DNA from: Escherichia phage UP19
Sequence record: OX638288
Length of the DNA: 64,000 nucleotides
Direction: 5' to 3' (one strand)
How positions within the stretch are numbered: position 1 is the first letter of the stretch; each line of letters starts with the position of its first letter. The translations under genes were made by a program, and so were the position numbers. A model generated the notes under the pieces. The model saw only the letters and a list, made by a program, of their open reading frames with translations. It did no database searches and was not told where the DNA came from. Shown here piece by piece: positions 1 through 64,000 of this stretch.

Positions 1-26
1 CCGTGAATACGCTAAAGAGGTTCAAA

Positions 27-380
27 ATGGAACGGCCTAGTCTTTCATCGCATGTTTATCAATTGGCTGAATATGATATTGCTATTTCCTTATTCACGGG
101 AATTGTCACAGGTATGCTCGGCGGTCTGGTTGGTCTGGTAATGACCACAGTTATGGCTGCAATCGAAGGAGTCATGCCTATTGAGATGGGTTTCTATATG
201 ATAATCGCTCCGGCTGTCGTGGCTTATTTTATCCCTCTTGTGTATGATATTTGCCATACAAATGCTTTGAATGCTCCCATCCGTAAGAGATATGCTTTAG
301 AGATGGCTAATTATAATGAGTATGTAAAACAAACCAAACGTAATGACCTTGAAACCTTTATTAAGGAATGTAAATCATGA
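27..380 (+). CDS. hypothetical membrane protein (117 aa); start uncertain, may be truncated at window edge
   Basis: ORF track 3..380 (GTG alt start); ATG at 27 after AGAGG; hydrophobic segments; C-terminus resembles that of ORF 4458..5045. Confidence 0.45.
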   Translation: MERPSLSSHVYQLAEYDIAISLFTGIVTGMLGGLVGLVMTTVMAAIEGVMPIEMGFYMIIAPAVVAYFIPLVYDICHTNALNAPIRKRYALEMANYNEYVKQTKRNDLETFIKECKS

Positions 381-667
381 ATAAAATTGAAATTGAAATC
401 CCTGAATACAACGACGAGAAATCTGCAGAAAAAGCTATCTATGCTCTTCTGAATAAAGTAGATACCATCGAACATGAATGTGAAGCTATTGCTGATAAGT
501 ACGGTATTCAATTCGGAACAGGTGATTATGGCTCAGGACGTACATACTACCCTGTTGGTTATGAATGCTCCCAGTGGTTTAAAGATGAAATTGAAAACAA
601 TGGTGGTGAAGTTGAAAATGGCGTCGTTACAGTTGGTGCCTGGATCTCCTCTTCAGCATTATGCTAA
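377..667 (+). CDS. small protein, member 1 of tandem W-x-SSS-x-x-C family (96 aa)
   Basis: ORF track; ATGA overlap with upstream stop; C-terminus AWISSSALC. Confidence 0.6.
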   Translation: MNKIEIEIPEYNDEKSAEKAIYALLNKVDTIEHECEAIADKYGIQFGTGDYGSGRTYYPVGYECSQWFKDEIENNGGEVENGVVTVGAWISSSALC

Positions 668-676
668 GGAAACGCT

Positions 677-958
677 ATGATGAATGATAATCATAACCAC
701 CCAGAGCTTCTGGCCGCAGTAAAAGAAATTCATGAAGCTATTCGTCGTGCCGAGGAAATTGCAGACAAATATGAGACTCATTTTAATATATACCCTGCTC
801 GCGGTATGGGCGGTGACTATTATTCTCCTGGCGCCCTGAAAGCTGACCTAGCCCACTGGGAAGAAGATGGTCATCCTGAATGGGCTATTGTTAATACTCA
901 TGACTATACAACTGACCTGGAAAATGGTGGTTGGGTGTCCTCTTCTTCTGAATGTTAA
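677..958 (+). CDS. small protein, member 2 of tandem W-x-SSS-x-x-C family (93 aa)
   Basis: ORF track; TAAGG stop/SD overlap 9 nt upstream; C-terminus GWVSSSSEC. Confidence 0.6.
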   Translation: MMNDNHNHPELLAAVKEIHEAIRRAEEIADKYETHFNIYPARGMGGDYYSPGALKADLAHWEEDGHPEWAIVNTHDYTTDLENGGWVSSSSEC

Positions 959-967
959 GGAAATATT

Positions 968-1165
968 ATGTCTCGTGAATTAGATTGTGCAATCCGTACT
1001 GCCGCCGCGGCTATTGAAAACGTTATCCAGATTTGCAAAGAAGAACGTGAAGAAGCTGATATCTATATCGATGGTGTTCGTGACCTGGAACGACATATCA
1101 CGCTTTACAATGGTTGTATTACAATTAGTGGTACCTCTTGGGTGTCCTCCTCTTACGAATGCTAA
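968..1165 (+). CDS. small protein, member 3 of tandem W-x-SSS-x-x-C family (65 aa)
   Basis: ORF track; TAAGG SD; C-terminus SWVSSSYEC. Confidence 0.6.
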   Translation: MSRELDCAIRTAAAAIENVIQICKEEREEADIYIDGVRDLERHITLYNGCITISGTSWVSSSYEC

Positions 1166-1174
1166 GGTAATAAA

Positions 1175-1387
1175 ATGACTATTGATGAAATTGAAAAACA
1201 AATCCGTGAATTAGTACGTAAAGGCCAGTCCGTGGCTGATGAAACAGGTGAAGAGTTCCATGTTTCCGGTCGTGGACAATACATTTCTCCAAAGAATCCG
1301 GAATATGATGATTACGAATGGGCCCGTGATGATTACGGTATCCCAGATGGTGAAGGTTTCTGGTTTACATCCTCTATGTCTTGCTAA
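1175..1387 (+). CDS. small protein, member 4 of tandem family (70 aa)
   Basis: ORF track; TAAGG SD; C-terminus FWFTSSMSC. Confidence 0.6.
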   Translation: MTIDEIEKQIRELVRKGQSVADETGEEFHVSGRGQYISPKNPEYDDYEWARDDYGIPDGEGFWFTSSMSC

Positions 1388-1396
1388 GGTGATAAA

Positions 1397-1621
1397 ATGT
1401 CTGATATTAATGAATTAGAAAAAGCTGCTCTTGAACTGGCTGCATTGTATAAGAAAGTAAAAGATATGGCTTCTGCTCAAAGTTTTGGTGTTGAGTTAGA
1501 CGATTACGATGGTGAAGTTCGTCTTGAAGATTGGTTGAATAGCTCTTGTTACGGCGAAGAAGCTGGTCGCACCTTCGTTGCTCGTTCCGATGGTAAAATC
1601 TGGTACCCGAGCTCATGCTAA
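1397..1621 (+). CDS. small protein, member 5 of tandem family (74 aa)
   Basis: ORF track; TAAGG SD; C-terminus IWYPSSC. Confidence 0.6.
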   Translation: MSDINELEKAALELAALYKKVKDMASAQSFGVELDDYDGEVRLEDWLNSSCYGEEAGRTFVARSDGKIWYPSSC

Positions 1622-1842
1622 AATTAAAGAAAAGATACATTCGTAAAATAAACGGTCTTCGCGATTATGCCAAAGGTTGGCCATTAAGTATTATTATGGC
1701 TGATAGACACCCACGTTATAATACTGAGATGACCTATTATAAAAAGTATGATTCATATTGTCGGTCTAAAGCAGGTCGTTTAGATGGTTCTTATGAAGAA
1801 TATTTTGGCAAAAAACCTACTCGTATTTCGTTAGGAAAATAA
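1615..1842 (+). CDS. hypothetical protein (75 aa), start uncertain
   Basis: ORF track; no clear SD. Confidence 0.4.
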   Translation: MLKLKKRYIRKINGLRDYAKGWPLSIIMADRHPRYNTEMTYYKKYDSYCRSKAGRLDGSYEEYFGKKPTRISLGK

Positions 1843-1872
1843 TTTAGCCACATGGACGTGGTAGGAGGACTT

Positions 1873-2202
1873 ATGCACAAAGATTCAGTATTCAAATATC
1901 TTTTGAAAACAGATAAAGAATTCTATATGAATGGGCAAGCTTTCTTGTTCGTTCGTGGTAAACGTGAGATGTTTTATAAATGCGACCTCTCAATGCACCA
2001 TCACATGTATCATACTCATGGTGAGCCTATACTAGGGTTCTCTGGTGACGAGACTAGACGCATAGCTATGTATTATGACCATTTTAAGCTCAATGACTGT
2101 GGTGACAACGCTTTGGTCTGGAATCCATCTTGGCGTCGTTGGGATACGGTAGACAACGATAAATTATTTTTAGAATATTGCAGAAGTGATGTACAACTCT
2201 AA
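1873..2202 (+). CDS. hypothetical protein (109 aa)
   Basis: ORF track 1852..2202 trimmed to ATG after AGGAGGA. Confidence 0.5.
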   Translation: MHKDSVFKYLLKTDKEFYMNGQAFLFVRGKREMFYKCDLSMHHHMYHTHGEPILGFSGDETRRIAMYYDHFKLNDCGDNALVWNPSWRRWDTVDNDKLFLEYCRSDVQL

Positions 2203-2245
2203 AAACTTGTGTTACTATTACCTTACACAAACATGAGGAGAACAT

Positions 2246-2485
2246 ATGTGGTATTACTCTCCATTGTCTGATAAGTCTGATGAGCCGGTACGAATTACTC
2301 GTGCCAAGTTTAAAAAGATTTATGGTTTTGCCTATAAGAAGTCTGATTATGGTGTTCGTTTTGAAGATGCTCACTGTATCAATGACCCTTATACAGAAGA
2401 AATCTCTAATGAGATAATTCCTATCATTAAGAATAATTCTGATGATATGTGGGAATTGCATAACGATTACGTTGCTGAAATTTAA
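2246..2485 (+). CDS. hypothetical protein (79 aa)
   Basis: ORF track; GAGGAGAA SD upstream. Confidence 0.5.
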   Translation: MWYYSPLSDKSDEPVRITRAKFKKIYGFAYKKSDYGVRFEDAHCINDPYTEEISNEIIPIIKNNSDDMWELHNDYVAEI

Positions 2486-2506
2486 GTTTACTCTGAGGAA
2501 AATATT

Positions 2507-3466
2507 ATGATGCTAGTTATTGGTTCTCGTGCACTGCACCATGCAGGTCTGATTGAAAGTAAGTATATAGAAAATTCTGATTGGGATTTCATTGCCGACC
2601 AAGGCTCGTGGAATCAATTTAAAGCCCGGATGTTCGGTGCTCACGTTCCTGTGGATAATCCAGATGTCCAGGCTTTTAAATGCATGTACAATGGTAAAGA
2701 AACCTATTTTGAAGCTTATATCGTTCGTGCTCTGACTAACGTACGAGAAATTACCGGTGAGCTTCAAGACGAAGATTTCACTTCAAGCTATCGTCTCCTG
2801 AAATATGCTGAAACCCATATTCAAAAGGACCGTCTTACTGGTTTCTATTGGGCAACCCCTGATATCTGTCTGGCTATCAAAATGAGCCATCGTTATTTGA
2901 AGAACAACCCGTTCTTTTTGAAGACGATGTCCCACATCAAATATCTTCGTAATAAAGGTGTAACCTTGAATGAAGAGCTCCAAGAAATCATGTTGCAACG
3001 TCAGAAAGAAACGTTGAGCTATTCTCATCCTAAATTGGATGTAAACAAATCATCATTCTTTAATGATACCATTTATACGCTAGACCATGACTCTATCCAC
3101 GAAGCTGTGGCATTGGCTGGACGCCCTGCATATACCTTTTATATGAAGGAAGGTTCTGAAGTCATGACCTCACGTGAGAAGTTTGAAGCTTTGCCTGAAG
3201 CTATTAAACTGGCTGGCGTATATGAAGAAACTTGTGTGTTGGCCCTAGAACGTTCACAGGTTCCTAACAACTTTAATATTTCACCGTCATTAAGTTTCTA
3301 TATGGCTCTTGAGAAAGTGTGTACCTCAATCACTTCAGGCTGGTTCCGTGAGTATGCCTGGGAAAACTACCAAGCTGTAGTGAATATGTATAAGACCCTA
3401 GGTGAAAATGACTACATCAAGCGGTTCCAAGATAACCATCATTTAATTCGTCCTTTCGAAAAATAA
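2507..3466 (+). CDS. hypothetical protein (319 aa) with possible Pol-beta-type nucleotidyltransferase motif
   Basis: ORF track; GAGGAAA SD; N-terminal VIGSRAL...NSDWDF resembles the GS...DxD nucleotidyltransferase signature (weak). Confidence 0.6.
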   Translation: MMLVIGSRALHHAGLIESKYIENSDWDFIADQGSWNQFKARMFGAHVPVDNPDVQAFKCMYNGKETYFEAYIVRALTNVREITGELQDEDFTSSYRLLKYAETHIQKDRLTGFYWATPDICLAIKMSHRYLKNNPFFLKTMSHIKYLRNKGVTLNEELQEIMLQRQKETLSYSHPKLDVNKSSFFNDTIYTLDHDSIHEAVALAGRPAYTFYMKEGSEVMTSREKFEALPEAIKLAGVYEETCVLALERSQVPNNFNISPSLSFYMALEKVCTSITSGWFREYAWENYQAVVNMYKTLGENDYIKRFQDNHHLIRPFEK

Positions 3467-3478
3467 TTGCATAAAACA

Positions 3479-3507
3479 GTATACAAGGTCTATAGGTGTG
3501 ATACTAT
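3479..3507 (+). promoter_or_regulatory. T4-type early promoter-like cassette (GTATAC -35, 17-nt spacer, TACTAT -10)
   Basis: matches the recurring GTTTAC/TAcTAT cassette; followed by 'tatagacctatcaa' leader. Confidence 0.5.
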
Positions 3508-3544
3508 AGACCTATCAAAACAACAGAGTGAAATGGAGAATAAA

Positions 3545-3757
3545 ATGAAACTTTCTAACCAAGCAATCAACATGTTAAACGAAGTTCGTGCAGCTGGTGC
3601 TAAATGTCTGATGGTTAACACTCGTGACGGTGACCTTCGTCAAGCATTTGGTGAATTGAAATCTGCTGACCTGGTTAAATGTTCAGTTGGTATCGGTAAC
3701 GCACTTCGTGTATCCTTATCCCCTAAAGGTAAAATGTACTTTTTCAACAAAAAGTAA
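3545..3757 (+). CDS. hypothetical protein (70 aa)
   Basis: ORF track 3467..3757 (TTG alt start) trimmed to ATG after GGAGA; in-frame ATG at 3533 also possible. Confidence 0.5.
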   Translation: MKLSNQAINMLNEVRAAGAKCLMVNTRDGDLRQAFGELKSADLVKCSVGIGNALRVSLSPKGKMYFFNKK

Positions 3758-3771
3758 TTGAGGAAAATATT

Positions 3772-4458
3772 ATGAACAGCCCGAAAACTTTTAATTCCAA
3801 AGCTCGTGCAGTGGGTAGTTTTGCCGGTAAAATTTCTAACGATAAAATCAAAAACGAAACTATGTTCTTCAACAGCTCATTGGCTTTCGCTTTTGATAAT
3901 GGTGGCCCTATTACTCGCAGCTTCATCATGAACCTGCCGGATGATTGGAACACTGACCAGGTTGTATTTGATTCTCGAGTTCATATGCTTATGCCTGGTT
4001 GGTATCCTGCTATCCCAGGTTATCACCATGATGATGTACCACGCCCGGATATTCCGGTTGGTCAACACTTTATTACCGCAGGGCAACCTGATTATGATAA
4101 TCCTCGATACCATTCTGAACATATTCTTGGTCTTGTTAACGCTGATGTGTGTCCTACTTATTTTGCAACCGGAACTGCACAATTTAGCCAGATTCCTGAA
4201 GGCGAACTTATCTATCGCCAGTGGCATAAAGAAGTTCTGGAAAAAATTGAGTCCAATGAATTAACCAAGTGGGATGCTCCTGACCGCACATTGCTCCAGT
4301 TTGATTGGCAGACGTGGCATACTGGTTCTCGTGCAGTAAGTAATGGCTGGCGCTGGTTTGGTCGTGTGTCCCGTAATACCGACCGTGTTAAAAAGATTAC
4401 AAATGAAATCCGCGTTAATGCTCAAGTATATCTGGAATTCCCTATGGAGGGCTGGTAA
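3772..4458 (+). CDS. hypothetical protein (228 aa)
   Basis: ORF track; GAGGAAA SD. Confidence 0.6.
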   Translation: MNSPKTFNSKARAVGSFAGKISNDKIKNETMFFNSSLAFAFDNGGPITRSFIMNLPDDWNTDQVVFDSRVHMLMPGWYPAIPGYHHDDVPRPDIPVGQHFITAGQPDYDNPRYHSEHILGLVNADVCPTYFATGTAQFSQIPEGELIYRQWHKEVLEKIESNELTKWDAPDRTLLQFDWQTWHTGSRAVSNGWRWFGRVSRNTDRVKKITNEIRVNAQVYLEFPMEGW

Positions 4459-5045
4459 TGGCCCTTTATGAACCTGGTTGCATGGGTGTTGATGTAAACT
4501 TCATCCGTCGGTCAGAAAATGCCGGAATCATTATCCCAAGTGGTGAACATATGATTATTAAAAAGTCCTGGCGAAATATTGATGATGGGGATGAAGGAAT
4601 TTCAGCCAGTACAATAGATTGGTCAGGTTGTACTGCTGAAATGAAACAACTTTTAATTGAGGAATATAAAATGGGCTATATCGTAAATGGTTGGCAACCA
4701 GAACCCCATAAAGAACAGACACCAGACCCATTGATTTGTTATAGCAAAAAATACGGCTTTCGTACATGGAGTGATGAATACGACAAATTAGTGAGTTCTA
4801 GGTTCTATGTTTGGATGGGGATATTATTTTTCCCACTCCTAGGGTTTTTCCTGACAACGGATAATGACTTACCTATTAGTGTGTTTGCTTCAGCGATGTC
4901 GGCGGCAATCTTAGGGCTTATTGCATCATTTTTATGGACTGCAGTTATTGAAGTACCTTTTCGTATTTCTAAAGTTAAAAAGGTGTATGACGATATCACT
5001 AAGAAAAATGCATTAAACTCTTTTATTGAGGAATGCCGTAAATGA
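4458..5045 (+). CDS. hypothetical membrane protein (195 aa)
   Basis: ORF track; TAATG overlap; C-terminal hydrophobic segments. Confidence 0.6.
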   Translation: MALYEPGCMGVDVNFIRRSENAGIIIPSGEHMIIKKSWRNIDDGDEGISASTIDWSGCTAEMKQLLIEEYKMGYIVNGWQPEPHKEQTPDPLICYSKKYGFRTWSDEYDKLVSSRFYVWMGILFFPLLGFFLTTDNDLPISVFASAMSAAILGLIASFLWTAVIEVPFRISKVKKVYDDITKKNALNSFIEECRK

Positions 5046-5278
5046 GTATTGCGATTTATATTAAATCCGAGTCATGCGATTCTTATCTGTATTCCTATGA
5101 CACCGGAACATCAGAAGAGAAAATCAAAGAAGATTTAGAAACCGACTTGGATATGTTCCGTCCTATTTCTGACTATATGGTCCAAGTGTCTGATAGTGAA
5201 AGCCCGTCATTAGAAAATAGACTTGAATTTTTAATGAGCGATATTTTTAACCAATCATGGAAACGTGATGATGAGTAA
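5042..5278 (+). CDS. hypothetical acidic protein (78 aa)
   Basis: ORF track; overlapping start with upstream stop. Confidence 0.5.
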   Translation: MSIAIYIKSESCDSYLYSYDTGTSEEKIKEDLETDLDMFRPISDYMVQVSDSESPSLENRLEFLMSDIFNQSWKRDDE

Positions 5279-5720
5279 GAAAGTTAAAGAACTATCAGCC
5301 GGTATTTTGTTCATGACTGTCGATAAAGAATTGGTTATGGGTCGTGTAACAGGTTCTCGTAATCCAGAGAATATGCGTCATAAATGGGACATTCCTAAAG
5401 GCCATGTCGAACCAGGTGAAGAGCCTATTCAAGCTGCTATGCGTGAAACCGAAGAAGAGATTGGATTCACTGCATATGACCCTGCGTTCCTGAAAGACCT
5501 AGGTGAGTTCAAATATTCTAGCAATAAGAATCTACATCTGTTCTTATATACTGTGCCTGTCGAACACGAGCAGTTCAAGGATTGCAAATGTACCGCTTAT
5601 CATACGTTCCCTGACGGCCGTACGATTCCTGAATTCGATGCCTTTGCCTTGATTAAACGTCCGCAATGGGAATATGTCATGGGCCCGTCGATGTTTAAGG
5701 TTTTAGATTCGCTCTTTTGA
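5265..5720 (+). CDS. nudE: Nudix hydrolase (NudE/e.1-like)
   Basis: Nudix box GHVEPGEEPIQAAMRETEEEIGF; located immediately upstream of e as in T4. Confidence 0.75.
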   Translation: MMMSKKVKELSAGILFMTVDKELVMGRVTGSRNPENMRHKWDIPKGHVEPGEEPIQAAMRETEEEIGFTAYDPAFLKDLGEFKYSSNKNLHLFLYTVPVEHEQFKDCKCTAYHTFPDGRTIPEFDAFALIKRPQWEYVMGPSMFKVLDSLF

Positions 5721-5748
5721 TATAAATACCTCCTATAATCAGGAGGTA
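5721..5748 (+). promoter_or_regulatory. late promoter TATAAATA (5721-5728) plus hairpin 5727-5748 sequestering the e RBS
   Basis: exact TATAAATA; arms TACCTCCT and AGGAGGTA are reverse complements; same arrangement described for T4 gene e. Confidence 0.6.
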
Positions 5749-5750
5749 TT

Positions 5751-6245
5751 ATGGATATTTTTGATATGTTACGTCAAGACGAAGGTCTTGATTTAAATCT
5801 TTATAAAGACACTGAAGGTTATTGGACTATTGGTATTGGCCAGTTAGTTACCAAGAACCCATCTAAAGATGTTGCTCGTGCCGAACTTGACAAACTTATG
5901 GGTCGGGTTTGCAATGGACGTATTACTATGGCTGAAGCTGAACAACTCTTTAACCGTTCAGTGGAAAATGCTCGTAGAGCTATAATGCGTAATCCTAAAT
6001 TGAAACCGGTTTATGATGTGCTGGACGAAGTTCGTCGTTGCGCGCTGATTAATATGGTCTTTCAAATGGGTGAAGCTGGTGTCGCTGGATTTACCAACTC
6101 TCTGCGTATGCTCCAGCAGAAACGTTGGGATGATGCCGCAGTTAACCTGGTGCAGTCCCGTTGGTATAAGCAGACTCCGAATCGCGCTAAGCGAGTTATC
6201 TCTACATTTAAAACAGGAACTTGGAAAGCATATGAAAACCTATAA
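5751..6245 (+). CDS. e: lysozyme (endolysin), T4 e-type, 164 aa
   Basis: protein [13 protein letters not shown]...[10 protein letters not shown] closely matches T4 lysozyme as recalled. Confidence 0.95.
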
Positions 6246-6501
6246 AGAATTTTTGGCCGAATCTCAACTGAACGAAAACACTGACCTAGACCGTATGACA
6301 TTCCTGGCTAAGAAAGGCGGCTTCGAATTTAAAGCCATTAAGAAAGTAAATGGGTATTCTTTTGAAGTCGGTGAATATACCTTTGGTAACAAGGGTGATG
6401 GCCAGTGGCAAATTGTTAAAAACGGCAAAGAAGTAGACTACCTTTTCGGTAAGAAACTTAGTGACATTGCTAAAATAATGGGCGAATATTCTAAAAAATA
6501 G
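6232..6501 (+). CDS. internal-protein-like, N-terminal capsid targeting sequence [10 protein letters not shown] (89 aa)
   Basis: ORF track 6070..6501 trimmed to ATG overlapping e stop; N-terminus matches T4 IP capsid-targeting consensus MKTYQEFIAE. Confidence 0.7.
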
Positions 6502-6529
6502 TTTACATCTCCTGTATGCATGATATTAT
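6501..6529 (+). promoter_or_regulatory. T4-type early promoter (GTTTAC 6501-6506, TATTAT 6524-6529) inside inverted repeat CTCCTGTA/TACAGGAG
   Basis: sequence read; inverted repeat 6509-6516 and 6542-6549 pairs the promoter region with the denV SD. Confidence 0.6.
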
Positions 6530-6557
6530 AGACCTATCAATTACAGGAGATTACAAA

Positions 6558-6974
6558 ATGACTCGTATCAACCTTACCTTAGTATCTGAATTGGCTGACC
6601 AACACTTAATGGCTGAATACCGTGAATTACCACGTGTTTTCGGTGCAGTTCGTAAGCATGTTGCTAACGGTAAACGTGTTCGTGATTTTAAAATCAGCCC
6701 TACTTTTATCCTTGGTACAGGCCATGTTACATTCTTTTATGATAAGCTTGAATTTTTACGTAAGCGACAAATTGAGCTTATAGCCGAATGTTTAAAACGT
6801 GGATTCAATATCAAGGATACTACTGTCCAAGACATTTCCGATATTCCACAGGAATTCCGTGGTGATTATATTCCTCACGAAGCTTCTATCGCTATTTCAC
6901 AAGCCCGTTTGGATGAAAAAATTGCACAGCGTCCTACCTGGTACAAATATTATGGTAAGGCTATTTACGCTTAA
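6558..6974 (+). CDS. denV: endonuclease V (pyrimidine dimer DNA glycosylase), 138 aa
   Basis: protein [31 protein letters not shown]... appears near-identical to T4 DenV as recalled. Confidence 0.95.
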
Positions 6975-7016
6975 TTAAATCCGTGATAGAATACTTCTAT
7001 CAACTTAAGGAATAAT

Positions 7017-7316
7017 ATGAAAACTTATCAAGAATTTATTACAGAAGCCAAAGCTCCTAAAGCATTCCAAATAGGTGTCCAAGGCACCTTAGACCAAGAA
7101 TATGTTGATGCTATTGTAGCAAGCCTCGGTAAACAGGGCGTACAAGTGGATTTGGTTGATTTTACTAAAGGTAATACTTTTAATATTGTTACATCTAAAG
7201 GCTCTTTAGCTAAAGTTAAAAAGGCCTTTGGTGTAGCCCAAGCATACGAAATCGACCACTCTGAATTAGAAAATAAAGGTCGCCAGAATACAATTAAAGG
7301 TTCTGGTTCTTTCTAA
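7017..7316 (+). CDS. internal-protein-like with capsid targeting sequence MKTYQEFITEA (99 aa)
   Basis: ORF track; N-terminus matches T4 internal-protein capsid-targeting sequence. Confidence 0.75.
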   Translation: MKTYQEFITEAKAPKAFQIGVQGTLDQEYVDAIVASLGKQGVQVDLVDFTKGNTFNIVTSKGSLAKVKKAFGVAQAYEIDHSELENKGRQNTIKGSGSF

Positions 7317-7476
7317 TAAAGGCAAGCCGACCCTCTCCTCATGAACGTCGCATCCTCTGAGTGATGGACCTTTCCCTACCTGTAATAAGGTCGAGCCCAA
7401 GTGCGGTAAAGGGTTTACATACGGATACATGGATGAATTATGTGCCAAGGAACGGCCCCACAACTAAGAGACCACT

Positions 7477-8004
7477 ATGAAATTTTTAACTCCCATTTAT
7501 CTAACCTTAATGCACGCCTTCGCTGAACGCGCCATTGAACGTTTAGACTCAGACCAATATACCTGGTACGAACCCACTTCAAGAATGCAAGAGTTTGGTA
7601 CTCTTCGACTTGACGGCGGGCGTCAAACAGGTAAAACAAGTGCCCTTGCCCAGTTCGCAGCTGATTGGGTTTCCAAGGGTAATGATGTGATTGTTATGTC
7701 AAGTTCTTCGCATCGCTCACGAGAAATCTGTAATATAATAAAAAGGGTTTCTAAGGCCCAACCACACCTTCAAGTAGAAGGTCCTGGGTTTGTTGTATAT
7801 GATACCATGCGTTCATTTTTAGACGAAGATAACTTCCATAAGTATCGTGGTCTATCAGTTACTCGATTATTGATTATTATCGAAGAGCCAATGCGCCTTC
7901 CATCGATGGATAAGTTCTATGAAGCTTACCAGGTAATGATTAACAAATTTATGTGCCAGGGTTCTAAACCTCTGCCACTGTTCTTTGTGATAGGAATGCA
8001 ATGA
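7477..8004 (+). CDS. P-loop NTPase-like protein (175 aa)
   Basis: Walker A GGRQTGKTS; Walker-B-like LLIIIEE. Confidence 0.55.
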   Translation: MKFLTPIYLTLMHAFAERAIERLDSDQYTWYEPTSRMQEFGTLRLDGGRQTGKTSALAQFAADWVSKGNDVIVMSSSSHRSREICNIIKRVSKAQPHLQVEGPGFVVYDTMRSFLDEDNFHKYRGLSVTRLLIIIEEPMRLPSMDKFYEAYQVMINKFMCQGSKPLPLFFVIGMQ

Positions 8005-8297
8005 TGACTGATGAAGAGCTTTTTGAGTTCTGCTATTTCTCACGTAAGGTTCGAAGAGAGGACCTTACTGCAAATTTCGAATATGCTTATTTCTATCCAT
8101 TAGAATATGTATTCATGACAGGGCCCTTTAAGGGCTCTCGTTTTAGATGTCATGCCCCAAGCATCCGATTAATGAAACAGGTTCCTTACTTCACTCTCGA
8201 GTTCATCTCAGGCCCGTGTAAGGGTATTATTACTCGCAGTCTCTTGACGTATGACCAAGAGATTCATATGATTTCTGACTGGAAAAAATATGTCTAA
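8001..8297 (+). CDS. hypothetical protein (98 aa)
   Basis: ORF track; ATGA overlap. Confidence 0.5.
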   Translation: MMTDEELFEFCYFSRKVRREDLTANFEYAYFYPLEYVFMTGPFKGSRFRCHAPSIRLMKQVPYFTLEFISGPCKGIITRSLLTYDQEIHMISDWKKYV

Positions 8298-8508
8298 ATT
8301 GACAATTGAAGGCTCTGATGCAGTCCTGAAAAGATTTGTTGAATGGTTTAATGGGCCGGGTGAACAAGACTTTCTGGAAGTCTGGAACGGTGGCCAGTGG
8401 AATGGTAAAGAAATAGTTTACCCGACTACTTATATCTCTGTATGTGGTGGGATCGACGGCCTTCGTTTGGTAGAATATGATATTGCAACAGGTGAGGAAG
8501 TGAAATGA
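8290..8508 (+). CDS. hypothetical protein (72 aa)
   Basis: ORF track. Confidence 0.5.
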   Translation: MSKLTIEGSDAVLKRFVEWFNGPGEQDFLEVWNGGQWNGKEIVYPTTYISVCGGIDGLRLVEYDIATGEEVK

Positions 8509-8783
8509 TTGAAGATATCAAAGGTTACAAGCCACATACCGACGATAAAATCGGTAAAGTGAATGCCATTAAAGATGCTGAAGTCCGATTAGGCTTAATC
8601 TTTAAAGCATTAGAAGAAGAATATGTTGAAGCCTTTACATGCTCAGGTGTTGATAAAATGAGTGATGAAGAATTCAACCTCACCCATGAACGCCTCGCCC
8701 AGATTCGTACGGCAATCGAACGCTTGAAAGAAGCTTCTATGTGGGCGTGTCGTTCCGTTTTCCAGCCCGAGGAAAAATACTAA
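8505..8783 (+). CDS. hypothetical protein (92 aa)
   Basis: ORF track; ATGA overlap. Confidence 0.5.
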   Translation: MIEDIKGYKPHTDDKIGKVNAIKDAEVRLGLIFKALEEEYVEAFTCSGVDKMSDEEFNLTHERLAQIRTAIERLKEASMWACRSVFQPEEKY

Positions 8784-8788
8784 AAGCA

Positions 8789-8817
8789 GTTTACATCTCC
8801 TGTAGACGTGGTACTAT
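8789..8817 (+). promoter_or_regulatory. T4-type early promoter (GTTTAC 8789-8794, TACTAT 8812-8817) within inverted repeat CTCCTGTAG/CTACAGGAG
   Basis: 17-nt spacer; arms at 8797-8805 and 8829-8837, the latter containing the regB SD. Confidence 0.6.
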
Positions 8818-8845
8818 AGACCTATCAACTACAGGAGATTACAAA

Positions 8846-9304
8846 ATGTCAGAAATTAATTCAGAAGTATTCATCCGCCGCAACAAATTACGTCGACAGT
8901 TCGAAACCGAATTTCGTGAACTTAACGCGTCCATCAAAAAAGCCGCCATTAAGAGTGGTGTCCCAGCTTTCTTTATTAAGTACTCTAATCACTTGTTGGA
9001 CCGTGCTATCCAACGTGAAATTGACGAAAAATATGTTTTCTCTTTGTTCAAGAAGCTCCACAATCATGTTAAAGAAATCCATGAATTTTTAATCCAGGAG
9101 CCTCTTCCTGACGTAGAATCTGAAATTGTCCCGGGTAAAGTGTATCGACCACTGCGTCTCGAGATTACCGATAAAACCTTATGGTTAGGTATGACCGTAG
9201 ATCGTAAACATCCTGATAAAGGATATTCATTAAAATGCCGTATGGCATTTGTTAACTCTAAACGTTTAGAAGGTAAAACCAGCACTAAAGTAATCTATCT
9301 TTAA
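8846..9304 (+). CDS. regB: RegB site-specific endoribonuclease (152 aa)
   Basis: ORF track 8741..9304 trimmed; EVFIRRNKLRR...LLDRAIQREIDE...RPLRLEITD matches T4 RegB as recalled. Confidence 0.85.
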   Translation: MSEINSEVFIRRNKLRRQFETEFRELNASIKKAAIKSGVPAFFIKYSNHLLDRAIQREIDEKYVFSLFKKLHNHVKEIHEFLIQEPLPDVESEIVPGKVYRPLRLEITDKTLWLGMTVDRKHPDKGYSLKCRMAFVNSKRLEGKTSTKVIYL

Positions 9305-9316
9305 TAATGAGGTCTC

Positions 9317-9856
9317 ATGAAAAAAGTATTAGCCACTTTACTATTGACAGTTAGTATGTCTGCCTATAGCGTAGAGCCTACTTTCAGTAATGAACAACTC
9401 GATAATTTACATTATGCGTATGCTTTCGGTGAACAATACCAAAAGTCGGGAAAGTTCAAAGAAAACCCTAATCAAAAAGGATTAGGATATATAATGGCCG
9501 GATTATTATGGCAGGAATCATCTGCTGGAATTAATCAAGGTTTAAATAAAGATAAGCACCATGCTTATGGCATGTTCCAAAATTACTTGCCTACGTTAAG
9601 AAGTCGTGTTCAACAGGTAGGTTGGAAGATGTCAGACAAAGAAATAATTCGTATGGTCCAAAAACGACAGAACAGTGCCTCTTGGGCCTACATTGAACTG
9701 TCTTATTGGATTGATGTTCACAAAGGTGACCTGAGAAAAGCGATTGCTTCTTATAATGCGGGCTGGAATGTCAAAGCAGGCAGTAAATATGCTTCCGAAG
9801 TTCTAGAAAAGGCCAATTACCTAAAATCTAAAAAGATGTTTGAGGCGGTATATTAA
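9317..9856 (+). CDS. secreted protein with lytic-transglycosylase-like motifs (179 aa)
   Basis: N-terminal signal peptide; WQESS and ASYNAG motifs resemble SLT domain. Confidence 0.6.
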   Translation: MKKVLATLLLTVSMSAYSVEPTFSNEQLDNLHYAYAFGEQYQKSGKFKENPNQKGLGYIMAGLLWQESSAGINQGLNKDKHHAYGMFQNYLPTLRSRVQQVGWKMSDKEIIRMVQKRQNSASWAYIELSYWIDVHKGDLRKAIASYNAGWNVKAGSKYASEVLEKANYLKSKKMFEAVY

Positions 9857-10213
9857 ATGATTAAACAGATGACTATAGCGCTTATGTTTATTGCTCCGGG
9901 AGTATTAGCATCACAGGTTGATGATACAAATAATTCAATTGTCGAGTATGCCACCCGTACAGCAAAAGATTATTGTCATCCGAGTAATACTGAATGTGTT
10001 ATTGAATTCAGTTCAAAAATAACAGCTGCTTTTAAAGATGGACAGAACGACGTCGAGCATCGCCGAATGAAAGAGAAAACTCTTTCTAAAAGATACGAGC
10101 AACGTCTAAACGTTACTGAATGTGTTCCATCTGATAAAAAGTACAAAGAAATGTGCGCGTCTATGGTAGACAGACTCGTTGACTCTTACAACCGAGGGCT
10201 AAACTCTAAATGA
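9857..10213 (+). CDS. hypothetical secreted protein (118 aa)
   Basis: ORF track; N-terminal signal-like segment. Confidence 0.55.
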   Translation: MIKQMTIALMFIAPGVLASQVDDTNNSIVEYATRTAKDYCHPSNTECVIEFSSKITAAFKDGQNDVEHRRMKEKTLSKRYEQRLNVTECVPSDKKYKEMCASMVDRLVDSYNRGLNSK

Positions 10214-10677
10214 TTATTGATTATATTAAGGGCGATATCGTCGCCCTGTTTCTTCAAGGCAATAATGTTGCACACGGGTGTAACTGCTTTCACACAATGG
10301 GTTCAGGTGTAGCAGGTCAATTGGCTAAGGCGTATCCACCTATTCTTGCTATCGATAAAACCACTTATTTAGGTGATATAGCAAAACTTGGAACATATAC
10401 CCAAGCCACAGGTAATAATGGACAAATTTGCTATAATTTATACACCCAATACGAACCAGGCCCTAATCTTGATTACGGTGCTTTAGTAAACTGTATGATA
10501 GAATTAAACCATACTTCAAAAGGTCTTTTGTTTAAACCGAGAATTTATATTCCTCGCATTGGCTGTGGTATTGCTGGTGGTGATTGGGACAAGGTTTATC
10601 AATTGATTAATTTGTTTACTCCTGATATTAATTTAGTGGTGGTAGATTATGAAAGCTCATTATCCGCATCCGTTTGA
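10210..10677 (+). CDS. macro-domain-like protein (155 aa)
   Basis: VAHGCNCFHTMGSGVAGQL and PRIGCGIAGG resemble macro-domain ADP-ribose-binding motifs. Confidence 0.6.
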   Translation: MIIDYIKGDIVALFLQGNNVAHGCNCFHTMGSGVAGQLAKAYPPILAIDKTTYLGDIAKLGTYTQATGNNGQICYNLYTQYEPGPNLDYGALVNCMIELNHTSKGLLFKPRIYIPRIGCGIAGGDWDKVYQLINLFTPDINLVVVDYESSLSASV

Positions 10678-10861
10678 CCCTAAAAACAAAGCGGAAATTA
10701 TTCGCCGCTGGACCGAAACCCGAGTAACTAAATGCCCTATAAAAAGTCATCACAATACTGATAAATGGTATATAGGTGAATATGTTGAATATACTTTTAT
10801 AGATAAAAATAAACGTAAACAGTATGTAGAAGAATACTGCTTAAAGGTGCAATGGTTATGA
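10649..10861 (+). CDS. hypothetical protein (70 aa)
   Basis: ORF track. Confidence 0.45.
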   Translation: MKAHYPHPFDPKNKAEIIRRWTETRVTKCPIKSHHNTDKWYIGEYVEYTFIDKNKRKQYVEEYCLKVQWL

Positions 10862-11064
10862 GCCAAACCCGAATTCTTAAAACGGCTAAATGTGAAAAAT
10901 GTGAATGGCCGGTAATCGCAGCTTTATGCAACGATGAAATGGAATGTGAATTTGATTACTGGTGGTACTGTTCTAATAAAGGATGTTCTAATCATAAGGG
11001 TGAAGGTTTTCATTCCGGTTATTGCGAACATCCTAAATTTGTGCGATATGGTGAACCTAAATGA
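10852..11064 (+). CDS. Cys-rich small protein, probable zinc-binding (70 aa)
   Basis: CEKCEW...C...C...C...C pattern. Confidence 0.5.
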   Translation: MVMSQTRILKTAKCEKCEWPVIAALCNDEMECEFDYWWYCSNKGCSNHKGEGFHSGYCEHPKFVRYGEPK

Positions 11065-11246
11065 GTTTAAGTATTAGTCAGAAAAGTAGATTGTTTGAGC
11101 TTATCCATGAGCTTTTGGATGAGCATACAGAAGCAAACGCTTTTTACGATGAATATGGCCCGCTATCTCCCGAACAGCAAGAAGAATTTGCTGATCGGTT
11201 TGATGAGAAAGAAAACGAATTAATAGCTTATGTGAATACGCTTTAA
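11061..11246 (+). CDS. hypothetical acidic protein (61 aa)
   Basis: ORF track; ATGA overlap. Confidence 0.45.
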   Translation: MSLSISQKSRLFELIHELLDEHTEANAFYDEYGPLSPEQQEEFADRFDEKENELIAYVNTL

Positions 11247-11255
11247 GAAGGTAAT

Positions 11256-11828
11256 ATGGCTCAACTTTATTTTCATTATGCGGCAATGAACTCAGGTAAG
11301 ACCGCTTCATTGCTAACGGCAGCTCATAACTACAAAGAACGCGGTATGAGCGTGCTCCTTTTAAAGCCTGCGATAGACAATAGAGAATCAAGCCATACCA
11401 TTTCGTCTCGTATAGGGATTAGTCAAGAGGCTAATGCGGTGACTCCGGATATGGACCTATACGAGTTCTATCGTTGGGCTGAATCTCAAAAAGATATCCA
11501 CTGTGTGTTTGTGGATGAAGCACAATTCTTAGAACCTGCACAGATAAAACAACTGGCAAAGATAGTAGACAATTATAATGTTCCAGTTATGTGTTATGGG
11601 CTAAGAACTGATTTTCAGGGTAAACTGTTTCCTGGTTCTGCTGAATTACTCGCTACGGCAGATAAACTCGTTGAGTACAAAGGTGTGTGCCATTGCGGCC
11701 GTAAAGCTACTATGACTGCTAGGGTCCAAGATGGTGTCGCAATTAAGGACGGAGCCCAAGTTTCTATAGGTGGCAACGATTCTTACGTGTCATTGTGCAG
11801 GAAGCACTGGATAGAAATAACGAGTTGA
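11256..11828 (+). CDS. tk: thymidine kinase (190 aa)
   Basis: P-loop MNSGKTASLL; thymidine-kinase-like throughout; C-terminal zinc ribbon CHCGRKAT...LCRKH. Confidence 0.9.
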   Translation: MAQLYFHYAAMNSGKTASLLTAAHNYKERGMSVLLLKPAIDNRESSHTISSRIGISQEANAVTPDMDLYEFYRWAESQKDIHCVFVDEAQFLEPAQIKQLAKIVDNYNVPVMCYGLRTDFQGKLFPGSAELLATADKLVEYKGVCHCGRKATMTARVQDGVAIKDGAQVSIGGNDSYVSLCRKHWIEITS

Positions 11829-11835
11829 GGGTACT

Positions 11836-12114
11836 ATGGACCTAAATTCAAAGATTTTAATTCTAGCGTTCGCTGTGGCCATCTCTTATATTGTTCTTTC
11901 GCCCATCATGGATGATGCGGCTTACAAAAGAGAGATAGAAGTTGTAGCAGCGACGTATAATGCTAATAATAAAGAATGCCCTAATAAAAATGGAATGGAT
12001 TTAATTAAAGCACATTATATGCTTTCCATTACCTCGCCTATACAGAGGAATTGGGTTGAATATAATTTTAACGACGTGTTCTATTCTTATTGTCGTAAGC
12101 TTAAAAAGCTATAA
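11836..12114 (+). CDS. hypothetical membrane-anchored protein (92 aa)
   Basis: ORF track; N-terminal hydrophobic segment. Confidence 0.5.
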   Translation: MDLNSKILILAFAVAISYIVLSPIMDDAAYKREIEVVAATYNANNKECPNKNGMDLIKAHYMLSITSPIQRNWVEYNFNDVFYSYCRKLKKL

Positions 12115-12117
12115 ATA
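12110..12117 (+). promoter_or_regulatory. late promoter motif TATAAATA
   Basis: exact TATAAATA about 90 nt upstream of rI-like gene. Confidence 0.35.
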
Positions 12118-12207
12118 GTAATACTAACCGTAGAGCTTTAGCTTTTGGTAATCGCTATCGGTTAAGGCCGAAAGGCAAATTCGTATAAAATAACAAAGGA
12201 CTTTTGT

Positions 12208-12501
12208 ATGGGTATTTTCCGTACAGTGGCTTGTATCCTTATGATTGGATGTTTAAGCCCAACATCTTCACTAGCAAACAAATCCGACCCTAAATTGATG
12301 GACGCCTTTGCTAGTAGTGCGATGCCAGTTTATGCGCAAATGAGTAAACCTAGTGTAAAGGCCTCCGAAGACTACTGGGCTTATGTAACTGCTTCTTGGA
12401 AAATTTCAAATTGCAATACAATAGAGTCTTGCTCGATTGAAGGTCAGGCTATCGGAGAACGATACGCTAAACTAATGAAGGTAGATGATGAAATTCAATG
12501 A
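12208..12501 (+). CDS. rI: lysis inhibition regulator RI-like periplasmic protein (97 aa)
   Basis: 97 aa, N-terminal signal anchor, two Cys, resembles T4 RI as recalled; located next to tk as in T4. Confidence 0.6.
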   Translation: MGIFRTVACILMIGCLSPTSSLANKSDPKLMDAFASSAMPVYAQMSKPSVKASEDYWAYVTASWKISNCNTIESCSIEGQAIGERYAKLMKVDDEIQ

Positions 12502-12871
12502 TTTCGTACTTAGTCGAGGGACTGAAGTAGATTCTTATATTGGTTGGCTGTTGGTTTCTTTAGCCTATTTTAAGTCAGCCCATTTGGAAACCAAAAGCTA
12601 TGCAAGACACAAAGCATATGACTTCTATTATACAGAAGTTCAAGGACCACTAGACCAGTTCAGTGAACAGTATTTAGGATTTAGTGGCAAAGAATATAAA
12701 GCATCACTACCATCTGCTTCAGAACTGCCTAAAGACCCCATAGATTTTCTTGATGAACTTATTAAAGCGTCTGATAAAATCTACAAAAATCTTCCTAAGG
12801 CCATCCAATCGACTTTGGACGACATCACTGGTGTCTTTTACCAGACTAAGTATTTGTTAACGTTAGAATAA
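12485..12871 (+). CDS. hypothetical protein (128 aa)
   Basis: ORF track. Confidence 0.5.
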   Translation: MMKFNDFVLSRGTEVDSYIGWLLVSLAYFKSAHLETKSYARHKAYDFYYTEVQGPLDQFSEQYLGFSGKEYKASLPSASELPKDPIDFLDELIKASDKIYKNLPKAIQSTLDDITGVFYQTKYLLTLE

Positions 12872-12875
12872 TCAA

Positions 12876-12902
12876 AGGTCTCACTTCGGTGGGACCTTTT
12901 TT
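12876..12902 (+). terminator. rho-independent terminator (stem with UUCG loop plus T-run)
   Basis: AGGTCTCAC-TTCG-GTGGGACCT followed by TTTTTT. Confidence 0.6.
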
Positions 12903-12911
12903 CGTTTTAGT

Positions 12912-12940
12912 GTTTACTTCCTCTAGGAACGTGATACTAT
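12912..12940 (+). promoter_or_regulatory. T4-type early promoter (GTTTAC 12912-12917, TACTAT 12935-12940)
   Basis: 17-nt spacer; followed by 'tatagacctatcaa'. Confidence 0.55.
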
Positions 12941-12968
12941 AGACCTATCAACTAATGAGGAGAACAGT

Positions 12969-13205
12969 ATGAAACTTACAAGTACTACGGTTTCATTGGA
13001 ATATGAAATCAATAACCGCCTCCTTGAGATTAAGATATTCGACGACCGAAGTATCTTTGCTGACTACCGAGGGTACAGAATTCGCCTAGAAAAGGACGAG
13101 CTCAAGGAACCACGGCTCCTTAAAGACACATTAAAGGGATGTGGGTGTAAGCTGAAGACCACTCAAGCCCAAGAATTAATTTCTACTATCAACAAATACT
13201 GGTGA
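12969..13205 (+). CDS. hypothetical protein (78 aa)
   Basis: ORF track; GAGGAGAA SD. Confidence 0.55.
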   Translation: MKLTSTTVSLEYEINNRLLEIKIFDDRSIFADYRGYRIRLEKDELKEPRLLKDTLKGCGCKLKTTQAQELISTINKYW

Positions 13206-13209
13206 TATT

Positions 13210-13392
13210 ATGTTAACTACTGAACAGATTGAGAAAATTATTAAACTCGCCCAGCATATTGAAAACGCATCCAATGACCTAGCTGTTGAATATTGCGAAG
13301 GTTATTCATATTCTGGAATAGAGCAGTGTAAACGAGATTTGGCTAACTCCAAAGCGGCCTTGGCTGAGTATCTTAATGAGTTGAAAGCATAA
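13210..13392 (+). CDS. hypothetical protein (60 aa)
   Basis: ORF track. Confidence 0.45.
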   Translation: MLTTEQIEKIIKLAQHIENASNDLAVEYCEGYSYSGIEQCKRDLANSKAALAEYLNELKA

Positions 13393-13649
13393 TGGCTGTT
13401 GGATTTGCTAAGGACGGAGCCGAACAGCTCGAAATGGAAGCGGTCGTTCAGGCCGCTATAGTACACGCCCGTAAGCAAGTAGCAGTTGAACGTGAATCGG
13501 CTAAATATTGTTTTGATTGTGATGAAGAGATTCCTGAAGCACGACGTCAAGCTATCAAAGGTGTGATATATTGTATAGGTTGTCAGTCAATGCATGATGA
13601 AATTTTTAAACGTGAGCCACGTAACTGTTGGCACAGGAGCATGAGATGA
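13392..13649 (+). CDS. DksA/TraR-type C4 zinc-finger protein (85 aa)
   Basis: CFDC-x17-CIGC spacing typical of TraR/DksA zinc fingers. Confidence 0.55.
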   Translation: MAVGFAKDGAEQLEMEAVVQAAIVHARKQVAVERESAKYCFDCDEEIPEARRQAIKGVIYCIGCQSMHDEIFKREPRNCWHRSMR

Positions 13650-13740
13650 TTTACTATCTTGAACCTTGGGCTTGGCTTACAATGCTTATTGGTCCAGTTT
13701 TAATAGGTTTATTCTTTTCATGGCTAGCGAGGAAACTGTA

Positions 13741-13938
13741 ATGTTATACGACCCAAGTGGTAATTCTGAAGACGGTATTATTGTCCTTTTGGCAGATGTT
13801 GAAGAGTCTGACGATGACATTTTTGTTAAAGATTGGGAAGAAAAAGGCGGAATCACGCTCCAACAAGAAAATGATATGATTTGTCTGAATGCGAGCCAAG
13901 TCGAAGAACTGTACAGTATTTTAAAACACAACCGTTGA
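13741..13938 (+). CDS. hypothetical acidic protein (65 aa)
   Basis: ORF track 13666..13938 (TTG alt start) trimmed to ATG after GAGGAAA. Confidence 0.45.
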   Translation: MLYDPSGNSEDGIIVLLADVEESDDDIFVKDWEEKGGITLQQENDMICLNASQVEELYSILKHNR

Positions 13939-13948
13939 GGAACAGAAA

Positions 13949-14509
13949 ATGATTATTGAAACAACTGAATTGTTTGGCGAACTGACCGCTGAAGTAGTTA
14001 ATAATGCAATTGAGCTTTGTCAAGAAGACGATAAAATCGTACTGACTATCCAAGATATTAAACCACTTTATGATTTAAAGGTTTTGGATAAAGATGGGTA
14101 TCTTGATGGACGCCATAGAGCATCGTTTGATATTAACGACGATGTATGGGCCCAGATTTATAAAAATGAAGACGGATTTAATATCGAAACTGATACTGAA
14201 TGTCTAAGCATTAGGAATTCTAGTAATTTCTTTAAATGTATTTTTAAACTGTTCCAGGAAGAATGCAAGCCAGAAGTTGAATGGAAAGTTCCAGGTCAAG
14301 ATGCAGTGATTCGTTCTAGTGAAACATTTGAAGGTGATGAAGAAGAACTGGATTATGATACCGAATTAACCGTGTATCAACACCAGGGTCGTGATTTGCT
14401 ATCCTTGACCCAAAGACACGACGGTGAAAATGAAGTGGTATTTACTAAAGACGAGCTAAAAGTTTTAGTCTCTTATCTGAACTCTGTTATCCCAACTATG
14501 AACCCTTAA
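13949..14509 (+). CDS. hypothetical acidic protein (186 aa)
   Basis: ORF track; GAGGA SD. Confidence 0.55.
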   Translation: MIIETTELFGELTAEVVNNAIELCQEDDKIVLTIQDIKPLYDLKVLDKDGYLDGRHRASFDINDDVWAQIYKNEDGFNIETDTECLSIRNSSNFFKCIFKLFQEECKPEVEWKVPGQDAVIRSSETFEGDEEELDYDTELTVYQHQGRDLLSLTQRHDGENEVVFTKDELKVLVSYLNSVIPTMNP

Positions 14510-14519
14510 GGAAAATATT

Positions 14520-14972
14520 ATGATTATCAATTCAAACTCTTGGCACGTTAAATTACACGACCGTTTTTATGACCGTCATTCTCGACCACACTCTTTGTGT
14601 GCTTATTTCTGGAAAATGGTTTGGGCTTGTTTTGCTTGTGCTGTTGTTGCAGGTAGTACGCTTTTTGGATTAACTGTTGCAGGAGCTGGTGTATTAGAGC
14701 ATTTCTTTGTATTAAGTACTCCTGTTCTGTTGAGTCTAGGGTTTGTTTTAGGGTTGATTGCAATAGCTCTTATTATTGCTCTATCCATTGGTTTGGCATT
14801 AGGTGCGATGAATTTACACGCGTGGTATGATGCACGTAGAGAAGAAAAGGAATGGCAACGTATTCAAGCTGAGCGTGAAGGCCGAGAAACTAAAGAAAAT
14901 ATCGTCGTCCAATACATTAAAGCTCGTAAATCTAAGATGTGTCCTGTAATTCACTTCGAGAACAAAGAATGA
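14520..14972 (+). CDS. hypothetical membrane protein (150 aa)
   Basis: ORF track; multiple hydrophobic helices. Confidence 0.55.
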   Translation: MIINSNSWHVKLHDRFYDRHSRPHSLCAYFWKMVWACFACAVVAGSTLFGLTVAGAGVLEHFFVLSTPVLLSLGFVLGLIAIALIIALSIGLALGAMNLHAWYDARREEKEWQRIQAEREGRETKENIVVQYIKARKSKMCPVIHFENKE

Positions 14973-14980
14973 GAACAGTT

Positions 14981-15979
14981 ATGAAAGGCTACTTCGGTAG
15001 CCATCTTTATGGAACAAGTACTCCGGAATCTGATGTCGATTTTAAAGAAATCTTTGTTCCACATCCGCGTGATATTCTGTTAGGTACGGCAATGAATCAT
15101 ACCAACCTGAACACGAATAACACTGCTTCCAAAAACACTAAAGATGATGTTGACCATGAGCTTTACAGCCTGAAATATTTCTTTAAACTGGCTGCTGAAG
15201 GCGAAACCGTTGCTCTGGATATGCTCCACACTCCGCCTGAAATGGTGGTTAAATCCGATTTACCTGATGTATGGAAATTTATCCAAGATAACCGTTCGCG
15301 TTTCTATACAACTAACATGAAAGCCTATTTAGGGTACGTTCGTAAGCAAGCTTCTAAATATGGTGTTAAGGGTTCTCGTCTGGCTGCTCTGCGTGGTGTA
15401 CTGGCTATCGTTAACCAGATTCCTGAACAGTGGGTTGATTATCAAGAAGATGGTTCTACTAAGCAACGACGTACTAAGGTAGAAGATATTAAGCACCGGC
15501 TCCCTGAAAACGAGTTCTGTGAATGGGTATTTCATAACCACGAGAAAACAGGTCCTCAAACGTTCTATACTGTCCTCGGACGTAAGTACCAAACTACTCT
15601 GTCATTGGTCGAGCTTAAGCAATCTCTGAATAAACTTGATGCAGAATATGGCGAACGTGCTCGTAAGGCTGAAGCTAATGAAGGTATTGACTGGAAAGCT
15701 CTGAGCCATGCTTATCGTGCTGGATATCAGTTGAAGGAAATCTATATGACCGGTGACCTTCAATATCCTTTACGAACAGCACCATTTATCCTTGAAATCA
15801 AACAGGGGCTACATGCTTTTAAAGATGTACAGGCTGAGCTCGAAGCTATAGTTGATGAAGTCGAAACCAATGCCATCTGGGCAGCTAAGAACGGTATGCC
15901 TGATAAGGTAGATATGAAGTTCTGGGACAAGTTCGTTGAGCAGGTTTACCTAGAAAACCATAACTCGTATTATAAATGA
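14981..15979 (+). CDS. Pol-beta-superfamily nucleotidyltransferase-like protein (332 aa)
   Basis: ORF track 14939..15979 trimmed; N-terminal GSHLYGTSTPESDVDF matches the GS-x(9-13)-DxD signature. Confidence 0.65.
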   Translation: MKGYFGSHLYGTSTPESDVDFKEIFVPHPRDILLGTAMNHTNLNTNNTASKNTKDDVDHELYSLKYFFKLAAEGETVALDMLHTPPEMVVKSDLPDVWKFIQDNRSRFYTTNMKAYLGYVRKQASKYGVKGSRLAALRGVLAIVNQIPEQWVDYQEDGSTKQRRTKVEDIKHRLPENEFCEWVFHNHEKTGPQTFYTVLGRKYQTTLSLVELKQSLNKLDAEYGERARKAEANEGIDWKALSHAYRAGYQLKEIYMTGDLQYPLRTAPFILEIKQGLHAFKDVQAELEAIVDEVETNAIWAAKNGMPDKVDMKFWDKFVEQVYLENHNSYYK

Positions 15980-15982
15980 TAA

Positions 15983-16002
15983 AAGGCCTTCGGGCCTTTT
16001 TT
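15983..16002 (+). terminator. rho-independent terminator
   Basis: AGGCC-TTCG-GGCCT followed by TTTTTT. Confidence 0.7.
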
Positions 16003-16022
16003 GGGTTTAGTGCAAAAAAGTA

Positions 16023-16051
16023 GTGTACATCTGCTTTAAACATGTTATTAT
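16023..16051 (+). promoter_or_regulatory. T4-type early promoter (GTGTAC, 17 nt, TATTAT)
   Basis: near-identical to the cassette at 16335-16363. Confidence 0.5.
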
Positions 16052-16101
16052 AGACCTATCAGCTAAAGAGCTGAAAACTTAAACCAAACGGAGATATAAA
16101 A

Positions 16102-16332
16102 ATGTACGCTATCAAAAATTACAAATACGGTTCTTACACTACTAACTTGATCGCTCTGGAAGATACCTTTAAAGCTGATCGTGCTGAAGAATATGAAATT
16201 ATTGAAGCTGTAACTAAAAACAAAGGTAAACAAGTTGTTATGCCTAATGGCCGTAAAGCTGCTCTTTATACAGTAAATGGTGAAACATGGGCCCGCTATA
16301 AAGATGGCTTCTGTGAAATTATTGCAAAATAA
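16102..16332 (+). CDS. hypothetical protein (76 aa)
   Basis: ORF track; GGAGA SD. Confidence 0.55.
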   Translation: MYAIKNYKYGSYTTNLIALEDTFKADRAEEYEIIEAVTKNKGKQVVMPNGRKAALYTVNGETWARYKDGFCEIIAK

Positions 16333-16334
16333 GT

Positions 16335-16363
16335 GTGTACATCCATTTCAAACATGTTATTAT
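16335..16363 (+). promoter_or_regulatory. T4-type early promoter (GTGTAC, 17 nt, TATTAT), duplicate of 16023-16051
   Basis: shared core 'gtgtacatc...aaacatgttattatagacctatca'. Confidence 0.5.
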
Positions 16364-16398
16364 AGACCTATCAAATCTACTGAGTGAAGGAGAATAAA

Positions 16399-17379
16399 AT
16401 GTTAACTATCAAAATCAACAAAGGTATCTATCGCGGTAATGAAATCTCTGGTACGTTCATGAGTTCAGGTAAAACCTGGTTCCCAAATAAAATTCATGAA
16501 TCTGAAGCTCACCTCGGTGATGGCAAGGTATTCGTGCAGATTGATGGTGTTGAACGTGGTGTATGGGTGTTCAAATGTGACGTTGAAATGGAAGGCGCTG
16601 AAGCTCCTGCAATGGTTACTGAATCCGCTGAAGAAATGAAACATCGTATCAACAAACGTTTTAAAGTAATGAACATGATGACTAACGGAATCATCGATGG
16701 TAAAATTCGTTCCCTTATCATCTCTGGTGCCGCAGGTATTGGTAAAACTTATTCTTTGGATAAAGCATTACAGAATGCCCACGAAAATGAAACTATCGAA
16801 TATAAATCAATCAACGGAAAGATTAGTGGAATCGGTCTTTACGAGCAGCTTTGGAATAACCGCGGCCCTAATAGTGTTCTTCTTATTGATGATGTTGATG
16901 TATTCTCTGACATGGATATTCTGAACCTTCTGAAAGCCGCATTGGATACCGGTGAGAAACGTAAGGTGTGCTGGAGCACTTCAAGTTCTTATCTCGATGA
17001 TAAAAATATCGATAAAGAATTCGAATACGAAGGCACCATCGTGTTCATCACCAACGTTGATATTGACCGTGAATTAGAGCGTGGAACTAAACTTGCTCCG
17101 CACCTCCAGGCTTTAGTATCTCGTTCAGTTTACTTAGACCTCGGAGTTCACTCTAACGAAGAGATTATGGTTCGTGTTGAAGACGTTATCCTGTCCACTG
17201 ATATGATGCAAAATCGAGGTCTGACCGATGCTGAGACTTATCAAGCACTGGCATGGATGAAGGCTAATGTATCTCGTCTTCGTAACGTATCATTACGTAC
17301 AGCTCTTTATCTGGCGGACTTCATTGCCACCGATAAAAATGACTGGAGCGAAATCGCTGAAGTTACACTTCTGAAATAA
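16399..17379 (+). CDS. AAA+/P-loop ATPase-like protein with N-terminal extra domain (326 aa)
   Basis: ORF track 16384..17379 (GTG) trimmed; Walker A GAAGIGKT, Walker B LLIDDVD. Confidence 0.65.
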   Translation: MLTIKINKGIYRGNEISGTFMSSGKTWFPNKIHESEAHLGDGKVFVQIDGVERGVWVFKCDVEMEGAEAPAMVTESAEEMKHRINKRFKVMNMMTNGIIDGKIRSLIISGAAGIGKTYSLDKALQNAHENETIEYKSINGKISGIGLYEQLWNNRGPNSVLLIDDVDVFSDMDILNLLKAALDTGEKRKVCWSTSSSYLDDKNIDKEFEYEGTIVFITNVDIDRELERGTKLAPHLQALVSRSVYLDLGVHSNEEIMVRVEDVILSTDMMQNRGLTDAETYQALAWMKANVSRLRNVSLRTALYLADFIATDKNDWSEIAEVTLLK

Positions 17380-17389
17380 AGGTGAAATT

Positions 17390-17731
17390 ATGTTTGAACA
17401 ATTTATTTACAATCTTTATAAAGCAGGTTTGGCCCATCGTAATGCCATGAAACAGTCCGTCGAGGACTATGATAAAGAAGTTATCGACGGATATACTAAT
17501 AGAGTTTATAAAACAGATTGTGAAGAAGGAGACTACAAGAGACTGCTCTTGGCTGCGAAGACTCAGGCCTTAATAAATCTAGACCGTAAGCAGGTAAAGT
17601 TGGCAGGCGACTTCCGAGGTGAACTCTGCGCCATCAGGAATGAATATCGCATTCGTATTGAACATCAACGGAAACCTAATACCCAATCAGCGTGGTTTAG
17701 TGGACATGCCGGTGAAAAAAGTTTCTATTAG
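17390..17731 (+). CDS. hypothetical protein (113 aa)
   Basis: ORF track. Confidence 0.5.
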   Translation: MFEQFIYNLYKAGLAHRNAMKQSVEDYDKEVIDGYTNRVYKTDCEEGDYKRLLLAAKTQALINLDRKQVKLAGDFRGELCAIRNEYRIRIEHQRKPNTQSAWFSGHAGEKSFY

Positions 17732-17733
17732 TT

Positions 17734-17762
17734 GTTTACATCTCCAGTAGAAATGATACTAT
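17734..17762 (+). promoter_or_regulatory. T4-type early promoter (GTTTAC 17734-17739, TACTAT 17757-17762) within inverted repeat CTCCAGTAG/CTACTGGAG
   Basis: arms at 17742-17750 and 17774-17782, the latter covering the SD. Confidence 0.6.
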
Positions 17763-17788
17763 AGACCTATCAACTACTGGAGGTTATC

Positions 17789-18313
17789 ATGAACGCTAAA
17801 GATATTTTTTCACTGATTAATTTTAACAATGGTAATTTCAAATCTGAAAAACAAAGCAAGTTCTTTAACGACGTTGCTTGTGGTAATGAGATTACCGTAT
17901 CTGGAGGAGAGATTTACAAAAGCCGTTGGAACTGGATTGCTGTCATTGATTCAGTTGGTATTGTAGAGCTCTATAAAAACACTAACAAAAAACGTACTCT
18001 TCACTGGAGTCGTGAAACCAATCAAGCTTATCAAGCTGAACGTAACAAACGTTTAATGCCTACTGAATCTGACCTGGCAAACGTTAAATCAGATATCGCT
18101 TATTTTGATAACTTGATTGCTGAACAACAAGCGGTTATTGATAAGTTTGATGAAATCAAAGCTTGTAAAGAGATTCCTGAATTCATGCGGGAATCAGTAA
18201 ACGAACAATACGCCCTCACTTCAGGTCGTATCGAACAGTACAAATCGCAACGAGCTGAACGCCAAGCTCTGCTTCAGAAATTTGAAGAGCGTTTAAAGAC
18301 GGTTCTCGCATAA
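17789..18313 (+). CDS. hypothetical protein with C-terminal coiled coil (174 aa)
   Basis: ORF track. Confidence 0.55.
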   Translation: MNAKDIFSLINFNNGNFKSEKQSKFFNDVACGNEITVSGGEIYKSRWNWIAVIDSVGIVELYKNTNKKRTLHWSRETNQAYQAERNKRLMPTESDLANVKSDIAYFDNLIAEQQAVIDKFDEIKACKEIPEFMRESVNEQYALTSGRIEQYKSQRAERQALLQKFEERLKTVLA

Positions 18314-18376
18314 ACGCTTTATACCAAGGATGGTATAATGGTTCTAGGTTCTTAATTACTTACTGAGGAAATTATT

Positions 18377-19222
18377 ATGTCACAGGCAATTAATCAAATT
18401 CGTTCTGAAGTTAAAAAAGTTATTAAATTTGGTCATATTCCGAGTTCCAAAGAAGTGGTTGAAAAGGTCCTATATATGATGTGGGACAAGTTCAATGTTT
18501 GTACTGTTAAAGATGACTTCACTAAAATCTTTGACAAGACTAAAGGTTCGTTTACCTTAGAAGACCGAGTCATGAAAACTCTTCGTAAAACAGGTATGTT
18601 GTCTCGTGCTAATGCCAAAATTATTCTTAAAAATTATAACAAAGGCTACGACCTCTATGGTCGTTTAATCCCGGCGATGTCATTTGACGAAGTGGTTAAA
18701 GACCTTAATACTAATCAACGTCGTCTACTGGCTCTTGGCGCTCGCCTTGCAAAAGGCCAAGATAAACAAATGACATTTAAGACTAATGGTTCAGGTGATT
18801 GGATTATCTTTAATATTGTTAACCACCCTAGAAATGAAAATGAGTATACCATTTCCCATTACAGTGGTTGCCAATACGACAACTGGAAGTTCCATCTCCG
18901 ATTAGCCTTGTCTGAATTAGAACAGCACGGTGTTCTTAGTTTTGGTGATGCCGAAACTGGAGTGGGTCAGCGTATTAAACTTTATAAAATTAAAGACCTG
19001 GCTGAAGAGCATCCAGAACAAGCTCCTAAAATGGAACCTGTACCAGTGCGCAGCAATGAGAAACATCAAGCCCAGATTGAGTATTTTAGCAATTTGATTA
19101 CTTGCTTGAATGTTACAATCCAACAACAAGATGATGAGATTTTCCGACTCTCTGGTCTGAATGCCAAAGCTAAGGCTGAACGCCAGAAATATATCGATAT
19201 CCTAAATCTTCTTAAGGGTTAA
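18377..19222 (+). CDS. hypothetical protein (281 aa)
   Basis: ORF track; shares upstream leader and N-terminus MSQAI with ORF 26197. Confidence 0.55.
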   Translation: MSQAINQIRSEVKKVIKFGHIPSSKEVVEKVLYMMWDKFNVCTVKDDFTKIFDKTKGSFTLEDRVMKTLRKTGMLSRANAKIILKNYNKGYDLYGRLIPAMSFDEVVKDLNTNQRRLLALGARLAKGQDKQMTFKTNGSGDWIIFNIVNHPRNENEYTISHYSGCQYDNWKFHLRLALSELEQHGVLSFGDAETGVGQRIKLYKIKDLAEEHPEQAPKMEPVPVRSNEKHQAQIEYFSNLITCLNVTIQQQDDEIFRLSGLNAKAKAERQKYIDILNLLKG

Positions 19223-19306
19223 TTATGGAATGGCTCGCTGTTCTTGGATATGTAATCGTAGCCACGGGTGTTCTGTGGCTAATTTTCTCAAACATTGTAG
19301 GTTAAT

Positions 19307-19522
19307 ATGGAAATCTTAGGTTTTATTCTCCTTTACTTTGTGCTAGGATTTATGACGACCTTTATCATTCATAAATCAGGTGATTGGAATCCAATCGAAA
19401 TTGAATCAAGCTATGATGCAGTATTCATTACACTAGTATGGCCCCTACTTTGGGTTGTTTTGGTCATTATGATGGTGTTTTGGCCTATTGCTAAATTCTA
19501 TGAAAAATTATTTGGACTTTAA
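19307..19522 (+). CDS. hypothetical membrane protein (71 aa)
   Basis: ORF track; two hydrophobic helices. Confidence 0.5.
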   Translation: MEILGFILLYFVLGFMTTFIIHKSGDWNPIEIESSYDAVFITLVWPLLWVVLVIMMVFWPIAKFYEKLFGL

Positions 19523-19523
19523 T

Positions 19524-20405
19524 ATGAACATTAAAACACGTAAAGAATACTCTATATACGACCATGACACGACTCGTCGTATCGCTATCGATCGGCTAGC
19601 CGACTTTGGCTATATTCGTAATGGTAATTATACTTATGGTGTAGGACGTAAAGGAACTTATATCGGTTCTTTGAACGATTATTGCCGTTGCCCAGCCCAC
19701 CTGTTTGGTGCAACATTGCGGGCTAATATCAAAGACCTCTTGGCTACCGCAGGACGTATTTCTACGGTTCCTGTTAATATCAAAAGTATTAATTTTACGG
19801 CTCGTAACCTAGTCATTAATATTCTGGCTGACGGTATTCAAGTTCGTTTCCGTCCTACCTCAAAAGGTAATAAGGCCCTTCGTGAAGCATTCGAAACCTT
19901 ATTCAGAGAAGCAATGACTCGTATTAAGGCCGTAGAATCATATAAAGTTACAACCGATGAATATGCTGATTGTTCTGGACGGGCTGATGCGGTGTATTTT
20001 AATGTTAAACTAACTCGTGAATATCTTTTGTCTTATGCCCCTTATCAATCCCAACAAAAGGACCCACAAATGGAACGTCGTATATCTATCGCTACCTCTA
20101 CAGTATCATGTGACAGTGTAGGCCAGTATGCAGCCTATGACAAATTCAAAACCACTGCTGTGCCTAGTCCATTCAATTCCGAACCATATCATTGGAAAAT
20201 TAAACCTGATAATTCTTTGGTTGTTACTAACCCTACGATGAAACCTATTGAGACCTATTATGCAGATAGCATTCAGGAATCAATCCACCGTTTAAATGGT
20301 CAGATTGAAGATGAGAAAAAGAGCATTCAAGACGTATTGACCCGCATCAAGAATATGGAAAACCAGCGTGACAAGCTCAGCGCGGCACTATTAGCTCTAA
20401 AATAG
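19524..20405 (+). CDS. hypothetical protein (293 aa)
   Basis: ORF track 19488..20405 trimmed to ATG after previous stop. Confidence 0.55.
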   Translation: MNIKTRKEYSIYDHDTTRRIAIDRLADFGYIRNGNYTYGVGRKGTYIGSLNDYCRCPAHLFGATLRANIKDLLATAGRISTVPVNIKSINFTARNLVINILADGIQVRFRPTSKGNKALREAFETLFREAMTRIKAVESYKVTTDEYADCSGRADAVYFNVKLTREYLLSYAPYQSQQKDPQMERRISIATSTVSCDSVGQYAAYDKFKTTAVPSPFNSEPYHWKIKPDNSLVVTNPTMKPIETYYADSIQESIHRLNGQIEDEKKSIQDVLTRIKNMENQRDKLSAALLALK

Positions 20406-20406
20406 T

Positions 20407-20436
20407 GTTTACATCCAAGGACGGATGGAGTATAAT
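20407..20436 (+). promoter_or_regulatory. T4-type early promoter (GTTTAC 20407-20412, TATAAT 20431-20436)
   Basis: 18-nt spacer. Confidence 0.55.
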
Positions 20437-20464
20437 CCTTTTATCAACTACTGAGGAGAATATC

Positions 20465-21475
20465 ATGACCCGTACTGAATACATCAATGCCTTTACTAAG
20501 TATATCACTGACAATACCCCTCCATTAACACCGTATGAGGTGATAGTTTCTAATATCAATAAATGGGTAGACCAAATTGATAAAGCATTATCCAATTGTT
20601 TCAAAGATGAAATCGAAAAGATTGCAGGCCGTTTGTTTATTTCTGATATCGTAGATACATTTAAAGGTTCTCGACTGCTTTCACGGTTGGTCAATAAGGA
20701 TATCCTTTCAGAGTTTGGCAAAGAGAAACACCCAGGTTCCAGCCACGTTGTTAGCTACCAATGGTTTGGTGATGTTTTAAAAAGCTATATCAAAATGAAA
20801 GGTACCGACCCTAAGGGCTTATTTCCTTTACGTTGGGCCGGTGAATTTAAGGCTAACTCCGCATTAATTCTAAAAGCAGCAACCAAAACCTTTGTAAAGG
20901 GTGATTGTCGTACTATCCACCCTATGGCTGATGGCATGATTAAAACAAACAACTATAAAGGGAAGGTGCTTATTTCTATTATTTGGTCGCCTAGTTGGAA
21001 ACCTAAAGAAGTTGAAGTTTCGAAATACCAAGATATTTCCTACAATACCCTGAATATTGTAGAACAAGCTTTAGCTTTGATGGATACAGTAGAGAAATAT
21101 GAGATTCAAGAAATCAACCACCACTTAGGCTGGAAAGGATATGAAGTTTTAGTAACAGTTCGCGAAATCAAATGCCCTGTTCCAAAAACCGACGCTGAAA
21201 TTTACCAAGAAAAATGTGAGGAAATTGTGAACACTGATAAAGAGCCTGCAACCTTAGAAGACTTGATTGATGAGCTGAATGGCCCAAGGCTACTGGCCTG
21301 TGCACCAATTACTAAATCCAAGCCGCCAGAAGTAGTTGTTCTGGAAAAAGCATATAAAGATGCCCTTGCTATCAACAAAAAACTGACCGGACAATATACT
21401 GCTGCCAAGAAACTTTGGGAAGAGTCTACCAATCGTCTGGATAAACTGGAACAAGCCCTGGAGCTGTTGAAATGA
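20465..21475 (+). CDS. hypothetical protein (336 aa)
   Basis: ORF track 20405..21475 (GTG) trimmed to ATG after GAGGAGAA. Confidence 0.55.
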   Translation: MTRTEYINAFTKYITDNTPPLTPYEVIVSNINKWVDQIDKALSNCFKDEIEKIAGRLFISDIVDTFKGSRLLSRLVNKDILSEFGKEKHPGSSHVVSYQWFGDVLKSYIKMKGTDPKGLFPLRWAGEFKANSALILKAATKTFVKGDCRTIHPMADGMIKTNNYKGKVLISIIWSPSWKPKEVEVSKYQDISYNTLNIVEQALALMDTVEKYEIQEINHHLGWKGYEVLVTVREIKCPVPKTDAEIYQEKCEEIVNTDKEPATLEDLIDELNGPRLLACAPITKSKPPEVVVLEKAYKDALAINKKLTGQYTAAKKLWEESTNRLDKLEQALELLK

Positions 21476-21693
21476 AATACCAATTAGCTGACGATATTGA
21501 CCAAACTATTCCTGATTGGAATGCTGTTATTAAAATTGTCGAACGTCGTGAAAAAGCTTCTAAGAATGTTCCAAACTGTCCTATGTGTGGAACTGAACAG
21601 GTCCAGTTGGTTCAATGGCGCCATAATCCGCTTCAGTATAAATGCCGCCATTGTAAACACCGATTTGAGCGAGACGAAAATGGCAAAGCGTAA
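21472..21693 (+). CDS. zinc-ribbon protein (73 aa)
   Basis: CPMCG...CRHCKH. Confidence 0.5.
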
Positions 21694-21916
21694 AGAATAT
21701 GTAGAGGCCGCCGATAAGGCGGTTCGTGAACTTACTCTGGCTTATTATAAAGAGCATGGTAAATTCCCGGACAGTTATTCAGTATTGAAATCTGCTTTAA
21801 CTCGTTCATATAATAATATGCGTTCAGAAGTTTATGATATTATGGACAAACATAAAGAACAAACCGGTCAATACCCGGATTATACTGAGACCTTCAAACA
21901 AGTATTAGGAATTTAA
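21677..21916 (+). CDS. hypothetical protein (79 aa)
   Basis: ORF track 21497..21916 trimmed to internal ATG. Confidence 0.45.
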
Positions 21917-21917
21917 A

Positions 21918-22181
21918 ATGTTTAAAATTTATGGTTATGATTCAAATATTCATCGTTGTGTTTTCTGTGATAATGCTAAACGTTTTTTGGATGTTAAGAA
22001 ACAACCTTACGAATTCATCAACGTTATGCCAGAAAAAGGTATGTTTGATGATGAGAAGATTGCTCAACTCCTGGCTGCACTTGGTCGCGAATCTCAAATC
22101 GGTTTGACCATGCCGCAAGTATTTGCCCCTGACGGAACTTCTATTGGTGGCTTTGACCAACTGCGAGCATATTTCAAATGA
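21918..22181 (+). CDS. nrdC: glutaredoxin/thioredoxin NrdC (87 aa)
   Basis: MFKIYGYDSNIHRCVFCDNAKR... matches T4 NrdC as recalled; CVFC active site. Confidence 0.9.
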   Translation: MFKIYGYDSNIHRCVFCDNAKRFLDVKKQPYEFINVMPEKGMFDDEKIAQLLAALGRESQIGLTMPQVFAPDGTSIGGFDQLRAYFK

Positions 22182-22339
22182 TTGAATTATCATTAGTTAT
22201 TTTGTATCTTATCATCGGTATTGGTTATGCTAAGACCCTAGCTAAATTGGATGATTCGGGTGATTTTTGTTGGTGGTTGACGTCTATGATTTGTTGGCCT
22301 TTATTTCTGGTTGGTGCTTCATTCTGGAACTTCAAATGA
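22178..22339 (+). CDS. small hydrophobic protein (53 aa), below ORF-track cutoff
   Basis: ATGA overlap with nrdC stop; translated by eye. Confidence 0.35.
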   Translation: MIELSLVILYLIIGIGYAKTLAKLDDSGDFCWWLTSMICWPLFLVGASFWNFK

Positions 22340-22512
22340 CCGAATTTGATACAGCTTATGAAACCTGCGCAGGAGAGTTTGATACTCCTGCCCCTAGTAA
22401 AGAAACCGTATTGGCAAATCTCCCGGTTTGGTTAAAAGAAGAAGCCAACGAATGGGGCTGGACTGATACCTGTGTACGTGACCAACTATTTGAATTTATG
22501 GCGGAGTTATGA
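22336..22512 (+). CDS. hypothetical acidic protein (58 aa)
   Basis: ORF track 22267..22512 trimmed to ATG. Confidence 0.45.
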   Translation: MTEFDTAYETCAGEFDTPAPSKETVLANLPVWLKEEANEWGWTDTCVRDQLFEFMAEL

Positions 22513-22817
22513 TTGAATTAAATGAACAGACTATTTTTCTAGGTGATGGTACTGAAGATGACCTGGAATATAAACTATACGAGTATATGGTTTGGTTGGC
22601 TAAAGCAGAAGGTATTGACTTTGTTGTGGCTAATCCATATGGCGAGAACACCGTTGTAATCGGTGGCACTGCTTATGAAGTCCAATGGCAATACGTTGGG
22701 CTTGAATCTGAAGAATTTGAAGAAGATGAACATGGTGATTGGCATCCGGTTGGTCCCTGGTTCTGGGAAGACGGTGAACCCGATTTTGAAGTATCAAGTT
22801 GGTGGCGTGACCATTAA
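22509..22817 (+). CDS. hypothetical acidic protein (102 aa)
   Basis: ORF track; ATGA overlap. Confidence 0.5.
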   Translation: MIELNEQTIFLGDGTEDDLEYKLYEYMVWLAKAEGIDFVVANPYGENTVVIGGTAYEVQWQYVGLESEEFEEDEHGDWHPVGPWFWEDGEPDFEVSSWWRDH

Positions 22818-22950
22818 GCCCTGGTATACCGCTCGATGGGAAACCGTCGAGCCAGAGGAACCGGTTTACAACGATTCCGAAATAGATTATAATGAACCTT
22901 CAAACAATGATTTAATCGATATGGAGTTTGGATATGAGTACCAAAATTGA
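22726..22950 (+). CDS. alternative-frame ORF overlapping 22509..22817; possible frameshifted continuation
   Basis: ORF track 22663..22950; frame stays open about 130 nt beyond the frame-0 stop. Confidence 0.3.
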   Translation: MNMVIGIRLVPGSGKTVNPILKYQVGGVTIKPWYTARWETVEPEEPVYNDSEIDYNEPSNNDLIDMEFGYEYQN

Positions 22951-23107
22951 AGTTGGCCGTCATAAAGGCCGTCTGATTGAACATTCACTTTACGAATTGT
23001 CGGATTCCCGTAAGTTACCTGATGAAGAATCTGCTTTAATTTTTGCTGCAGCCGATTATATTCATTGGCTTGAAGCTCAACTTCGCTTTTCCGATGAGGC
23101 CTTCTGA
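22934..23107 (+). CDS. small protein (57 aa), below ORF-track cutoff
   Basis: translated by eye; TGATG overlap with next gene. Confidence 0.35.
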   Translation: MSTKIEVGRHKGRLIEHSLYELSDSRKLPDEESALIFAAADYIHWLEAQLRFSDEAF

Positions 23108-23409
23108 TGAATTTATTTGAATTTGAAGGTAAAACTGTTCGTATTACTGAAGAAGATGTCGACCATTATGTTGACTGGCCTGAATTAAACGGCAATCGCG
23201 GTTTTGAGTCAGGCGAGCTCTGTGAAGGTGCTGAAGTTAAAATCTTGAAGGTGGAGATTTCTCCATGGGGCAATCCTGAAATCATTGGCGTAACTGCTAT
23301 CGAATTCAATGGTAAGGTATACGAATACACTAAAGAAATGTTTGAAGATACTAAAGCTTCATTCTGGTGTTTTTGGACTAACGATGATAATGAATTTGAG
23401 GTCGCATGA
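23107..23409 (+). CDS. hypothetical acidic protein (100 aa)
   Basis: ORF track. Confidence 0.5.
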   Translation: MNLFEFEGKTVRITEEDVDHYVDWPELNGNRGFESGELCEGAEVKILKVEISPWGNPEIIGVTAIEFNGKVYEYTKEMFEDTKASFWCFWTNDDNEFEVA

Positions 23410-23582
23410 AAACTGCATTAGTCTATACCGAAAAGTTAAATGGTGACAAAGTCTGGAAACTTCTTATTAAAGGAAGTCCTACCGACCAGTTTATGGCCAC
23501 CTGTATTGGATTGTATACTCGTCCTACTAAAAAGATGATTCGTCAATTTAAACGGTTGCATCGCTCATTTTATAATGTTTAA
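23406..23582 (+). CDS. small basic protein (58 aa), below ORF-track cutoff
   Basis: translated by eye; ATGA overlap. Confidence 0.4.
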   Translation: MKTALVYTEKLNGDKVWKLLIKGSPTDQFMATCIGLYTRPTKKMIRQFKRLHRSFYNV

Positions 23583-23617
23583 TAAATACCCTTATCTAAT
23601 ACAGGTAAGGGTTTATT
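23581..23617 (+). promoter_or_regulatory. late-promoter-like TAATAAATA plus hairpin sequestering gene 49 RBS
   Basis: arms AATAAATACCCTTA (23581-23594) and TAAGGGTTTATT (23606-23617) are near-complementary; same arrangement known for T4 gene 49. Confidence 0.5.
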
Positions 23618-24091
23618 ATGTTGTTGACTGGTAAATTATACAAAGAAGAAAAACAAAAACTTTATGATGCACAGGATGGTAAGTGTTTAATCTGTACCCG
23701 TGAATTAAACCCTGATGTTCAAAGCAACCACCTTGACCATGACCACGAATTAAACGGGCCAAAAGCTGGTAAGGTTCGTGGGTTACTATGCAACCTGTGT
23801 AATGCCGCAGAAGGACAAATGAAGCATAAGTTTAACCGCTCTGGTCTTAAAGGTCAAAACGTTGACTACCTCGAATGGTTAGAGAATTTGCTTGTCTATC
23901 TGAAATCTGATTATACTGAAAACAATATCCATCCTAATTTCGTTCCTGATAAAACCAAAGAGTTCAGTAGATTAGGTAAGGAAGAAATGATTGCTGAAAT
24001 GCTTTCACACGGAATGACTTATAATGAATCTGACACAAAGAAACAAATGGTCGATTCATTTAAAAAACAACTGAGGAAATCGCTTAAATGA
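23618..24091 (+). CDS. 49: endonuclease VII (Holliday junction resolvase), 157 aa
   Basis: MLLTGKLYKEEKQK...HLDHDHELNGPKAGKVRGLLCNLCN matches T4 gp49 as recalled. Confidence 0.95.
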   Translation: MLLTGKLYKEEKQKLYDAQDGKCLICTRELNPDVQSNHLDHDHELNGPKAGKVRGLLCNLCNAAEGQMKHKFNRSGLKGQNVDYLEWLENLLVYLKSDYTENNIHPNFVPDKTKEFSRLGKEEMIAEMLSHGMTYNESDTKKQMVDSFKKQLRKSLK

Positions 24092-24185
24092 TTAATTTTT
24101 ATGCCTTAACCGAATCTATGAACGATATTATCCGGCGCATGGGTGTTGAGTATCCTGCTCAATGGTTATTTGTTGTAACTAATAC

Positions 24186-24413
24186 ATGGACTATCGTATG
24201 AATAAATTTCGTAATGCTGCTTCTGATATCCTGGCCAATATTACATTTGTCCTGTTTATTGTGTGCCTTTTAATCCTGGTTATCCCATTTGGATTGCTGT
24301 TCGTTATTATTGGTGCATTGAGTACTGAAAAGGGTCTTGAAGGGACTGAGTTCGACAAACGAATCCAGGCTGTTCATAGTGTTATTTCTAAAATGATGAA
24401 GGTGAAAGAATGA
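24186..24413 (+). CDS. hypothetical membrane protein (75 aa)
   Basis: ORF track; hydrophobic core. Confidence 0.45.
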   Translation: MDYRMNKFRNAASDILANITFVLFIVCLLILVIPFGLLFVIIGALSTEKGLEGTEFDKRIQAVHSVISKMMKVKE

Positions 24414-24706
24414 AACGTTTTGAAGAGTATGTAGCTTTGAATTGGACCGCATGGGACAAGTTCGGTAATGACTGGTACTTCCATGACTGTGACCTGAACC
24501 CTGAATTCTTTAAAGGTAAGGAAGACGACCTTAAGGACATCTATGCTCTGTCAGAGATTCATGGTATTAAACCAACGGTTTATTTCTCTTTTGATGACAC
24601 TGGTTTCCTTATCCAGATTTACGTCCCATACGGAACTAATGAAGACGAAGTTATCAAAACTTGGGACTACCAAGGAGTTATTTCCTGTGGACCAAAAGTT
24701 AACTAA
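24410..24706 (+). CDS. hypothetical protein (98 aa)
   Basis: ORF track; ATGA overlap. Confidence 0.5.
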   Translation: MKRFEEYVALNWTAWDKFGNDWYFHDCDLNPEFFKGKEDDLKDIYALSEIHGIKPTVYFSFDDTGFLIQIYVPYGTNEDEVIKTWDYQGVISCGPKVN

Positions 24707-25004
24707 AATTGAGATTTACGGTATCCCTGAGACAGTCATGCGCTGTCCAGGGTGCATTGCAGTTCTATCGCTCCTAAATTCCCTTTCTATCCCACATACT
24801 TTCTATCCTGTGATTAACCAGACGCCGTCAGGCGCAGTATATGACAAGCCTCTTATAGTATCATTGGCCAAACGTGCCGGCTTCAAGAGCTTAGCTATAC
24901 GCTATCCTGTAATCTTTGTTGATAATAAGAAAATAGAAAATATTCCTGCCTTCAAATCCCTTTTGATTGAGCTTGGCTATGACCGAGATTTAATTGAAGA
25001 TTAG
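24687..25004 (+). CDS. thioredoxin-fold protein with CPGC motif (NrdH/glutaredoxin-like), GTG start (105 aa)
   Basis: ORF track 24543..25004 trimmed to GTG 9 nt after AAGGAG; KIEIYGIPETVMRCPGC. Confidence 0.45.
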   Translation: MDQKLTKIEIYGIPETVMRCPGCIAVLSLLNSLSIPHTFYPVINQTPSGAVYDKPLIVSLAKRAGFKSLAIRYPVIFVDNKKIENIPAFKSLLIELGYDRDLIED

Positions 25005-25005
25005 T

Positions 25006-25034
25006 ATTTACTTCCTCTCCTCACGTGTTATAGT
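25006..25034 (+). promoter_or_regulatory. T4-type early promoter-like (ATTTAC, 17 nt, TATAGT) with inverted repeat CTCCTCA/TGAGGAG
   Basis: arms 25017-25023 and 25051-25057. Confidence 0.45.
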
Positions 25035-25063
25035 CTATCCTATCAACACATGAGGAGAACATT

Positions 25064-25240
25064 ATGACTATCCAAGATAAAGAAATTAAAGTCAACCAGT
25101 ATTATTCAATCAACGGCAAAGCTGTTCTAGTAACTGAAATATCTAGCCTAGACGTGTGGTATACCATAATTGACCTTAATATTAAAACGATTTGTGACCG
25201 TGGTGTATTTTGTTCGATAGCTAAGGAAATTAAATTATGA
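25064..25240 (+). CDS. small protein (58 aa), below ORF-track cutoff
   Basis: translated by eye; GAGGAGAA SD. Confidence 0.4.
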   Translation: MTIQDKEIKVNQYYSINGKAVLVTEISSLDVWYTIIDLNIKTICDRGVFCSIAKEIKL

Positions 25241-25491
25241 GCCTGAAATTGCATTCAATGAAAAATGTCATCACCCTTAATCTGGATGATGAGCGCCTAA
25301 TTTTTCTCACCGTCACTGATAAGAATATTGAAATTGCAAATGGTCCTAAGACTTATTGCTGTCCTGTTAAGAATTGGAAGCATGTAACCTTTTTGACCCT
25401 GGCCGACCGTCTGAAAGACCTTAAGTTGGATTTGGATATCAAAGACATCCAGTACATTAAAAACCTTATTGGATACAAACTGTTGAGGTAA
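25237..25491 (+). CDS. hypothetical protein (84 aa)
   Basis: ORF track. Confidence 0.5.
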   Translation: MSLKLHSMKNVITLNLDDERLIFLTVTDKNIEIANGPKTYCCPVKNWKHVTFLTLADRLKDLKLDLDIKDIQYIKNLIGYKLLR

Positions 25492-25493
25492 CT

Positions 25494-25787
25494 ATGGGTA
25501 AAACTATCCGTCGTAAAGAATTGCCATCTAGAGATTTTAATTGCATTGCTAGACGTAAAGCACCTGATGGCGTATCGGAAGAAACTTTGAATGAAAATAT
25601 CTTCCGGTCAGATAAATGGAAACGCTTTAGCGGCGTTGATTCTGAAGTTAAGAATGAAATGAACCGCCAACTTCGTAAAGAAGTGAGAAAACTGAAAAAA
25701 GATGTTTACAGCGACGATGAACCTGATTACAATACTTCTCATCGAGTTGCAAAACGTAAATCAAACGAATGCTATCGTTACAGCTGA
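25494..25787 (+). CDS. hypothetical basic protein (97 aa)
   Basis: ORF track. Confidence 0.5.
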   Translation: MGKTIRRKELPSRDFNCIARRKAPDGVSEETLNENIFRSDKWKRFSGVDSEVKNEMNRQLRKEVRKLKKDVYSDDEPDYNTSHRVAKRKSNECYRYS

Positions 25788-25794
25788 GGAAAAT

Positions 25795-25926
25795 ATGAAT
25801 ATCAAACGTATGCTTTTTAAACAAGGATTATACACTTTAAATGTTACTCCAAAAGGCGATACGACTAAGTGGTCAGTAAATGACTGGATTAAATTTATTG
25901 ATGAAAACGGCAACTGGAAAATTTAA
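25795..25926 (+). CDS. small protein (43 aa)
   Basis: ORF track 25702..25926 trimmed to ATG after GAGGAAA. Confidence 0.4.
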   Translation: MNIKRMLFKQGLYTLNVTPKGDTTKWSVNDWIKFIDENGNWKI

Positions 25927-26127
25927 ATGAATCCTGAATCTAAATTATCACAACGAATTGCTGAAGCCCGTCGTCAGTTCTTTGAAAATATGATAGCTCA
26001 AGGTATTGATGACGAAGTTTTTCTAAACTGGTTTTGGAATAACAAATATTCAAAATGCGCAGGAGCAATATTAATATCAGCCGCAATGATGTATGAAGGT
26101 TGGAAAGGTGCATTAGCACAAAAATAG
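25927..26127 (+). CDS. hypothetical protein (66 aa)
   Basis: ORF track. Confidence 0.5.
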   Translation: MNPESKLSQRIAEARRQFFENMIAQGIDDEVFLNWFWNNKYSKCAGAILISAAMMYEGWKGALAQK

Positions 26128-26156
26128 TTTACAAACTCTTGGGACCAGAGTATAAT
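26127..26156 (+). promoter_or_regulatory. T4-type early promoter (GTTTAC 26127-26132, TATAAT 26151-26156) with -10 inside GGACC/GGTCC hairpin
   Basis: 18-nt spacer; hairpin arms flank the -10 hexamer. Confidence 0.55.
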
Positions 26157-26196
26157 GGTCCTACGGATTATAAATTTTTAAACTGAGGAAATTATT

Positions 26197-26526
26197 ATGT
26201 CACAAGCTATTAAAAACGTACTGAACTCTTTCGCTTTCGATAAAGTTAATGAACTGATGAAAACTGGCTTTGTAACTCCTCAGGTTCTTGACCAATGGGT
26301 TGCTGAACTGTTACCAATCATGCACTCTAAAGACCAAAAAATTGGTAAGAACGGTATTCGTGAAATCCTGGTTCAATATATTCTCGACGAGTTTGATGTG
26401 GCCGCCTTTGGTGTCGAATCTAAAGCTTGGCAGCCAGGTGAAATCACAGACAAAACCATCCGTCGTATGAAGAATCAACGTAAGAAAAAATTCGTTGACC
26501 TGAAAATTGTTAAGGCAGCTAAATGA
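26197..26526 (+). CDS. hypothetical protein (109 aa)
   Basis: ORF track; leader and first codons shared with ORF 18377. Confidence 0.55.
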   Translation: MSQAIKNVLNSFAFDKVNELMKTGFVTPQVLDQWVAELLPIMHSKDQKIGKNGIREILVQYILDEFDVAAFGVESKAWQPGEITDKTIRRMKNQRKKKFVDLKIVKAAK

Positions 26527-26771
26527 GTAATTTGCCTGAAGATGTATCGGTTATAATAGTCCTTAAAGCTTTAGCCGGTTTCCAACGTACCCCTATGATG
26601 AATAATAGTGAAACCATTATAAAAGCGGCTAATATGCTAAGTGGAAGTCATCGCGATTTCAGGATATTTCCTATAAGCTCTAAGACCACTTATATGAAAA
26701 TGCCCGATCCTAAAATAGCTTGGGACGAAGGCATGACATTAAATGAATTTGAGGATTATTTAAATGATTAA
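26523..26771 (+). CDS. hypothetical protein (82 aa)
   Basis: ORF track. Confidence 0.5.
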   Translation: MSNLPEDVSVIIVLKALAGFQRTPMMNNSETIIKAANMLSGSHRDFRIFPISSKTTYMKMPDPKIAWDEGMTLNEFEDYLND

Positions 26772-27030
26772 AATAAAACTCTCTAATTACGATAAAAACT
26801 TGGAAATGATTGCTATGAAAGAAGAACTCCTGAATGATGTCCGCTTTACAGGTTATGCAGTCCAATTTAATGGTGATGGGGCTCTCCAGATTGAAGGTGA
26901 CCACTTTATTATCGAATATGAATTTAAACGGTACTGGCTATACGCTAAAGATGAAGTTGGCGGTATTGATTACGTCGATGAGTTTGATAATCTTGATGAT
27001 GCATTAGAAGGAGCTCGATTCCTACAATGA
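26764..27030 (+). CDS. hypothetical protein (88 aa)
   Basis: ORF track. Confidence 0.5.
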   Translation: MIKIKLSNYDKNLEMIAMKEELLNDVRFTGYAVQFNGDGALQIEGDHFIIEYEFKRYWLYAKDEVGGIDYVDEFDNLDDALEGARFLQ

Positions 27031-27290
27031 AACCCATATCCACCACCCTCGCTTATGAAGGTCTCGGATTTTTCTTAATAGATAACTGTATGGATGTTGA
27101 GTTTGTTTGTGGTGAGACTTCTTTAGTATGGAAGTCTCATATTTCCAAATACAACCATCGGGATTATCCGGAACTTTTTAAAGAATTTTGCGGATATATG
27201 TCCGAACATGGATGTACTGATACAATTTCTTATCCCGAGTTCATACAAATCCTTGAAACAGTATTTCAGGCTTATTGCTTACTCCGTTGA
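27027..27290 (+). CDS. hypothetical protein (87 aa)
   Basis: ORF track. Confidence 0.5.
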   Translation: MKPISTTLAYEGLGFFLIDNCMDVEFVCGETSLVWKSHISKYNHRDYPELFKEFCGYMSEHGCTDTISYPEFIQILETVFQAYCLLR

Positions 27291-27317
27291 TGCTTTAAAC
27301 GGGTCTCCAAATACTAT
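27291..27317 (+). promoter_or_regulatory. candidate MotA-dependent middle promoter (TGCTTTA box 27291-27297, -10 TACTAT)
   Basis: MotA-box-like heptamer about 13 nt upstream of a -10-like hexamer, upstream of gene 55. Confidence 0.35.
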
Positions 27318-27356
27318 GATATAATAGACCTATGATTTGAGTTATCTGAGGTAACA

Positions 27357-27914
27357 ATGACCGAAATTAAACTGACTAAAAATAACTATGTAAATAATAA
27401 GGAGCTTCTGAAAGCCATTACCCAGTGGAAAACAGAACTCCGAGAAAATACCGACCCTAATAAAATAGTTCGTCAGAACGACGTTATCGGCTTGGCTATT
27501 ATGCTCATTGCTGAAGGCCTTTCTAAGCGTTTCAACTTCTCCGGATATACCCAATCTTGGAAGCAAGAAATGATTGCTGATGGAATCGAAGCCTCTATTA
27601 AAGGTCTTCATAACTTCGACGAAACAAAATACGACAACCCACATGCATATATCACTATGGCTTGTTTTAATGCCTTTGTTCAGCGTATCAAGAAAGAACG
27701 TAAAGAAATGGCAAAGAAATACAGCTACTTCGTCCATAACGTTTATGACGCCAATGACGACGACATGGTAGGTATCGCAGATGAAACTTTTATCCAGGAT
27801 ATTTACGACAAAATGACTCAGTATGAAACCTCTTTAGTTAAAGCGCCAGGGTCTGATAAGAGCGCCGAATCTAAAGTTGGTGAGCTGGATTTTTTATATG
27901 GAACTCAAGATTAA
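27357..27914 (+). CDS. 55: late-transcription sigma factor gp55 (185 aa)
   Basis: YVNNKELL...[55 protein letters not shown] matches T4 gp55 as recalled. Confidence 0.92.
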
Positions 27915-28125
27915 CCTGGTAGGCCTTTTAGAAGAAGTAGATGGAGAGTATTCGGCAATTCCTTATGTTCTTAAAATGTACCTTAAGGATATTGCCAAGC
28001 TTCCTATTGTAATAGACCCAAAACACCCTGATTCAGTAGAAATTAAAGCTGAAAAAGGAACATTAACTTATAACTATCACGTTACCGACGAAGATTTTTA
28101 TATAAAACTGAATTACAAGGATTAA
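27898..28125 (+). CDS. hypothetical protein (75 aa)
   Basis: ORF track 27877..28125 trimmed to ATG. Confidence 0.5.
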
Positions 28126-28126
28126 T

Positions 28127-28438
28127 ATGCAAAGCACCGACATTTCTCAATTGACCGAAGAGCAAATTGAAGAAGCCCAGAAGCGTTTAGAAGAGAATAA
28201 TGCTAAAGAAGCCGCTTCTCAAGCTGCCAAAATTCTTAAAAAGAATGCCCGTGAAATTAAGCGTCTTAATACACATGCTCAGGGCGCTGTTCTCGAAAAC
28301 AATTTCGAAGCTTACAAATATGCTATAATTAAATTACGTGGTATTTACCGTCAACCGACTACTGACGAAATCGTTAGAGTTATGTGGGAAACTACGCGTA
28401 AACAGATTTGGGAAATTATCAATGGCGCTAGTAAATAA
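28127..28438 (+). CDS. hypothetical protein (103 aa)
   Basis: ORF track. Confidence 0.5.
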   Translation: MQSTDISQLTEEQIEEAQKRLEENNAKEAASQAAKILKKNAREIKRLNTHAQGAVLENNFEAYKYAIIKLRGIYRQPTTDEIVRVMWETTRKQIWEIINGASK

Positions 28439-28622
28439 ACCCTTTAAACGGCTTCTTATTGGAGCCGCCTTCAGACTTCGCTCATACGGTAATATTTGTA
28501 TTAAGCAGACTGAAACCGAATATAAAATGATTGGGCAGTATTCCGATGAAATTTTTCGGATTGAGCCTGTAGCCAAGGTTTGGGTGGATTCACATCAACT
28601 TAAGAAGTGGTGGCAACGATGA
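28425..28622 (+). CDS. hypothetical basic protein (65 aa)
   Basis: ORF track 28338..28622 trimmed to ATG. Confidence 0.4.
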   Translation, partial: ALVNKPFKRLLIGAAFRLRSYGNICIKQTETEYKMIGQYSDEIFRIEPVAKVWVDSHQLKKWWQR

Positions 28623-28710
28623 TAACATGGACAGGTGGCTAATGAAAGACGAACATCCGGATTTTTAAGCTATGAATGACGAATACGAAAAAGTTTAAGA
28701 GGTTTTATGA

Positions 28711-28884
28711 ATGACGAATTCGATGGATTTTGATAAGATTAAATCTGACAAAAATGAGATGATACTTAAATTTGAAGCTGCTCGTATTAAAGCGGAAAAT
28801 GAAGGTACTATTACCTATAAGCCTATCAAGTTCAGGTCTTCTCATGAACCTCTGTATGGCGTATTAATTGGTAAAGGAGCTTAG
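28711..28884 (+). CDS. small protein (57 aa), below ORF-track cutoff
   Basis: translated by eye; AAGAGG SD 8 nt upstream. Confidence 0.4.
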   Translation: MTNSMDFDKIKSDKNEMILKFEAARIKAENEGTITYKPIKFRSSHEPLYGVLIGKGA

Positions 28885-28895
28885 GCTCCTTTTTT
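28874..28895 (+). terminator. rho-independent terminator
   Basis: GGAGC-TTAG-GCTCC followed by TTTTTT. Confidence 0.6.
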
Positions 28896-28938
28896 GCTTT
28901 ATATTCGGATGATAAAATGAACCAACTGAGGAGAACAT

Positions 28939-29082
28939 ATGGAATTACTTTTAGGATATGTCGTGTTATTCATGGCATTCTACACATTCACACGAGCCTG
29001 TTGGATAGGATTCTTTTCTACTCCTGATGGGTTCATCTCAATAATTTTATTTTGCATTGCGATAACGGTGCTCGGCTTATGA
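28939..29082 (+). CDS. small membrane protein (47 aa)
   Basis: translated by eye; GAGGAGA SD; ATGA overlap with gene 47 start. Confidence 0.45.
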   Translation: MELLLGYVVLFMAFYTFTRACWIGFFSTPDGFISIILFCIAITVLGL

Positions 29083-30101
29083 AAATATTAAACACAGGTG
29101 ACTGGCACCTTGGAGTGAAGGCCGATGATGTGTGGGTACAAAATATCCAACGTCAAGGTATCCAAGACGCTATCAATTATTCTAAAGCAAATGGTATTAC
29201 CGTGTGGATTCAATACGGTGATATCTTTGACGTTCGTAAAGCAATTACCCATAAGTGTATGGAATTCGCTCGCGAAATCTCTGATTTGCTTAAAGCTAAT
29301 GGCATTACCATGTATACCATTGTTGGTAATCATGATATGCACTACAAAAATACCTTGACTCCTAACGCAGCTTCTGAAGTTCTGGGTAAATATGACCATA
29401 TCAAGGTTATTGAGAAACCTACTACGGTTAACTTTGATGGCACCGAAATTGATTTGATTCCATGGATGTGTGAAGAAAACACGACTGATATCATGGACCA
29501 TATCAAAAATACCACAGCAGATTTCTGTATTGGACATTGGGAATTAAATGGTTTCTATTTCTATAAAGGAATGAAATCTCATGGTTTAGAACCTGATTTC
29601 CTTAAAAAGTATAAGCAAGTTTGGTCAGGCCACTTCCACACTATTTCTGATGCAGCAAACGTCAAGTACATTGGTACTCCATGGACCCTTACTGCAGGCG
29701 ATGAGAACGACCCTCGTGGTTTCTGGATTTTCGATACCGAAACTCATAAAATGGATTTCATCATTAATGAAACCTGTTGGCATCGTAAGATTCATTATCC
29801 TAACGAGACTATCGATTACAAAGATTTTACAAATATCGCAGTTCGTGTTATAGTCGATAAAATCGATGACGGTCTTACTAAGTTCGAATCAGAGCTTGAA
29901 AAGGTTGTTCACTCTTTACGTATTGTGTCTAAGGTAGATAATAGTGTTGATATCGATGATTCTGAAGAGGAAGACGAAGTTAAATCCCTCTTGGATATGA
30001 TGTATGATTATATCGATGCCCTTCCTGATGGCCACACTGAAGCCGATGTTAAAGCCCTTAAGACTATGGCTGCACAACTTTATAATGAGGTTACACGATG
30101 A
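29079..30101 (+). CDS. 47: recombination nuclease subunit gp47 (SbcD/Mre11-like), 340 aa
   Basis: ORF track 29052..30101 trimmed; MKILNTGDWHLGVKADD... matches T4 gp47 as recalled. Confidence 0.93.
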   Translation: MKILNTGDWHLGVKADDVWVQNIQRQGIQDAINYSKANGITVWIQYGDIFDVRKAITHKCMEFAREISDLLKANGITMYTIVGNHDMHYKNTLTPNAASEVLGKYDHIKVIEKPTTVNFDGTEIDLIPWMCEENTTDIMDHIKNTTADFCIGHWELNGFYFYKGMKSHGLEPDFLKKYKQVWSGHFHTISDAANVKYIGTPWTLTAGDENDPRGFWIFDTETHKMDFIINETCWHRKIHYPNETIDYKDFTNIAVRVIVDKIDDGLTKFESELEKVVHSLRIVSKVDNSVDIDDSEEEDEVKSLLDMMYDYIDALPDGHTEADVKALKTMAAQLYNEVTR

Positions 30102-30361
30102 CTTTAGATGAATTCAAAAAATCGGGACTTGAACTGGAACACGACTGTATAGTTATTGATGATGATGGTCAACCTAGTACAATTAAGTTCTGGTTTGAAG
30201 CCGTGAGCACTCGTGATACCGGCGAGCTTATTAAAGTTTATGTTGCTACCGATTGGGCTGTAGAATTTAGCTTTAATGTAATGGTAGATGATACTCCAGA
30301 AACATTAATTCATATGGCTGAATCATGCATCAAGGATGCTTATAACGATGAAGACTTTTAA
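30098..30361 (+). CDS. hypothetical protein (87 aa)
   Basis: ORF track; ATGA overlap. Confidence 0.5.
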   Translation: MTLDEFKKSGLELEHDCIVIDDDGQPSTIKFWFEAVSTRDTGELIKVYVATDWAVEFSFNVMVDDTPETLIHMAESCIKDAYNDEDF

Positions 30362-32030
30362 GTTAAAGAAAGTAACGTATAAAAATATTATGTCGGTCGG
30401 GCAGCAGCCCATTACAATCCAACTTGATAAGGTCCAAAAGACCTTAGTCACTGGTAAAAATGGTGCAGGGAAATCAACATTCCTTGAAGCTGTAACATTT
30501 GCTCTGTTCGGTAAGCCTTTTCGTGATGTTAAGAAAGGGCAGTTGATTAACTCAAGTAACAAGAAAGACCTTTTGGTCGAACTGTGGATGGAATATGATG
30601 GCAAAGAATACTATATCAAACGCGGGCAAAAACCCAACGTTTTTGAAATCTCTTGTGACGGTGAACGTCTTGATGAATCTGCCAGCAGTAAAGACTTCCA
30701 AGCGGAATTTGAACAGCTTATCGGAATGTCCTATGCAAGCTTCAAACAAATTGTCGTACTCGGCACAGCTGGATATACCCCTTTTATGGGCCTATCCACT
30801 CCTGCAAGAAGAAAACTCGTCGAAGACCTCTTAGAGGTTTCTGTATTGGCGGATATGGATAAGTTAAACAAATCTTTGATTCGTGAGACCAATAGCCAAA
30901 TCCAAGTAATAGACGTTAAGCAAGATTCTATTACCCAACAAATTAAAATTTATAATGACAACGAAGAACGTCAACGTAAATTATCTGGCGAAAACGCTGC
31001 CCGTCTACAATTAATGTATGATGAGCTCGTTAAAGAAGCCAGGACTGCGAAGGCGAGCATAGAATCCCTGACTGATGAATTACTCAATGTTATCGTAGAT
31101 GATGACCCTAGCGATTCCATGAGTGACCTGAGTAATAAAGGATTTGCAATCAAAAATGATATGGCAACCTTTACAAAGGTGGTTAAGTTATACGAAACCG
31201 GTGGTCACTGCCCTACGTGTATGCAAGGGTTAGAAGAGAATGGTAATATCCTTACTAAAATTAAGGATAAAAACTTTGAGCTTCAAAAATCTTTGGATAA
31301 GATTAATGAGCAATACCAAGAGCTCAAGCTCATTAAAGACCAAGTAACCGAACAACGCAATAAAGCGTTGGCTATTAAATCTCAGATAGCTACTCATAAG
31401 CAGCAAGCCATTACTGCTGTAGAGAAAGCCAAAAAGGTTAAGGTATTAATTGACCAAGCGGCAGCTGAGTTCGTAAGTAATGCCGAAGAGATTGCTGCGC
31501 TTCAAGCAGAGCTTGATAAAATCGTCTCTACCAAATCGTCCTTGGTAATGGAAAAATATCATCGTGGAATTCTGACAGAAATGTTGAAGGATACAGGTAT
31601 TAAAGGTTCCATTATTAAGAAATACATTCCTATCTTTAATAAGCAGATTAATTCTTATTTGAAGATGTTAGAGGCGGATTATAGTTTTTCTCTTGACGAA
31701 GAGTTCAATGAGACGATTAAGTCGCGTGGACGCGAAGACTTTAGTTATGCTTCATTTAGTGAAGGTGAAAAGTCTAGAATAGATGTGGCTCTGTTATTTA
31801 CCTGGCGAGATATTGCTTCAAAGGTTTCAGGCATTAATATATCTACTCTTATTCTTGATGAGGTCTTTGATGGAAGTTTTGATGCAGAAGGTATTAAAGG
31901 TGTATCAAATATTATAAATTCTTTGGAAGATTCTAATGTCTTTATAATTTCACACAAAGACCATGACCCACAATCGTATGGACAACATTTACAAATGAAG
32001 AAGGTTGGCCGCTTTACAGTATTAGAATAA
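30348..32030 (+). CDS. 46: recombination nuclease ATPase subunit gp46 (SbcC/Rad50-like), 560 aa
   Basis: ORF track 30336..32030 trimmed; MKTFKLKKVTYKNIMSVGQ...GKNGAGKST matches T4 gp46 as recalled. Confidence 0.93.
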   Translation: MKTFKLKKVTYKNIMSVGQQPITIQLDKVQKTLVTGKNGAGKSTFLEAVTFALFGKPFRDVKKGQLINSSNKKDLLVELWMEYDGKEYYIKRGQKPNVFEISCDGERLDESASSKDFQAEFEQLIGMSYASFKQIVVLGTAGYTPFMGLSTPARRKLVEDLLEVSVLADMDKLNKSLIRETNSQIQVIDVKQDSITQQIKIYNDNEERQRKLSGENAARLQLMYDELVKEARTAKASIESLTDELLNVIVDDDPSDSMSDLSNKGFAIKNDMATFTKVVKLYETGGHCPTCMQGLEENGNILTKIKDKNFELQKSLDKINEQYQELKLIKDQVTEQRNKALAIKSQIATHKQQAITAVEKAKKVKVLIDQAAAEFVSNAEEIAALQAELDKIVSTKSSLVMEKYHRGILTEMLKDTGIKGSIIKKYIPIFNKQINSYLKMLEADYSFSLDEEFNETIKSRGREDFSYASFSEGEKSRIDVALLFTWRDIASKVSGINISTLILDEVFDGSFDAEGIKGVSNIINSLEDSNVFIISHKDHDPQSYGQHLQMKKVGRFTVLE

Positions 32031-32713
32031 TGAGACATCTTGTTTACAAAATAATAAATTTAGTTAATAATAAGTACTATGTAGGGATACATAGTACTGA
32101 AAATATTAAAGATTCGTATATGGGCTCTGGTTTATATATTAAAGCTTCTATTAAAAAATATGGTTTGGAAAATCATAGAAAGGAAATACTTTATAATTTT
32201 GATACCAGAGAAGAGGCTATCCAAATGGAAAGAATTATAGTCAATGAGGAATTTATAAAGAACCCTCTTACATATAATATTTCTTTAGGAGGTAATGCCG
32301 CACCTTTTATAAAAGAGGAAACCAGACTTAAACAGAGTATAGCTGCTAAAAATAGACCGTATTCATTTTATGAAAACCTTTTTAAAACTAGAAAGAAATC
32401 TAAATGCCTAGAGCTAAGAAATAAATCTAAAGAACATATAGAAAAAATTCGTCAGAGTAATATAAGAAATGGTACATATTTGCCTGAGAACAACCCTATG
32501 TTCGGAAAAACTCATAGCCAAGAAACAAGGGATAAAATTTCTATAGCCCTTAATTCTAGGTCTGACGAAGCAAAACAGGCTATGAAAAGCAAACAATCTG
32601 CAAAAGCTAAAAGCAGACCAACTGTAAAGTGCCCATATTGTGATAAAATTGGCTCTAACAACATTATGAAACGATGGCACTTTGATAATTGTAAATTAAA
32701 GGATGCTTCATAA
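32030..32713 (+). CDS. GIY-YIG homing endonuclease (Seg-like), 227 aa
   Basis: GIY-YIG motif 'VYKIINLVNNKYYVGIHST'; AT-rich codon usage; inserted between 46 and rpbA. Confidence 0.8.
   Translation: MRHLVYKIINLVNNKYYVGIHSTENIKDSYMGSGLYIKASIKKYGLENHRKEILYNFDTREEAIQMERIIVNEEFIKNPLTYNISLGGNAAPFIKEETRLKQSIAAKNRPYSFYENLFKTRKKSKCLELRNKSKEHIEKIRQSNIRNGTYLPENNPMFGKTHSQETRDKISIALNSRSDEAKQAMKSKQSAKAKSRPTVKCPYCDKIGSNNIMKRWHFDNCKLKDAS
32030..32713 (+). mobile_element. free-standing homing endonuclease gene
   Basis: GIY-YIG ORF between conserved genes; markedly more AT-rich than flanks. Confidence 0.55.
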
Positions 32714-32904
32714 TGAGTGATTTTATAACAGGCCAGCATTTGTTGGCCGTTCCAGAAATAAAGAGATATGTTTTAGTTAACAACTTCTCTGGAGACGAAC
32801 ATCTTGTTACTGAAGATTATCTCCAAAATGCTTTTAAGTCAGAATATGTTACAATCATGTCAAATAGAAATCCAGCATGGTTTGTCTATGAGTACTTTGA
32901 TTAA
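32713..32904 (+). CDS. hypothetical protein (63 aa)
   Basis: ORF track; TAATG overlap. Confidence 0.5.
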   Translation: MSDFITGQHLLAVPEIKRYVLVNNFSGDEHLVTEDYLQNAFKSEYVTIMSNRNPAWFVYEYFD

Positions 32905-32960
32905 ATTGCTTTAAAATATTGATTTATAATACATTTACCAACTAAATGAGAGAAAATATT

Positions 32961-33380
32961 ATGTTTGCTACTTCTAATGGCGTTACCGTTAAAGATATCC
33001 AAGTTAAAACCATCCGTACTGATTCCAACCCACATAATCAGAACCGTATCCGTAAATCATGGGTACTGAATATTGATACCGACTCTGCACGCCGACTGCA
33101 GTCTCTTCCACAAGAAACCAAGTTTATGCTGTACAGTATCATCGATAATGATGTATCTGATAAGTGGATTGAAATCATGCGTAAACACTTTAAAGATTCT
33201 TTGGCTGCAGGTGCTAAACTTGTTATCGACCGCGACGGTTCTGAACGTTTAGAAGACGATTATTGCGTCGACCCTGATGAGCAGTTGCTTGAAGCCGGTT
33301 CTATTATTGCTTCCAAGATTCCAGAGTATATTGAATCTCTGCCTGAATCAATCCGTAAACAAATGATCGTAATTGCTTAA
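32961..33380 (+). CDS. rpbA: RNA polymerase binding protein RpbA-like (139 aa)
   Basis: ORF track 32946..33380 trimmed; position upstream of gene 45 and similarity to T4 RpbA as recalled. Confidence 0.65.
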   Translation: MFATSNGVTVKDIQVKTIRTDSNPHNQNRIRKSWVLNIDTDSARRLQSLPQETKFMLYSIIDNDVSDKWIEIMRKHFKDSLAAGAKLVIDRDGSERLEDDYCVDPDEQLLEAGSIIASKIPEYIESLPESIRKQMIVIA

Positions 33381-33405
33381 TAATTTGACTTGATAAGGAA
33401 ACATT

Positions 33406-34104
33406 ATGAAATTCTCTAAAGAAACCCTGAACATTCTTAAAAACTTCTCTGGTATTAACCCAGGCATTATGCTTAAACCAGGTAACACCATTCTGACCCG
33501 ATCTGTTACCGGTGCAAGTTATGGTGAAGCTACTGTAAGTGATACCTTCGATATCGAAGCAGCAATCTATGATTTGAATGGCTTCTTAAGTATTCTGTCT
33601 TTGGTATCGGAAAGTGCTGAAGTTTCGGTAAGTGAAGACCAAACAACATTAATTATTAAAGACCAACGTTCAACAATTAAGTGGCCTATTGCCGACCCAA
33701 GCACAATCGCATTCCCAAGTAAAGCTATTCCGTTCCCTGTGGCCGAAGTTATTTTCGACCTGAAAGCCGAAGATTATCAACAGTTGATGCGTGTGTCCTC
33801 TGGTCTGAGTATTGATACATTTGCAATCACTGTAGACGATGGTAAAATTGTTATCAACGGTTATAAACAAGTCGACGATAAAGAATTAACTCGCCCATTG
33901 TATTCTCTGGTCGTGGCCGACCATGATGGTCCTGACTTTAAGTTCATCATTAACAAAACCAATATGAAAATGATGCCTGCTGATTATCATGTGTTGTTAT
34001 GGGCGCGCGGTGAAGGTCAGGATGCTCGATTTGCAGCTAAGTTTGAAGGTACACAAGCTTCTTATGTATTAGCTATGGAAGCAGGCTCAAGCCACTCGTT
34101 CTAA
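33406..34104 (+). CDS. 45: sliding clamp gp45 (232 aa)
   Basis: MKFSKETLNILKNF...AIYDLNGFLSILSL matches T4 gp45 as recalled. Confidence 0.93.
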   Translation: MKFSKETLNILKNFSGINPGIMLKPGNTILTRSVTGASYGEATVSDTFDIEAAIYDLNGFLSILSLVSESAEVSVSEDQTTLIIKDQRSTIKWPIADPSTIAFPSKAIPFPVAEVIFDLKAEDYQQLMRVSSGLSIDTFAITVDDGKIVINGYKQVDDKELTRPLYSLVVADHDGPDFKFIINKTNMKMMPADYHVLLWARGEGQDARFAAKFEGTQASYVLAMEAGSSHSF

Positions 34105-34110
34105 AGCATA

Positions 34111-34127
34111 GGGAGGAATTTCCTCCC
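34111..34127 (+). promoter_or_regulatory. GC-rich hairpin in 45-44 intercistronic region
   Basis: GGGAGG-AATTT-CCTCCC, followed by TATAAT-like hexamer. Confidence 0.35.
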
Positions 34128-34165
34128 TTGGAGTATAATGTAAAAACAAACCTGAGGAAATTAAT

Positions 34166-35125
34166 ATGCTTACAGTAAATAATAATGAATTCATGTGGGA
34201 ACAGAAATATCGTCCAGGTACTTTATCTGAATGTATTCTGCCTGCTCATGATAAAGAAACTCTCCAAGCCATTGTTAATAAGGGCCTAATCCCTAACATT
34301 ATCCTAGTCTCTGCTTCACCAGGCACAGGTAAAACTACCGTGGCTAAAGCATTGTGTGCTGATACAAATTCAGACATGTTGTTTGTTAACGGTTCCGACT
34401 GTCGTATTGATTTCGTTCGTAACGAACTTACTCGTTTTGCATCTTCTAAATCTATCGAAGGTAAACGTAAGGTAATTGTTATTGACGAATTCGACCGTGC
34501 TGGTGTTGCTGAAGCTCAACGCCACCTTCGTTCATTCTTAGAGGCCTATTCCTCAAACTGTTCTGTAATTATTACAGCAAACAATATTGATGGTATCATC
34601 GGTCCACTTCAATCCCGTTGTCGTGTAATTAAATTTGGTGAAGCCACTCCAGCTGACCAAACAGCCATGATGAAAGAAATGATTCATCGTGCCGTAGCAA
34701 TTTGTAAAAACGAAAATATCGAAGTCGAAGACCTTAAAGTTATTGCGGCTTTAGTTAAACAAAACTTCCCTGACTTCCGTAAAACAGTTAACCAACTGGA
34801 CCGTTATTCCTCAAGTGGTAAAATCGATACAGGCATTTTGAGTATTGTAATGAATACCAATTCGCCTATTGATGAAGTAGTGGCTGCACTGAAAGATAAA
34901 AACTTTAAAGAACTCCGTGCATTAGCTCCTCGCCATGTCAATGATTATGCCAACTTTATTATGGCATTGGCTAACGAACTCTATGGTAAATTGCCTGGAC
35001 CAAGCATTGTTAGAATGTATGAAATCGTCGGTGAAAATAACCAATACCACGGTATTGCTGCTAACCCAGAAATTCACCTGACTTATCTGTTTATCCAACT
35101 TGCTCTGGAGCTCCAATGGCTATAA
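34166..35125 (+). CDS. 44: clamp loader large subunit gp44 (319 aa)
   Basis: Walker A SPGTGKTT; matches T4 gp44 as recalled. Confidence 0.95.
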   Translation: MLTVNNNEFMWEQKYRPGTLSECILPAHDKETLQAIVNKGLIPNIILVSASPGTGKTTVAKALCADTNSDMLFVNGSDCRIDFVRNELTRFASSKSIEGKRKVIVIDEFDRAGVAEAQRHLRSFLEAYSSNCSVIITANNIDGIIGPLQSRCRVIKFGEATPADQTAMMKEMIHRAVAICKNENIEVEDLKVIAALVKQNFPDFRKTVNQLDRYSSSGKIDTGILSIVMNTNSPIDEVVAALKDKNFKELRALAPRHVNDYANFIMALANELYGKLPGPSIVRMYEIVGENNQYHGIAANPEIHLTYLFIQLALELQWL

Positions 35126-35688
35126 GTCTTTTTGATGATGACGTTGAACTGAATGAACATGAAGTTGCTTGGAAACAACGTAACGACGCTGCTATTCAAG
35201 CCTTGGCCGATTCATTTAAAGAAAAGGCTGAAAATGAATTGTTCGCCATTATGAACGATATCACGTACGGTAAAAAACAACGTAACCTGGCTCAATCAGA
35301 AAACTATAATCAATTCTGGCTCGATAATAGTTTGAGCCAGCACGTAGATTGCATTATGCAAGCTGCAATGGTTAACTGTCTTAAACTTGACGACCAAAGT
35401 CACTTCAATTATCTTTTACATGCTGTTCCTAAGGGTAAGAGATTTGGTAAATGGGCTAAGGCCCATGATGATGAAGTTAGTGTAGTTTTTATTACTCGTT
35501 TATTGATGAAATACCATTCAATTAATAATGATGACGCTTATCGTTATCTCGAGACTTATAAAATTAAAGGCCATCTTCCAGCAATGCTTAAGAAGATGAA
35601 AGGGTTGGTTACGGACGAGTTCCTGAAATCCGTAACCAAAAATGTGAAAGAACAAAAAGACTTGAAAAAGAAAGCATTGGAATGGTAA
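35116..35688 (+). CDS. 62: clamp loader small subunit gp62 (190 aa)
   Basis: matches T4 gp62 as recalled; overlaps gene 44 end. Confidence 0.9.
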   Translation: MAISLFDDDVELNEHEVAWKQRNDAAIQALADSFKEKAENELFAIMNDITYGKKQRNLAQSENYNQFWLDNSLSQHVDCIMQAAMVNCLKLDDQSHFNYLLHAVPKGKRFGKWAKAHDDEVSVVFITRLLMKYHSINNDDAYRYLETYKIKGHLPAMLKKMKGLVTDEFLKSVTKNVKEQKDLKKKALEW

Positions 35689-35694
35689 ATTAAA

Positions 35695-36057
35695 ATGATT
35701 GAAATTACTCTGAAGCAACCTGAAGACTTCCTAAAAGTGAAAGAGACCCTGACTCGTATGGGTATCGCCAATAATAAAGAAAAGAAACTATATCAGTCCT
35801 GTCACATTTTGCAAAAGCAAGGACGATATTATATTGTCCACTTTAAAGAGATGTTGCGTATGGACGGGCGCCAGGTAGATATCGATGGTGAAGACTACCA
35901 ACGTCGTGATTCTATCGCCCAGCTTCTTAAGGATTGGGGACTTATTGATATAGTAGACGATTCTGAATTGTTCGAAATTACTAATAATTTCCGTGTCATT
36001 TCCTTTAAACAGAAAAATGACTGGGAACTATTGTCTAAGTATACGATTGGTAATTAA
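35695..36057 (+). CDS. regA: translational repressor RegA (120 aa)
   Basis: MIEITLKQPEDFLKVKETLTRMGIANNKEK... matches T4 RegA as recalled. Confidence 0.92.
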   Translation: MIEITLKQPEDFLKVKETLTRMGIANNKEKKLYQSCHILQKQGRYYIVHFKEMLRMDGRQVDIDGEDYQRRDSIAQLLKDWGLIDIVDDSELFEITNNFRVISFKQKNDWELLSKYTIGN

Positions 36058-36058
36058 T

Positions 36059-36274
36059 ATGATTCTTGAAATTGAAACGTGTGAACGTCTTAAAGAGGTG
36101 TATGGGCTTTCACCAACTCAAACTGTTTTTGACCTTTCCGAAGAGCTCCAAATAGAATTTCAAAAGGACCTCCATAAGTTACTACATCCAGGTCAGCAAG
36201 TCTTCCAGGCTATGATTAAAACTAAAGACGAAGATGGCAATCCGACTATTAAACGCTTGACAATAGAAATTTAA
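36059..36274 (+). CDS. hypothetical protein (71 aa) between regA and 43
   Basis: ORF track 35993..36274 trimmed to ATG. Confidence 0.5.
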   Translation: MILEIETCERLKEVYGLSPTQTVFDLSEELQIEFQKDLHKLLHPGQQVFQAMIKTKDEDGNPTIKRLTIEI

Positions 36275-36278
36275 GCAA

Positions 36279-36298
36279 AGGGACTTCGGTCCCTTTTT
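36279..36298 (+). terminator. rho-independent terminator
   Basis: AGGGAC-TTCG-GTCCCT followed by TTTTT. Confidence 0.7.
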
Positions 36299-36326
36299 GG
36301 AGTATAATGATTCATCAACAAACAAA

Positions 36327-36350
36327 AGACAATCACTCGTCTATAAAGGA
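36327..36350 (+). promoter_or_regulatory. candidate gp43 translational operator hairpin abutting SD
   Basis: AGAC-AATCACTC-GTCT; 8-nt loop resembles the T4 gene 43 operator loop as recalled; immediately 5' of AAGGA SD. Confidence 0.45.
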
Positions 36351-36356
36351 AATGAA

Positions 36357-39068
36357 ATGCAAGAATTCTATTTGACAGTCGAACAAATCGGTGATAATAT
36401 TCTCGAACGTTACATCGATAAAAATGGTAACGAACGTAGTCGTGAAGTTCCTTACAAGCCTACAATGTTTATGCACGCTAACCCAGAGCAAGCCGTAAAA
36501 TATATTGACATCTACGGTAAGGGTTGTGTTAAGAAAGAATTCGATTCAATGCGCGATGCTTCTCAGTGGATGAAGCGCATGGACGATATGGGTCTCGAAG
36601 CCCTTGGTATGGACGACTATAAATTAGCCTATTTGTCTGATACCTATCGTAAAGAAATCAAGTATGATTCTTCCAAGATTCGTATTGCAAACTTCGACAT
36701 CGAGGTAACATCCCCTGATGGATTCCCTGAACCTGCCCAGGCTAAACATCCTATCGATGCCATTACTCACTACGACTCGATTGATGATAAATTCTATGTA
36801 TTTGACCTTTTAGTTTCACCTTATGGTACGGTCGAAGAGTGGTCGATTAAAATCGCTGAGAAACTCCAAGACGAAGGTGGCGACGAAGTTCCACAAGAAA
36901 TCATTGACAAAATCGTTTATCTTCCGTTTAATTCTGAAGAAGAAATGATGCTTGAGTATCTGAATTTCTGGCAACAGAAAACTCCTGTGATTTTGACTGG
37001 ATGGAACGTTGAATCATTTGACGTGCCATACGTTTATAACCGTCTGAAAAATCTGTTTGGTGAGAACACTGCTAAGCGATTAAGCCCACATCGTAAGACT
37101 CGTGTTAAAGTTATCGAGAATATGTACGGTGTTCGCGAAATTATTACACTGTTCGGTATCTCTGTTCTGGATTATATCGACCTTTATAAAAAATTCAGCT
37201 TTACTAACCAGCCTTCTTATTCTCTGGATTATGTTTCTGAATATGAATTGAAAGTAGGTAAGTTGAAATATGATGGTCCTATCTCCAAGTTACGTGAGAC
37301 GAACCACCAACGATATATTTCCTATAACATTATCGACGTATATCGTGTTGTGCAGATTGATATGAAACGCCAGTTCATTCTTCTTAGTCTGGACATGGGT
37401 TACTATGCCAAGATGCAGATTCAGTCGGTGTTCAGTCCAATTAAGACTTGGGACGCTATTATCTTTAATAGCCTTAAAGAACAGGGTAAAGTTATTCCTC
37501 AGGCCAAATCGCATGCGGTTCAACCTTATCCAGGTGCTTTCGTTAAGGAACCTATTCCTAACGCGTACAAATATGTAATGAGTTTCGACCTTACATCTCT
37601 GTACCCGAGTATCATTCGACAAGTGAATATAAGCCCAGAGACCATCGCAGGGACATTCGCCAACGCACCGATACATGAATATATTGCCGGAACTGCTCCG
37701 CGTCCTAGCGACACCTACAGTTGCTCTCCTAACGGCATGATGTACTATAAAGACCGTGATGGTGTGATTCCTACAGAAATCACGAAGGTGTTCTTACAGC
37801 GTAAAGAACATAAAGGTTATATGCTTGCAGCTCAACGTAATGGTGAGTTAATTAAAGAAGCATTAGAAAATCCTAATCTGTCTGTTGATAGTCCACTGGA
37901 TATCGATTATCGTTTCGACTTCTCTGACGAAATCAAAGCTCAGATTAAAAAATTGTCAGCATCTTCTTTAAAAGAAATGTTGTTCAAAGCCGAACGTACT
38001 GAAGTCGCAGGTATGACTGCTCAGATTAACCGTAAGTTGCTTATCAACTCCCTTTATGGTGCACTTGGTAACGTATGGTTCCGTTACTATGACCTCAGGA
38101 ACGCAACTGCAATCACATTGTTTGGTCAAATGGCCCTCCAATGGATTGAACGTAAGGTTAACGAATATCTGAATGGCGTGTGCAAGACTGAAAACCAGAA
38201 GTTCGTGCTCTATGGTGATACTGACTCCATTTATGTTAAGGCTGACGCAATCATCAATAAAGTAGGCGAAGACAAATTCCGTGATACTAACCACTGGGTT
38301 GACTTCTTAGATAAATTTGCACGTGAACGTATGGAACCGGCTATTGATGCAGGCTTCCGTGAGATGTGCGAATACATGAACAACAAACAGCACTTGATGT
38401 TCATGGACCGAGAAGCTATCGCTGGTCCTCCGCTTGGTTCTAAAGGTCTTGGTGGATTCTGGACAGGCAAGAAACGTTATGCACTGAACGTTTGGGACAT
38501 GGAAGGTACTCGTTATGCCGAACCACACTTGAAAATCATGGGTCTCGAAACTCAGAAATCAAGTACGCCTAAAGCGGTTCAGAAAGCACTGAAAGAATGT
38601 ATCCGTCGTATGCTTCAAGAAGGCGAGGCTTCTTTGCAAGAATATTTCAAACAGTTTAATAAGGAATTTAACGAATTAGACTATGTAAGCATTGCTGCAG
38701 TATCCAGTGCTAACAACATCGAGAAATATAATGAAGGCGGATTCCCTGGTTCTAAATGCCCGTACCACATCAAAGGTTGCTTAGCTTACATGCGTGCTTC
38801 TGCTGGTGATTTGACTATGCCTCGTATCGTTGATGGTGAAAAGGTATATGTACTGCCACTTAAAGAAGGCAACCCGTTCGGTGAAGCTTGTATGGCGTGG
38901 CCGTCAGGTATTGAACTTCCGATTCAGATTCGTGACCAAGTCCTCCGTTGGATGGACTACAACGTACTGTTCCAAAAGACCTTTATCAAACCTCTAACCG
39001 GTTTTACTGAGTCTGCTAAAATCGACTACGAGAAAAAAGCAACATTATTTGACATGTTTGACTTTTAA
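36357..39068 (+). CDS. 43: DNA polymerase gp43 (family B), 903 aa
   Basis: ORF track 36297..39068 (TTG alt start) trimmed to ATG; strong similarity to T4/RB69 gp43 as recalled, closer to RB69-type. Confidence 0.97.
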   Translation: MQEFYLTVEQIGDNILERYIDKNGNERSREVPYKPTMFMHANPEQAVKYIDIYGKGCVKKEFDSMRDASQWMKRMDDMGLEALGMDDYKLAYLSDTYRKEIKYDSSKIRIANFDIEVTSPDGFPEPAQAKHPIDAITHYDSIDDKFYVFDLLVSPYGTVEEWSIKIAEKLQDEGGDEVPQEIIDKIVYLPFNSEEEMMLEYLNFWQQKTPVILTGWNVESFDVPYVYNRLKNLFGENTAKRLSPHRKTRVKVIENMYGVREIITLFGISVLDYIDLYKKFSFTNQPSYSLDYVSEYELKVGKLKYDGPISKLRETNHQRYISYNIIDVYRVVQIDMKRQFILLSLDMGYYAKMQIQSVFSPIKTWDAIIFNSLKEQGKVIPQAKSHAVQPYPGAFVKEPIPNAYKYVMSFDLTSLYPSIIRQVNISPETIAGTFANAPIHEYIAGTAPRPSDTYSCSPNGMMYYKDRDGVIPTEITKVFLQRKEHKGYMLAAQRNGELIKEALENPNLSVDSPLDIDYRFDFSDEIKAQIKKLSASSLKEMLFKAERTEVAGMTAQINRKLLINSLYGALGNVWFRYYDLRNATAITLFGQMALQWIERKVNEYLNGVCKTENQKFVLYGDTDSIYVKADAIINKVGEDKFRDTNHWVDFLDKFARERMEPAIDAGFREMCEYMNNKQHLMFMDREAIAGPPLGSKGLGGFWTGKKRYALNVWDMEGTRYAEPHLKIMGLETQKSSTPKAVQKALKECIRRMLQEGEASLQEYFKQFNKEFNELDYVSIAAVSSANNIEKYNEGGFPGSKCPYHIKGCLAYMRASAGDLTMPRIVDGEKVYVLPLKEGNPFGEACMAWPSGIELPIQIRDQVLRWMDYNVLFQKTFIKPLTGFTESAKIDYEKKATLFDMFDF

Positions 39069-39070
39069 GT

Positions 39071-39100
39071 GTTTACATACCACATGGAACGTGGTAGTAT
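39071..39100 (+). promoter_or_regulatory. T4-type early promoter (GTTTAC 39071-39076, TAGTAT 39095-39100) with hairpin TACCAC/GTGGTA in spacer
   Basis: 18-nt spacer; hairpin 39078-39096. Confidence 0.5.
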
Positions 39101-39130
39101 CCTTCCTATCAACTACATGAGGAAATTATA

Positions 39131-39367
39131 ATGGAAGCTTTAATCGTTAGTGCTGGTGTTTTAGGATTCGGTTCTCTGGTTATTATGTTCATTGGTTACT
39201 TTTTACCATGGATTCTGGCCCTTCTGCGAGGCACTCGTAGCAATGTTGGAATCTTCTTCCTTAATCTCCTGTTAGGGTGGACGATGATTGGTTGGGTAGT
39301 GGCTTTAATCTGGGCTATCGTCGCTGAACGTAAATCAAACGCACAAATCATTATCGTTAAACAATGA
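39131..39367 (+). CDS. imm: small two-helix membrane protein, Imm-like by position (78 aa)
   Basis: position immediately downstream of gene 43; two transmembrane segments. Confidence 0.5.
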   Translation: MEALIVSAGVLGFGSLVIMFIGYFLPWILALLRGTRSNVGIFFLNLLLGWTMIGWVVALIWAIVAERKSNAQIIIVKQ

Positions 39368-39501
39368 AGATAATTATTTTATTTCTTATAATGGCTGCCT
39401 TTACCGTTTATTGGGCAGTGGCAATTCCTCCAATGATTCCAACATTAATCATGGGATGGATTATTCTTATAGCACAAATTAAGTATAACTGTTTTAATTG
39501 A
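39364..39501 (+). CDS. small hydrophobic protein (45 aa), below ORF-track cutoff
   Basis: translated by eye; ATGA overlap with imm-like stop. Confidence 0.4.
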   Translation: MKIIILFLIMAAFTVYWAVAIPPMIPTLIMGWIILIAQIKYNCFN

Positions 39502-39508
39502 GGATATT

Positions 39509-40009
39509 ATGAAAAAGTTAATTATCGCAATGAGTATGCTCCTATCAGGTTGCGCAGTCCAATACGGTGATGCAGTTTCTGCTGATGAAGTTGGTAAAGC
39601 TCGTATCGCAGCTGAACAGAAACAATTCGACGGCGAAATGAAATTCCGTGCCGGTTCTGGACTTGTGTACACCCGAGCTAATAATCAATGTGGTAATAAC
39701 TGTGCAAAATATGCTCAAGGGGAAATCGAATTCCAACGTGAACAAGAGTCTAAGCGTGAAGCGGTACTAGCCAAACACCAGGCAGAAATGAAGCGCCAAG
39801 ATGATTTGTACAAAAAGCAGAAACTGTATGCCATGTGTGTAAACCATATCAATCTACAGATTTCTGTCCACGAGGCTCGTTATTACGAAATGCTCGAAAC
39901 CGAGAGCTTCGATAAGGCTCGTGATTATAAGAAACAAATCAACAAGCTTAAGACCAAAGTGCCTGCTGCAGTAGAACAGTGCATGGAATACGGTAAAGAT
40001 AAGATTTAA
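39509..40009 (+). CDS. lipoprotein (166 aa)
   Basis: signal peptide with lipobox LSGC; charged coiled-coil-like C-terminal half. Confidence 0.6.
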   Translation: MKKLIIAMSMLLSGCAVQYGDAVSADEVGKARIAAEQKQFDGEMKFRAGSGLVYTRANNQCGNNCAKYAQGEIEFQREQESKREAVLAKHQAEMKRQDDLYKKQKLYAMCVNHINLQISVHEARYYEMLETESFDKARDYKKQINKLKTKVPAAVEQCMEYGKDKI

Positions 40010-40069
40010 GCAATAGAAATTTATTAAAAATAGTGTATAATGTACCTACATTCACTTGAGGAACAGATA

Positions 40070-41743
40070 ATGAAAAAGGTTGTTATTTTAGGCGCAGGTC
40101 TTGGCTCACGGTTGTATCCAATTACTAACGAAATCCCAAAGGTATTGGTTAACTACAAACAACATACGGTATTAAAACATTTGTATGATTTGTATAGTAA
40201 CCAATCAGATGAAATTATTCTGGTTATTCACAGCAAATTTAACGACCTCGTTAAAGGCTATATTAAATCCATTAACATGATTACTGGTGATAAGCCTAAA
40301 TTCACTATTCGTAACGTTGATGTTGCTAATGGTTCAGCTCATGCTATCGATTGCATTGCCGAAGATATCATTGGCCATAATGTCCTGTTTAACTGGTGTG
40401 ACATCATTCCTATCGGTCATAAAGTTGAATGGGGTAACGACTATTGTTATACCTATGGAACTGACTGTCGCTTTACATTTGAAGAACCGTACTTACGTGA
40501 AATTGGTACCGGTGGCGGTGTAGTTGGTTTGTATCAGGTAGCCAATTGGACAGGTTTCGACCGTTCTAATTATGGCGAAGACCTTGCTGATAACCTGGAT
40601 TCAATGGTCTATTTGACTGAACGTAAACTGGATTTTGTAGTTGATGTCGGTGACAAATTGAAACTTGCCAAGGCCCATGAAGATTCTGAAATTAACCGTG
40701 AATTTAATAAATTAGAGTTCACCGAGAATCTGGCTATTAAAGTACCAACTAACGAATTAGGTAAAGAAATTCAATCTAAAGAAATCAATTGGTATAATTC
40801 TATTGATTCTGAATTCGTTCCTAGCATTGTAGACTTTTCTCCAGGCGAATTCATTAAAATGGAACGTATCTTTGGTCGTACCATGGCAGATGCCTACCGG
40901 TTTATGTCCAAAGAAACTAAAGTCCTCATGGTTTATAAGGTCATTAGTGCATTACGTTCATTCGGTGGAACTATCGATAATCCGTCCGATGAGCAATGGT
41001 ATTCCGATGTTAAGAAAGAAGTGTTGGACAAGGTCCTTATTCGTAATGCTTCTATTGCCGGATTGATTGAAGGCTTTGCTCCACAGGGCATTACCCATGT
41101 TAACGATTTCAAAGTAGGCGACCCCGAAAAACTTCTCCGCCATGCACTAGAAATTCTGTCTGAACATAAAGAACCGTACCAACTTATTCATGGCGACCCG
41201 CACTACAGTAATATTATGCTGTCGGACGAAGGTGATATTAAAATCATCGACCCACGTGGTTATTTCGGTAATAGTTCTAAAGGCCCTGCGATTTATGATG
41301 AAGCTAAGGTGCTTTATTCTATCGATGGCTATGACAAATTTAACTCAGACCCTCTATGGGGTGGATTAACTCGTAACGGAACTCGTGTATTCGTTGATAT
41401 CGAAAAGGTTATGCCTTTAGACGATATTCCTATGTGCACATTTAAGCACAAGCTCTGGATTGCTGTTATTTGGATGGCGCTGGCAGGTTACTTTAAGAAT
41501 AACCCTCTGAAAGCTCTGGGTGCTTATTATAACGGTTTGTATCAACTGAGTGTGCTGCTGAAGCGGCATCCTCGTAAGCGTAAGCTTATTACTGGTGAAT
41601 TTGTCGATGAAGTTCGTGACCCTATCACGGCTCAAATTATTACTCGTTGTCCTGATAAGTGGGTTTTGCTTGACCAGGAAACTGGTGTAAAATATAAACC
41701 TACAGGTTCTACTGAGCTCCACAAACAATGGAAGAAAATTTAA
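40070..41743 (+). CDS. bifunctional nucleotidyltransferase/kinase-like protein (557 aa)
   Basis: ORF track 40040..41743 trimmed; N-terminal ILGAGLGSRLYPITNEIPKVLV; C-terminal HGDPHYSNIM and IIDPRG. Confidence 0.75.
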   Translation: MKKVVILGAGLGSRLYPITNEIPKVLVNYKQHTVLKHLYDLYSNQSDEIILVIHSKFNDLVKGYIKSINMITGDKPKFTIRNVDVANGSAHAIDCIAEDIIGHNVLFNWCDIIPIGHKVEWGNDYCYTYGTDCRFTFEEPYLREIGTGGGVVGLYQVANWTGFDRSNYGEDLADNLDSMVYLTERKLDFVVDVGDKLKLAKAHEDSEINREFNKLEFTENLAIKVPTNELGKEIQSKEINWYNSIDSEFVPSIVDFSPGEFIKMERIFGRTMADAYRFMSKETKVLMVYKVISALRSFGGTIDNPSDEQWYSDVKKEVLDKVLIRNASIAGLIEGFAPQGITHVNDFKVGDPEKLLRHALEILSEHKEPYQLIHGDPHYSNIMLSDEGDIKIIDPRGYFGNSSKGPAIYDEAKVLYSIDGYDKFNSDPLWGGLTRNGTRVFVDIEKVMPLDDIPMCTFKHKLWIAVIWMALAGYFKNNPLKALGAYYNGLYQLSVLLKRHPRKRKLITGEFVDEVRDPITAQIITRCPDKWVLLDQETGVKYKPTGSTELHKQWKKI

Positions 41744-42126
41744 TGTCGCATCGAGTAGAAAATAAGCCACATTTATGTTTTGATATCGATAACACAATCA
41801 CGATTTGGAACCATGACCGTGATTATGAGAACTTTAAACCGGACACCGAAATGGTGTCCATGATTAATAAGCTTTATGATGAAGGGTACGAGATTACATT
41901 ATTCACTGCCCGTGGCATGACTTCATGTGGCCCAGGTCGAATCTTGGTTGAAGTAGTTCCTGCATTGGTTAAGAACCTTGAAAAGATTGGATTGAAATAT
42001 CATAATCTGCTTACGCATAAGCCGAGTTATACTTTTATCATCGATGACCGAGCAATCCGTCCTGACCACTTTAAAGAAATGGTTCGTGAAGGAACTCTTG
42101 ATAGTTATAAGGCCTATCATCCATGA
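41743..42126 (+). CDS. HAD-superfamily phosphatase-like protein (127 aa)
   Basis: ORF track 41728..42126 trimmed to TAATG-overlap ATG; HAD motif I FDIDNTIT. Confidence 0.65.
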   Translation: MSHRVENKPHLCFDIDNTITIWNHDRDYENFKPDTEMVSMINKLYDEGYEITLFTARGMTSCGPGRILVEVVPALVKNLEKIGLKYHNLLTHKPSYTFIIDDRAIRPDHFKEMVREGTLDSYKAYHP

Positions 42127-42659
42127 ATCCAAAAATCATTGTTATAGACGGCCCGGATAATTCCGGGAAGTCCACTTTAATTAAAAATCTGTTATCCAAT
42201 AAGAAATACCGCCTTATTGATTTTCCTAAAAAGATTAATGGCAAGTGTATTTCATTAGGAACTGATAACGATAAGGCTTTAGTTGAAACTCTGTATAAGT
42301 TTTTAGACCCTAATTTCGTTTATATCCTTGACCGTGGTTATCCAAGTAATATTGTTTACTCAGGATTCCTTCGTGGTGAAATGGACCCTTATGTAGAACT
42401 GGAAGATTGGAAAGGGTTTAAATCCGAATTTAACGTTATCGAGGTTATTTTAACTCGCAATCCATTAGACGAAGACTTCGAAGACGACCTTATTAAATTA
42501 ACCAAAGATGAGTTCAACCTAACTATCCGGCAATACGAAACATGTTTTGAAAACGTGTTTAAAATCTTAAATCATGACGGCCATAATAATTTGCTTAATG
42601 TTGATATGGTAGAATTAAAACGTCTGAACGAATATATTGAAAATAAGGTGAATAAATGA
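42123..42659 (+). CDS. P-loop (d)NMP-kinase-like protein (178 aa)
   Basis: Walker A IVIDGPDNSGKST resembles thymidylate/deoxynucleotide kinase family. Confidence 0.65.
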   Translation: MNPKIIVIDGPDNSGKSTLIKNLLSNKKYRLIDFPKKINGKCISLGTDNDKALVETLYKFLDPNFVYILDRGYPSNIVYSGFLRGEMDPYVELEDWKGFKSEFNVIEVILTRNPLDEDFEDDLIKLTKDEFNLTIRQYETCFENVFKILNHDGHNNLLNVDMVELKRLNEYIENKVNK

Positions 42660-43354
42660 AACACATTACCGCTGTTAGTTTTGAAAATGCATTTAAACAA
42701 ATGAACGAAGAAATCCTGGAAGCTCCACAGTTTGCAGTTGATTCTCGTATCGGACGTTGTTATGAAATTGGTTCTGCTTCGGTAGAAGTACTGGATGCAA
42801 GCACCTATAAATTCACCGACCCACGTATCAATCGTATTAGTTATGAATATGCCGAATCCTTTTGGAAATTTATGATTTCTGGTGGTACTGACGCTGCCGA
42901 AGCATTTAAGGAATACCCTAATGTTGCTAAGTTCATTGATAAGCCGAAAAGTGATGTATTGCCTGCAAACTTCAACACTTTCTATGGACCTCGAATTGTG
43001 GCCCAACTCCCAGCCCTACTTAAAGAGCTTAAAGAAAAGGCTAACTCGCGAAGAGTTGTGTTCCAGATTCTCCAAGAACAAGACCAAGCCCTCCTTGATT
43101 CTGACGAATCCTTAGAATATCCTTGCACCGATTCGGTAACGTATTATATTCGTGACGGACGTTTGTATGCACACACCCATATGCGTTCACAAAACTGCGC
43201 CGTTGTTATGCAGCTGGATTTCTATCTGCAGGGTAAACTGATGGCATTTATTGCTGAACAGTGTGGTGTCGGTTTAGGTACATATTCCCACACCATGGTA
43301 AGTGCACACGTGTTTGAACGTGATTTTGACTACGTCCGAGGTTTCCTGAAATGA
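42656..43354 (+). CDS. 42: thymidylate-synthase-fold pyrimidine hydroxymethylase (gene 42 position), divergent from T4 gp42 (232 aa)
   Basis: NSRRVVFQI, EYPCTDSVTYYIRDGRLYAHTHMRSQNCA and SAHVFERDF align with T4 gp42 motifs as recalled. Confidence 0.7.
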   Translation: MKHITAVSFENAFKQMNEEILEAPQFAVDSRIGRCYEIGSASVEVLDASTYKFTDPRINRISYEYAESFWKFMISGGTDAAEAFKEYPNVAKFIDKPKSDVLPANFNTFYGPRIVAQLPALLKELKEKANSRRVVFQILQEQDQALLDSDESLEYPCTDSVTYYIRDGRLYAHTHMRSQNCAVVMQLDFYLQGKLMAFIAEQCGVGLGTYSHTMVSAHVFERDFDYVRGFLK

Positions 43355-44244
43355 GTTTGTTTATCGTTCCTATTTTCAGTATGCGTAGTTACGAAACAGG
43401 TGAATATGCCGTCCTTAAGGACGGCAATTTTCAACTCCATTTAAATCGTGCTCGTCCAGGTGATTATCTGGCTTATCCTAGAAATTCGAGCGATATCAAA
43501 GAATGCATTGAATTATTCCCAGAACTGAATTTCGTACCACTTTGGTATAAAGAAAATGCTTATGAAACCCGTAAACATTTCTGGTCTGAAAATGAGTTTG
43601 TAGTCGATTCACTAATCGAATACTATGATTGCTCAGGACTGGTGACCGATATCACCGGTTATGATGGTGCTCATACTGTACAATTCAACTTTAATATCAC
43701 AATGGACCCTGAAGTTCCTCGTTATTATATCGACGAGTTCATTGATATTGATGTGGCTTCAGTTGAACGTTCACTTTATACTACAGTCTTGAATCAATGC
43801 CAGAAAGACGTCCTGGTGTCACGAGGTGCATCCTCTGATAAGATTTTTGTAGACCAAAAGGTAATTAATCCTGCAGTAATTGAGCGTTACTCTGAAGGTC
43901 TAGCGCCTATTAAAATTGATGGTATTTTCCATCCATTCCGTATTTCGGATAAGTGTTATCAATTCGAAAGAGTTGTAGACCAAGCTGCCGCTGAAGGTGC
44001 TCGTCTTTATATCACCGACCCTAATGATTCATTTAAGCGCGAAGACTATCGTCCTGATGTAGAGATTATTAAATTCAAACCGAGTAAGGTTGAATATTAT
44101 CAAATTCTGAAATCAAGACCACATATCATTTATCATGAGAACCCAGGTTTAGTATTCCATCCTGGTCTGGCTGAATTCATTTATTTTGGTGCCAATATTC
44201 ATTCTGAATACGAAATGCCACGTTATGAGGACGTAGTATGCTAG
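43351..44244 (+). CDS. hypothetical protein in beta-glucosyltransferase position; candidate DNA-modifying transferase (297 aa)
   Basis: ORF track; positional replacement of T4 beta-gt between 42 and uvsX; no recognisable similarity to T4 beta-gt as recalled. Confidence 0.6.
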   Translation: MSLFIVPIFSMRSYETGEYAVLKDGNFQLHLNRARPGDYLAYPRNSSDIKECIELFPELNFVPLWYKENAYETRKHFWSENEFVVDSLIEYYDCSGLVTDITGYDGAHTVQFNFNITMDPEVPRYYIDEFIDIDVASVERSLYTTVLNQCQKDVLVSRGASSDKIFVDQKVINPAVIERYSEGLAPIKIDGIFHPFRISDKCYQFERVVDQAAAEGARLYITDPNDSFKREDYRPDVEIIKFKPSKVEYYQILKSRPHIIYHENPGLVFHPGLAEFIYFGANIHSEYEMPRYEDVVC

Positions 44245-44369
44245 GTCCTCTATTGCTTTTTATAGGTTTGTTATTATTCTCTTTCGGAGGCTTGCTATTA
44301 TTAGTGTGGCTCGAGAAACGAGAAGTTCGGAAGATAGTCGATAAGGCTATCAACCGAGGAATTAAGTAA
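44238..44369 (+). CDS. small hydrophobic protein (43 aa), below ORF-track cutoff
   Basis: translated by eye; overlaps preceding stop. Confidence 0.3.
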   Translation: MLGPLLLFIGLLLFSFGGLLLLVWLEKREVRKIVDKAINRGIK

Positions 44370-44446
44370 TGCTGTAGCTGTGAAGTGATATAATTACCCT
44401 ATCTTAAAACGTGAGAAAAATATAATGATGCCTATGGAAAAATATA

Positions 44447-45619
44447 ATGTCTGATTTAAAATCCCGTTTGATTAAAGCTTCTACTTCTAAAATGACTGCC
44501 GACCTGACCAAATCTAAATTGTTTAATGGTCGTGACGAAGTTCCTACTCGTATTCCTATGCTTAATATTGCATTGGGTGGTGCGTTGAATGCAGGCTTAC
44601 AATCAGGTTTGACAATCTTTGCTGCACCGTCTAAACACTTTAAAACGTTGTTTGGATTAACTATGGTTGCGGCATATATGAAGAAATATCCAGACGCAAT
44701 TTGCTTGTTCTATGACTCTGAGTTCGGTGCTTCAGAATCTTATTTCCGTTCAATGGGTGTTGACCTGGAACGTGTGGTTCATACGCCAATCCAGTCAGTC
44801 GAACAACTGAAGGTTGACATGACCAACCAATTAGAAGAAATTACTCGTGGTGAAAAGGTTATTATCTTTATCGACTCCATCGGTAACACTGCTTCTAAGA
44901 AAGAAACCGAAGATGCTTTGAACGAGAAAGTTGTAGGTGATATGACTCGTGCTAAGTCTCTGAAATCTCTGTTCCGTATCGTAACACCTTATCTGACTAT
45001 CAAGGATATTCCTTGCGTAGCAATTAACCATACGGCTATGGAAATTGGTGGAATGTATCCTAAAGAGATTATGGGTGGTGGTACTGGTATTCTGTACTCT
45101 GCTTCTACCGTATTCTTTATCTCTAAACGTCAGGTTAAAGATGGTACCGAGCTCACTGGTTATGACTTCACCCTGAAGGCCGAAAAATCTCGTACTGTTA
45201 AAGAGAAATCAACGTTCCCAATTACTGTGAACTTTGAAGGTGGTATCGACCCGTTTAGTGGTCTGCTCGAAATGGCTACTGATATTGGCTTTGTCGTGAA
45301 ACCTAAAGCTGGTTGGTATAATCGTGCATTCCTTGACGAAACCACGGGTGAAATGGTTCAAGAAGAAAAATCATGGCGTGCTAAAGCTACCGATTGTGTC
45401 GAGTTCTGGGGACCACTGTTTAAACATGCTCCATTCCGTGAAGCAATCGAGAATAAGTATAAGCTCGGTGCAATTAATTCTATTAAAGAAGTCGATGATG
45501 CAGTGAACGACCTTATTAACTCTCGTGTCTCTAAGAACGTTGCAGTTAAATTGAGCGGTGACACTCAAAGCGCTGCTGATATCGAAAACGATTTAGAAGA
45601 GATGGATTTAGATGACTGA
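44447..45619 (+). CDS. uvsX: recombinase UvsX (RecA-like), 390 aa
   Basis: MSDLKSRLIKASTSK...FAAPSKHFKT matches T4 UvsX as recalled. Confidence 0.95.
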   Translation: MSDLKSRLIKASTSKMTADLTKSKLFNGRDEVPTRIPMLNIALGGALNAGLQSGLTIFAAPSKHFKTLFGLTMVAAYMKKYPDAICLFYDSEFGASESYFRSMGVDLERVVHTPIQSVEQLKVDMTNQLEEITRGEKVIIFIDSIGNTASKKETEDALNEKVVGDMTRAKSLKSLFRIVTPYLTIKDIPCVAINHTAMEIGGMYPKEIMGGGTGILYSASTVFFISKRQVKDGTELTGYDFTLKAEKSRTVKEKSTFPITVNFEGGIDPFSGLLEMATDIGFVVKPKAGWYNRAFLDETTGEMVQEEKSWRAKATDCVEFWGPLFKHAPFREAIENKYKLGAINSIKEVDDAVNDLINSRVSKNVAVKLSGDTQSAADIENDLEEMDLDD

Positions 45620-45941
45620 TTTATCTGATTTAGATAATTTTGTTAAAGATACTGAAGAGGGTCCTAGTGACCCTCGGTATTATGAGAAATCGTTAGATAT
45701 AATCCGTAAGTCAATGGGTTCTGTTAAGCAGGAAATTATGCTTACATTACCTGATGGCACTGCTCACATCGTTTATGTGATGAATATTGTTATTGAGAAA
45801 GATGGAAAAGTGTCGGTTGATTTCGGAACGCCTTCCGAAGACCGAAAAGAAGAGCTAGCGCTTCATGTAGAAAAATGTGTTACAATGCAAATACAAGAAG
45901 AACTGGATAAAATTAAATCTAAGAGGTGGTGGAAGTGGTAG
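45612..45941 (+). CDS. 40: gene 40-like protein by position (109 aa)
   Basis: ORF between uvsX and 41 as in T4; sequence identity not verified. Confidence 0.45.
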   Translation: MTDLSDLDNFVKDTEEGPSDPRYYEKSLDIIRKSMGSVKQEIMLTLPDGTAHIVYVMNIVIEKDGKVSVDFGTPSEDRKEELALHVEKCVTMQIQEELDKIKSKRWWKW

Positions 45942-47365
45942 AAACTATTTTGGCTCAACTGCTAGGCAATAGTGATTATTTCACTAAGGTCTGGCCTTAT
46001 ATGAATGATTCTTATTTTGACCAGGGTCCGGCAAAGACCCTTTTCAAAGAAATCAAAAAACATGTCAATGAATATAATGCGGTGCCTTCTAAAAATGCTT
46101 TGAGTATTGCATTAGATAACAGCACCCTTTCAGAAGTTGAACATCAAGGAGCTAAAGAGCTTTTAAATTCTCTGAATGCAGGCCCTGAAGACCAAGAATG
46201 GTTGGTTAAAGAGACAGAGAAATATGTTCAGAAGGCAGCGATGTATAATGCCACTTCAAAAATTATTGAAATTCAAACTAATGCAGACCTTCCGGTTGAG
46301 CAACAAAATAGAAAACTCCCAGGTATTGGTGCTATTCCAGATATCATGCGTGATGCATTATCGATTTGTTTCGATTCTGAATTAGGCCATGACTGGATGG
46401 ATGACTATGAAGAACGTTTTAAAAGTTATTCTGATAAAGCCCGTAAGGTTCCATTCCGACTTAATATTCTGAATAAGATTACTAAGGGTGGAGCAGAGTT
46501 TGGTACTGAAAACGTATTGTTGGCAGGGACAAACGTAGGTAAGTCTCTTGGACTATGTTCATTGGCTGCTGATTACCTTCAATCCGGTTATGATGTTCTT
46601 TATATCTCCATGGAGATGGCAGAGGAAGTATGTGCTAAGCGTATCGATGCTAACCTTCTGGATGTATCACTGGATGATATCGATGATGGTCACGTCTCAT
46701 GGCCTGAATATAAAGCTAAGATGGATAAATGGCGTTCAACTGCTACTTTAGGTCGTTTAAAGATTAAACAGTATCCTACTGGTGGCGCGAATGCCGATAC
46801 ATTCCGTGCATTGTTAAACGAATACAAGCTCAAACAAAACTTTGTCCCACAGGTCGTTATCGTCGACTACTTGGCTATCTGTGCTTCATCCCGTACGAAA
46901 GTTTTCTCTGAAAACAGTTATGGATTGATTAAGATGGTTGCCGAAGAACTACGTGGACTTGCAGTAGAGAAGAAATTATTGTTGTGGACTGCAGCCCAGA
47001 CTACTCGTGGTGCGAACGTTGCCGCCGAAATCGATATGGCTGATATCGCTGAATCCTTTGGTATTGCACATACTGCAGACTTCATGTTAGGTGTGGTCGA
47101 GACAGAAGAGTTTGCTCAGATGGGTATGCAGATGGTTAAGCAGCTTAAATCTCGTTATGGTGATAAGAGCTACTACAACAAATTTAAGATTGGTGTTAAG
47201 AAAGGAAACCAGCGTTGGTATGAAGTTGAAGACGATTCTAACCCAGGTCCAGTGAACACTGTTCGTGAGGCTACAGGTGAAATGAACCGCCAAGCAGAGG
47301 TCAATCGCCAGTCGCGTGTTAATAGAAGTGATTTAGACGATTTAGCAGCATCTATCAAATTTTAA
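45935..47365 (+). CDS. 41: replicative DNA helicase gp41 (DnaB-like), 476 aa, GTG start
   Basis: ORF track 45926..47365 trimmed to GTG 8 nt after AAGAGG giving MVETIL...; Walker A GTNVGKS; matches T4 gp41 as recalled. Confidence 0.93.
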   Translation: MVETILAQLLGNSDYFTKVWPYMNDSYFDQGPAKTLFKEIKKHVNEYNAVPSKNALSIALDNSTLSEVEHQGAKELLNSLNAGPEDQEWLVKETEKYVQKAAMYNATSKIIEIQTNADLPVEQQNRKLPGIGAIPDIMRDALSICFDSELGHDWMDDYEERFKSYSDKARKVPFRLNILNKITKGGAEFGTENVLLAGTNVGKSLGLCSLAADYLQSGYDVLYISMEMAEEVCAKRIDANLLDVSLDDIDDGHVSWPEYKAKMDKWRSTATLGRLKIKQYPTGGANADTFRALLNEYKLKQNFVPQVVIVDYLAICASSRTKVFSENSYGLIKMVAEELRGLAVEKKLLLWTAAQTTRGANVAAEIDMADIAESFGIAHTADFMLGVVETEEFAQMGMQMVKQLKSRYGDKSYYNKFKIGVKKGNQRWYEVEDDSNPGPVNTVREATGEMNRQAEVNRQSRVNRSDLDDLAASIKF

Positions 47366-47385
47366 GGAGCTTCGGCTCCTTTTTT
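47366..47385 (+). terminator. rho-independent terminator
   Basis: GGAGC-TTCG-GCTCC followed by TTTTTT. Confidence 0.7.
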
Positions 47386-47394
47386 GTTTTAAGG

Positions 47395-47423
47395 GTTTAC
47401 ATCTCCTATAGGCATGATACTAT
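47395..47423 (+). promoter_or_regulatory. T4-type early promoter (GTTTAC 47395-47400, TACTAT 47418-47423)
   Basis: 17-nt spacer; followed by 'tatagacctatcaa'. Confidence 0.6.
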
Positions 47424-47447
47424 AGACCTATCAACTTGGAGAACAAA

Positions 47448-47765
47448 ATGAAAACCATCGACTGTAAAGCAGAATATAAAGTGTATTATCACGGAAGTTG
47501 TAGTGTTGCTAATATTGGTAATATGCTTTGTCCTCCTGAGGAAACAGGAGTTCTGTCTGAAACTGGTCGTAAGAAAAACCTAAATCGTGTGTTCTTTACT
47601 GAAGATATCGGTTTGGCTAAGATTTATGCTGGACGAGCTGCTCGTTCAGTGGGAGGAGAACCTCGTCTTTATCGTGTAATTGCTCCGGTAGATGTGGTTT
47701 GTTTAAATGATACTAAAGGCGCCACGGTTTATCATGCTGAATGGGCCTTCTGTGAGGAAATCTAA
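47448..47765 (+). CDS. hypothetical protein (105 aa)
   Basis: ORF track 47436..47765 (TTG) trimmed to ATG after GGAGA. Confidence 0.5.
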   Translation: MKTIDCKAEYKVYYHGSCSVANIGNMLCPPEETGVLSETGRKKNLNRVFFTEDIGLAKIYAGRAARSVGGEPRLYRVIAPVDVVCLNDTKGATVYHAEWAFCEEI

Positions 47766-47766
47766 A

Positions 47767-47973
47767 ATGCGTAAATTAGAAGAGATCGTAGTGTTTATTG
47801 GTTGGTTTGAAAATGGTAATATGTTTACCAAAGAAACTGCGCTGGATGTTAGTGACCAAAAAATGATTGAATGGGTTACAGTGCAGTATGCAGAAGTGAA
47901 TAATGCACTGGTGAAAGCCTTTGTTAATGACAATAAAGTTTTTGAATATGATGCCCGCATTGAGGAAATCTAA
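47767..47973 (+). CDS. hypothetical protein (68 aa)
   Basis: ORF track 47707..47973 trimmed to ATG after GAGGAAA. Confidence 0.5.
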   Translation: MRKLEEIVVFIGWFENGNMFTKETALDVSDQKMIEWVTVQYAEVNNALVKAFVNDNKVFEYDARIEEI

Positions 47974-48114
47974 ATGGAAGAGGTTGAATGTGTAGTATGT
48001 GGTTGTTCGGTATGTGAAGACCAGGCGGTATTTGATGCTTGGGACAACGCAACTTGTTTAGACTGCGATAGCGAATACGAAGAAATTGCTCATAAACATG
48101 AAGACGAGGAATAA
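47974..48114 (+). CDS. small Cys-rich zinc-binding protein (46 aa), below ORF-track cutoff
   Basis: translated by eye; CVVCGCSVC...C...C. Confidence 0.4.
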   Translation: MEEVECVVCGCSVCEDQAVFDAWDNATCLDCDSEYEEIAHKHEDEE

Positions 48115-48378
48115 ATGAATATTCAAATTATGAAGCCTGTTAAAAGTGGCTTTTGGGACCGGTCTTTCGGTAAGCATAAGATTTATGCAGATCGTATTAA
48201 CAGTCGCTGGGAACTTGTCCTTTCTCAGGAAACTAAAGGTGAAATGGATTTTGTAGAGTTCTACGAATTTACTGTTCGTCCTACTAAGCGCCAGATTCGT
48301 CAGTGCAAAAAAGCTTTTCGTGCTTATGTCGGCGGTGAGGTTCTCCGTCGTCAACGTCGTCTGATAATGGAATCATAG
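48115..48378 (+). CDS. hypothetical basic protein (87 aa); paralogue of 49200..49421
   Basis: shared motif VRPTKRQ(I/L)R...KKA.R. Confidence 0.5.
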   Translation: MNIQIMKPVKSGFWDRSFGKHKIYADRINSRWELVLSQETKGEMDFVEFYEFTVRPTKRQIRQCKKAFRAYVGGEVLRRQRRLIMES

Positions 48379-48413
48379 TTAGTAACTTTAGATTACGCTA
48401 AAGTAAAATAAGT

Positions 48414-48443
48414 GTTTACAACGGTCTATGGTAATGATACTAT
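48414..48443 (+). promoter_or_regulatory. T4-type early promoter (GTTTAC 48414-48419, TACTAT 48438-48443)
   Basis: 18-nt spacer. Confidence 0.55.
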
Positions 48444-48471
48444 GGACCTATCAACTAACTAGGAGTTAAAA

Positions 48472-48765
48472 ATGAAAAAGTTATTAATCGCAGCAATCCT
48501 TACAGTAGCATCATGTGGCACGGCTCCGGTAACGGCCGGTTATGACGCAGACCTTTGTGAGTGGTCTATGACTGCCGATCAAGAAGCAGTTGAGCATCAG
48601 ATTTATGCCGATATCATGAACATCACTAAACGTGACCGTCCTGATATGGTTAAAGAAGTATCTGACCAATTGGCTTCTAGCGGTGTTATGCAGTATAACT
48701 ATGTTCTGTACTGTGATGCTAATTTCGATAACAAAAATATCGTTAAAGAGGTGACAGGTGAATAA
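48472..48765 (+). CDS. sp: Spackle periplasmic superinfection-exclusion protein (97 aa)
   Basis: signal peptide; GYDADLCEWSMTADQ...VMQYNYVLYCD matches T4 Sp as recalled; located between 41 and 61. Confidence 0.85.
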   Translation: MKKLLIAAILTVASCGTAPVTAGYDADLCEWSMTADQEAVEHQIYADIMNITKRDRPDMVKEVSDQLASSGVMQYNYVLYCDANFDNKNIVKEVTGE

Positions 48766-49198
48766 GATTAACAGAAATTTGGTTATCAAAAAACTTCGTT
48801 GTAAAAATCCAAATGCCCAGGCATACAGAATGTATTGGAGCGACGACCACCAGTACCTGGGCTATTTTCTTGTTGATAGTGATGATAGGATTGTATTTGC
48901 CCATAAACTTCTTAATAGAGAATTAAATCACTGGCAAGAACTTATTGCTGTTAAGTCTAAATTATTTTCGCGCAATACAATACACCAATTGGTTTATTTT
49001 TTCGCTGATGGTTTTCCTGACAAGGTTGAATTTGAAGGATTCGAATTTAAAGATATCCTCCCGGACAACGAATTGAACGACTGCGTTAATATGGATATCC
49101 CTAGCAAGTATATCAAAAATAGCCTGTTGAAAATTCTGGAAGCCCCAGTTTATTCAATTGACGACCAGATTTTTAATGCCTTTATGAATCGAGGTTGA
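48758..49198 (+). CDS. hypothetical protein (146 aa)
   Basis: ORF track. Confidence 0.55.
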   Translation: MNKINRNLVIKKLRCKNPNAQAYRMYWSDDHQYLGYFLVDSDDRIVFAHKLLNRELNHWQELIAVKSKLFSRNTIHQLVYFFADGFPDKVEFEGFEFKDILPDNELNDCVNMDIPSKYIKNSLLKILEAPVYSIDDQIFNAFMNRG

Positions 49199-49199
49199 T

Positions 49200-49421
49200 A
49201 TGTTTGTTTTAACTCAATTCTCTAAAGCGGTATATGGTTACTCCTGCCAGTGGGAAGTCTTTATTGATTCTCCTTCACCTAAGTATGGTGTTTTTGGACG
49301 AGTAACTACTCAAGCTTATGTTGTACGGCCAACTAAGCGCCAGCTTCGTAAACTTAAAAAGGCCCATCGTAAACTGATTAAAAGAAGGGAACAATATGAG
49401 TGCAATGTGTACGGGCTCTAA
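49200..49421 (+). CDS. hypothetical basic protein (73 aa); paralogue of 48115..48378
   Basis: shared VRPTKRQLRKLKKAHR motif. Confidence 0.5.
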   Translation: MFVLTQFSKAVYGYSCQWEVFIDSPSPKYGVFGRVTTQAYVVRPTKRQLRKLKKAHRKLIKRREQYECNVYGL

Positions 49422-49587
49422 GATTTCTGTATTCGAGTTGTTCGAAGAATATGAAATCGTATCAAAAGACCAAGAAGCTATCCATGTTATTGCTGATGAT
49501 GGTGTGACCTGGATTATCCCACTTTACCACGAAGATACGTACGAAGTCACTGACGCCAACGGTGACAAAGCTATTTTCGTAATATAA
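49396..49587 (+). CDS. hypothetical acidic protein (63 aa)
   Basis: ORF track. Confidence 0.45.
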   Translation: MSAMCTGSKISVFELFEEYEIVSKDQEAIHVIADDGVTWIIPLYHEDTYEVTDANGDKAIFVI

Positions 49588-49590
49588 ATA
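49583..49590 (+). promoter_or_regulatory. late promoter motif TATAAATA
   Basis: exact TATAAATA overlapping upstream stop, 14 nt before AGGAG SD. Confidence 0.45.
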
Positions 49591-49603
49591 AGGCCAGGAG
49601 CCT

Positions 49604-49786
49604 ATGAAATCTTTTAAAGAAGTTATGAACGAAGATATGGTCGCAGGCGATGCAGGTGGAAACCCATCTAATATTGCCTCCGGAACTACCTCAGGTGCAG
49701 TTGTCAACAAAGGGCCTGAACAAATCCCATCTAAAAAGCGTAAAGAAAATCCGAAAACGAATGATATAATGGCTCTATTAATTTAG
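49604..49786 (+). CDS. hypothetical low-complexity protein (60 aa)
   Basis: ORF track; AGGAG SD. Confidence 0.45.
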   Translation: MKSFKEVMNEDMVAGDAGGNPSNIASGTTSGAVVNKGPEQIPSKKRKENPKTNDIMALLI

Positions 49787-49802
49787 AGCCCAAGGAAAAA
49801 TA

Positions 49803-50831
49803 ATGTCATATGTCGATAGAGAATTTGCTGTACGTGCCTTGAATTACCAACCTAAATTCAGACAAGTAACCGGTAGTGATTTTAAATTAAATTGTCGTTG
49901 TCGTGTGTGTGGTGACTCACAAAAAGATGAGAACAAAGCTCGTTTTTGGGCCTATCCGGCCAATGACGGCTCTGTAATGCTACACTGTTTTAACTGTGAT
50001 TATTCGGCAGGAATTAAGAAGTACCTATACGAATATGAGCCTGATTTATATCGCGAATATATTCTTGAGAAACATAAAGAGCAATCGTTTGGGAGACAAG
50101 CTGCACCTAAGGTGGAGATATCTGAAAAAATTAAAGCTAAGATGCCTGTCATTGAAAAGCTTAATTTCTGTGAACGATTAGATAGAATGCCGAAAGACCA
50201 TCCTATTATTAAGTATGTAACTCTGCGGTGCATTCCTGAAAATAAATGGAATCGGTTATGGTTTACTAAAGAATGGCCTGCATTGGTGAATTCTGTTAAT
50301 CCGGGGACCTATTCCAAAGAAATGCCTGAACCACGTTTGGTTATTCCAATTTTCAATAAGAATAAACAAATTGAAAGTTTTCAGGGCCGAGCCTTGCGTA
50401 AAGATGCTCCACAAAAATATATTACAATAAAAGCTCATGACCAAGCTACAAAAATATATGGAATGGATACAGTTGACGAACGTCAATTGGTGTGGGTAAT
50501 GGAAGGTCCTATTGATTCATTATTCGTACCTAATGCAATAGCAATTACTGGTGGGTCGTTGGACTTGGCTATGGTTCCATGTAAAGAAACTCGTGCTTGG
50601 GTAATGGACAATGAACCCCGTCATCCTGACACAATTAAGCGTATGCAACGATTAGTTGATGCCGGCGAAAGGGTTCTATTCTGGGACAAGGCTCCATGGC
50701 CTTCTAAAGATATAAATGATATGGTTATGAAAGATAAAGCTGATATAAATGATGTATTGGCATATATGAAAGCTAATATAGCCCAAGGGTTAATGGCAAA
50801 AATGAGGCTTTCAAAATATTCTAAAATTTAG
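49803..50831 (+). CDS. 61: DNA primase gp61 (342 aa)
   Basis: zinc ribbon CRCRVCGDSQKDENKAR; matches T4 gp61 as recalled. Confidence 0.93.
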   Translation: MSYVDREFAVRALNYQPKFRQVTGSDFKLNCRCRVCGDSQKDENKARFWAYPANDGSVMLHCFNCDYSAGIKKYLYEYEPDLYREYILEKHKEQSFGRQAAPKVEISEKIKAKMPVIEKLNFCERLDRMPKDHPIIKYVTLRCIPENKWNRLWFTKEWPALVNSVNPGTYSKEMPEPRLVIPIFNKNKQIESFQGRALRKDAPQKYITIKAHDQATKIYGMDTVDERQLVWVMEGPIDSLFVPNAIAITGGSLDLAMVPCKETRAWVMDNEPRHPDTIKRMQRLVDAGERVLFWDKAPWPSKDINDMVMKDKADINDVLAYMKANIAQGLMAKMRLSKYSKI

Positions 50832-51028
50832 ACAGGAACTCCGCTAAAGAATCCAATTATGCTTAATACGTGTTCCATTGTAACCGCTGGTAAAATTACC
50901 CCTTGGCTAGCGGCTACAGGAACTACTAAAAGATTCCAAAGGAATACGTCTAGCGCAAGAAAACCTAACATCATTTTCTTGTCTTTCTTTTCAGCCAATT
51001 TCCAGATTTGGTAAAAAATACTACCCAT
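50828..51028 (-). CDS. small membrane protein (66 aa), only convincing minus-strand gene
   Basis: ORF track; perfect AGGAGG SD 6 nt upstream on minus strand; convergent with gene 61. Confidence 0.6.
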   Translation of the reverse strand: MGSIFYQIWKLAEKKDKKMMLGFLALDVFLWNLLVVPVAASQGVILPAVTMEHVLSIIGFFSGVPV

Positions 51029-51122
51029 GTTATCCTCCTGTTAAATTAATATTTATTCGCTTTAATCTAGCAGTTTATAATTATCTAACTTACTAACAAA
51101 TGAATTGATAAGGAAAAATATA

Positions 51123-51644
51123 ATGGCTCATTTTAATGAATGTTCTCAACTTATTGCCGGTGCCGATAAAGCTGAAGAAGCTTATTTTAATGCTCTGATT
51201 CACGAAGATAAAGACCCTCTACAGGTTATGCTTGATATGCAGAAATCTTTGCAGGTTCGTTTAGCTAAAGATAAGCCTGAATATAATCGTCATCCTGATG
51301 ATTTGGCCACTGCGGGTGAAGTTGTCGATTGGCTTCGCAACCAGAAAGATTATATTGATGACGAATTCCGTGAACTTCTGACTTCTCTTGGTGGTATGAG
51401 CAATGGTGAAAAAGATGCATCTGCAGTATGGAAGCCTTGGAAAGCTCAACATGCTGAACGTCGTGAAACCCTGATTAACGATTTGTCTCCTGAAGACCAG
51501 CTCGAAATTAAATTCGAAATGATTGATATTCTGCACTTTGTTCTGAATATGTTCCAGGGTCTTGGACTGACCGCTGAAGAAATCTTTAAACTGTATTACC
51601 TGAAAAATGCCGAGAACTTTGCTCGTCAAGACCGAGGTTATTAA
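51123..51644 (+). CDS. 56: dCTPase/dUTPase gp56 (173 aa)
   Basis: ORF track 51105..51644 trimmed; MAHFNEC...DPLQVMLDMQ...FRELLTSLG matches T4 gp56 as recalled. Confidence 0.9.
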   Translation: MAHFNECSQLIAGADKAEEAYFNALIHEDKDPLQVMLDMQKSLQVRLAKDKPEYNRHPDDLATAGEVVDWLRNQKDYIDDEFRELLTSLGGMSNGEKDASAVWKPWKAQHAERRETLINDLSPEDQLEIKFEMIDILHFVLNMFQGLGLTAEEIFKLYYLKNAENFARQDRGY

Positions 51645-51646
51645 GT

Positions 51647-51654
51647 TATAAATA
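51647..51654 (+). promoter_or_regulatory. late promoter TATAAATA upstream of soc
   Basis: exact TATAAATA 32 nt upstream of soc ATG. Confidence 0.6.
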
Positions 51655-51685
51655 CACCTGTAATTAAACAACAAAGGAGTTAATT

Positions 51686-51919
51686 ATGGGTGGTTTCGTT
51701 AATATCAAAACCTTTACGCATCCAGCTGGTGAAGGTAAAGAAGTTAAAGGTACTGAGGTTTCAGTTCCGTTTGAAATCTATTCAAATGAGCATCGTATTG
51801 CCAATGCTCATTATCAGACTTTCCCTTCGGCCGTTGCAGCCTATACTACTGTAGTGACTGATGCAGCCGATTGGCGAACTAAGAACGCGGCGATGTTTAC
51901 GCCAACTGATATTGTTTAA
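51686..51919 (+). CDS. soc: small outer capsid protein Soc (77 aa)
   Basis: GFVNIKTF...AHYQTFPS matches T4 Soc as recalled. Confidence 0.85.
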   Translation: MGGFVNIKTFTHPAGEGKEVKGTEVSVPFEIYSNEHRIANAHYQTFPSAVAAYTTVVTDAADWRTKNAAMFTPTDIV

Positions 51920-51925
51920 TTATAA

Positions 51926-51946
51926 GGAACCTTCGGGTTCCTTTTT
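51926..51946 (+). terminator. rho-independent terminator
   Basis: GGAACC-TTCG-GGTTCC followed by TTTTT. Confidence 0.7.
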
Positions 51947-51956
51947 CGTTTTAAGG

Positions 51957-51994
51957 GTTTACTTTATAGGAGGGTTATGATAAGATGGTCTTAT
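51957..51994 (+). promoter_or_regulatory. early-promoter-like GTTTAC followed by palindrome ATAAGA-TGG-TCTTAT
   Basis: GTTTAC at 51957-51962; -10 not canonical. Confidence 0.35.
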
Positions 51995-52012
51995 CTTATA
52001 GAGGAGAACACT

Positions 52013-52222
52013 ATGTTAAATCGTTGGATTAAACCAAATAAAACTTTGGATGAAATTATCGCTAATCACGTATTGAAAAAGTACTTCTATACTCCTTGGT
52101 ATACCGAAGTTATTGTCCATTCATTTATGATGCATGAAGACGGTTCTATCGAATTTAATGCCGAAATCCGTCACGAGACTGATGATATTGATAAGGTCGA
52201 ATTTAAACGAGGTTTCCTATGA
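52013..52222 (+). CDS. hypothetical protein (69 aa)
   Basis: ORF track 51977..52222 trimmed to ATG after GAGGAGA. Confidence 0.5.
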   Translation: MLNRWIKPNKTLDEIIANHVLKKYFYTPWYTEVIVHSFMMHEDGSIEFNAEIRHETDDIDKVEFKRGFL

Positions 52223-52554
52223 TTCGTTGGCTTAAGAATTTTTTCAAGACCACTCCTGGTGAAGGTGTAGTTCCTATCTCAGGCCCGAAGGAATATGTTT
52301 ATGTAGGCGACGGTATGATGGAAGAAGTTATCCGTCAGCCTGAAAAAGCAGGCAATGTTGGGTCTCACGCTTCGAGCTTAAATGCCGACGAATTAAAAGC
52401 CCGTTTAGAAAAATTAAAAGACGAGCGAGCGCAAAGGCAAAATTATATTGATACCACTCCTATTGTAGTAGCGGCTGCCGTTAGTTCTTGGACCGGCGAT
52501 TCGTCTTATTCTGACTCAGGAAGCTGTGACTCATCGTCCGGCTCGTGTGATTAA
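52219..52554 (+). CDS. hypothetical protein with Ser/Cys/Asp-rich C-terminal tail (111 aa)
   Basis: ORF track; C-terminus SSYSDSGSCDSSSGSCD. Confidence 0.5.
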   Translation: MIRWLKNFFKTTPGEGVVPISGPKEYVYVGDGMMEEVIRQPEKAGNVGSHASSLNADELKARLEKLKDERAQRQNYIDTTPIVVAAAVSSWTGDSSYSDSGSCDSSSGSCD

Positions 52555-52754
52555 TGAAACCTTTATCATGGCTTAAAGATTGGCTAGACCGTCCCGGTGA
52601 TTATCTTGATGACGGTTGGTTAGACCAAGCTAATGCAGAAATGAAACGTGAATCCGAGGAATGGATTCTTAAAGGCATCCGTGACGAACGCGAAAAGAAA
52701 TTAGAACGCGAGGCCCTTAGGATTATGCGTGATATCTATGGGGATAAATCATGA
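52554..52754 (+). CDS. hypothetical protein (66 aa)
   Basis: ORF track. Confidence 0.45.
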
Positions 52755-52918
52755 CTATTGAAGAAGCTGAAGCACGTACTAAAGAGGCAATGGATTTGCT
52801 TCTTAAAATTGGTAGTAAAATGATGGAAGAAAACGAGAAATACATCCAGGAAAATAAAATTCCGGACGGTCCTTTAGTAGGTAAACTAAAAAGAGGAAAA
52901 CATAATGAAAGTCTATGA
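52751..52918 (+). CDS. small protein (55 aa), below ORF-track cutoff
   Basis: translated by eye; overlaps preceding stop. Confidence 0.3.
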
Positions 52919-53396
52919 ACTCGAATTCCATGTACGTGATTCATCAGGCCAAACGCGTCCTTATGATGCTACGGCGTGTCTTATCTTTGTCGACAATGGT
53001 ATGAATTCTATAACCCAGTTAGAAACACGATTAAAAGATATTAAGCTGCCAGAAAATATTCTGATGAAGGCTTACCATAACAAAAATGTTGATGTCGCTG
53101 AGGGGTGCCCTTTTAGTGTGGCTCAAGCCTTGCATATCAAAGGCTATCGTTACCCGGCAGACCCGTATGCCGATGGAACAATGGATATTTTCTATAAAGA
53201 TAGAGATAGAATGGCTACTGAACGTCTTAAAGGTCGTACTTATCTGATTTCTACCGTCGAAGACCTGACGGAGGTAGAATGTCAGATTTGGAAACACTTT
53301 GATATTGGTTTGCGTTTTACCCCGACCGAAGAAGCTATTCGTGATGCTAAGTTACGAGCTCGTATGTATGGTTATGGTCCTATCGGTGGTTACTAA
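52905..53396 (+). CDS. hypothetical protein (163 aa)
   Basis: ORF track; GAGGAAA SD. Confidence 0.55.
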
Positions 53397-53572
53397 TGGA
53401 CTTATTTGATATGTTCGATGCTCCTGAAACAACTCAGGAGCCGCCTATTGACCTTGTCAACGAACTTGATATGATTATACAGAAGCATGGTTTTAAGTTG
53501 CCTAAAGAGGTTCTTATTGACCTAGCTTCTTATTACTTAGACCCTCCACCATGGGCACCTTGGGTAAAATAA
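53396..53572 (+). CDS. small acidic protein (58 aa), below ORF-track cutoff
   Basis: translated by eye; TAATG overlap. Confidence 0.35.
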   Translation: MDLFDMFDAPETTQEPPIDLVNELDMIIQKHGFKLPKEVLIDLASYYLDPPPWAPWVK

Positions 53573-53805
53573 TGAATTGGCTAACTAATATACCTACATC
53601 GGCGTTGGATATCGACCGTAAACAAGCTCGTAAGGAAACCGAGCAAAAAAATATTCAGGCAAAAGCTCCTAAGATTGAAGCTGAGAAGCCAGAAACAAAA
53701 AGCTCTTATGAATCAAAAAGCTCCTATACTTCATATACCCAATCCTCATTAGGCATGGCTGCCGACATTGCAGTGTTTGGCGTCCCACTTGGTGTGTTTA
53801 AGTAG
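53572..53805 (+). CDS. hypothetical protein (77 aa)
   Basis: ORF track 53551..53805 trimmed to TAATG-overlap ATG. Confidence 0.45.
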   Translation: MNWLTNIPTSALDIDRKQARKETEQKNIQAKAPKIEAEKPETKSSYESKSSYTSYTQSSLGMAADIAVFGVPLGVFK

Positions 53806-53833
53806 TTTACACCCCCTCCCTTCATGTTATAAT
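53805..53833 (+). promoter_or_regulatory. T4-type early promoter (GTTTAC 53805-53810, TATAAT 53828-53833) followed by RBS hairpin TGACCTC/GAGGTCA
   Basis: 17-nt spacer; hairpin 53833-53856 overlaps the SD. Confidence 0.6.
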
Positions 53834-53857
53834 GACCTCTAAATCACTGGAGGTCAT

Positions 53858-54427
53858 ATGAACATCGAACAAAAATGTCTTTATCAAGACCGAATCAATT
53901 CTAAATTTTCAAAATCTGAACAAGCGTTATTAGAGAAATGTCTAGACGCCAAAAAAGACCCTAACTTCCATTACGACCTCGACAAACTGGTTCGCAAGCA
54001 TGTTACTTCAGCGGTTCCAGTAGAGTTGTATCGTGGGATTACCACCAGAGAACTTGAGCAATTAGAGCTCCTTTCAGTAGGGTATCAATGGTCTCCTGGT
54101 CGAGTTACTTCTTTTAGTACACAATACTCTCAGGCTCGTCAGTTCGCAGGGGCATGGGAGTATGGAACCAAAACCATTTTAAGTCTCAGGAATGCACCGT
54201 TCATTTTCGACTACTACAATCATGCTATCGACCTTGTTCTTGCAGGGAATGTGGATGAGCTTGAAATAGATGAATCTCGTATCGACCTCTATGATATGGT
54301 TGAAACTGAATGCGAGTTCATGGTCTCTAGTCTATCGCGATTTGAGATTGTTGCAATCGAAACCGTCAAAAGGGATCCATACGAAATCGAGTATAAAACA
54401 ATTCATTTAAAAATGTTAGATTTTTAG
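53858..54427 (+). CDS. ADP-ribosyltransferase, Mod-type (ModB-like by position), 189 aa
   Basis: R-S-E-type motifs LYRGIT, SFSTQYS, ECEF; paralogue of next gene; position between soc and srd as for T4 mod genes. Confidence 0.65.
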   Translation: MNIEQKCLYQDRINSKFSKSEQALLEKCLDAKKDPNFHYDLDKLVRKHVTSAVPVELYRGITTRELEQLELLSVGYQWSPGRVTSFSTQYSQARQFAGAWEYGTKTILSLRNAPFIFDYYNHAIDLVLAGNVDELEIDESRIDLYDMVETECEFMVSSLSRFEIVAIETVKRDPYEIEYKTIHLKMLDF

Positions 54428-54456
54428 TTTACAGGCAAGGAAGCTTGTGGTACTAT
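54427..54456 (+). promoter_or_regulatory. T4-type early promoter (GTTTAC 54427-54432, TACTAT 54451-54456)
   Basis: 18-nt spacer. Confidence 0.55.
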
Positions 54457-54481
54457 CTTTCTATCAACTGAGGAGAATAAT

Positions 54482-55096
54482 ATGTTATATCCAAGCCATA
54501 AATTAGCAGAATTTATCAACAATGTCAAATGCGATGATTTCCGTGAGAATACCCAGATAGAAATTGATGAGGTGTATTCTGATTTAGAACAGAGCACGCT
54601 CTGGCAGTGTATGGAAAATAAACCTGATTCTATCCAGGAAACTCTGAACAAAATTATTCGTAAGAACCTGACTTCTGTAGTGCCTGATAAGCTCTATCGC
54701 GGTATATCTAAAAAGACCCTGAAGTATCTAGAGTCCACAATGTGTGTGGGTGCGGTAATTGAATTCGACCGTGTGATGAGCTTCTCTAAAGACTTCAACG
54801 TAGCAAGGAATTTCGCATCTTATAACTTCTACGGCACATTTAATATCTTTTGTATTAATGATGCGCCATTTGTGTACAATTATCAGGAAGAAATCTTTAA
54901 AATGTTATGTGCTGCGCCCCCTGAAGAGTTCCCAGGCGCATTTCCTGAATCTACACGTGTAGCAAACTTACAATTAATTAATGATGAAGATGAGATGATG
55001 TTCCCTGCGGGAACTACGCTGCGCGTAGACTCTATTGAGAGAAATCCTAAATGGAATAATTACACCATTTGGAATCTTTCCGTTCTTTCTTACTGA
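54482..55096 (+). CDS. ADP-ribosyltransferase, Mod-type (ModA-like by position), 204 aa
   Basis: LYRGIS motif; paralogue of 53858..54427. Confidence 0.65.
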   Translation: MLYPSHKLAEFINNVKCDDFRENTQIEIDEVYSDLEQSTLWQCMENKPDSIQETLNKIIRKNLTSVVPDKLYRGISKKTLKYLESTMCVGAVIEFDRVMSFSKDFNVARNFASYNFYGTFNIFCINDAPFVYNYQEEIFKMLCAAPPEEFPGAFPESTRVANLQLINDEDEMMFPAGTTLRVDSIERNPKWNNYTIWNLSVLSY

Positions 55097-55165
55097 ACCA
55101 CCCGGTTTAATTGAAAGGCAAAGTCCTTGATTCATTATACCGTTGAAAATTTAAAGCAAAAAAGT

Positions 55166-55194
55166 GTTTACTTTATCAAGCAACATGATACTAT
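55166..55194 (+). promoter_or_regulatory. T4-type early promoter (GTTTAC 55166-55171, TACTAT 55189-55194)
   Basis: 17-nt spacer; followed by 'tatagacctatcaa'. Confidence 0.6.
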
Positions 55195-55234
55195 AGACCT
55201 ATCAACTAATCGTCCGTAAGATGAGAAAAATATC

Positions 55235-55984
55235 ATGCCTACTATTAAAACTAACGATGAATTTGAGTTAAAGGTTTACAACCGCCGCAAACACACCAAA
55301 GCTTCTGCTTATAAACGTGGTAAGGACTTCAATCTGTCTAGTAAATATGTTCGTAGACTTCTCGAACAAAAAGTGTGCGCTTATTCAGGCGAGTACTTTG
55401 ATGAAAATTCAGTTAATGATAAGATTTCATTTGAACGTTTTAACAACGATATCGGCTATATTGAGGGTAATGTAATCCCAGTTAAAGTTAAGTATAACAG
55501 CTTACGTGCCGATTTGTCCCTTGATGAACTGAAACGTGCTCAGACTCGTTTAGCAGTTCGTATTTCAGGTAGTTCTAAAATGCCTAATAGTTTTAAAGTT
55601 ACCCCTGATAATTATTATAAAATCCGTAAAATCGTTAAAAATATAAAAGATACCCAAAGAGGTCTTAAAAAACGTGAAAAACGTCTTAAAGACCTTATTA
55701 AATCAGGAGCTACTGATAAGACTCCTTCTGTTATCGCAGTTAAGGCCTGTATCCACGGTTCTAATGCTTCAATCGGTACTATGGAAAAAGGTCTTAAATC
55801 TTTAATTGGTGGACCTGACTGGCGTGTCAAGTTTAAATTGTCTGAAGCAGAAACGCGTTACGATATGTATGATAAAATTATTCAAGGTCTGGAGCGTTTA
55901 GAACACCTTTCTTTTATTGACAAATTGAAGTTGAAAAAAGGTCTTCCGCTGAATGCTTCAATTTTTTCACTGATTAGAGGTTAA
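55235..55984 (+). CDS. srd: Srd-like protein by position (249 aa)
   Basis: size and position between mod genes and dda as in T4; sequence identity not verified. Confidence 0.5.
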   Translation: MPTIKTNDEFELKVYNRRKHTKASAYKRGKDFNLSSKYVRRLLEQKVCAYSGEYFDENSVNDKISFERFNNDIGYIEGNVIPVKVKYNSLRADLSLDELKRAQTRLAVRISGSSKMPNSFKVTPDNYYKIRKIVKNIKDTQRGLKKREKRLKDLIKSGATDKTPSVIAVKACIHGSNASIGTMEKGLKSLIGGPDWRVKFKLSEAETRYDMYDKIIQGLERLEHLSFIDKLKLKKGLPLNASIFSLIRG

Positions 55985-55988
55985 CGTG

Positions 55989-56285
55989 ATGTACTATGCA
56001 TACGTATTGGTTCACAAGGACAAAGACGGGTATGAAATTCCGTTAGAAGATGCCGGTGAAGTGACTTTGTATTCGACAAAGATTGGGGCTGACACTGCTT
56101 TAGAGGCTTATGAAATCTCAACAAAAAGATATCTTCGGCTTGGACGCCTTGAAACAGTGTGCACGCCAAGAAAGTGGTGGTTTGATAAGTGGGAAACTAA
56201 AACAGTTTTTCCTACCAAAGAACGGGCCCGAGAATTAAAATTGATTTTAGACACTTTATATGTTAAGCGAGTAAAATTGGCATGA
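55989..56285 (+). CDS. hypothetical protein (98 aa)
   Basis: ORF track 55986..56285 (GTG) trimmed to adjacent ATG. Confidence 0.5.
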   Translation: MYYAYVLVHKDKDGYEIPLEDAGEVTLYSTKIGADTALEAYEISTKRYLRLGRLETVCTPRKWWFDKWETKTVFPTKERARELKLILDTLYVKRVKLA

Positions 56286-57613
56286 TTACATTTGAAGACT
56301 TGAATATTGGGCAACGGACGGCCTTTAAAGAAATCATTGAAGCTATTAAACGACGTAAGGGCGAATGGATTACATTGAATGGTCCTGCGGGTACAGGTAA
56401 AACGACCCTTACTAAATTTATCCTTGACCACTTAGTCAAGAATGGCGAACTCGGAGTTATTTTGACCGCACCTACACACGCGGCCAAGAAGGTATTGTCG
56501 AAACTCGCAGGCCAAGAAGCATCGACAATCCACCGAATCTTAAAGATTAACCCGACTACATACGAAGACCAGGATATTTTTGAACAACGTGAAGCTCCTG
56601 ACTTGAGCAAATGTAATGTTCTTGTGGTCGACGAAGGCTCAATGATTGACGGCAAGCTGTTTAAGATTATCGAAGCTTCGGTTCCACCATGGTGCACTGT
56701 ACTAGGGATTGGCGACCGAGCACAGTTACAACCTGTAGAACCAGGAAGTGATGGAAGCCCTCAGTTGTCTCCATTCTTTACTCATCCTAAAATTAAACAG
56801 CTGCACCTTACTGAAGTAATGCGTAGTAATGCTCCCATCATTGAGGTTGCTACTGAAATCCGTAATGGTGGATGGTTCCGAGATTGTATATTCGAAGGTC
56901 ACGGTGTCCATGGTTTTAAATCTCAAACGGCTTTAAAAGATTTTATGATGAATTATTTTTCCATCGTAAAAGATGCCGATGCCTTGTTTGAGAATAGGAT
57001 GTTTGCTTATACAAATAAATCAGTTGAAAAACTGAATAGTATTATTCGTAAAAAGCTTTATGAAACCGATGCGCCTTATATCAAGGGCGAAATCCTCGTG
57101 ATGCAAGAGCCTTTTATTAAGGAACTTGAATACGACGGTAAGAAATTCTCTGAAACCATTTTTAATAACGGCCAGATGGTTCGTATTTTAGATGTGAACC
57201 ACACCTCATTGTTTTTGTCTGCCAAGGATGTAGGCACTCGCCAGATGATTAATTACTGGGACCTCCAGGTTGAATCTGTTGATGAGGATGACGAGTACTA
57301 TGTAGAACACTTGAAAGTTATTGATGAGGCTTCAGTTGAGAAGTTCCATTATTTCTTGGCTAAGGTGGCTACTGAGTACAAGGCTATGCGTGGAACTGGT
57401 AAGAAACCTAAGTGGGCTGATTTCTGGAAAGCTAAGCGAATGTTCACTAAGGTTCGAGCTCTTCCGGTGAGCACTGTTCATAAATCACAGGGTCTTACTG
57501 TCCAAAACAGTTTCATCTATACTCCGTGCATGCACATGGCAGATGCCAATTTAGCTTCACAGCTGGCTTATGTTAGTATTACCCGTGCTCGTACTGATGC
57601 CTATTATGTTTGA
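56282..57613 (+). CDS. dda: Dda DNA helicase (SF1), 443 aa
   Basis: Walker A GPAGTGKTT; LTAPTHAAKK; matches T4 Dda as recalled. Confidence 0.93.
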   Translation: MITFEDLNIGQRTAFKEIIEAIKRRKGEWITLNGPAGTGKTTLTKFILDHLVKNGELGVILTAPTHAAKKVLSKLAGQEASTIHRILKINPTTYEDQDIFEQREAPDLSKCNVLVVDEGSMIDGKLFKIIEASVPPWCTVLGIGDRAQLQPVEPGSDGSPQLSPFFTHPKIKQLHLTEVMRSNAPIIEVATEIRNGGWFRDCIFEGHGVHGFKSQTALKDFMMNYFSIVKDADALFENRMFAYTNKSVEKLNSIIRKKLYETDAPYIKGEILVMQEPFIKELEYDGKKFSETIFNNGQMVRILDVNHTSLFLSAKDVGTRQMINYWDLQVESVDEDDEYYVEHLKVIDEASVEKFHYFLAKVATEYKAMRGTGKKPKWADFWKAKRMFTKVRALPVSTVHKSQGLTVQNSFIYTPCMHMADANLASQLAYVSITRARTDAYYV

Positions 57614-57620
57614 GGAAAAT

Positions 57621-57860
57621 ATGATTAAAGTAACTAAAGACCAATTTTATAAGTTGAAATTCGAGACGGAATATATTATTAAGGTCAACCCAGACGATAC
57701 AAATATCCGTGGCAAGGCTCATAAGGTCTTGCATTCACTTAAAGAGATTGAAAGTGATTTTATTGCAGTGCAAAAACTGATGGACGACAATATCTCTTCG
57801 GTTTATATTGAAGACTATACTGTTGGCCAAATCCGAGACCTTATGAGGTACGTTAAATGA
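57621..57860 (+). CDS. hypothetical protein (79 aa)
   Basis: ORF track 57570..57860 trimmed to ATG after GAGGAAA. Confidence 0.5.
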   Translation: MIKVTKDQFYKLKFETEYIIKVNPDDTNIRGKAHKVLHSLKEIESDFIAVQKLMDDNISSVYIEDYTVGQIRDLMRYVK

Positions 57861-58531
57861 AAGATATAATTATTGACTTCGAAACCTTTGCCACTACCCA
57901 AAATGCAGCAGTTATAGACCTCGCCGTAATTGCTTATGACCCCAATCCAGAGGTAGTAGAATCGTTTGAAGAGCTTACTCAACGCGGCCTTCGTATTAAA
58001 TTCGATTTGGCTTCTCAACGCGATAAACGTCTGTTCTCTAAAAGCACATTGCAGTGGTGGAAAGAACAAGGACCTGAAGCACGTAAAAACCTGGCTCCGT
58101 CCGAAATTGATGTGAGTACTTCTATCGGCATTGGTAATTTCCTGGAATACTGCCGTAAAAACGAAGTGGACCAATGGAAATCGCAGATGTGGTGCCGTGG
58201 GATGTCCTTTGACTTTCCAATCTTAGTGGACCTTATTCGCGATGCTTATCGTTCTGAAGGTGTTCCTGAGAACGAAATCGATACCACTAAGTTGGAACCG
58301 GTTAAATTCTGGAACCAACGTGATATCCGCACGGCCATTGAAGCCTATTCACTGACGCGTGGATTAAGCATGTGCCCTCTGCCTAACGGAACATTGAATG
58401 GCTTTGTAGCCCATGACTCTATCCATGACTGTGCTAAGGATATCTTGATGCTGAAATATGCCCAACGATATGCTTTAAACCTGGAAGATGTTCCTGAGAA
58501 TCCAGACCCATTAAGTGTAAAAAATCGATAA
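57857..58531 (+). CDS. dexA: exonuclease A DexA (DEDDh 3'-5' exonuclease), 224 aa
   Basis: IIDFETF exonuclease motif; position next to dda as in T4. Confidence 0.85.
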   Translation: MKDIIIDFETFATTQNAAVIDLAVIAYDPNPEVVESFEELTQRGLRIKFDLASQRDKRLFSKSTLQWWKEQGPEARKNLAPSEIDVSTSIGIGNFLEYCRKNEVDQWKSQMWCRGMSFDFPILVDLIRDAYRSEGVPENEIDTTKLEPVKFWNQRDIRTAIEAYSLTRGLSMCPLPNGTLNGFVAHDSIHDCAKDILMLKYAQRYALNLEDVPENPDPLSVKNR

Positions 58532-58535
58532 AAGT

Positions 58536-58564
58536 GTTTACTTCTCCTCATGACATGATATTAT
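58536..58564 (+). promoter_or_regulatory. T4-type early promoter (GTTTAC 58536-58541, TATTAT 58559-58564) within 10-bp inverted repeat TCTCCTCATG/CATGAGGAGA
   Basis: arms 58543-58552 and 58577-58586, the latter covering the SD. Confidence 0.6.
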
Positions 58565-58591
58565 CTACCCTATCAACATGAGGAGAACAAA

Positions 58592-59101
58592 ATGAAAATT
58601 TATCGAGTTGAGTCATCGTTCAGTATCTTAGATGATGGAAACGCTATCACAATACGACGAGACCTCTGTACCCAAATGACCCCGTATAGAAGTACAACAG
58701 ACTCATGGAGTGAAGGCTGGTTATTAGAAGTAGGTTTAGACAGACCTATTTTTAGACATCATCATAGCATTAATAAAAATATCCCACTACCAAGTCAAGA
58801 TAAGTTGCTGGTAGAAAATTCTAATAAAACCATTAGAACTAAGTGGAAACGGCCTGATTATGAAGGCTGCGACGATTATATTCCAGGCTGGTTTGTTAAC
58901 CTCTACCATTTTGCTTTTGCCAGTGAGTATGATATGATGCGCTGGTTCACTCGTGAAGAGCGTAAAGAATTATCTTCTAAAGGATTCTATCTTGCTGTTT
59001 ACGAAATACCAGAAGATGAGGTTGTCATCGGTGGCCGCCAAGTAATGTTCCGCAAATCTTATGCCGAACTCGTAGATTTTATTGAATTGAGAACAATATG
59101 A
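58592..59101 (+). CDS. hypothetical protein (169 aa)
   Basis: ORF track. Confidence 0.55.
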   Translation: MKIYRVESSFSILDDGNAITIRRDLCTQMTPYRSTTDSWSEGWLLEVGLDRPIFRHHHSINKNIPLPSQDKLLVENSNKTIRTKWKRPDYEGCDDYIPGWFVNLYHFAFASEYDMMRWFTREERKELSSKGFYLAVYEIPEDEVVIGGRQVMFRKSYAELVDFIELRTI

Positions 59102-59646
59102 AATTTAATTACAACCCTAAATATACCCCGAATCCGGCAGCTAAACTGATTGATTTTGATGTTTTAAGCACTTATGTATGCCCTGTTAAACCACTGGAAA
59201 TTAAGGAAACCACTATGACTACTCAGACTATCGAAATCGGCAAAACCTACAAACTGGTTGAACCTGAAATTAAAATTAAGGCCTTGATTTCTGGTTATAA
59301 AACTCTGACTGATGTTTTTGGCGAAGGCGAATTTATTGTTGAAGAATTCGCCAAAAGTGAGTGGTTTGACAAATCTTACGTCATCCACGGCCGCCGGTTA
59401 GATAATAACAAAATAGAGAAAAACCTGGTTTATGAAGATGAGTTCATCCTGTTCCAAGAAGTTGAAGAACAAGGCCCTACCGACCTGTTGTGTGCTGCTG
59501 TGGCTATCCGTCGTCCTTTTGATAATCCTATCTGTGGTTGGGTAACAGACCAGTGGATTGAAGATGGTGTTGAACTCCTGAACGTTGTACATGCTGGTGA
59601 TTTTAGCATAGTACCTCGTAGTGCAGTGGTTAATGTATTGAATTAA
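59098..59646 (+). CDS. hypothetical protein (182 aa); paralogue of 59720..60271
   Basis: shared C-terminal motif TDQW(I/V)E.GV.L.N(V/I)V. Confidence 0.55.
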   Translation: MKFNYNPKYTPNPAAKLIDFDVLSTYVCPVKPLEIKETTMTTQTIEIGKTYKLVEPEIKIKALISGYKTLTDVFGEGEFIVEEFAKSEWFDKSYVIHGRRLDNNKIEKNLVYEDEFILFQEVEEQGPTDLLCAAVAIRRPFDNPICGWVTDQWIEDGVELLNVVHAGDFSIVPRSAVVNVLN

Positions 59647-59648
59647 TA

Positions 59649-59677
59649 GTTTACTTTATCGAGAGCCATGTTATAAT
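59649..59677 (+). promoter_or_regulatory. T4-type early promoter (GTTTAC 59649-59654, TATAAT 59672-59677) with -10 inside hairpin AGAGCCAT/ATGGCTCT
   Basis: 17-nt spacer; hairpin 59662-59683 has the -10 hexamer in its loop. Confidence 0.6.
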
Positions 59678-59719
59678 GGCTCTTATGGATTATAATCCTT
59701 TAACCAAGAGAGAAAAATT

Positions 59720-60271
59720 ATGATTACTATCGGTGAAATTGTTCGTGTATCCAAAGAATCTCGCTCAAAAGCCGCAGGTCGTTTTGTTGAAGTTGCAGGT
59801 ATTCGTACCAATTTAGTAGGTGGAATTAAAGAAGTTAAAGTGCGTATTATTCCTAAAAATGGCCAGACCGAAACCGAATTTGCTTATGTTCGCCCTAAAT
59901 TTTTAAAATCGACTGAATTTACCGGATACATCGCTCCTGTAGTTGAAGAAGTTGAATCCCATGATGGGTATGTATGTGAAAGCAATGATATCCGTGGCGT
60001 AGTAGCTCAAGACGTTGAAACTATTGACCAATCTCATGTCGGCGTTGATTTCAAATGGAAATTAGGTCGAGGAGTGTGTTTTAATACTCCTAAACCGTTC
60101 AAATATGTTGACGAACCTTTTGGTACTTACGAAACCAGTAGCATGTCTGGTTACATCACAGACCAGTGGGTTGAAGGTGGCGTTAAGCTCTATAACATCG
60201 TGTTCCTTGGAACCTTTAAGGTTGTTCCTGAAAGCTTTATTGTTGAATATGCTAACATTCACCGTGCATAA
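59720..60271 (+). CDS. hypothetical protein (183 aa); paralogue of 59098..59646
   Basis: ORF track; shared C-terminal motif. Confidence 0.55.
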   Translation: MITIGEIVRVSKESRSKAAGRFVEVAGIRTNLVGGIKEVKVRIIPKNGQTETEFAYVRPKFLKSTEFTGYIAPVVEEVESHDGYVCESNDIRGVVAQDVETIDQSHVGVDFKWKLGRGVCFNTPKPFKYVDEPFGTYETSSMSGYITDQWVEGGVKLYNIVFLGTFKVVPESFIVEYANIHRA

Positions 60272-60284
60272 AGTTTAAAAAACA

Positions 60285-60320
60285 GTATACAATACGGTAG
60301 GGTAGTGATAAGATTACCCT
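60285..60320 (+). promoter_or_regulatory. early-promoter-like cassette (GTATAC) with hairpin AGGGTA/TACCCT; duplicate of cassette at 3479
   Basis: downstream leader matches 3517-3547. Confidence 0.4.
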
Positions 60321-60352
60321 ATCAAAACAAATGAGTGAAATGGAGAATAAAA

Positions 60353-60421
60353 ATGTTTGCACCTTATATTATGATTGCAGTTATCGTTATCTGTCTGTAT
60401 CTTTTAATTAAAGCTTGTTAA
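60353..60421 (+). CDS. tiny hydrophobic peptide (22 aa), speculative
   Basis: translated by eye; ATG after GGAGA in duplicated leader. Confidence 0.25.
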   Translation: MFAPYIMIAVIVICLYLLIKAC

Positions 60422-60432
60422 GGAGATTTAAA

Positions 60433-60654
60433 ATGACTACTAAAATCACTGCAAACTCGACTCGTGAAGAATTTGAAGATGTTCTGTTCAACCCTGATTT
60501 AATCGTGGTTCAAAAGGAACATTCTGATACGTTTTCTCATTTATCGTCGGTTTATGTATACGAAAATCAAGGTGATAAAAACCCTATCTATGCAGTGTTC
60601 CGTGAAATCACTGCTGAAGGCACCGACTTCTGGAAGGAAACTTACAATGCTTAA
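60433..60654 (+). CDS. hypothetical protein (73 aa)
   Basis: ORF track 60415..60654 trimmed to ATG after GGAG. Confidence 0.5.
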   Translation: MTTKITANSTREEFEDVLFNPDLIVVQKEHSDTFSHLSSVYVYENQGDKNPIYAVFREITAEGTDFWKETYNA

Positions 60655-61084
60655 TCAAGAACTCGAATTTGAAAAGGGTAAATGGTACTATTTTAAAGAT
60701 GATGCTGCAGAAGCTGAATTCCGTAAGCTGAATTCCCATAATATTAGGACTCCTAATAATTCTTCTATAGCAGATATTATTGTCAATTCTGAAGGTTTTT
60801 GCCCTGTTAGAGTAACGGCTGGATATGTATTTAATGCAGACTTGGCTTATGGCGATAACATTGATATGGTTTTATATCCAAGCGAGCGTAAATTCTTTAC
60901 GGAAATGGTTGTAGTTGACAGTGAAGACGAATGGGCCGAAGATGGTTTTTCTGAAGACGAAGACCAGTCTGAAGACGCGGCCCCATCTGAACCGAGTGAT
61001 TTCCCTTTGACTAAAATCACTATCTCCAATAATTCTGAAGCCTGGACCGTTTACCAGATGTTGAAAGCCCACTTTAAGGAATAA
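60647..61084 (+). CDS. hypothetical protein with acidic C-terminal region (145 aa)
   Basis: ORF track 60554..61084 trimmed to ATG. Confidence 0.5.
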   Translation: MLNQELEFEKGKWYYFKDDAAEAEFRKLNSHNIRTPNNSSIADIIVNSEGFCPVRVTAGYVFNADLAYGDNIDMVLYPSERKFFTEMVVVDSEDEWAEDGFSEDEDQSEDAAPSEPSDFPLTKITISNNSEAWTVYQMLKAHFKE

Positions 61085-61085
61085 T

Positions 61086-61262
61086 ATGCCACTTTATGAT
61101 TACAAATGCCAATCCGAAGACTGTGCAAAAGAATACGAAAAAATCAAGAAAATCTCTGAAAGAGATAATGATGTTTGCCCTGATTGCCATCGGCTGGCTG
61201 TTCGGTTAGTTTCAGCTCCTAAACATGTTAACGGCGGGTTCTATGACCTGCTAACTAAGTGA
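61086..61262 (+). CDS. FmdB-like zinc-ribbon protein (58 aa), below ORF-track cutoff
   Basis: translated by eye; MPLYDYKC...C...CPDC. Confidence 0.45.
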   Translation: MPLYDYKCQSEDCAKEYEKIKKISERDNDVCPDCHRLAVRLVSAPKHVNGGFYDLLTK

Positions 61263-61268
61263 GAAATT

Positions 61269-61529
61269 ATGAAATATGTTAATCGTTCTATTGCAGCTCT
61301 TGTACTAGCAGTTTCGTTGGTTGGTTGTACTGATGCCGATAATGCTACCCGTGTATTGGATGCAAATGGCTACGAACAAATCCAAATCACAGGATACAAC
61401 TTATTTGGCTGTTCTGAAGATGATTTCCAACGTACAGGCTTTATTGCTGTAGGGCCGACAGGTAAAAGGGTTGAAGGAACAGTTTGTTCTGGGTTATTCT
61501 TTAAAAAGTCAACCATTCGATTTGATTAA
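61269..61529 (+). CDS. lipoprotein (86 aa)
   Basis: signal peptide with lipobox LVGC. Confidence 0.55.
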   Translation: MKYVNRSIAALVLAVSLVGCTDADNATRVLDANGYEQIQITGYNLFGCSEDDFQRTGFIAVGPTGKRVEGTVCSGLFFKKSTIRFD

Positions 61530-61545
61530 GGGCTTCGGCCCTTTT
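61529..61545 (+). terminator. candidate rho-independent terminator (short T-run)
   Basis: AGGGC-TTCG-GCCCT followed by TTTT. Confidence 0.45.
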
Positions 61546-61595
61546 ATGCTTTAAGTGAAATGGGATAATATTCTCCTACTACATGAGGAAATAAC

Positions 61596-63413
61596 ATGAT
61601 TAAGAATGAAATTAAAGTACTGTCCGACATTGAACATATCAAAAAACGTAGTGGGATGTATATTGGCTCAAGTGCTAATGAAGCCCACGGTCGATTCCTG
61701 TTCGGTAATTTTACCCAGGTGAACTATGTTCCTGGACTGGTTAAATTAATTGACGAAATCATTGATAACTCTGTCGATGAGGCTATTCGTACCAATTTTA
61801 AATTCGCAAATAAAATTGATGTTCAAATTAAGAATAACCAGGTTTCGGTTTCTGATAATGGCCGTGGTATTCCTCAAGCAATGGTTACTGACCAAAACGG
61901 TGAACAAATTCCAGGTCCTGTAGCTGCATGGACTATTCCAAAGGCCGGTGGTAACTTTGGAGATGACGCTGAGCGTAAGACAGGCGGCATGAACGGTGTT
62001 GGTAGTAGTTTAACTAATATCTTCTCTGTTTTGTTCACAGGCATCACCTCTGATGGTGAGAATGAGATTACTGTTAACTGTTCCAATGGAATGGAAAACA
62101 AAGGTTGGTCTACTAAGAAATCTAAAGGTAAGGGTACTTCGGTTATATTCACCCCAGACTTTAACCATTTCGAAGAAAATAGTCTGTCCCAAATTTATCT
62201 GGATATTACATTAGACCGTCTTCAAACACTGGCCGTAATTTATCCAGATATCCAATTTACTTTTAATGGTAAAAAAGTAGATGGTAACTTTAAAAAGTAT
62301 GCTAAGCAATTTGGTGAAGACTTTGTAATCCAAGAAACTGATAATGTTTCGATGGCATTTACTCCTTCTCCGGACGGGTTCCGTCAACTGACGTATGTAA
62401 ACAATATCCATACCAAGAATGGTGGCCACCACGTTGAATGTGTGTTTGATGATATTTGTGAGCACCTTCTGCCTGGTATTAAAAAGAAATATAAAGGAAT
62501 CGAAGTAACTAAGGCTCGTGTTAAAGAATGCCTTACTATGGTAATGTTCATTCGTGATATGAGCAATATGCGTTTTGATTCACAGACTAAAGAGCGATTA
62601 ACCTCTCCGTTTGGTGAGATTCGTAACCATATCCAAATTGATGCTAAGAAAATTGCAACGGCTATTCTTAAGGTCGATGGGTTGATTATGCCTATTGTCG
62701 AAGCCGCTTTAGCACGTAAACTCGCTGCTGAAAAAGCCGCCGAAACAAAAGCTGCTAAGAAAGCTTTGAAAGCCAAGGTCCATAAGCATATTAAAGCCAA
62801 TATGTATGGCAAAGACGCTGATACGACTTTATTCCTTACGGAAGGTGATTCTGCAATGGGTCCTTTCATTGAAGTTCGTAATAAAGACCTCCAAGGTGGT
62901 TATCCGTTACGCGGAAAGGTTATGAATACCTGGGGTATGACTGCTGCCGATATCATGAAGAACAAAGAATTGTTTGATATCTGTGCAATCACTGGACTGG
63001 TTATTGGTGAACCTGCAGATAAAACCAACTACCGAAATATCGCTATCATGACTGACGCCGATGTGGATGGTACTGGTTCGATTTATCCTTCGTTATTAGC
63101 TTTCTTTAGTCAGTGGCCGGAATTGTTTGAACAGGGACGAATTCGTTTCTGTAAGACTCCTGTAATTATTGCCCAGATTGGTAAAGAACAAGAATGGTTT
63201 TATGACGTTCCTAGTTATACCAAAGTCAAGGACTCTCTACCAAAACATTCTATTCGATATATCAAAGGTCTCGGTTCTCTTGAGAAAGCTGAATACCGTC
63301 GAATGATTCAGGACCCTAAATTTGATGTGGTTCAATTGCCTGAAGATTGGAAAGAACAGTTCGAAATGCTCCTTGGAAACGACCCTCAACTCCGTAAGGC
63401 TTGGATGTCGTAA
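61596..63413 (+). CDS. 39: DNA topoisomerase II large (ATPase, GyrB-like) subunit gp39 (605 aa)
   Basis: GyrB ATPase motifs; matches T4 gp39 as recalled. Confidence 0.95.
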   Translation: MIKNEIKVLSDIEHIKKRSGMYIGSSANEAHGRFLFGNFTQVNYVPGLVKLIDEIIDNSVDEAIRTNFKFANKIDVQIKNNQVSVSDNGRGIPQAMVTDQNGEQIPGPVAAWTIPKAGGNFGDDAERKTGGMNGVGSSLTNIFSVLFTGITSDGENEITVNCSNGMENKGWSTKKSKGKGTSVIFTPDFNHFEENSLSQIYLDITLDRLQTLAVIYPDIQFTFNGKKVDGNFKKYAKQFGEDFVIQETDNVSMAFTPSPDGFRQLTYVNNIHTKNGGHHVECVFDDICEHLLPGIKKKYKGIEVTKARVKECLTMVMFIRDMSNMRFDSQTKERLTSPFGEIRNHIQIDAKKIATAILKVDGLIMPIVEAALARKLAAEKAAETKAAKKALKAKVHKHIKANMYGKDADTTLFLTEGDSAMGPFIEVRNKDLQGGYPLRGKVMNTWGMTAADIMKNKELFDICAITGLVIGEPADKTNYRNIAIMTDADVDGTGSIYPSLLAFFSQWPELFEQGRIRFCKTPVIIAQIGKEQEWFYDVPSYTKVKDSLPKHSIRYIKGLGSLEKAEYRRMIQDPKFDVVQLPEDWKEQFEMLLGNDPQLRKAWMS

Positions 63414-63455
63414 TAAATACGTACGGTACATGAGTACCGTATAAAAGGAGACTTT

Positions 63456-63617
63456 ATGAGAAAGTACTGGGTTACGCTCGTCACAGGTGAATATGGTTAT
63501 CTCTGGACAGATACACGTCCTCTTTTTGCAGAGTACGTTACTATCACAGTTGAAACATGGGACGGCGAAGTTTACCAAACCCGTGGTCAAGTTTATAGAG
63601 TCGATTCAAGCAACTAA
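63456..63617 (+). CDS. small protein (53 aa), below ORF-track cutoff
   Basis: translated by eye; strong AAAAGGAG SD; preceded by hairpin ACGGTAC/GTACCGT. Confidence 0.45.
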   Translation: MRKYWVTLVTGEYGYLWTDTRPLFAEYVTITVETWDGEVYQTRGQVYRVDSSN

Positions 63618-63620
63618 TCA

Positions 63621-63639
63621 AGGGCCTTCGGGCCCTTTT
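63621..63639 (+). terminator. rho-independent terminator
   Basis: GGGCC-TTCG-GGCCC followed by TTTT. Confidence 0.65.
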
Positions 63640-63643
63640 CGGG

Positions 63644-63673
63644 GTTTACAACAGATTAAAAGTGTGATACGAT
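63644..63673 (+). promoter_or_regulatory. T4-type early promoter (GTTTAC 63644-63649, TACGAT 63668-63673)
   Basis: 18-nt spacer. Confidence 0.5.
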
Positions 63674-63691
63674 TCTCTAAGAGGTGAGAAT

Positions 63692-64000
63692 ATGATTATG
63701 CAAGATAATAGTATAGTGAACACTGATAACTTGGCTTTGTCCTTTATGGAGACCGCAATTCGCAATTGTAAAGACGAAGGAGTAGTGATTACAAGCGGCA
63801 AGGGACTAGAATATCTCAAGGCTGTAAAATCTATTGCCTTAAAGATTAAAGATAACCAGGAGCTCTCTCCTGTTGTCCAGGAAAAGGTTTTAGAGATAAT
63901 GTATCGCCACAGAGAGCATAAAAGTACAATGGGTTCTATGAGAAGAATTCTGGCTGAACTGGGTTCTACCAGAGAATATGTTCAACATGAGGTAGTTAAA
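63692..64000 (+). CDS. hypothetical protein, 3'-truncated by window end
   Basis: ATG after GAGGTGAGAA; open frame runs to window end. Confidence 0.5.
   Translation, partial: MIMQDNSIVNTDNLALSFMETAIRNCKDEGVVITSGKGLEYLKAVKSIALKIKDNQELSPVVQEKVLEIMYRHREHKSTMGSMRRILAELGSTREYVQHEVVK

Follow-up and report, generated by a model that had tools for sequence, protein, structure and literature searches.

A Gln-type stand-alone macrodomain encoded by tk.4 (adfM) of Escherichia phage UP19 and its probable role against the DNA-modifying toxin DarT2

Small macrodomains encoded by bacteriophages raise the question of which ADP-ribose conjugate they act on, and to what advantage for the phage. The case considered here is an open reading frame (ORF) of 155 codons plus stop, with an ATG start, at positions 10210–10677 (plus strand) of a 64 000-nucleotide stretch of Escherichia phage UP19 DNA (record OX638288), the whole of which is referred to as the window. 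The original prediction, made from the DNA letters, had described the product as a macro-domain-like protein in a variable regB-tk interval and as a candidate counter-defence factor, which could reverse host ADP-ribosylation of DNA or proteins or degrade ADP-ribose-derived immune signals. The ORF is present as claimed, and the two motifs quoted in support of the assignment are found in the translation exactly as written (VAHGCNCFHTMGSGVAGQL at residues 20–38 and PRIGCGIAGG at residues 115–124). Both the gene, known as tk.4 or adfM, and its counter-defence role are already known from a long-standing annotation and from a preprint of 2025 in which the T4 orthologue was studied; beyond confirmation, the present analysis adds little, its useful points being the Gln-type character of the active site and the double use of the name AdfM.

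The tk.4 gene and its genome setting

The window is assigned to a Dhakavirus (Straboviridae, Tevenvirinae) by the sequence of the region from 9300 to 11900, in which nucleotide identity amounts to 98.5% with Escherichia phage JS10 and to 97% with JS98. The ORF lies between regB (approx. 8847–9304) and tk (11256–11828) and is part of a block of co-directional and tightly packed genes, its start codon overlapping the stop codon of vs in the tetranucleotide ATGA (10210–10213) and the downstream ORF beginning at 10649, i.e. 29 nucleotides before the tk.4 stop. The gene order in the RefSeq entry of JS10 is regB, vs.1, vs, tk.4, tk.3, one hypothetical gene, tk.2 and tk, and that of T4 is regB, vs.1, vs, tk.4, tk.3, tk.2, tk.1 and tk, so that the vs-tk.4-tk.3 placement within the regB-tk block is common to the window, JS10 and T4. 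The window protein shares 96.8% of its residues with JS10 Tk.4; with T4 Tk.4, which likewise has 155 residues, the identity is 54% over 155 of 155 residues (E = 3e-64). Because sequence, length and synteny agree, the ORF is assigned as the syntenic orthologue of T4 tk.4 (adfM). The JS10 product is annotated as ‘phosphatase; Tk.4; contains A1pp phosphatase motif’, and the T4 annotation is identical.

Between tk.3 and tk.2, the window and JS10 contain an additional ORF encoding a Cys-rich protein of 70 residues (10852–11064, plus strand). T4 has no gene at this position and carries tk.1 instead, a difference from which it follows that the regB-tk interval itself varies among T-even phages. With regard to the variable interval invoked in the original prediction, both the location and the variability of the interval are therefore borne out, but the term does not apply to tk.4 itself. 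A tblastn search with the window protein found homologues in 2731 phage records, as opposed to only 795 for the neighbouring vs, with hosts that include Escherichia, Klebsiella, Salmonella, Pseudomonas, Vibrio, Acinetobacter, Aeromonas and others. These figures indicate that tk.4 is a widely conserved accessory function rather than a peculiarity confined to one variable interval.

As to expression, a consensus scan revealed a candidate sigma-70/T4-early-like promoter (TTTACA-16-TACTAT with an upstream TG; 8790–8817, plus strand) just before the start of regB, which may drive the regB-vs.1-vs-tk.4 block. By taking into account this early-like promoter and the packing of the genes, tk.4 is probably expressed early in infection. 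The candidate promoter is a weak one, as the scan for promoters and terminators around tk.4 returned, on the whole, sites that were no more numerous than in shuffled sequence. Twenty nucleotides after the tk.4 start codon, a hairpin with a G+C-rich stem of 8 bp and a U-rich tail (10229–10247, plus strand; AGGGCGAT-ATC-GTCGCCCT GTTTCTTCAA) looked like an attenuator, with an RNA fold z-score of −2.0. Among the T-even-like phages of E. coli examined, T4 and a48 have exactly the same stem nucleotides, and the RB49-like PHB13 retains the stem with T-G changed to T-A; four other straboviruses (KMB19, KPV15, 44RR2 and Maestro) have lost it. The hairpin overlaps the codons of a conserved peptide, KGD(I/L)(V/I)AL, and constraint on the protein may explain part of its conservation.

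Other features of the window were also recorded. The window contains 18 copies of a T4 middle-promoter-like pattern (MotA box TGCTTNA, a spacer of 10–14 nucleotides and TANNNT), where 5.4 are expected from shuffles; one of these copies (TGCTTTAGTAAACTGTATGATAGAAT; 10479–10504, plus strand) is found inside tk.4 and would read into tk.3. Between uvsX and the DNA polymerase gene 43 (40070–44241, plus strand) there is a cluster of five genes, 99.5–100% identical to JS10, which encode a hypothetical protein of 557 residues, a phosphoheptose-isomerase-like protein, a thymidylate-kinase-like protein and hypothetical proteins of 232 and 297 residues. Together, these genes might form a module for sugar nucleotides or for the hypermodification of DNA; the corresponding position of T4 is presumably occupied by beta-gt and gene 42.

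Fold and active site of the window protein

The resemblance to macrodomains put forward in the original prediction is far beyond chance. With the Pfam Macro family (PF01661), for which the gathering score is 22, the window protein reaches 29.3 bits (E = 9.3e-7) over profile positions 2–117 of 118, and it matches PHROG 335 with an E-value of 7.7e-66; the matches to solved macrodomains in a single-sequence search included BT1257 (1e-8) and DarG (2e-4). An alignment of 51 phage and metagenome homologues (A1) was the source of both a family profile and an AlphaFold2 model. Compared with the PDB, the family profile matched BT1257 (1e-20), TARG1 (8e-18), SCO6735 (3e-17), Poa1p (7e-14) and Mycobacterium tuberculosis DarG (4e-11). 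Structure prediction had been proposed as a check, a non-macro fold being the outcome that would speak against the assignment, and the model that was obtained (mean pLDDT 93, pTM 0.88) has the three-layer alpha/beta/alpha macro fold with a central mixed beta-sheet. A Foldseek search of the PDB with this model placed macrodomains on top, led by TARG1, BT1257, Poa1p and DarG, with TM scores of 0.70–0.83, and also gave a set of designed serine hydrolases scoring at the level of the macrodomains. The two Gly-rich loops for the ADP-ribose diphosphate are present as MGSGVAG (residues 30–36) and GCGIAGG (residues 118–124), in which G33, G118 and G120 are invariant. On the basis of both the sequence matches and the predicted structure, the window protein can be confidently classified as a stand-alone macrodomain of the ALC1/TARG1/DarG/Poa1p-like class.

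Sixteen positions are invariant in A1, namely H22, G23, N25, G33, A35, D49, G61, N76, Y78, T79, Q80, G84, P115, G118, G120 and W126, and the window protein and T4 Tk.4 each carry all of them. H22, G23, N25, G33 and A35 belong to the first ADP-ribose-binding loop (residues 21–36, AHGCNCFHTMGSGVAG; 10270–10317, plus strand), the motif of which is also invariant in the 80 bacterial relatives discussed below, but was part of the pattern used to retrieve them. Within this loop, H22 aligns with H24 of SCO6735 and H23 of Poa1p, and N25 aligns with N27 of SCO6735, with the DarG Asn and with N23 of PhiKZ gp104. P115, G118, G120 and W126 belong to the second, diphosphate-binding, Gly-rich loop (residues 115–126, PRIGCGIAGGDW; 10552–10587, plus strand), which was aligned to PRIGCGLDRLQW of TARG1 and to PRIGCGLAGG(K/T)W of BT1257/SCO6735. 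Here, A122 occupies the place of the catalytic Asp of TARG1 (D125).

The central beta-strand ends with NLYTQ (residues 76–80; 10435–10449, plus strand). Q80 takes the place of the catalytic Lys present in DarG (K80) and TARG1 (K84), and is equivalent to Q85 of SCO6735, according to the profile-to-PDB alignments as well as to a multiple alignment (A2) that included BT1257, TARG1, two DarG macrodomains and PhiKZ gp104; Gln is also what BT1257 and SCO6735 have at this position. N76, Y78 and Q80 are invariant in the 51 sequences of A1 and in the 80 bacterial ones and, with D49, lie outside the retrieval pattern used for the latter. D49 itself (10354–10356, plus strand) is a family-specific Asp, invariant in A1 and in 80 of the 80 bacterial relatives, but not conserved in BT1257, TARG1 or DarG, as seen from the multiple alignment. 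The loop past Q80 (YEPGPN) contains no Lys and is shorter than its SCO6735 counterpart (HGMKTGSKGAP), and K34 of SCO6735 corresponds to S32 of the window protein. These alignments place the active site of T4-type AdfM with the Gln type and not with that of DarG; neither this nor the lack of orthology with PhiKZ AdfM, discussed below, is stated in the papers searched.

Relation to other macrodomains and distribution

With T4 Tk.4 (AdfM; NP_049723), the window protein shares the HGCNC sequence, D49, NLYTQ and the P-IG-G---W core of the second loop, which reads GCGIAGGDW in the window protein and GAGIGKGNW in T4 Tk.4. SCO6735 of Streptomyces coelicolor and BT1257 of Bacteroides (PDB 5E3B, 2FG1 and 2AFC), which represent a Gln-type subclass of the ALC1/TARG1-like macrodomains, are similar to the window protein in that Gln replaces the catalytic Lys and the first loop contains H-x-C-N. 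However, the identity is only about 25%; K34, K89, the second loop Lys and the extended mobile loop of SCO6735 are missing from the window protein, and the invariant D49 and Y78 are the Tk.4 family's own when set against these two proteins. Human TARG1 (OARD1/C6orf130; PDB 4J5R) was the top Foldseek match (TM 0.74–0.83), but its K84/D125 dyad is replaced by Q80/A122 in the window protein, which therefore lacks the Lys/Asp pair characteristic of TARG1. Yeast Poa1p (PDB 6LFQ) is 21% identical to the window protein, longer (180 residues) and provided with extra insertions.

Membership of the DarG family was considered and ruled out. The DarG proteins of M. tuberculosis and Thermus aquaticus (PDB 5M3I and 5M31) have K80 where the window protein has Q80; DarG proteins are approximately 330–350 residues long, with a C-terminal DarT-binding domain, whereas the window protein consists of the macrodomain alone in its 155 residues; and DarG is encoded beside darT, while the neighbours of the window gene are vs and tk.3. 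Of the 329 positions of the PADLOC DarG model, only positions 3–144 are matched, and with the NCBIfam DarG model, the cut-off of which is 250 bits, the score reaches only 20.6. Thus, the missing catalytic Lys, C-terminal domain and darT neighbour, along with the NCBIfam score far below cut-off, exclude the window protein from this family.

Equivalence with gp104 of phage PhiKZ was also rejected. The latter is a stand-alone phage macrodomain that counters DarTG2 and was independently named AdfM (Cell Rep 2026, PMC13309987); it takes ADP-ribose off DarT2-modified DNA in vitro, with reduced activity in the N23A variant (PMC13309987). Its sequence, translated from the construct described in the same paper (PMC13309987), is 21% identical to that of the window protein (pairwise E = 6e-4), carries the DarG-type FPTK Lys motif and has DarG proteins as its only significant sequence matches in the PDB (E = 9e-25). 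The 21% identity, the Lys-type site and the different PDB neighbours rule out that the two proteins are equivalent. From the sequence comparison, the name AdfM is seen to cover two non-orthologous lineages of phage macrodomains with one target, the Gln-type T4 Tk.4 and the Lys-type gp104, and results obtained for either of them should not be carried over to the other without testing.

Bacterial relatives were found at no fewer than 434 loci in assemblies selected as one genome per species. The best 80 of these at least 434 loci are mostly stand-alone ORFs of 146–170 residues, with Q80, N76, Y78 and D49 present in 80 of 80. A DarT2 homologue was found within 5 kb of none of these best 80 relatives (tblastn, E ≤ 1, with a single DarT2 query that could miss very divergent toxins), nor did any recurrent neighbour emerge around them, the largest neighbour cluster accounting for 8 of the 80 loci. 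That the gene is an antitoxin orphaned by capture from a DarTG operon is not supported by these 80 relatives, which are stand-alone, with no DarT2 within 5 kb and no conserved neighbour. The distribution instead suggests a resemblance to SCO6735, a stand-alone guard enzyme, rather than a recent capture from a DarTG operon.

Proposed function, rival explanations and implications

T4 devoid of both adfA and adfN was found to be still resistant to DarTG2 (PMC11825919), so that a further anti-DarTG2 factor was expected. In the HIDEN-SEQ preprint of November 2025, tk.4 was the single significant match of a T4 transposon library on DarTG2-expressing Escherichia coli, and a clean tk.4 knockout turned DarTG2-sensitive; the gene was renamed adfM, for anti-DarT factor Macrodomain, and its authors proposed, without enzymology, that AdfM removes ADP-ribose from DNA (10.1101/2025.11.20.689424). 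The T4-side evidence for DarTG2 resistance is, therefore, genetic, comes from a preprint and concerns T4 only; the literature searched contained no biochemical work on T4 Tk.4. Among the options listed in the original prediction, that of reversing ADP-ribosylation of DNA gains support from the need for the T4 orthologue against DarTG2.

[quoted passage not shown] The activity of SCO6735 on thymidine-linked ADP-ribose (T-ADPr) was independently confirmed in 2026 by using synthetic T-ADPr oligonucleotides (PMC12879935), and TARG1 too removes thymidine-linked ADP-ribose (PMC9411070, PMC12879935). Since the Gln-type SCO6735 cleaves T-ADPr, the absence of the DarG lysine from Tk.4 is no argument against DNA de-ADP-ribosylation, and the presence of Gln in place of Lys leads to the expectation of an SCO6735-like rather than a DarG-like chemistry. 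With the longer mobile loop of SCO6735 and the two lysines by which it holds DNA (K34 and K89) absent, DNA binding must be organized differently.

From the genetics of T4 tk.4 and the enzymology of SCO6735, we infer the activity and the mechanism of the window protein, which most likely shields replicating phage DNA from DarT2 by hydrolysing ADP-ribosyl-thymidine with SCO6735-like chemistry. The host toxin DarT2 modifies single-stranded TNTC motifs by linking ADP-ribose to the N3 atom of thymidine, which blocks replication. In the proposed sequence of events, the ADP-ribose moiety would be held between the two Gly-rich loops of the phage enzyme (MGSGVAG and GCGIAGG), and hydrolysis of the bond between ribose and thymine would yield free ADP-ribose and intact DNA. 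The reaction would be independent of Lys, with the invariant Q80 instead of the catalytic Lys of DarG, as in SCO6735, in which Gln positions the distal ribose and a backbone-held water beside the conserved His/Asn motif is proposed to start the reaction. The 54% identity with T4 Tk.4 leaves room for a shift in specificity. A non-enzymatic contribution to the neutralization of DarT2 is possible, by analogy with the Q85A variant of SCO6735, which blocks DarT without catalysis (PMC9411070).

That DarT2 is neutralized mainly without catalysis, through binding of the toxin or of its ADP-ribosylated DNA product in an ‘interaction-inhibition’ partly like that of DarG, is, on the whole, improbable. 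The catalytically dead SCO6735 Q85A, DarG K80A and TARG1 K84A variants all inhibit DarT in vitro, SCO6735 being the strongest (PMC9411070), and the phenotype of the T4 knockout fits binding and hydrolysis alike. However, the window protein has no counterpart of the C-terminal DarT-binding domain of DarG, and H22, N25, Q80 and both Gly-rich loops are strictly invariant across phages and bacteria of many phyla, which speaks for the conservation of an enzyme activity rather than for the fit to one toxin surface. It also seems unlikely, to a similar degree, that the protein serves mainly to remove ADP-ribose from proteins or RNA and not from DNA, be it the marks set by the phage's own transferases Alt, ModA and ModB or those of host ADP-ribosyltransferase defences aimed at RNA or protein, such as CmdT. 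Both modB (53858–54424, plus strand; 96% identical to JS10) and modA (54482–55093, plus strand; 99.5%) are encoded within the same window, and are relevant to the idea of a macrodomain acting on ADP-ribose marks made by the phage; ADP-ribosylated protein is a further substrate of SCO6735 and TARG1 (PMC9411070), and RNA-targeting ADP-ribosyltransferases are known as defences against T-even phages (PMC11618068, PMC11833690). Against such a task stand the facts that DarTG2 is the only reported condition making T4 tk.4 important and that SCO6735, the closest characterized Gln-type enzyme, is inactive on 2'-OH RNA ADP-ribosylation (PMC11833690), whereas for phosphate-linked RNA/DNA ADP-ribosylation two statements in the same paper disagree (PMC11833690). 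Assays of Tk.4 on protein- or RNA-type ADP-ribose substrates were not found in the literature searched.

Very improbable, finally, is what the legacy annotation implies, i.e. that Tk.4 is a Poa1p-like ADP-ribose-1''-phosphate phosphatase, or else a hydrolase of small molecules such as O-acetyl-ADP-ribose or cyclic ADP-ribose immune signals. A likeness to Poa1p exists, in that, of the residues targeted by the deposited Poa1p mutants (H23, S30 and F152), H23 is kept as H22 and S30 is conservatively replaced by T29, as read from the 6LFS and 6LFT mutant chains, and some phosphatase activity on small molecules is thus conceivable, but the DarTG2 phenotype of T4 would be left unexplained and there is no phage context calling for the removal of ADP-ribose-1''-phosphate.

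Hydrolysis of ADP-ribosyl-thymidine thus being the preferred explanation, it may be asked whether the Tk.4/AdfM family represents a third mechanistic variant of DNA de-ADP-ribosylases, maybe with wider or different substrates, with the bacterial copies acting as general guards against ADP-ribosylating toxins. This proposal, which is speculative and rather less likely to be true than false, builds on the Gln centre, on the absence of the DarG Lys and of both the DNA-clamping lysines and the long loop of SCO6735, and on the family's own D49 and Y78. If it were true, the enzymes might act on ADP-ribose linked to uracil or other bases of RNA or DNA, or on ModA/ModB marks, and the stand-alone bacterial copies, with no DarT partner, would be general guards against ADP-ribosylating toxins. 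Given the breadth of the Tk.4 family, its biochemistry bears on how commonly ADP-ribosylation of DNA is used and countered.

Follow-up and report, generated by a model that had tools for sequence, protein, structure and literature searches.

What does the nucleotidyltransferase-like gene in the early region of a T4-like phage do? The question is raised by the window analyzed here, a 64,000-nucleotide stretch of DNA from Escherichia phage UP19 (sequence record OX638288), in which a sequence-only reading had flagged a protein of unknown role at positions 14981 to 15979. RNA repair has its founding example in phage T4, where PseT and Rnl1 mend tRNA and thereby counter PrrC. If the flagged protein and its T4 counterpart, NrdC.11, restore excised nucleotides, this would explain how T4-like phages could defeat RloC-like nucleases, against which repair had been considered futile. 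In that case, a widespread third enzyme would join the PseT/Rnl1 pathway, as the gene occurs in 1,614 phage records.

Sequence comparison identifies the gene as the ortholog of T4 nrdC.11

The source phage is a T4-like Dhakavirus. Bases 14000-17500 of the window are ~97% identical at the DNA level to Escherichia phages JS98 and JS10, and the gene order is collinear with the tk-nrdC early region of T4. The flagged gene and T4 nrdC.11 are orthologs: the two proteins align without gaps at 83% identity (NP_049709.1), both have 336 aa, and both genes lie between nrdC.10 and the mobD.1 block. Part of this was already known, since the 336-aa JS98 RefSeq CDS carries the label ‘nucleotidyltransferase’, as does T4 NrdC.11 in RefSeq, the RlaP assignment exists, and T4 NrdC.11 has been singled out in the literature, where a network of PF10127 proteins assigns it to cluster 5 and it is called an ‘RlaP of unknown function’ (PMC12776372).

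The open reading frame first proposed for this gene is real and ends with the TGA at 15979, but its start at 14981 is an internal ATG, from which the frame reads MKGYFGSHLYGTSTPESDVDF. The ATG at 14969 is the likelier start: it shares an ATGA with the stop codon of the preceding ORF, and the resulting protein has 336 aa, like most homologues, T4 NrdC.11 and the JS98 RefSeq CDS. The residues added in this way complete the first beta-strand of the AlphaFold model. From the ORF listing and the homologue lengths, we place the CDS at 14969..15979 on the plus strand (336 aa plus stop).

The immediate neighbours in the window are a membrane protein, mobD.1, a 76-aa ORF and the nrdC.10 ATPase. This differs from T4, which has mobD directly upstream, whereas the window has a 150-aa membrane-protein ORF there and the 76-aa ORF downstream. 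No RNA-repair gene adjoins nrdC.11 in the window or in T4, and the RNA-ligase or RNA-repair neighbourhood that gave the RlaP family its name is absent at the window locus. There are no tRNA genes within the window.

The gene probably encodes an active long-form RlaP

The assignment of the protein to the Pol-beta nucleotidyltransferase (NTase) superfamily was borne out by three lines of evidence: the Pfam PF10127 (RlaP) score, the PHROG match and the conservation of the catalytic acidic residues. PF10127, described in Pfam as ‘RNA repair pathway DNA polymerase beta family’, was matched at 41.6 bits (cut-off 23; E=1.5e-10), but the match is confined to profile positions 26-142 of 249, in the N-terminal half. 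PHROG 388 (‘nucleotidyltransferase’) was matched end to end at E=1e-131, and most of the homologues listed carry a precomputed PF10127 annotation. Proteins with the full-length architecture form 3,180 clusters at 50% identity with E<=1e-3, and 796 with E<=1e-30, while the phage records with the gene come chiefly from T4-like phages of Enterobacteria, Aeromonas, Acinetobacter and Vibrio.

We then asked how the long protein relates to a canonical RlaP of 269 aa, using the profile of an alignment of 127 homologues in which T4-like phages share 69-92% identity and a marine-phage clade 26-34%. A direct hhalign comparison with this canonical RlaP aligned the N-terminal motif alone (53 columns, probability 38%). 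Against a 338-aa Deferribacter protein, the same profile aligned over its full length (probability 99.1%, E=1e-18), and this protein covers PF10127 positions 2-246 of 249. The Deferribacter protein therefore appears to bridge the NrdC.11-type long form and the PF10127 model, and it is only through this intermediate sequence that the C-terminal domain is tied to PF10127.

The active-site signature points in the same direction. The GS-x(9-13)-D-x-D pattern seen in the initial reading is present as G10 S11, D22 and D24 and is conserved across the family, in the form hGS-x10-DhDh (G10 S11 ... S21 D22 V D24; 14996..15040, plus strand), the predicted NTP/metal-binding site. A loose version of the pattern, G[GS]x9-13Dx[DE], occurs five times in open frames of at least 80 aa in the window. 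The strict version, with its hydrophobic context, occurs once, in the nrdC.11 ortholog. This single occurrence and the conservation in 127 homologues argue that the motif is not a chance match. Invariant in all 127 are G10, S11, S21, D22, E64, D84, K134, R137, K206, R230, D241, K243, S246, H247, R250 and K278, and D24 is conserved in at least 90%. Besides the catalytic positions, more than 25 others are invariant in homologues down to ~27% identity.

The third catalytic carboxylate is probably D62 (15152..15154, plus strand), located on beta-strand 61-67. D60 and E64, in the same strand region, and D84 are conserved acidic residues too. E64 and D84 were considered for this role and set aside, as a wider alignment of six sequences, covering phage, bacterial long-form and canonical (269-aa) RlaPs, favours D62. 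Its invariant positions are G10, S11, G15, S21, D22, D24, D62, L86 and R250; in the marine-phage clade, position 62 is E. This invariance indicates that the catalytic triad, most likely D22, D24 and D62, is intact, with D62 as a probable metal ligand. The window gene is real and probably encodes an active long-form RlaP.

A nucleotidyltransferase core is followed by a beta-rich insert and a helical bundle

An AlphaFold2 model built on the 127-sequence alignment (mean pLDDT 86.9) has a Pol-beta-type, alpha/beta NTase core at aa 1-115 (14969..15313, plus strand), and neither an unrelated fold nor a loss of the catalytic Asp residues was seen in it. What follows the motif had been described as a helical region of roughly 300 aa. 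The model retains part of this description, namely a long helix at aa 118-148 and a C-terminal helical bundle at aa 213-335 (15605..15973, plus strand). However, the core itself extends to aa 115, and the two helical parts are separated by a beta-rich insert at aa 154-208 (15428..15592, plus strand; strands 154-158, 164-168, 184-191, 195-202 and 205-208). The insert carries a hairpin motif, Q197..V202.G204.K206, whose residues are invariant or nearly so, and it has no aligned counterpart in the 269-aa canonical RlaP.

The conserved residues of the bundle are R230, D241, K243, S246-H247-x-x-R250, P267-L268 and K278, and the bundle presumably forms the RNA/NTP-binding cleft. We also looked in the bundle for an HEPN-type RNase motif; no R-x4-6-H is conserved there, and S-H-x-x-R is conserved instead.

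Relatives of the long form lie beside RNA-repair genes

RlaP is the most prevalent NTase of jumbo-phage RNA-repair systems and was predicted to restore nucleotides lost to RloC-like nucleases before ligation (Iyer et al. 2021, PMC7824862). A December 2025 preprint reports that the RlaPs of P. fluorescens and P. aeruginosa (PfRlaP and PaRlaP) extend the 3'-OH ends of RNA by one or two NMPs (PMC12776372). These enzymes require the 3'-OH, prefer Mn2+ and damaged-tRNA mimics, do not use DNA or protein as substrates, do not label E. coli proteins, and partly restore the aminoacylation of nucleotide-deprived tRNA; the RlaP structure has a cleft between the NTase domain and a helical domain (PMC12776372).

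The long form shares with canonical RlaP the PF10127 family, the hGS...DxD motif with a third Asp, the two-domain layout of NTase and helical parts, and relatives that are embedded in RtcB or Pnkp/Hen1 RNA-repair clusters. It differs in length (336 aa in the T4 type versus 269 aa in the canonical RlaP compared), in the beta-hairpin insert and in its divergent C-terminal domain, and the preprint network places the T4 type in cluster 5 and canonical RlaP in cluster 1a (PMC12776372). Moreover, unlike canonical RlaP, the long-form gene of T4-like phages has no adjacent ligase.

In bacteria, three of the four long-form relatives examined lie in RtcB or Hen1-Pnkp clusters, that is, in repair clusters of two different ligase types. 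The Bradyrhizobium relative (38% identity) is preceded on the same strand by RtcB, two genes of unknown function and an HD-domain gene. On the Asticcacaulis plasmid pASDW145_1, Hen1, Pnkp, the long NTase and a canonical RlaP follow one another in a row on the same strand (L019 2077..7790). Here the long, NrdC.11-type protein has 327 aa and 37% identity to the window protein, and the canonical RlaP has 269 aa and matches PF10127 at 236 bits. The presence of both forms in one cluster suggests that they are not functionally redundant. On a Deferribacter megaplasmid, RtcB lies ~2.5 kb upstream of the 338-aa NTase on the same strand, and the Rhizobium relative has no ligase within 6 kb. A search of genome contigs with narrow back-translated patterns returned three loci, of which the Flagellimonas locus is a prophage- or phage-like region without repair context. 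As a side observation, HipA-family toxin genes lie ~2-3 kb from the long-form RlaP on the Deferribacter (L020 8829..10106) and Rhizobium (L021 8991..10298) plasmids, which may be coincidence.

The marine-phage relatives have a different neighbour. Zero to three genes upstream of the NTase, on the same strand, seven of seven contigs carry a member of the PolyA_pol/CCA-adding-enzyme family (PF01743, often with HD; L002 3610..5924; L005 4319..6969; L007 3080..6005; L008 3748..5999; L016 2589..5981; L017 1815..5984; L018 3188..5981), and the flanking genes otherwise differ. All seven belong to a single clade and do not count as independent cases. An Rnl2-type ligase lies within 5 kb in one of these contigs as well. 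In JS98, the closest annotated relative of the window phage, repair genes are located at a distance: pseT, rnlA (Rnl1) and an stp-like PrrC activator are encoded elsewhere in its genome.

The protein may restore RNA 3' ends during tRNA repair

Our preferred reading, to which we give a probability of about 60%, is that the gene encodes an active long-form RlaP, the ortholog of T4 NrdC.11, which restores RNA 3' ends by adding one or two nucleotides. Such restoration would most likely take place during tRNA repair, given the RtcB and Hen1-Pnkp clusters of the bacterial relatives and the CCA-family neighbours in marine phages. We infer for the T4-type long form the chemistry of the Pseudomonas RlaPs, its substrate and its counter-defense role.

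In our model, G10-S11, D22, D24 and D62 of the N-terminal core would bind an NTP together with two divalent metals, probably Mn2+. A basic cleft (K134, R137, K206, R230, K243, H247, R250 and K278), formed by the helical domain and the beta-hairpin insert, would hold the RNA 3' end. The substrate could be a tRNA whose 3' end has been trimmed, or a tRNA half that an RloC-type anticodon nuclease has shortened. The phage polynucleotide kinase-phosphatase PseT would first strip the 3' phosphate, after which one or two untemplated NMPs would be added to the 3'-OH of the broken RNA that misses nucleotides, and RNA ligase 1 (Rnl1) or the host CCA-adding enzyme would complete the repair. A 3'-OH product would suit Rnl1, as this enzyme is a 5'-phosphate ligase.

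A further proposal, which we regard as tentative, is that the T4-type long form is functionally distinct from canonical RlaP, acting as a third component of the PseT/Rnl1 pathway or as a partner of CCA-adding enzymes, and reversing the action of nucleases that excise nucleotides, whether of the RloC type or trimming the acceptor end. This would fit both the coexistence with canonical RlaP in one Hen1-Pnkp cluster and the strict synteny with CCA-family genes in marine phages.

The same synteny raises the question of which end of the tRNA is repaired. The protein could perform the same untemplated NMP addition to an RNA 3'-OH at the acceptor end of tRNA and not in the anticodon loop, restoring nucleotides beyond CCA, such as the discriminator base, before a CCA-adding enzyme rebuilds CCA; this enzyme would be phage-encoded in the marine phages and the host Cca in T4-like phages. 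In accordance with this, all seven marine-phage relatives keep the CCA-family gene at most three genes upstream while the surroundings vary, one of them (L017) with an IS605/TnpB element inserted between the two genes, and the occurrence of the long form beside canonical RlaP in one cluster hints at a division of labour. The class II CCA-adding enzymes (PF01743) also belong to the Pol-beta superfamily and add nucleotides to RNA 3' ends without a template, although they are of another family and architecture and add a defined CCA, whereas RlaP adds 1-2 nt with little NTP specificity. We nevertheless consider action at the acceptor end unlikely. The CCA-family synteny was seen in one clade, whose members may have inherited it, no CCA-enzyme gene lies adjacent in T4-like phages, including the relatives of the window phage, and the RtcB and Pnkp/Hen1 neighbours of the bacterial relatives point to the sealing of breaks, not to the rebuilding of ends.

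Other nucleotidyltransferase activities fit less well

Restoration of RNA ends is not the only activity known for this fold. The protein could instead synthesize a signalling or decoy nucleotide or oligonucleotide, as a HalB-like or CD-NTase-like enzyme, or modify a small molecule, as an aminoglycoside-NTase-like enzyme, in each case acting against host defense. The structural likenesses that would speak for this are confined to the NTase core common to the fold, with 8-14% identity. Foldseek of the model against the PDB returned nothing at E<1e-3, and a PDB sequence search with the window protein gave no match even at E<=10. Hailong HalB (PDB 9dbh/9dbj), which makes oligodeoxyadenylate in a defense system, has 14% identity, is 217 aa long and lies outside PF10127, and no HalA partner is found at the window gene. 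The kanamycin nucleotidyltransferase (KNTase), a small-molecule enzyme, and the NTase-like protein 3c18 have no significant sequence similarity to it. PADLOC gave no match, no Pfam or NCBIfam match to CD-NTase or ANT families was obtained, and the family with significant sequence similarity is RlaP, with its RNA-repair neighbourhoods. We consequently regard a signalling or small-molecule role as improbable.

A protein nucleotidyltransferase of the MNT type, which would AMPylate a host HEPN RNase toxin or another defense protein, is highly improbable. Its NCBIfam model (MntA, NF047752) was the sole NCBIfam match, yet its score of 12.9 bits is below the cut-off of 60 and the match covers the GS...D motif only. 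In addition, no HEPN gene adjoins the window gene, and no labelling of E. coli proteins was seen with bacterial RlaPs (PMC12776372).

Finally, a dead or vestigial NTase-like protein, which the dispensability of the nrdC.11-mobD.3 block in T4 under laboratory conditions might suggest (PMC9825161), is barely credible for a gene kept in so many phage records and with its catalytic positions and over 25 others invariant at such low identity. The fact that this block can be deleted from T4 (PMC9825161) fits, as expected, an accessory or counter-defense gene.

A second, independent nucleotidyltransferase-like gene is present in the window

A weaker candidate NTase had also been pointed out at 2507..3466 (plus strand; IGSRAL...NSDWDF). 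This ORF, which corresponds to JS98 orf122 and is RB69 ORF134c-like, exists as described, and its model (pLDDT 92.7) has an N-terminal fold resembling the MenT/AbiEii/ANT(2'')-like NTases. It is a genuine NTase-fold protein. D25, D27 and E69 are the same in all 87 homologues aligned, G6/S7 in nearly all, and the protein also conserves K125-x-x-H-R and D193-H-D-x-x-H, together with a nearly invariant C-terminal stretch, GVYEExCVLALER...KVCTSITSGWFREYAWE. The spacing from GS to DxD is 17 residues, outside the canonical 9-13.

In Pfam, DUF7277 (N-terminal) and DUF7275 (the highly conserved C-terminal domain) were the sole matches at E<=1, with none to AbiEii, and PADLOC matched neither of the two window NTases. 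A literature search found no paper that mentions DUF7277 or DUF7275. Profile-profile comparison of this family with the NrdC.11 family showed no relationship (probability 0.5%), so the two window NTases are independent. The gene at 2507..3466 occurs in 734 phage records, almost all labelled ‘hypothetical’, and is more novel than the nrdC.11 ortholog.

Features flanking the nrdC.11 ortholog

Several features around the locus are worth recording. Immediately downstream of the nrdC.11 ortholog, a terminator-like hairpin with a T-run lies at 15981..16008 (plus strand), with an 8-bp stem that includes four GC pairs, the loop TTCG and the tail TTGGGTTT; it is a consensus match only. A promoter-like element (TGTACA, 16 nt, TATTAT, with an upstream TG) occurs twice on the plus strand, once after this terminator (16024..16051), where it adjoins a TGCTTTA resembling a MotA box, and once before nrdC.10 (16336..16363).

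Between nrdC.11 and nrdC.10, the 76-aa ORF at 16102..16332 (plus strand) has a GGAG ribosome-binding site and matches phrog_33156 (E=2e-18). JS98 RefSeq has no CDS there, and the ORF is probably an unannotated gene. The nrdC.10 ortholog itself, at 16384..17379 (plus strand), is a P-loop ATPase (GAAGIGKT) with weak AAA/STAND-like and HTH-like Pfam matches, and it matches phrog_1250, to which no function is assigned.

Upstream, the predicted 150-aa membrane protein (14520..14972, plus strand; phrog_944, RB69 ORF104c-like) stands in place of T4 mobD, and its stop codon is the one that overlaps the nrdC.11 start. Further upstream, an 85-aa ORF at 13392..13649 (plus strand) encodes a DksA/TraR C4 zinc finger (PF01258, E=1.6e-9), which the JS98 annotation likens to Pseudomonas aeruginosa PA4870.

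Follow-up and report, generated by a model that had tools for sequence, protein, structure and literature searches.

Two genes of Escherichia phage UP19 with unrelated products begin in nearly the same way, which raises the question of whether a promoter, leader and start codon were grafted as one module in front of both. The DNA analysed, here called the window, is a 64,000-nucleotide stretch of sequence record OX638288. The window belongs to a JS98-like T4-type coliphage of the genus Dhakavirus and has 98.7% identity to IME281; JS98-like phages are employed in phage-therapy work. The original prediction was that a region at about 18334-18390 (nrdC.6) is nearly repeated at about 26151-26210 (gene 55.2), that a leader at 3517-3547 recurs at 60322-60355, and that both pairs are scars of recombination in which a 5′ regulatory module was grafted onto different open reading frames (ORFs). 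Both repeats are present and both are above chance. The general idea, which is already published, holds, as does its application to the second pair; it fails for the first. All of the recombination events discussed below are drawn from comparisons, none having been seen directly.

The first near-repeat is real. The two copies agree at 30 of 32 positions, ungapped, from the ribosome-binding site to codon 6 (18362-18393 and 26182-26213), and the −10 regions are also alike (TATAATGGTTCTA versus TATAATGGTCCTA). Dinucleotide shuffles gave 0 such matches. When 132 gene starts of the window were compared from −15 to +17, this pair ranked first of 8646; the next-best pair reached 24/32, and the mean of all pairs was 12.2 (sd 2.8). 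The likeness is not limited to the Shine-Dalgarno (SD) region, as identity reaches +17. Between the −10 and the block lie about 20 nt of weak likeness in which three 1-nt indels are needed. The best match to the nrdC.6 upstream region (−75 to −16) among all gene upstream regions is that of 55.2 (score 16; mean 7.4, sd 1.7). As predicted, both proteins open with MSQAI and then diverge (MSQAINQI versus MSQAIKNV); BLASTP found no homology between NrdC.6 and gp55.2 past MSQAI (E=2). Pfam placed only gp55.2 (DUF7570) and Cef among the proteins queried, and an Rfam scan of the window matched known RNA families at no position.

The promoters preceding the two blocks have separate histories. A middle promoter has a MotA box, (a/t)(a/t)(a/t)TGCTTtA, 12 ± 1 bp upstream of an excellent −10 (PMC2988021). 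The nrdC.6 promoter carries such a box with one deviation, C for T, and a sigma70 scan found in it no −35 of an early promoter. Its core, GCTTTATACCAAGGATGGTATAATGGTTCTA, is identical in T4, where it lies upstream of nrdC.7 and downstream of nrdC.8. PnrdC.7 is a mapped T4 middle promoter that depends on MotA/AsiA (Table 1 in Hinton, 2010, PMC2988021). The common core and the MotA-box-like AAACGCTTTA 12 nt from TATAAT identify the nrdC.6 promoter, at the level of sequence, as the ortholog of PnrdC.7. In T4 this promoter drives nrdC.7, whereas the predicted MotA promoter of the window directly precedes nrdC.6; nrdC.7 is absent from the window and from the Mosigvirus and the Gaprivervirus compared. 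The 55.2 promoter scored 11/12 in the sigma70 scan, and the position of its hairpin is occupied by at least 10 different compensating stems in other T4-like phages. Both promoters have orthologs at their own loci in T4, Mosigvirus and Gaprivervirus.

The start blocks can be followed in the same way. MSQAIKNV and the ACTGAGGAAATT leader recur at gp55.2 in phages whose identity is as low as 56-65%, found in a search that had MSQAIKNV among its patterns and that may therefore under-sample lineages without it; the combination appears to be ancestral for gp55.2. In NrdC.6, MSQAIN (in its QA codons) is confined to Gaprivervirus and Dhakavirus, the diversity covered being that of T4, one Mosigvirus and four Gaprivervirus sequences, as the locus search with NrdC.6 returned close relatives only. 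The ATTATT spacer at 55.2 is confined to Dhakavirus. Relative to T4, the tract amounts to about 3 nucleotide changes plus the spacer. Taken by itself, the Gaprivervirus comparison had first suggested nrdC.6 as the source of the 55.2 start block. Once distant 55.2 loci were compared, this direction was dropped and reversed, because the 55.2 leader and N-terminus are apparently the ancestral ones.

By these comparisons the first pair is an old look-alike, with each copy conserved at its own locus. The middle and the early promoter would each have stayed in place, and only the 32-nt ribosome-binding block would have become near-identical. The likeness of the block would be explained by short-tract conversion or by a shared translational constraint. 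Conversion from 55.2 to nrdC.6 in the ancestor of Gaprivervirus and Dhakavirus would be the most likely cause, with the ATTATT spacer homogenised later, and the likeness may have been strengthened by selection for a common translational signal. The tract stands out from unrelated flanks and is too short for a formal conversion test. We found no polymorphism common to, or co-varying between, the nrdC.6 and 55.2 loci among the Dhakaviruses. Because the tract is tiny and no polymorphism of this kind links the loci, convergence or coincidence may have acted on top of an old MS..I(N/K) likeness.

The second pair has a different history. The leaders share GAGTGAAATGGAGAATAAAA exactly over 20 nt, where 0.03 matches are expected, and the likeness spans the stretch between AAAACAGTATACAA and the ATG, hairpin included, interrupted by a single 1-nt indel ahead of the ATG. 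The predicted recurrence is thus confirmed, with the leader starting at 3514, about 3 nt before the 3517 given originally. The shared leader is native to nrdC.10 in IME281, IME540 and the Mosigvirus compared, and we take it to be the native nrdC.10 leader. Part of the likeness is generic, since GGAGAATAAAATG serves widely as a start context among T4-like phages. The leader ahead of 60353 is a mosaic, like the IME281 cef leader on its left and like the nrdC.10/3545 leader on its right. Only 2 of the 633 matching records have a complete copy of the 22-codon ORF behind it, and the ORF is absent from JS98, JS10 and IME281, as it is from almost all Dhakaviruses; in IMG/VR, an exact degenerate-pattern scan gave only 2 loci, which add nothing to the 200 GenBank records matched. 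DNA ~84-86% identical to the region of this ORF lies upstream of frd.1 in 198 Tequatrovirus-type records. T4 has the ORF together with the promoter hairpin there, i.e., at a different locus, and its copy, MFAPYIMAAVMLVCLYLLIKAC, differs by synonymous and conservative changes. The Mosigvirus homolog of the 3545 gene (66% identity, E 7e-28) sits between nrdC.11 and nrdC.10. The second pair is, on these comparisons, a real recombination product. The 22-codon promoter-proximal mini-gene would have been inserted downstream of the motB-cef promoter, its leader being a copy of the nrdC.10 type that also precedes the 3545 gene.

Both pairs are members of one family of 20 cassettes equivalent to the published promoter-early and promoter-middle stem-loops (PeSL/PmSL) of T4-like phages (Arbiol et al., 2010, PMC2839356; Comeau et al., 2014, PMC4122927). 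All 20 are on the + strand and 0 on the − strand, whereas first-order Markov simulations of the window predict 0.1. They are direct repeats of 60-100 nt on the early-transcribed strand and fall into repeat families D1-D6. Each contains, besides an A-rich stretch, a −35 GTTTACA or else a MotA box, and a −10 TAnnAT within or beside a stem-loop, often followed by TATCAAC around the start site, a strong SD and, in intergenic cassettes, an ATG 30-48 nt past the −10. Separate GC-rich terminators of the UUCG type (repeat family D7) lie just upstream of some cassettes. Apart from a −35 at nrdC.6, the parts of a PeSL are found at the two pairs: promoters (TTTACA-17-TATAAT at 55.2, GTATACA-16/17-TACTAT/TAAGAT at 3545/60353), stem-loops (26140-26163, 3486-3513, 60296-60323 and 18319-18338), an SD and ATG at the 3′ end, and an A/T-rich region with an upstream stop codon at the 5′ end, where A-rich runs come before the −35. 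Nine of the 12 cassettes folded have z-scores of −3 to −6. The copies are many and co-oriented in variable early regions and, on plain counts, 4 of 8 breaks between the window and IME281 adjoin cassettes.

Genes beside the cassettes vary among close relatives and occupy different loci in other genera, and sequence comparison shows cassette leaders to be mosaics of other leaders. One allelic ORF pair of the window and IME281 is alike only in the first 10 codons. The tandem cassettes at 16023 and 16335 are 79% identical copies, the second of which carries the nrdC.10 leader GAGTGAA(AT)GGAGAATAAAATG. The 76-aa ORF between them is absent, together with the first cassette, from IME281 and IME540, and its slot is held by the 3545-gene homolog in a Mosigvirus. 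The 84-aa ORF that ends at the modB cassette is also absent from IME281. From these cases we infer that homologous recombination of the phage would cross over between cassettes, in the interval from the −10 to the first codons. Such crossovers would insert, delete or replace the ORF behind a cassette and homogenise short tracts.

Table 1. Coordinates of the cassettes, leaders, start blocks and genes discussed (positions in the window)
Feature	Position	Strand	Details
Early promoter cassette preceding gene 3545-3757 (70 aa)	3479-3547	+	GTATACA −35 variant; −10 TACTAT 3502-3507
Hairpin of the 3545-gene cassette	3486-3495/3504-3513	+	over −10; fold z −3.8
Leader of the 3545 gene	3514-3544	+	carries 20-nt exact repeat 3526-3545
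denV cassette	6501-6560	+	spacer ATCTCCTGTA complementary to SD region TACAGGAGAT; −15.3 kcal/mol, z −4.25
regB cassette	8789-8848	+	spacer ATCTCCTGTAG complementary to CTACAGGAGAT at SD; −18.3 kcal/mol
Tandem promoter cassettes	16023-16104 and 16335-16401	+	flank 76-aa ORF 16102-16332
nrdC.8 cassette	17734-17791	+	ATCTCCAGTAG/CTACTGGAGGT pairing
nrdC.6 promoter	18312-18339	+	MotA box AAACGCTTTA 18312-18321; 12-nt spacer; −10 TATAAT 18334-18339
8-bp inverted repeat of nrdC.6 promoter, TTATACCA/TGGTATAA	18319-18326/18331-18338	+	overlaps −10
nrdC.6 translation initiation block ACTGAGGAAATTATTATGTCACAGGCAATTAA	18362-18393	+	SD GAGG 18365-18368; ATG 18377
nrdC.6 homolog	18377-19222	+	
55.6 cassette	25006-25066	+	CTCTCCTCACGTG/CACATGAGGAGAA; −21.1 kcal/mol, z −5.2
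55.2 early promoter, TTTACA-17-TATAAT	26128-26163	+	boxes 26128-26133/26151-26156
55.2 hairpin TGGGACCA/TGGTCCTA	26140-26147/26156-26163	+	encloses −10
55.2 translation initiation block ACTGAGGAAATTATTATGTCACAAGCTATTAA	26182-26213	+	ATG 26197
Gene 55.2 (DUF7570)	26197-26526	+	homolog of T4 topoisomerase I inhibitor gp55.2
modB cassette	53805-53860	+	−35 at the exact end of 84-aa ORF 53551-53805
motB.2-region cassette	58536-58594	+	TTCTCCTCATG/CATGAGGAGAA; −19.4 kcal/mol, z −6.1
motB cassette, subtype as 55.2 (TATAATGGCTCTTATGGATTATAA)	59649-59722	+	hairpin GAGAGCCAT/ATGGCTCTT around −10
Early promoter cassette between motB and cef	60285-60355	+	GTATACA; −10 TAAGAT 60309-60314
Hairpin of the motB-cef cassette	60296-60306/60313-60323	+	over −10; fold z −3.7
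motB-cef mosaic leader		+	contains 20-nt exact repeat 60333-60352
22-codon hydrophobic ORF MFAPYIMIAVIVICLYLLIKAC	60353-60421	+	inserted between promoter and cef (start 60433)

Taken jointly, the cassette family, the swap at the second pair and the short-tract conversion at the first make up the reading that we regard as probable. Likeness by chance between AT-rich ribosome-binding regions is extremely improbable for both pairs: an SD, an AT-rich spacer and an ATG are common to such regions, and a 12/14 match over the first codons is found once elsewhere in the window, but shuffles expect 0 and 0.03 matches for the first and second pair, and the first place among the 8646 pairs is held by a margin of 6 matches. 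The whole promoter-leader-start module of the first pair could instead have been duplicated recently and grafted before two unrelated ORFs, as originally proposed. The 30/32 block, the matching −10 regions (TATAATGGTYCTA) and an upstream likeness that is weak yet above background would fit such a graft, and allelic ORFs alike only in their first codons exist in this phage group. A MotA box without a −35 and TTTACA-17-TATAAT are, however, different promoter classes, each has its ortholog at the same locus in T4, Mosigvirus and Gaprivervirus, distant phages retain the 55.2 leader and N-terminus, and the ~20 nt from −10 to SD are not conserved between the copies. We thus consider a recent graft very unlikely. 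A dedicated system, in which cassettes are sites of structure- or sequence-specific recombination (e.g., by a hairpin nuclease) and not passive substrates of general recombination, is also unlikely. Such a system was considered by the PeSL authors, compensating changes keep the hairpins in fixed positions across genera, and genes for endonuclease VII and several homing-type endonucleases are present in the window; but stem sequences vary among the cassettes and so offer no common recognition sequence, the junctions are spread between leader and first codons, and one window/IME281 deletion used a plain 7-nt microhomology remote from any cassette.

The strongest rival for the first pair needs no recombination. 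The same initiation region may have evolved independently under selection, e.g., as a high-affinity operator for RegA, the translational repressor of the phage, or as an optimal AU-rich start free of structure, which we hold to be possible but doubtful. The window region encodes a homolog of regA, and of 133 gene starts the two in question, GAAATTATTATGTCA, come closest to the T4 RegA SELEX consensus aaAAUUGUUAUGUAA (PMC3014915), both with 12/15 and the next with 11/15. Contexts of the TGAGGAAATTA type recur elsewhere, e.g., at genes 44 and imm, and MS..I(N/K) is old in NrdC.6 and gp55.2 alike. The 32-nt block also resembles the RegA operators of T4 and RB69 in its high AU content, its lack of structure and the A tract that lies 5′ of the AUG and overlaps it, although this is a weak test, and the consensus a poor predictor of targets, because the known targets 44 and 45 score just 9/15 in the window. 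Unlike those operators, the identity exceeds an operator-sized region; it continues past the RegA consensus to +17, synonymous positions included (TCA, CAA and ATT). Identity in the variable spacer between SD and ATG is restricted to the one genus in which it is present at both genes. On the sequence match, nrdC.6 and 55.2 would be putative RegA targets.

At least five cassettes (6501, 8789, 17734, 25006 and 58536) have a further property. In silico, the promoter spacer pairs with the gene's own SD in helices of 10-13 bp. The pairing is cassette-specific in the window (permutation p=0.001) and significant in T4 (p 0.027); over the whole 21-kb Mosigvirus and Gaprivervirus loci it is not significant (p 0.31 and 0.43). 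The denV and regB cassettes have 88% identity over 67 nt (family D2). The regB pairing covaries in orthologs of T4, Mosigvirus and other T4-like phages, as judged from per-sequence folds, a MAFFT alignment of the regB cassettes having split the SD arms (T4 against L075/L076) between columns. The T4 ortholog of nrdC.8 pairs GTTCCTC/GAGGAAC instead, which is also covariation. We tentatively suggest that in a subset of T4-type early cassettes the 10-15 nt just past the −35 may be selected for complementarity to the gene's own SD (GGAG type), so that promoter choice would set translation and RegB sensitivity. Read-through transcripts begun at upstream promoters would bear a masked ribosome-binding site, also shielded from RegB cleavage, and own-promoter transcripts an exposed one, the promoter being inside the loop; early-gene translation and RegB sensitivity would therefore depend on the promoter used.

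Promoter-dependent SD masking is known in T4 genes e, soc, 49 and I-TevI (PMC3014915). As in these genes, the SD of the window cassettes is predicted to pair with an upstream segment in read-through transcripts, and own-promoter transcripts, from their predicted start, would lack the 5′ arm because the promoter sits inside the hairpin. The T4 genes have late promoters, and early translation is prevented; the internal promoters of the window cassettes are early and of the sigma70 type, with no late promoter among them. Unlike in the T4 genes, the 5′ arm is the promoter's own −35/−10 spacer. If functional, the pairing would tie early-gene translation to promoter choice. It would extend this late-gene device to a general design rule for early genes and give PeSL stem-loops a function other than termination.

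PeSL-type shuffling, documented in RB49/phi1, T4/PST and KVP40/nt-1, thus appears to shape JS98-like phages too, and the window supplies concrete junctions: a mini-gene at frd.1 in T4 versus cef here, a small gene in different promoter-flanked slots across genera, and allelic ORFs alike only in the first ten codons. For annotation, the first pair is a warning that near-identical gene starts imply neither related proteins nor recent duplication, and its look-alike promoters are one middle and one early.

In T4-like phages, cassettes of promoter, stem-loop and ribosome site turn on early genes and exchange small genes; in PeSL-mediated modular shuffling, these 5′ cassettes recombine and end up before different ORFs (PMC2839356; PMC4122927). 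The window cassettes share with PeSLs the A/T-rich region, a promoter of the sigma70-like or Mot-box kind, a stem-loop lying over the −35 and −10 or between them, the SD and the ATG. They fit the T-even-type consensus TTTACW-N17-TAYWAT, have many copies in hyperplastic early regions, and lie beside insertions, deletions and replacements of small ORFs among close relatives. PeSL crossovers have been observed between the −10 and the SD/ATG, much the interval proposed here. PeSLs were detailed in the three phage pairs named above, whereas JS98 was named only for PeSL-like sequences near gene 43. The window stems differ from PeSL stems in being mostly AT-rich, in varying among cassettes and in having no following U-tract. 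Because most of the stem-loops lack this tract, the terminator role claimed for PeSLs is doubtful in the window; activity as a terminator or attenuator, and mini-circles from recombination between cassettes, belong to the published description. The pairing of promoter spacer and own SD is likewise a departure from the 2010 description, in which the words "translation" and "ribosome" are absent (PMC2839356). The internal-protein (IP) loci of T-even phages are flanked by conserved promoter/stem-loop repeats (Repoila et al., 1994, as cited in PMC2839356). As far as that citation describes them, these repeats resemble the window cassettes in their T4-type early promoters, AT-rich stem-loops and highly variable small genes, but are known at IP loci only, whereas the design found here spans the whole 64-kb early region.

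The window spans the early genes of a JS98-like T4-type coliphage of the genus Dhakavirus, with early transcription along the + strand; its 17000-27500 interval is 98.7% identical to IME281 and 94.8% to JS98. The starts of the homologs of T4 nrdC.6 and 55.2, whose T4 product gp55.2 inhibits host topoisomerase I (PMC4396842), match without gaps at 30/32 positions (18362-18393 vs 26182-26213). No match as good arose in shuffles of the window, and this was the top of 8646 gene-start pairs (132 starts, -15 to +17; mean 12.2, SD 2.8), the runner-up scoring 24/32. The -10 regions are also alike (TATAATGGTTCTA and TATAATGGTCCTA), while the ~20 nt between them and the block are weakly similar and require three single-base indels. 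With the 15-nt SD block left out, the best partner of the nrdC.6 upstream region among all gene upstreams was still that of 55.2 (score 16 vs 7.4 +/- 1.7). NrdC.6 begins MSQAINQI and gp55.2 MSQAIKNV, and beyond these N-termini BLASTP found no relationship (E = 2). The near-repeat and the shared MSQAI start on diverging proteins, as originally predicted, are thus real.

The accompanying reading of this pair as a duplicated promoter module is wrong. The two promoters are of different classes, and each is inherited at its own locus, where related phages have orthologous promoters. The nrdC.6 promoter core GCTTTATACCAAGGATGGTATAATGGTTCTA is identical in T4, where it follows nrdC.8 and is the promoter of nrdC.7, which the window lacks; it is near-identical in one Mosigvirus and one Gaprivervirus. 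A sigma70 scan found no -35 in this promoter. AAACGCTTTA sits 12 nt from TATAAT, in agreement with the MotA-box spacing rule for middle promoters, and PnrdC.7 of T4 is a mapped, MotA-dependent middle promoter (PMC2988021). The 55.2 promoter is TTTACA-17-TATAAT with the -10 enclosed by a hairpin. The Mosigvirus has the same promoter there, its stem kept by compensating changes (GAGAGC/GCTCTC). In T4 this position is taken by a terminator hairpin. Mot-box promoters occur here in more distant T4-like phages, once more with the -10 under a hairpin, and across T4-like phages the position shows at least 10 different stems. With promoter classes that differ and are each native to their locus, a recent graft of the whole promoter-leader-start module is excluded for nrdC.6 and 55.2.

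MSQAIKNV after (T)ACTGAGGAAATTnnTATG also begins gp55.2 in phages only 56-65% identical to the window phage, in a sample for which MSQAIKNV was among the search patterns, and the gp55.2 starts of T4 (MTIQIKN), the Mosigvirus (MSTKIKN) and the Gaprivervirus (MTASITN) are derived. NrdC.6 starts with MSVVINN in T4 and MSITSD in the Mosigvirus, and with MSQAIN in Gaprivervirus and Dhakavirus only. The SD-ATG spacer AAATTATT, which is similar to the leader of T4 nrdC.7, occurs at 55.2 in Dhakavirus only and at nrdC.6 in Dhakavirus and one Gaprivervirus. The simplest history would be a short-tract exchange between start regions already alike, the QA codons passing from 55.2 into nrdC.6 and the spacer perhaps from nrdC.6 into 55.2. 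Shared selection, e.g., on a candidate RegA site, may instead be the source of the block and is the somewhat less likely of the two readings: the two starts are the window's best match to the RegA SELEX consensus (PMC3014915), at 12/15 the top two of 133 starts, but the known RegA targets 44 and 45 reach just 9/15 against the same consensus.

Both nrdC.6/55.2 and the leader repeat described below belong to a larger family of cassettes built from promoter, stem-loop, SD and ATG. A scan for a GTTTACA-like element, 15-17 nt and TAnnnT, with SD and ATG downstream, gave 20 sites on the + strand and 0 on the - strand; when the window was simulated by a first-order Markov model, 0.1 sites arose. Most share the longer motif GTTTACA-N16-TACTAT-AGACCTATCAAC (repeat families D1-D6), almost all have a stem-loop, and fold z-scores were -3 to -6 in 9 of the 12 cassettes folded. 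The denV and regB cassettes (D2), with 88% identity across 67 nt, are a closer promoter-leader duplicate than nrdC.6/55.2 or the leader repeat described below. Judged by sequence, these are repeats in one orientation that resemble promoters and carry hairpins; their leaders are mosaics and the gene content beside them varies. A GC-rich tetraloop terminator (e.g., AAGGCCTTCGGGCCTTTTTT) is present in four copies, three with an early promoter within ~20 nt downstream; these composite junctions are separate from the AT-rich hairpins inside promoters.

Features of the window and of compared loci
Feature	Coordinates	Strand	Remarks
nrdC.6 (T4 homolog)	18377-19222	+	homology to T4
55.2 (T4 homolog)	26197-26526	+	homology to T4; family DUF7570
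76-aa ORF	16102-16332		between tandem cassettes (16023, 16335), 79% identical to each other
22-codon hydrophobic ORF	60353-60421		MFAPYIMIAVIVICLYLLIKAC; between motB and cef
Spacer-SD pairing, denV	6501-6560	+	
Spacer-SD pairing, regB	8789-8848	+	
Spacer-SD pairing, nrdC.8	17734-17791	+	
Spacer-SD pairing, 55.6	25006-25066	+	
Spacer-SD pairing, motB.2-region	58536-58594	+	
Spacer-SD pairing, compared loci	L004 431-490, 9286-9346; L005 1086-1146; L075/L076		
regB stem, Dhakavirus			ATCTCCTGTAG/CTACAGGAGAT
regB stem, Mosigvirus			TTCTCCTCTAG/CTAGAGGAGAA
regB stem, T4			TTTTCCTCTTGAC/GTTAAGAGGAGAA
regB stem, another lineage			TTTCTCCTCTTTATG/CATAAAGAGGAGAAA
Tetraloop terminators	15974-16008, 28866-28900, 51917-51951, 63612-63646		
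Tandem small ORFs (377-1621)	377-667, 677-958, 968-1165, 1175-1387, 1397-1621		

The leader repeat predicted at about 3517 and 60322 holds up: GAGTGAAATGGAGAATAAAA, 20 nt, is exact at 3526-3545 and 60333-60352 (0.03 matches expected), and the likeness spans AAAACAGTATACAA, the hairpin and TATCAAAACAA up to the ATG, with one additional A ahead of the second. The second copy precedes the 22-codon hydrophobic ORF (60353-60421) between motB and cef. Its promoter and hairpin lead straight into cef in IME281, JS98 and JS10, as in nearly every Dhakavirus. The insertion with the 22-codon ORF, present in only 2/633 matching records, replaces the tract from the leader through about codon 7 of cef. The same ORF (MFAPYIMAAVMLVCLYLLIKAC) lies at a different locus, upstream of frd.1, in 198 Tequatrovirus-type records, with a promoter bearing a GGGTA...TACCC hairpin on its 5′ side and TAAGGAGAATAAAATG on its 3′ side. 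It lacks annotation in T4T (L008 1516-1584). The T4 and window versions differ only by synonymous and conservative changes, and the ORF is probably a real gene for a small membrane peptide. The T4T motB-cef spacer (L079 1480-1640, - strand) has its own promoter, a 10-bp hairpin (CAGTAGTTGA/TCAACTACTG) and an 11-codon ORF (MENSLKVLILF) behind TTGGAGAATAAAATG, unlike the 22-codon ORF, so the mini-ORF in this promoter-proximal slot varies from phage to phage.

The other gene of the repeat (3545-3757) encodes 70 aa. Its homolog in a Mosigvirus (66% identical, E 7e-28) lies between nrdC.11 and nrdC.10 with a cassette on each side, and the window has in this slot the unrelated 76-aa ORF, which has no Pfam match; IME281 and IME540 are without this ORF and the first cassette of the tandem. 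In IME281, IME540 and the Mosigvirus, the common leader, GAGTGAAATGGAGAATA(A/T)AATG, is native to nrdC.10. The leader at 60353 is mosaic, resembling that of cef on the left and that of nrdC.10/3545 on the right. Grafting of 5′ modules onto different ORFs was thus right in kind and is well supported here by the rare insertion, the copies at other loci and the mosaic leader, though not for nrdC.6/55.2.

Four of the eight breaks against IME281 adjoin cassettes (6252-6496, 15973-16319, 53572-53806, 60335-60440); of the other four, two are swaps of homing endonucleases, one is a deletion at a 7-nt microhomology and one a small patch of divergence. The arrangement first proposed, a common 5′ module ahead of unlike ORFs, is directly visible at 6252-6496, where allelic ORFs 3′ of the lysozyme gene (window 6232-6501; IME281 L002 7014-7412) share their first ten codons, MKTY(K/N)EF(L/I)AE, and are then unrelated until the promoter cassette of denV is reached. 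The junction of the recombination falls within the 5′ end of the coding sequence. An 84-aa ORF at 53551-53805, not in IME281, fits exactly between the preceding gene's stop codon and the modB cassette -35. IME281 lacks an 85-aa DksA/TraR-type zinc-finger ORF (13392-13649; PF01258, E 1.6e-9) through a deletion between two CTGTTGG microhomologies, with no promoter cassette near. At 32030-32713 a 227-aa ORF with NUMOD3 lies on the + strand of the window, in the place of a - strand homing endonuclease gene of IME281; at 61545-61741 the window is missing an HNH endonuclease gene found upstream of gene 39 in IME281. Both are cases of homing-endonuclease turnover. The five ORFs in tandem at 377-1621 have no Pfam family match, share the junction TGCTAAGGnAAT...ATG and all carry C-terminal tails of W-[VIFY]-[STP]-S-S-x-x-C type (GAWISSSALC, GGWVSSSSEC, TSWVSSSYEC, GFWFTSSMSC, KIWYPSSC).

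In five cassettes (denV, regB, nrdC.8, 55.6 and motB.2-region), 10-13 nt following the -35 are complementary to the SD region of the gene itself, with fold energies of -15.9 to -21.1 kcal/mol (z -3.3 to -6.1); with the compared loci included, the complementarity covers 10-15 bp. This pairing is cassette-specific (permutation p = 0.001 in the window, p = 0.027 at the T4 locus), and covariation of the stems is seen among paralogous cassettes as well as among the regB and the nrdC.8 orthologs of different genera. Because the promoter's predicted start site is inside the loop, the predicted helix would form only in read-through transcripts, where it would hide both the ribosome-binding site and GGAG, the target of RegB.

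The published PeSL/PmSL class accommodates the window elements. Cassettes of this class in RB49/phi1 are active as promoters, have stem-loops that stop transcription in a reporter assay, and yield mini-circles by crossovers between the -10 and SD/ATG (PMC2839356). We infer that homologous exchanges of this kind relocated both the 22-codon ORF and the 3545 gene family, and also homogenised short tracts, e.g., the nrdC.6/55.2 block. The spacer-SD pairing is absent from the discussion in that 2010 PeSL paper (PMC2839356). The predicted helix resembles the masking of e, soc, 49 and I-TevI (PMC3014915), but the window cassettes differ from these in using early promoters.
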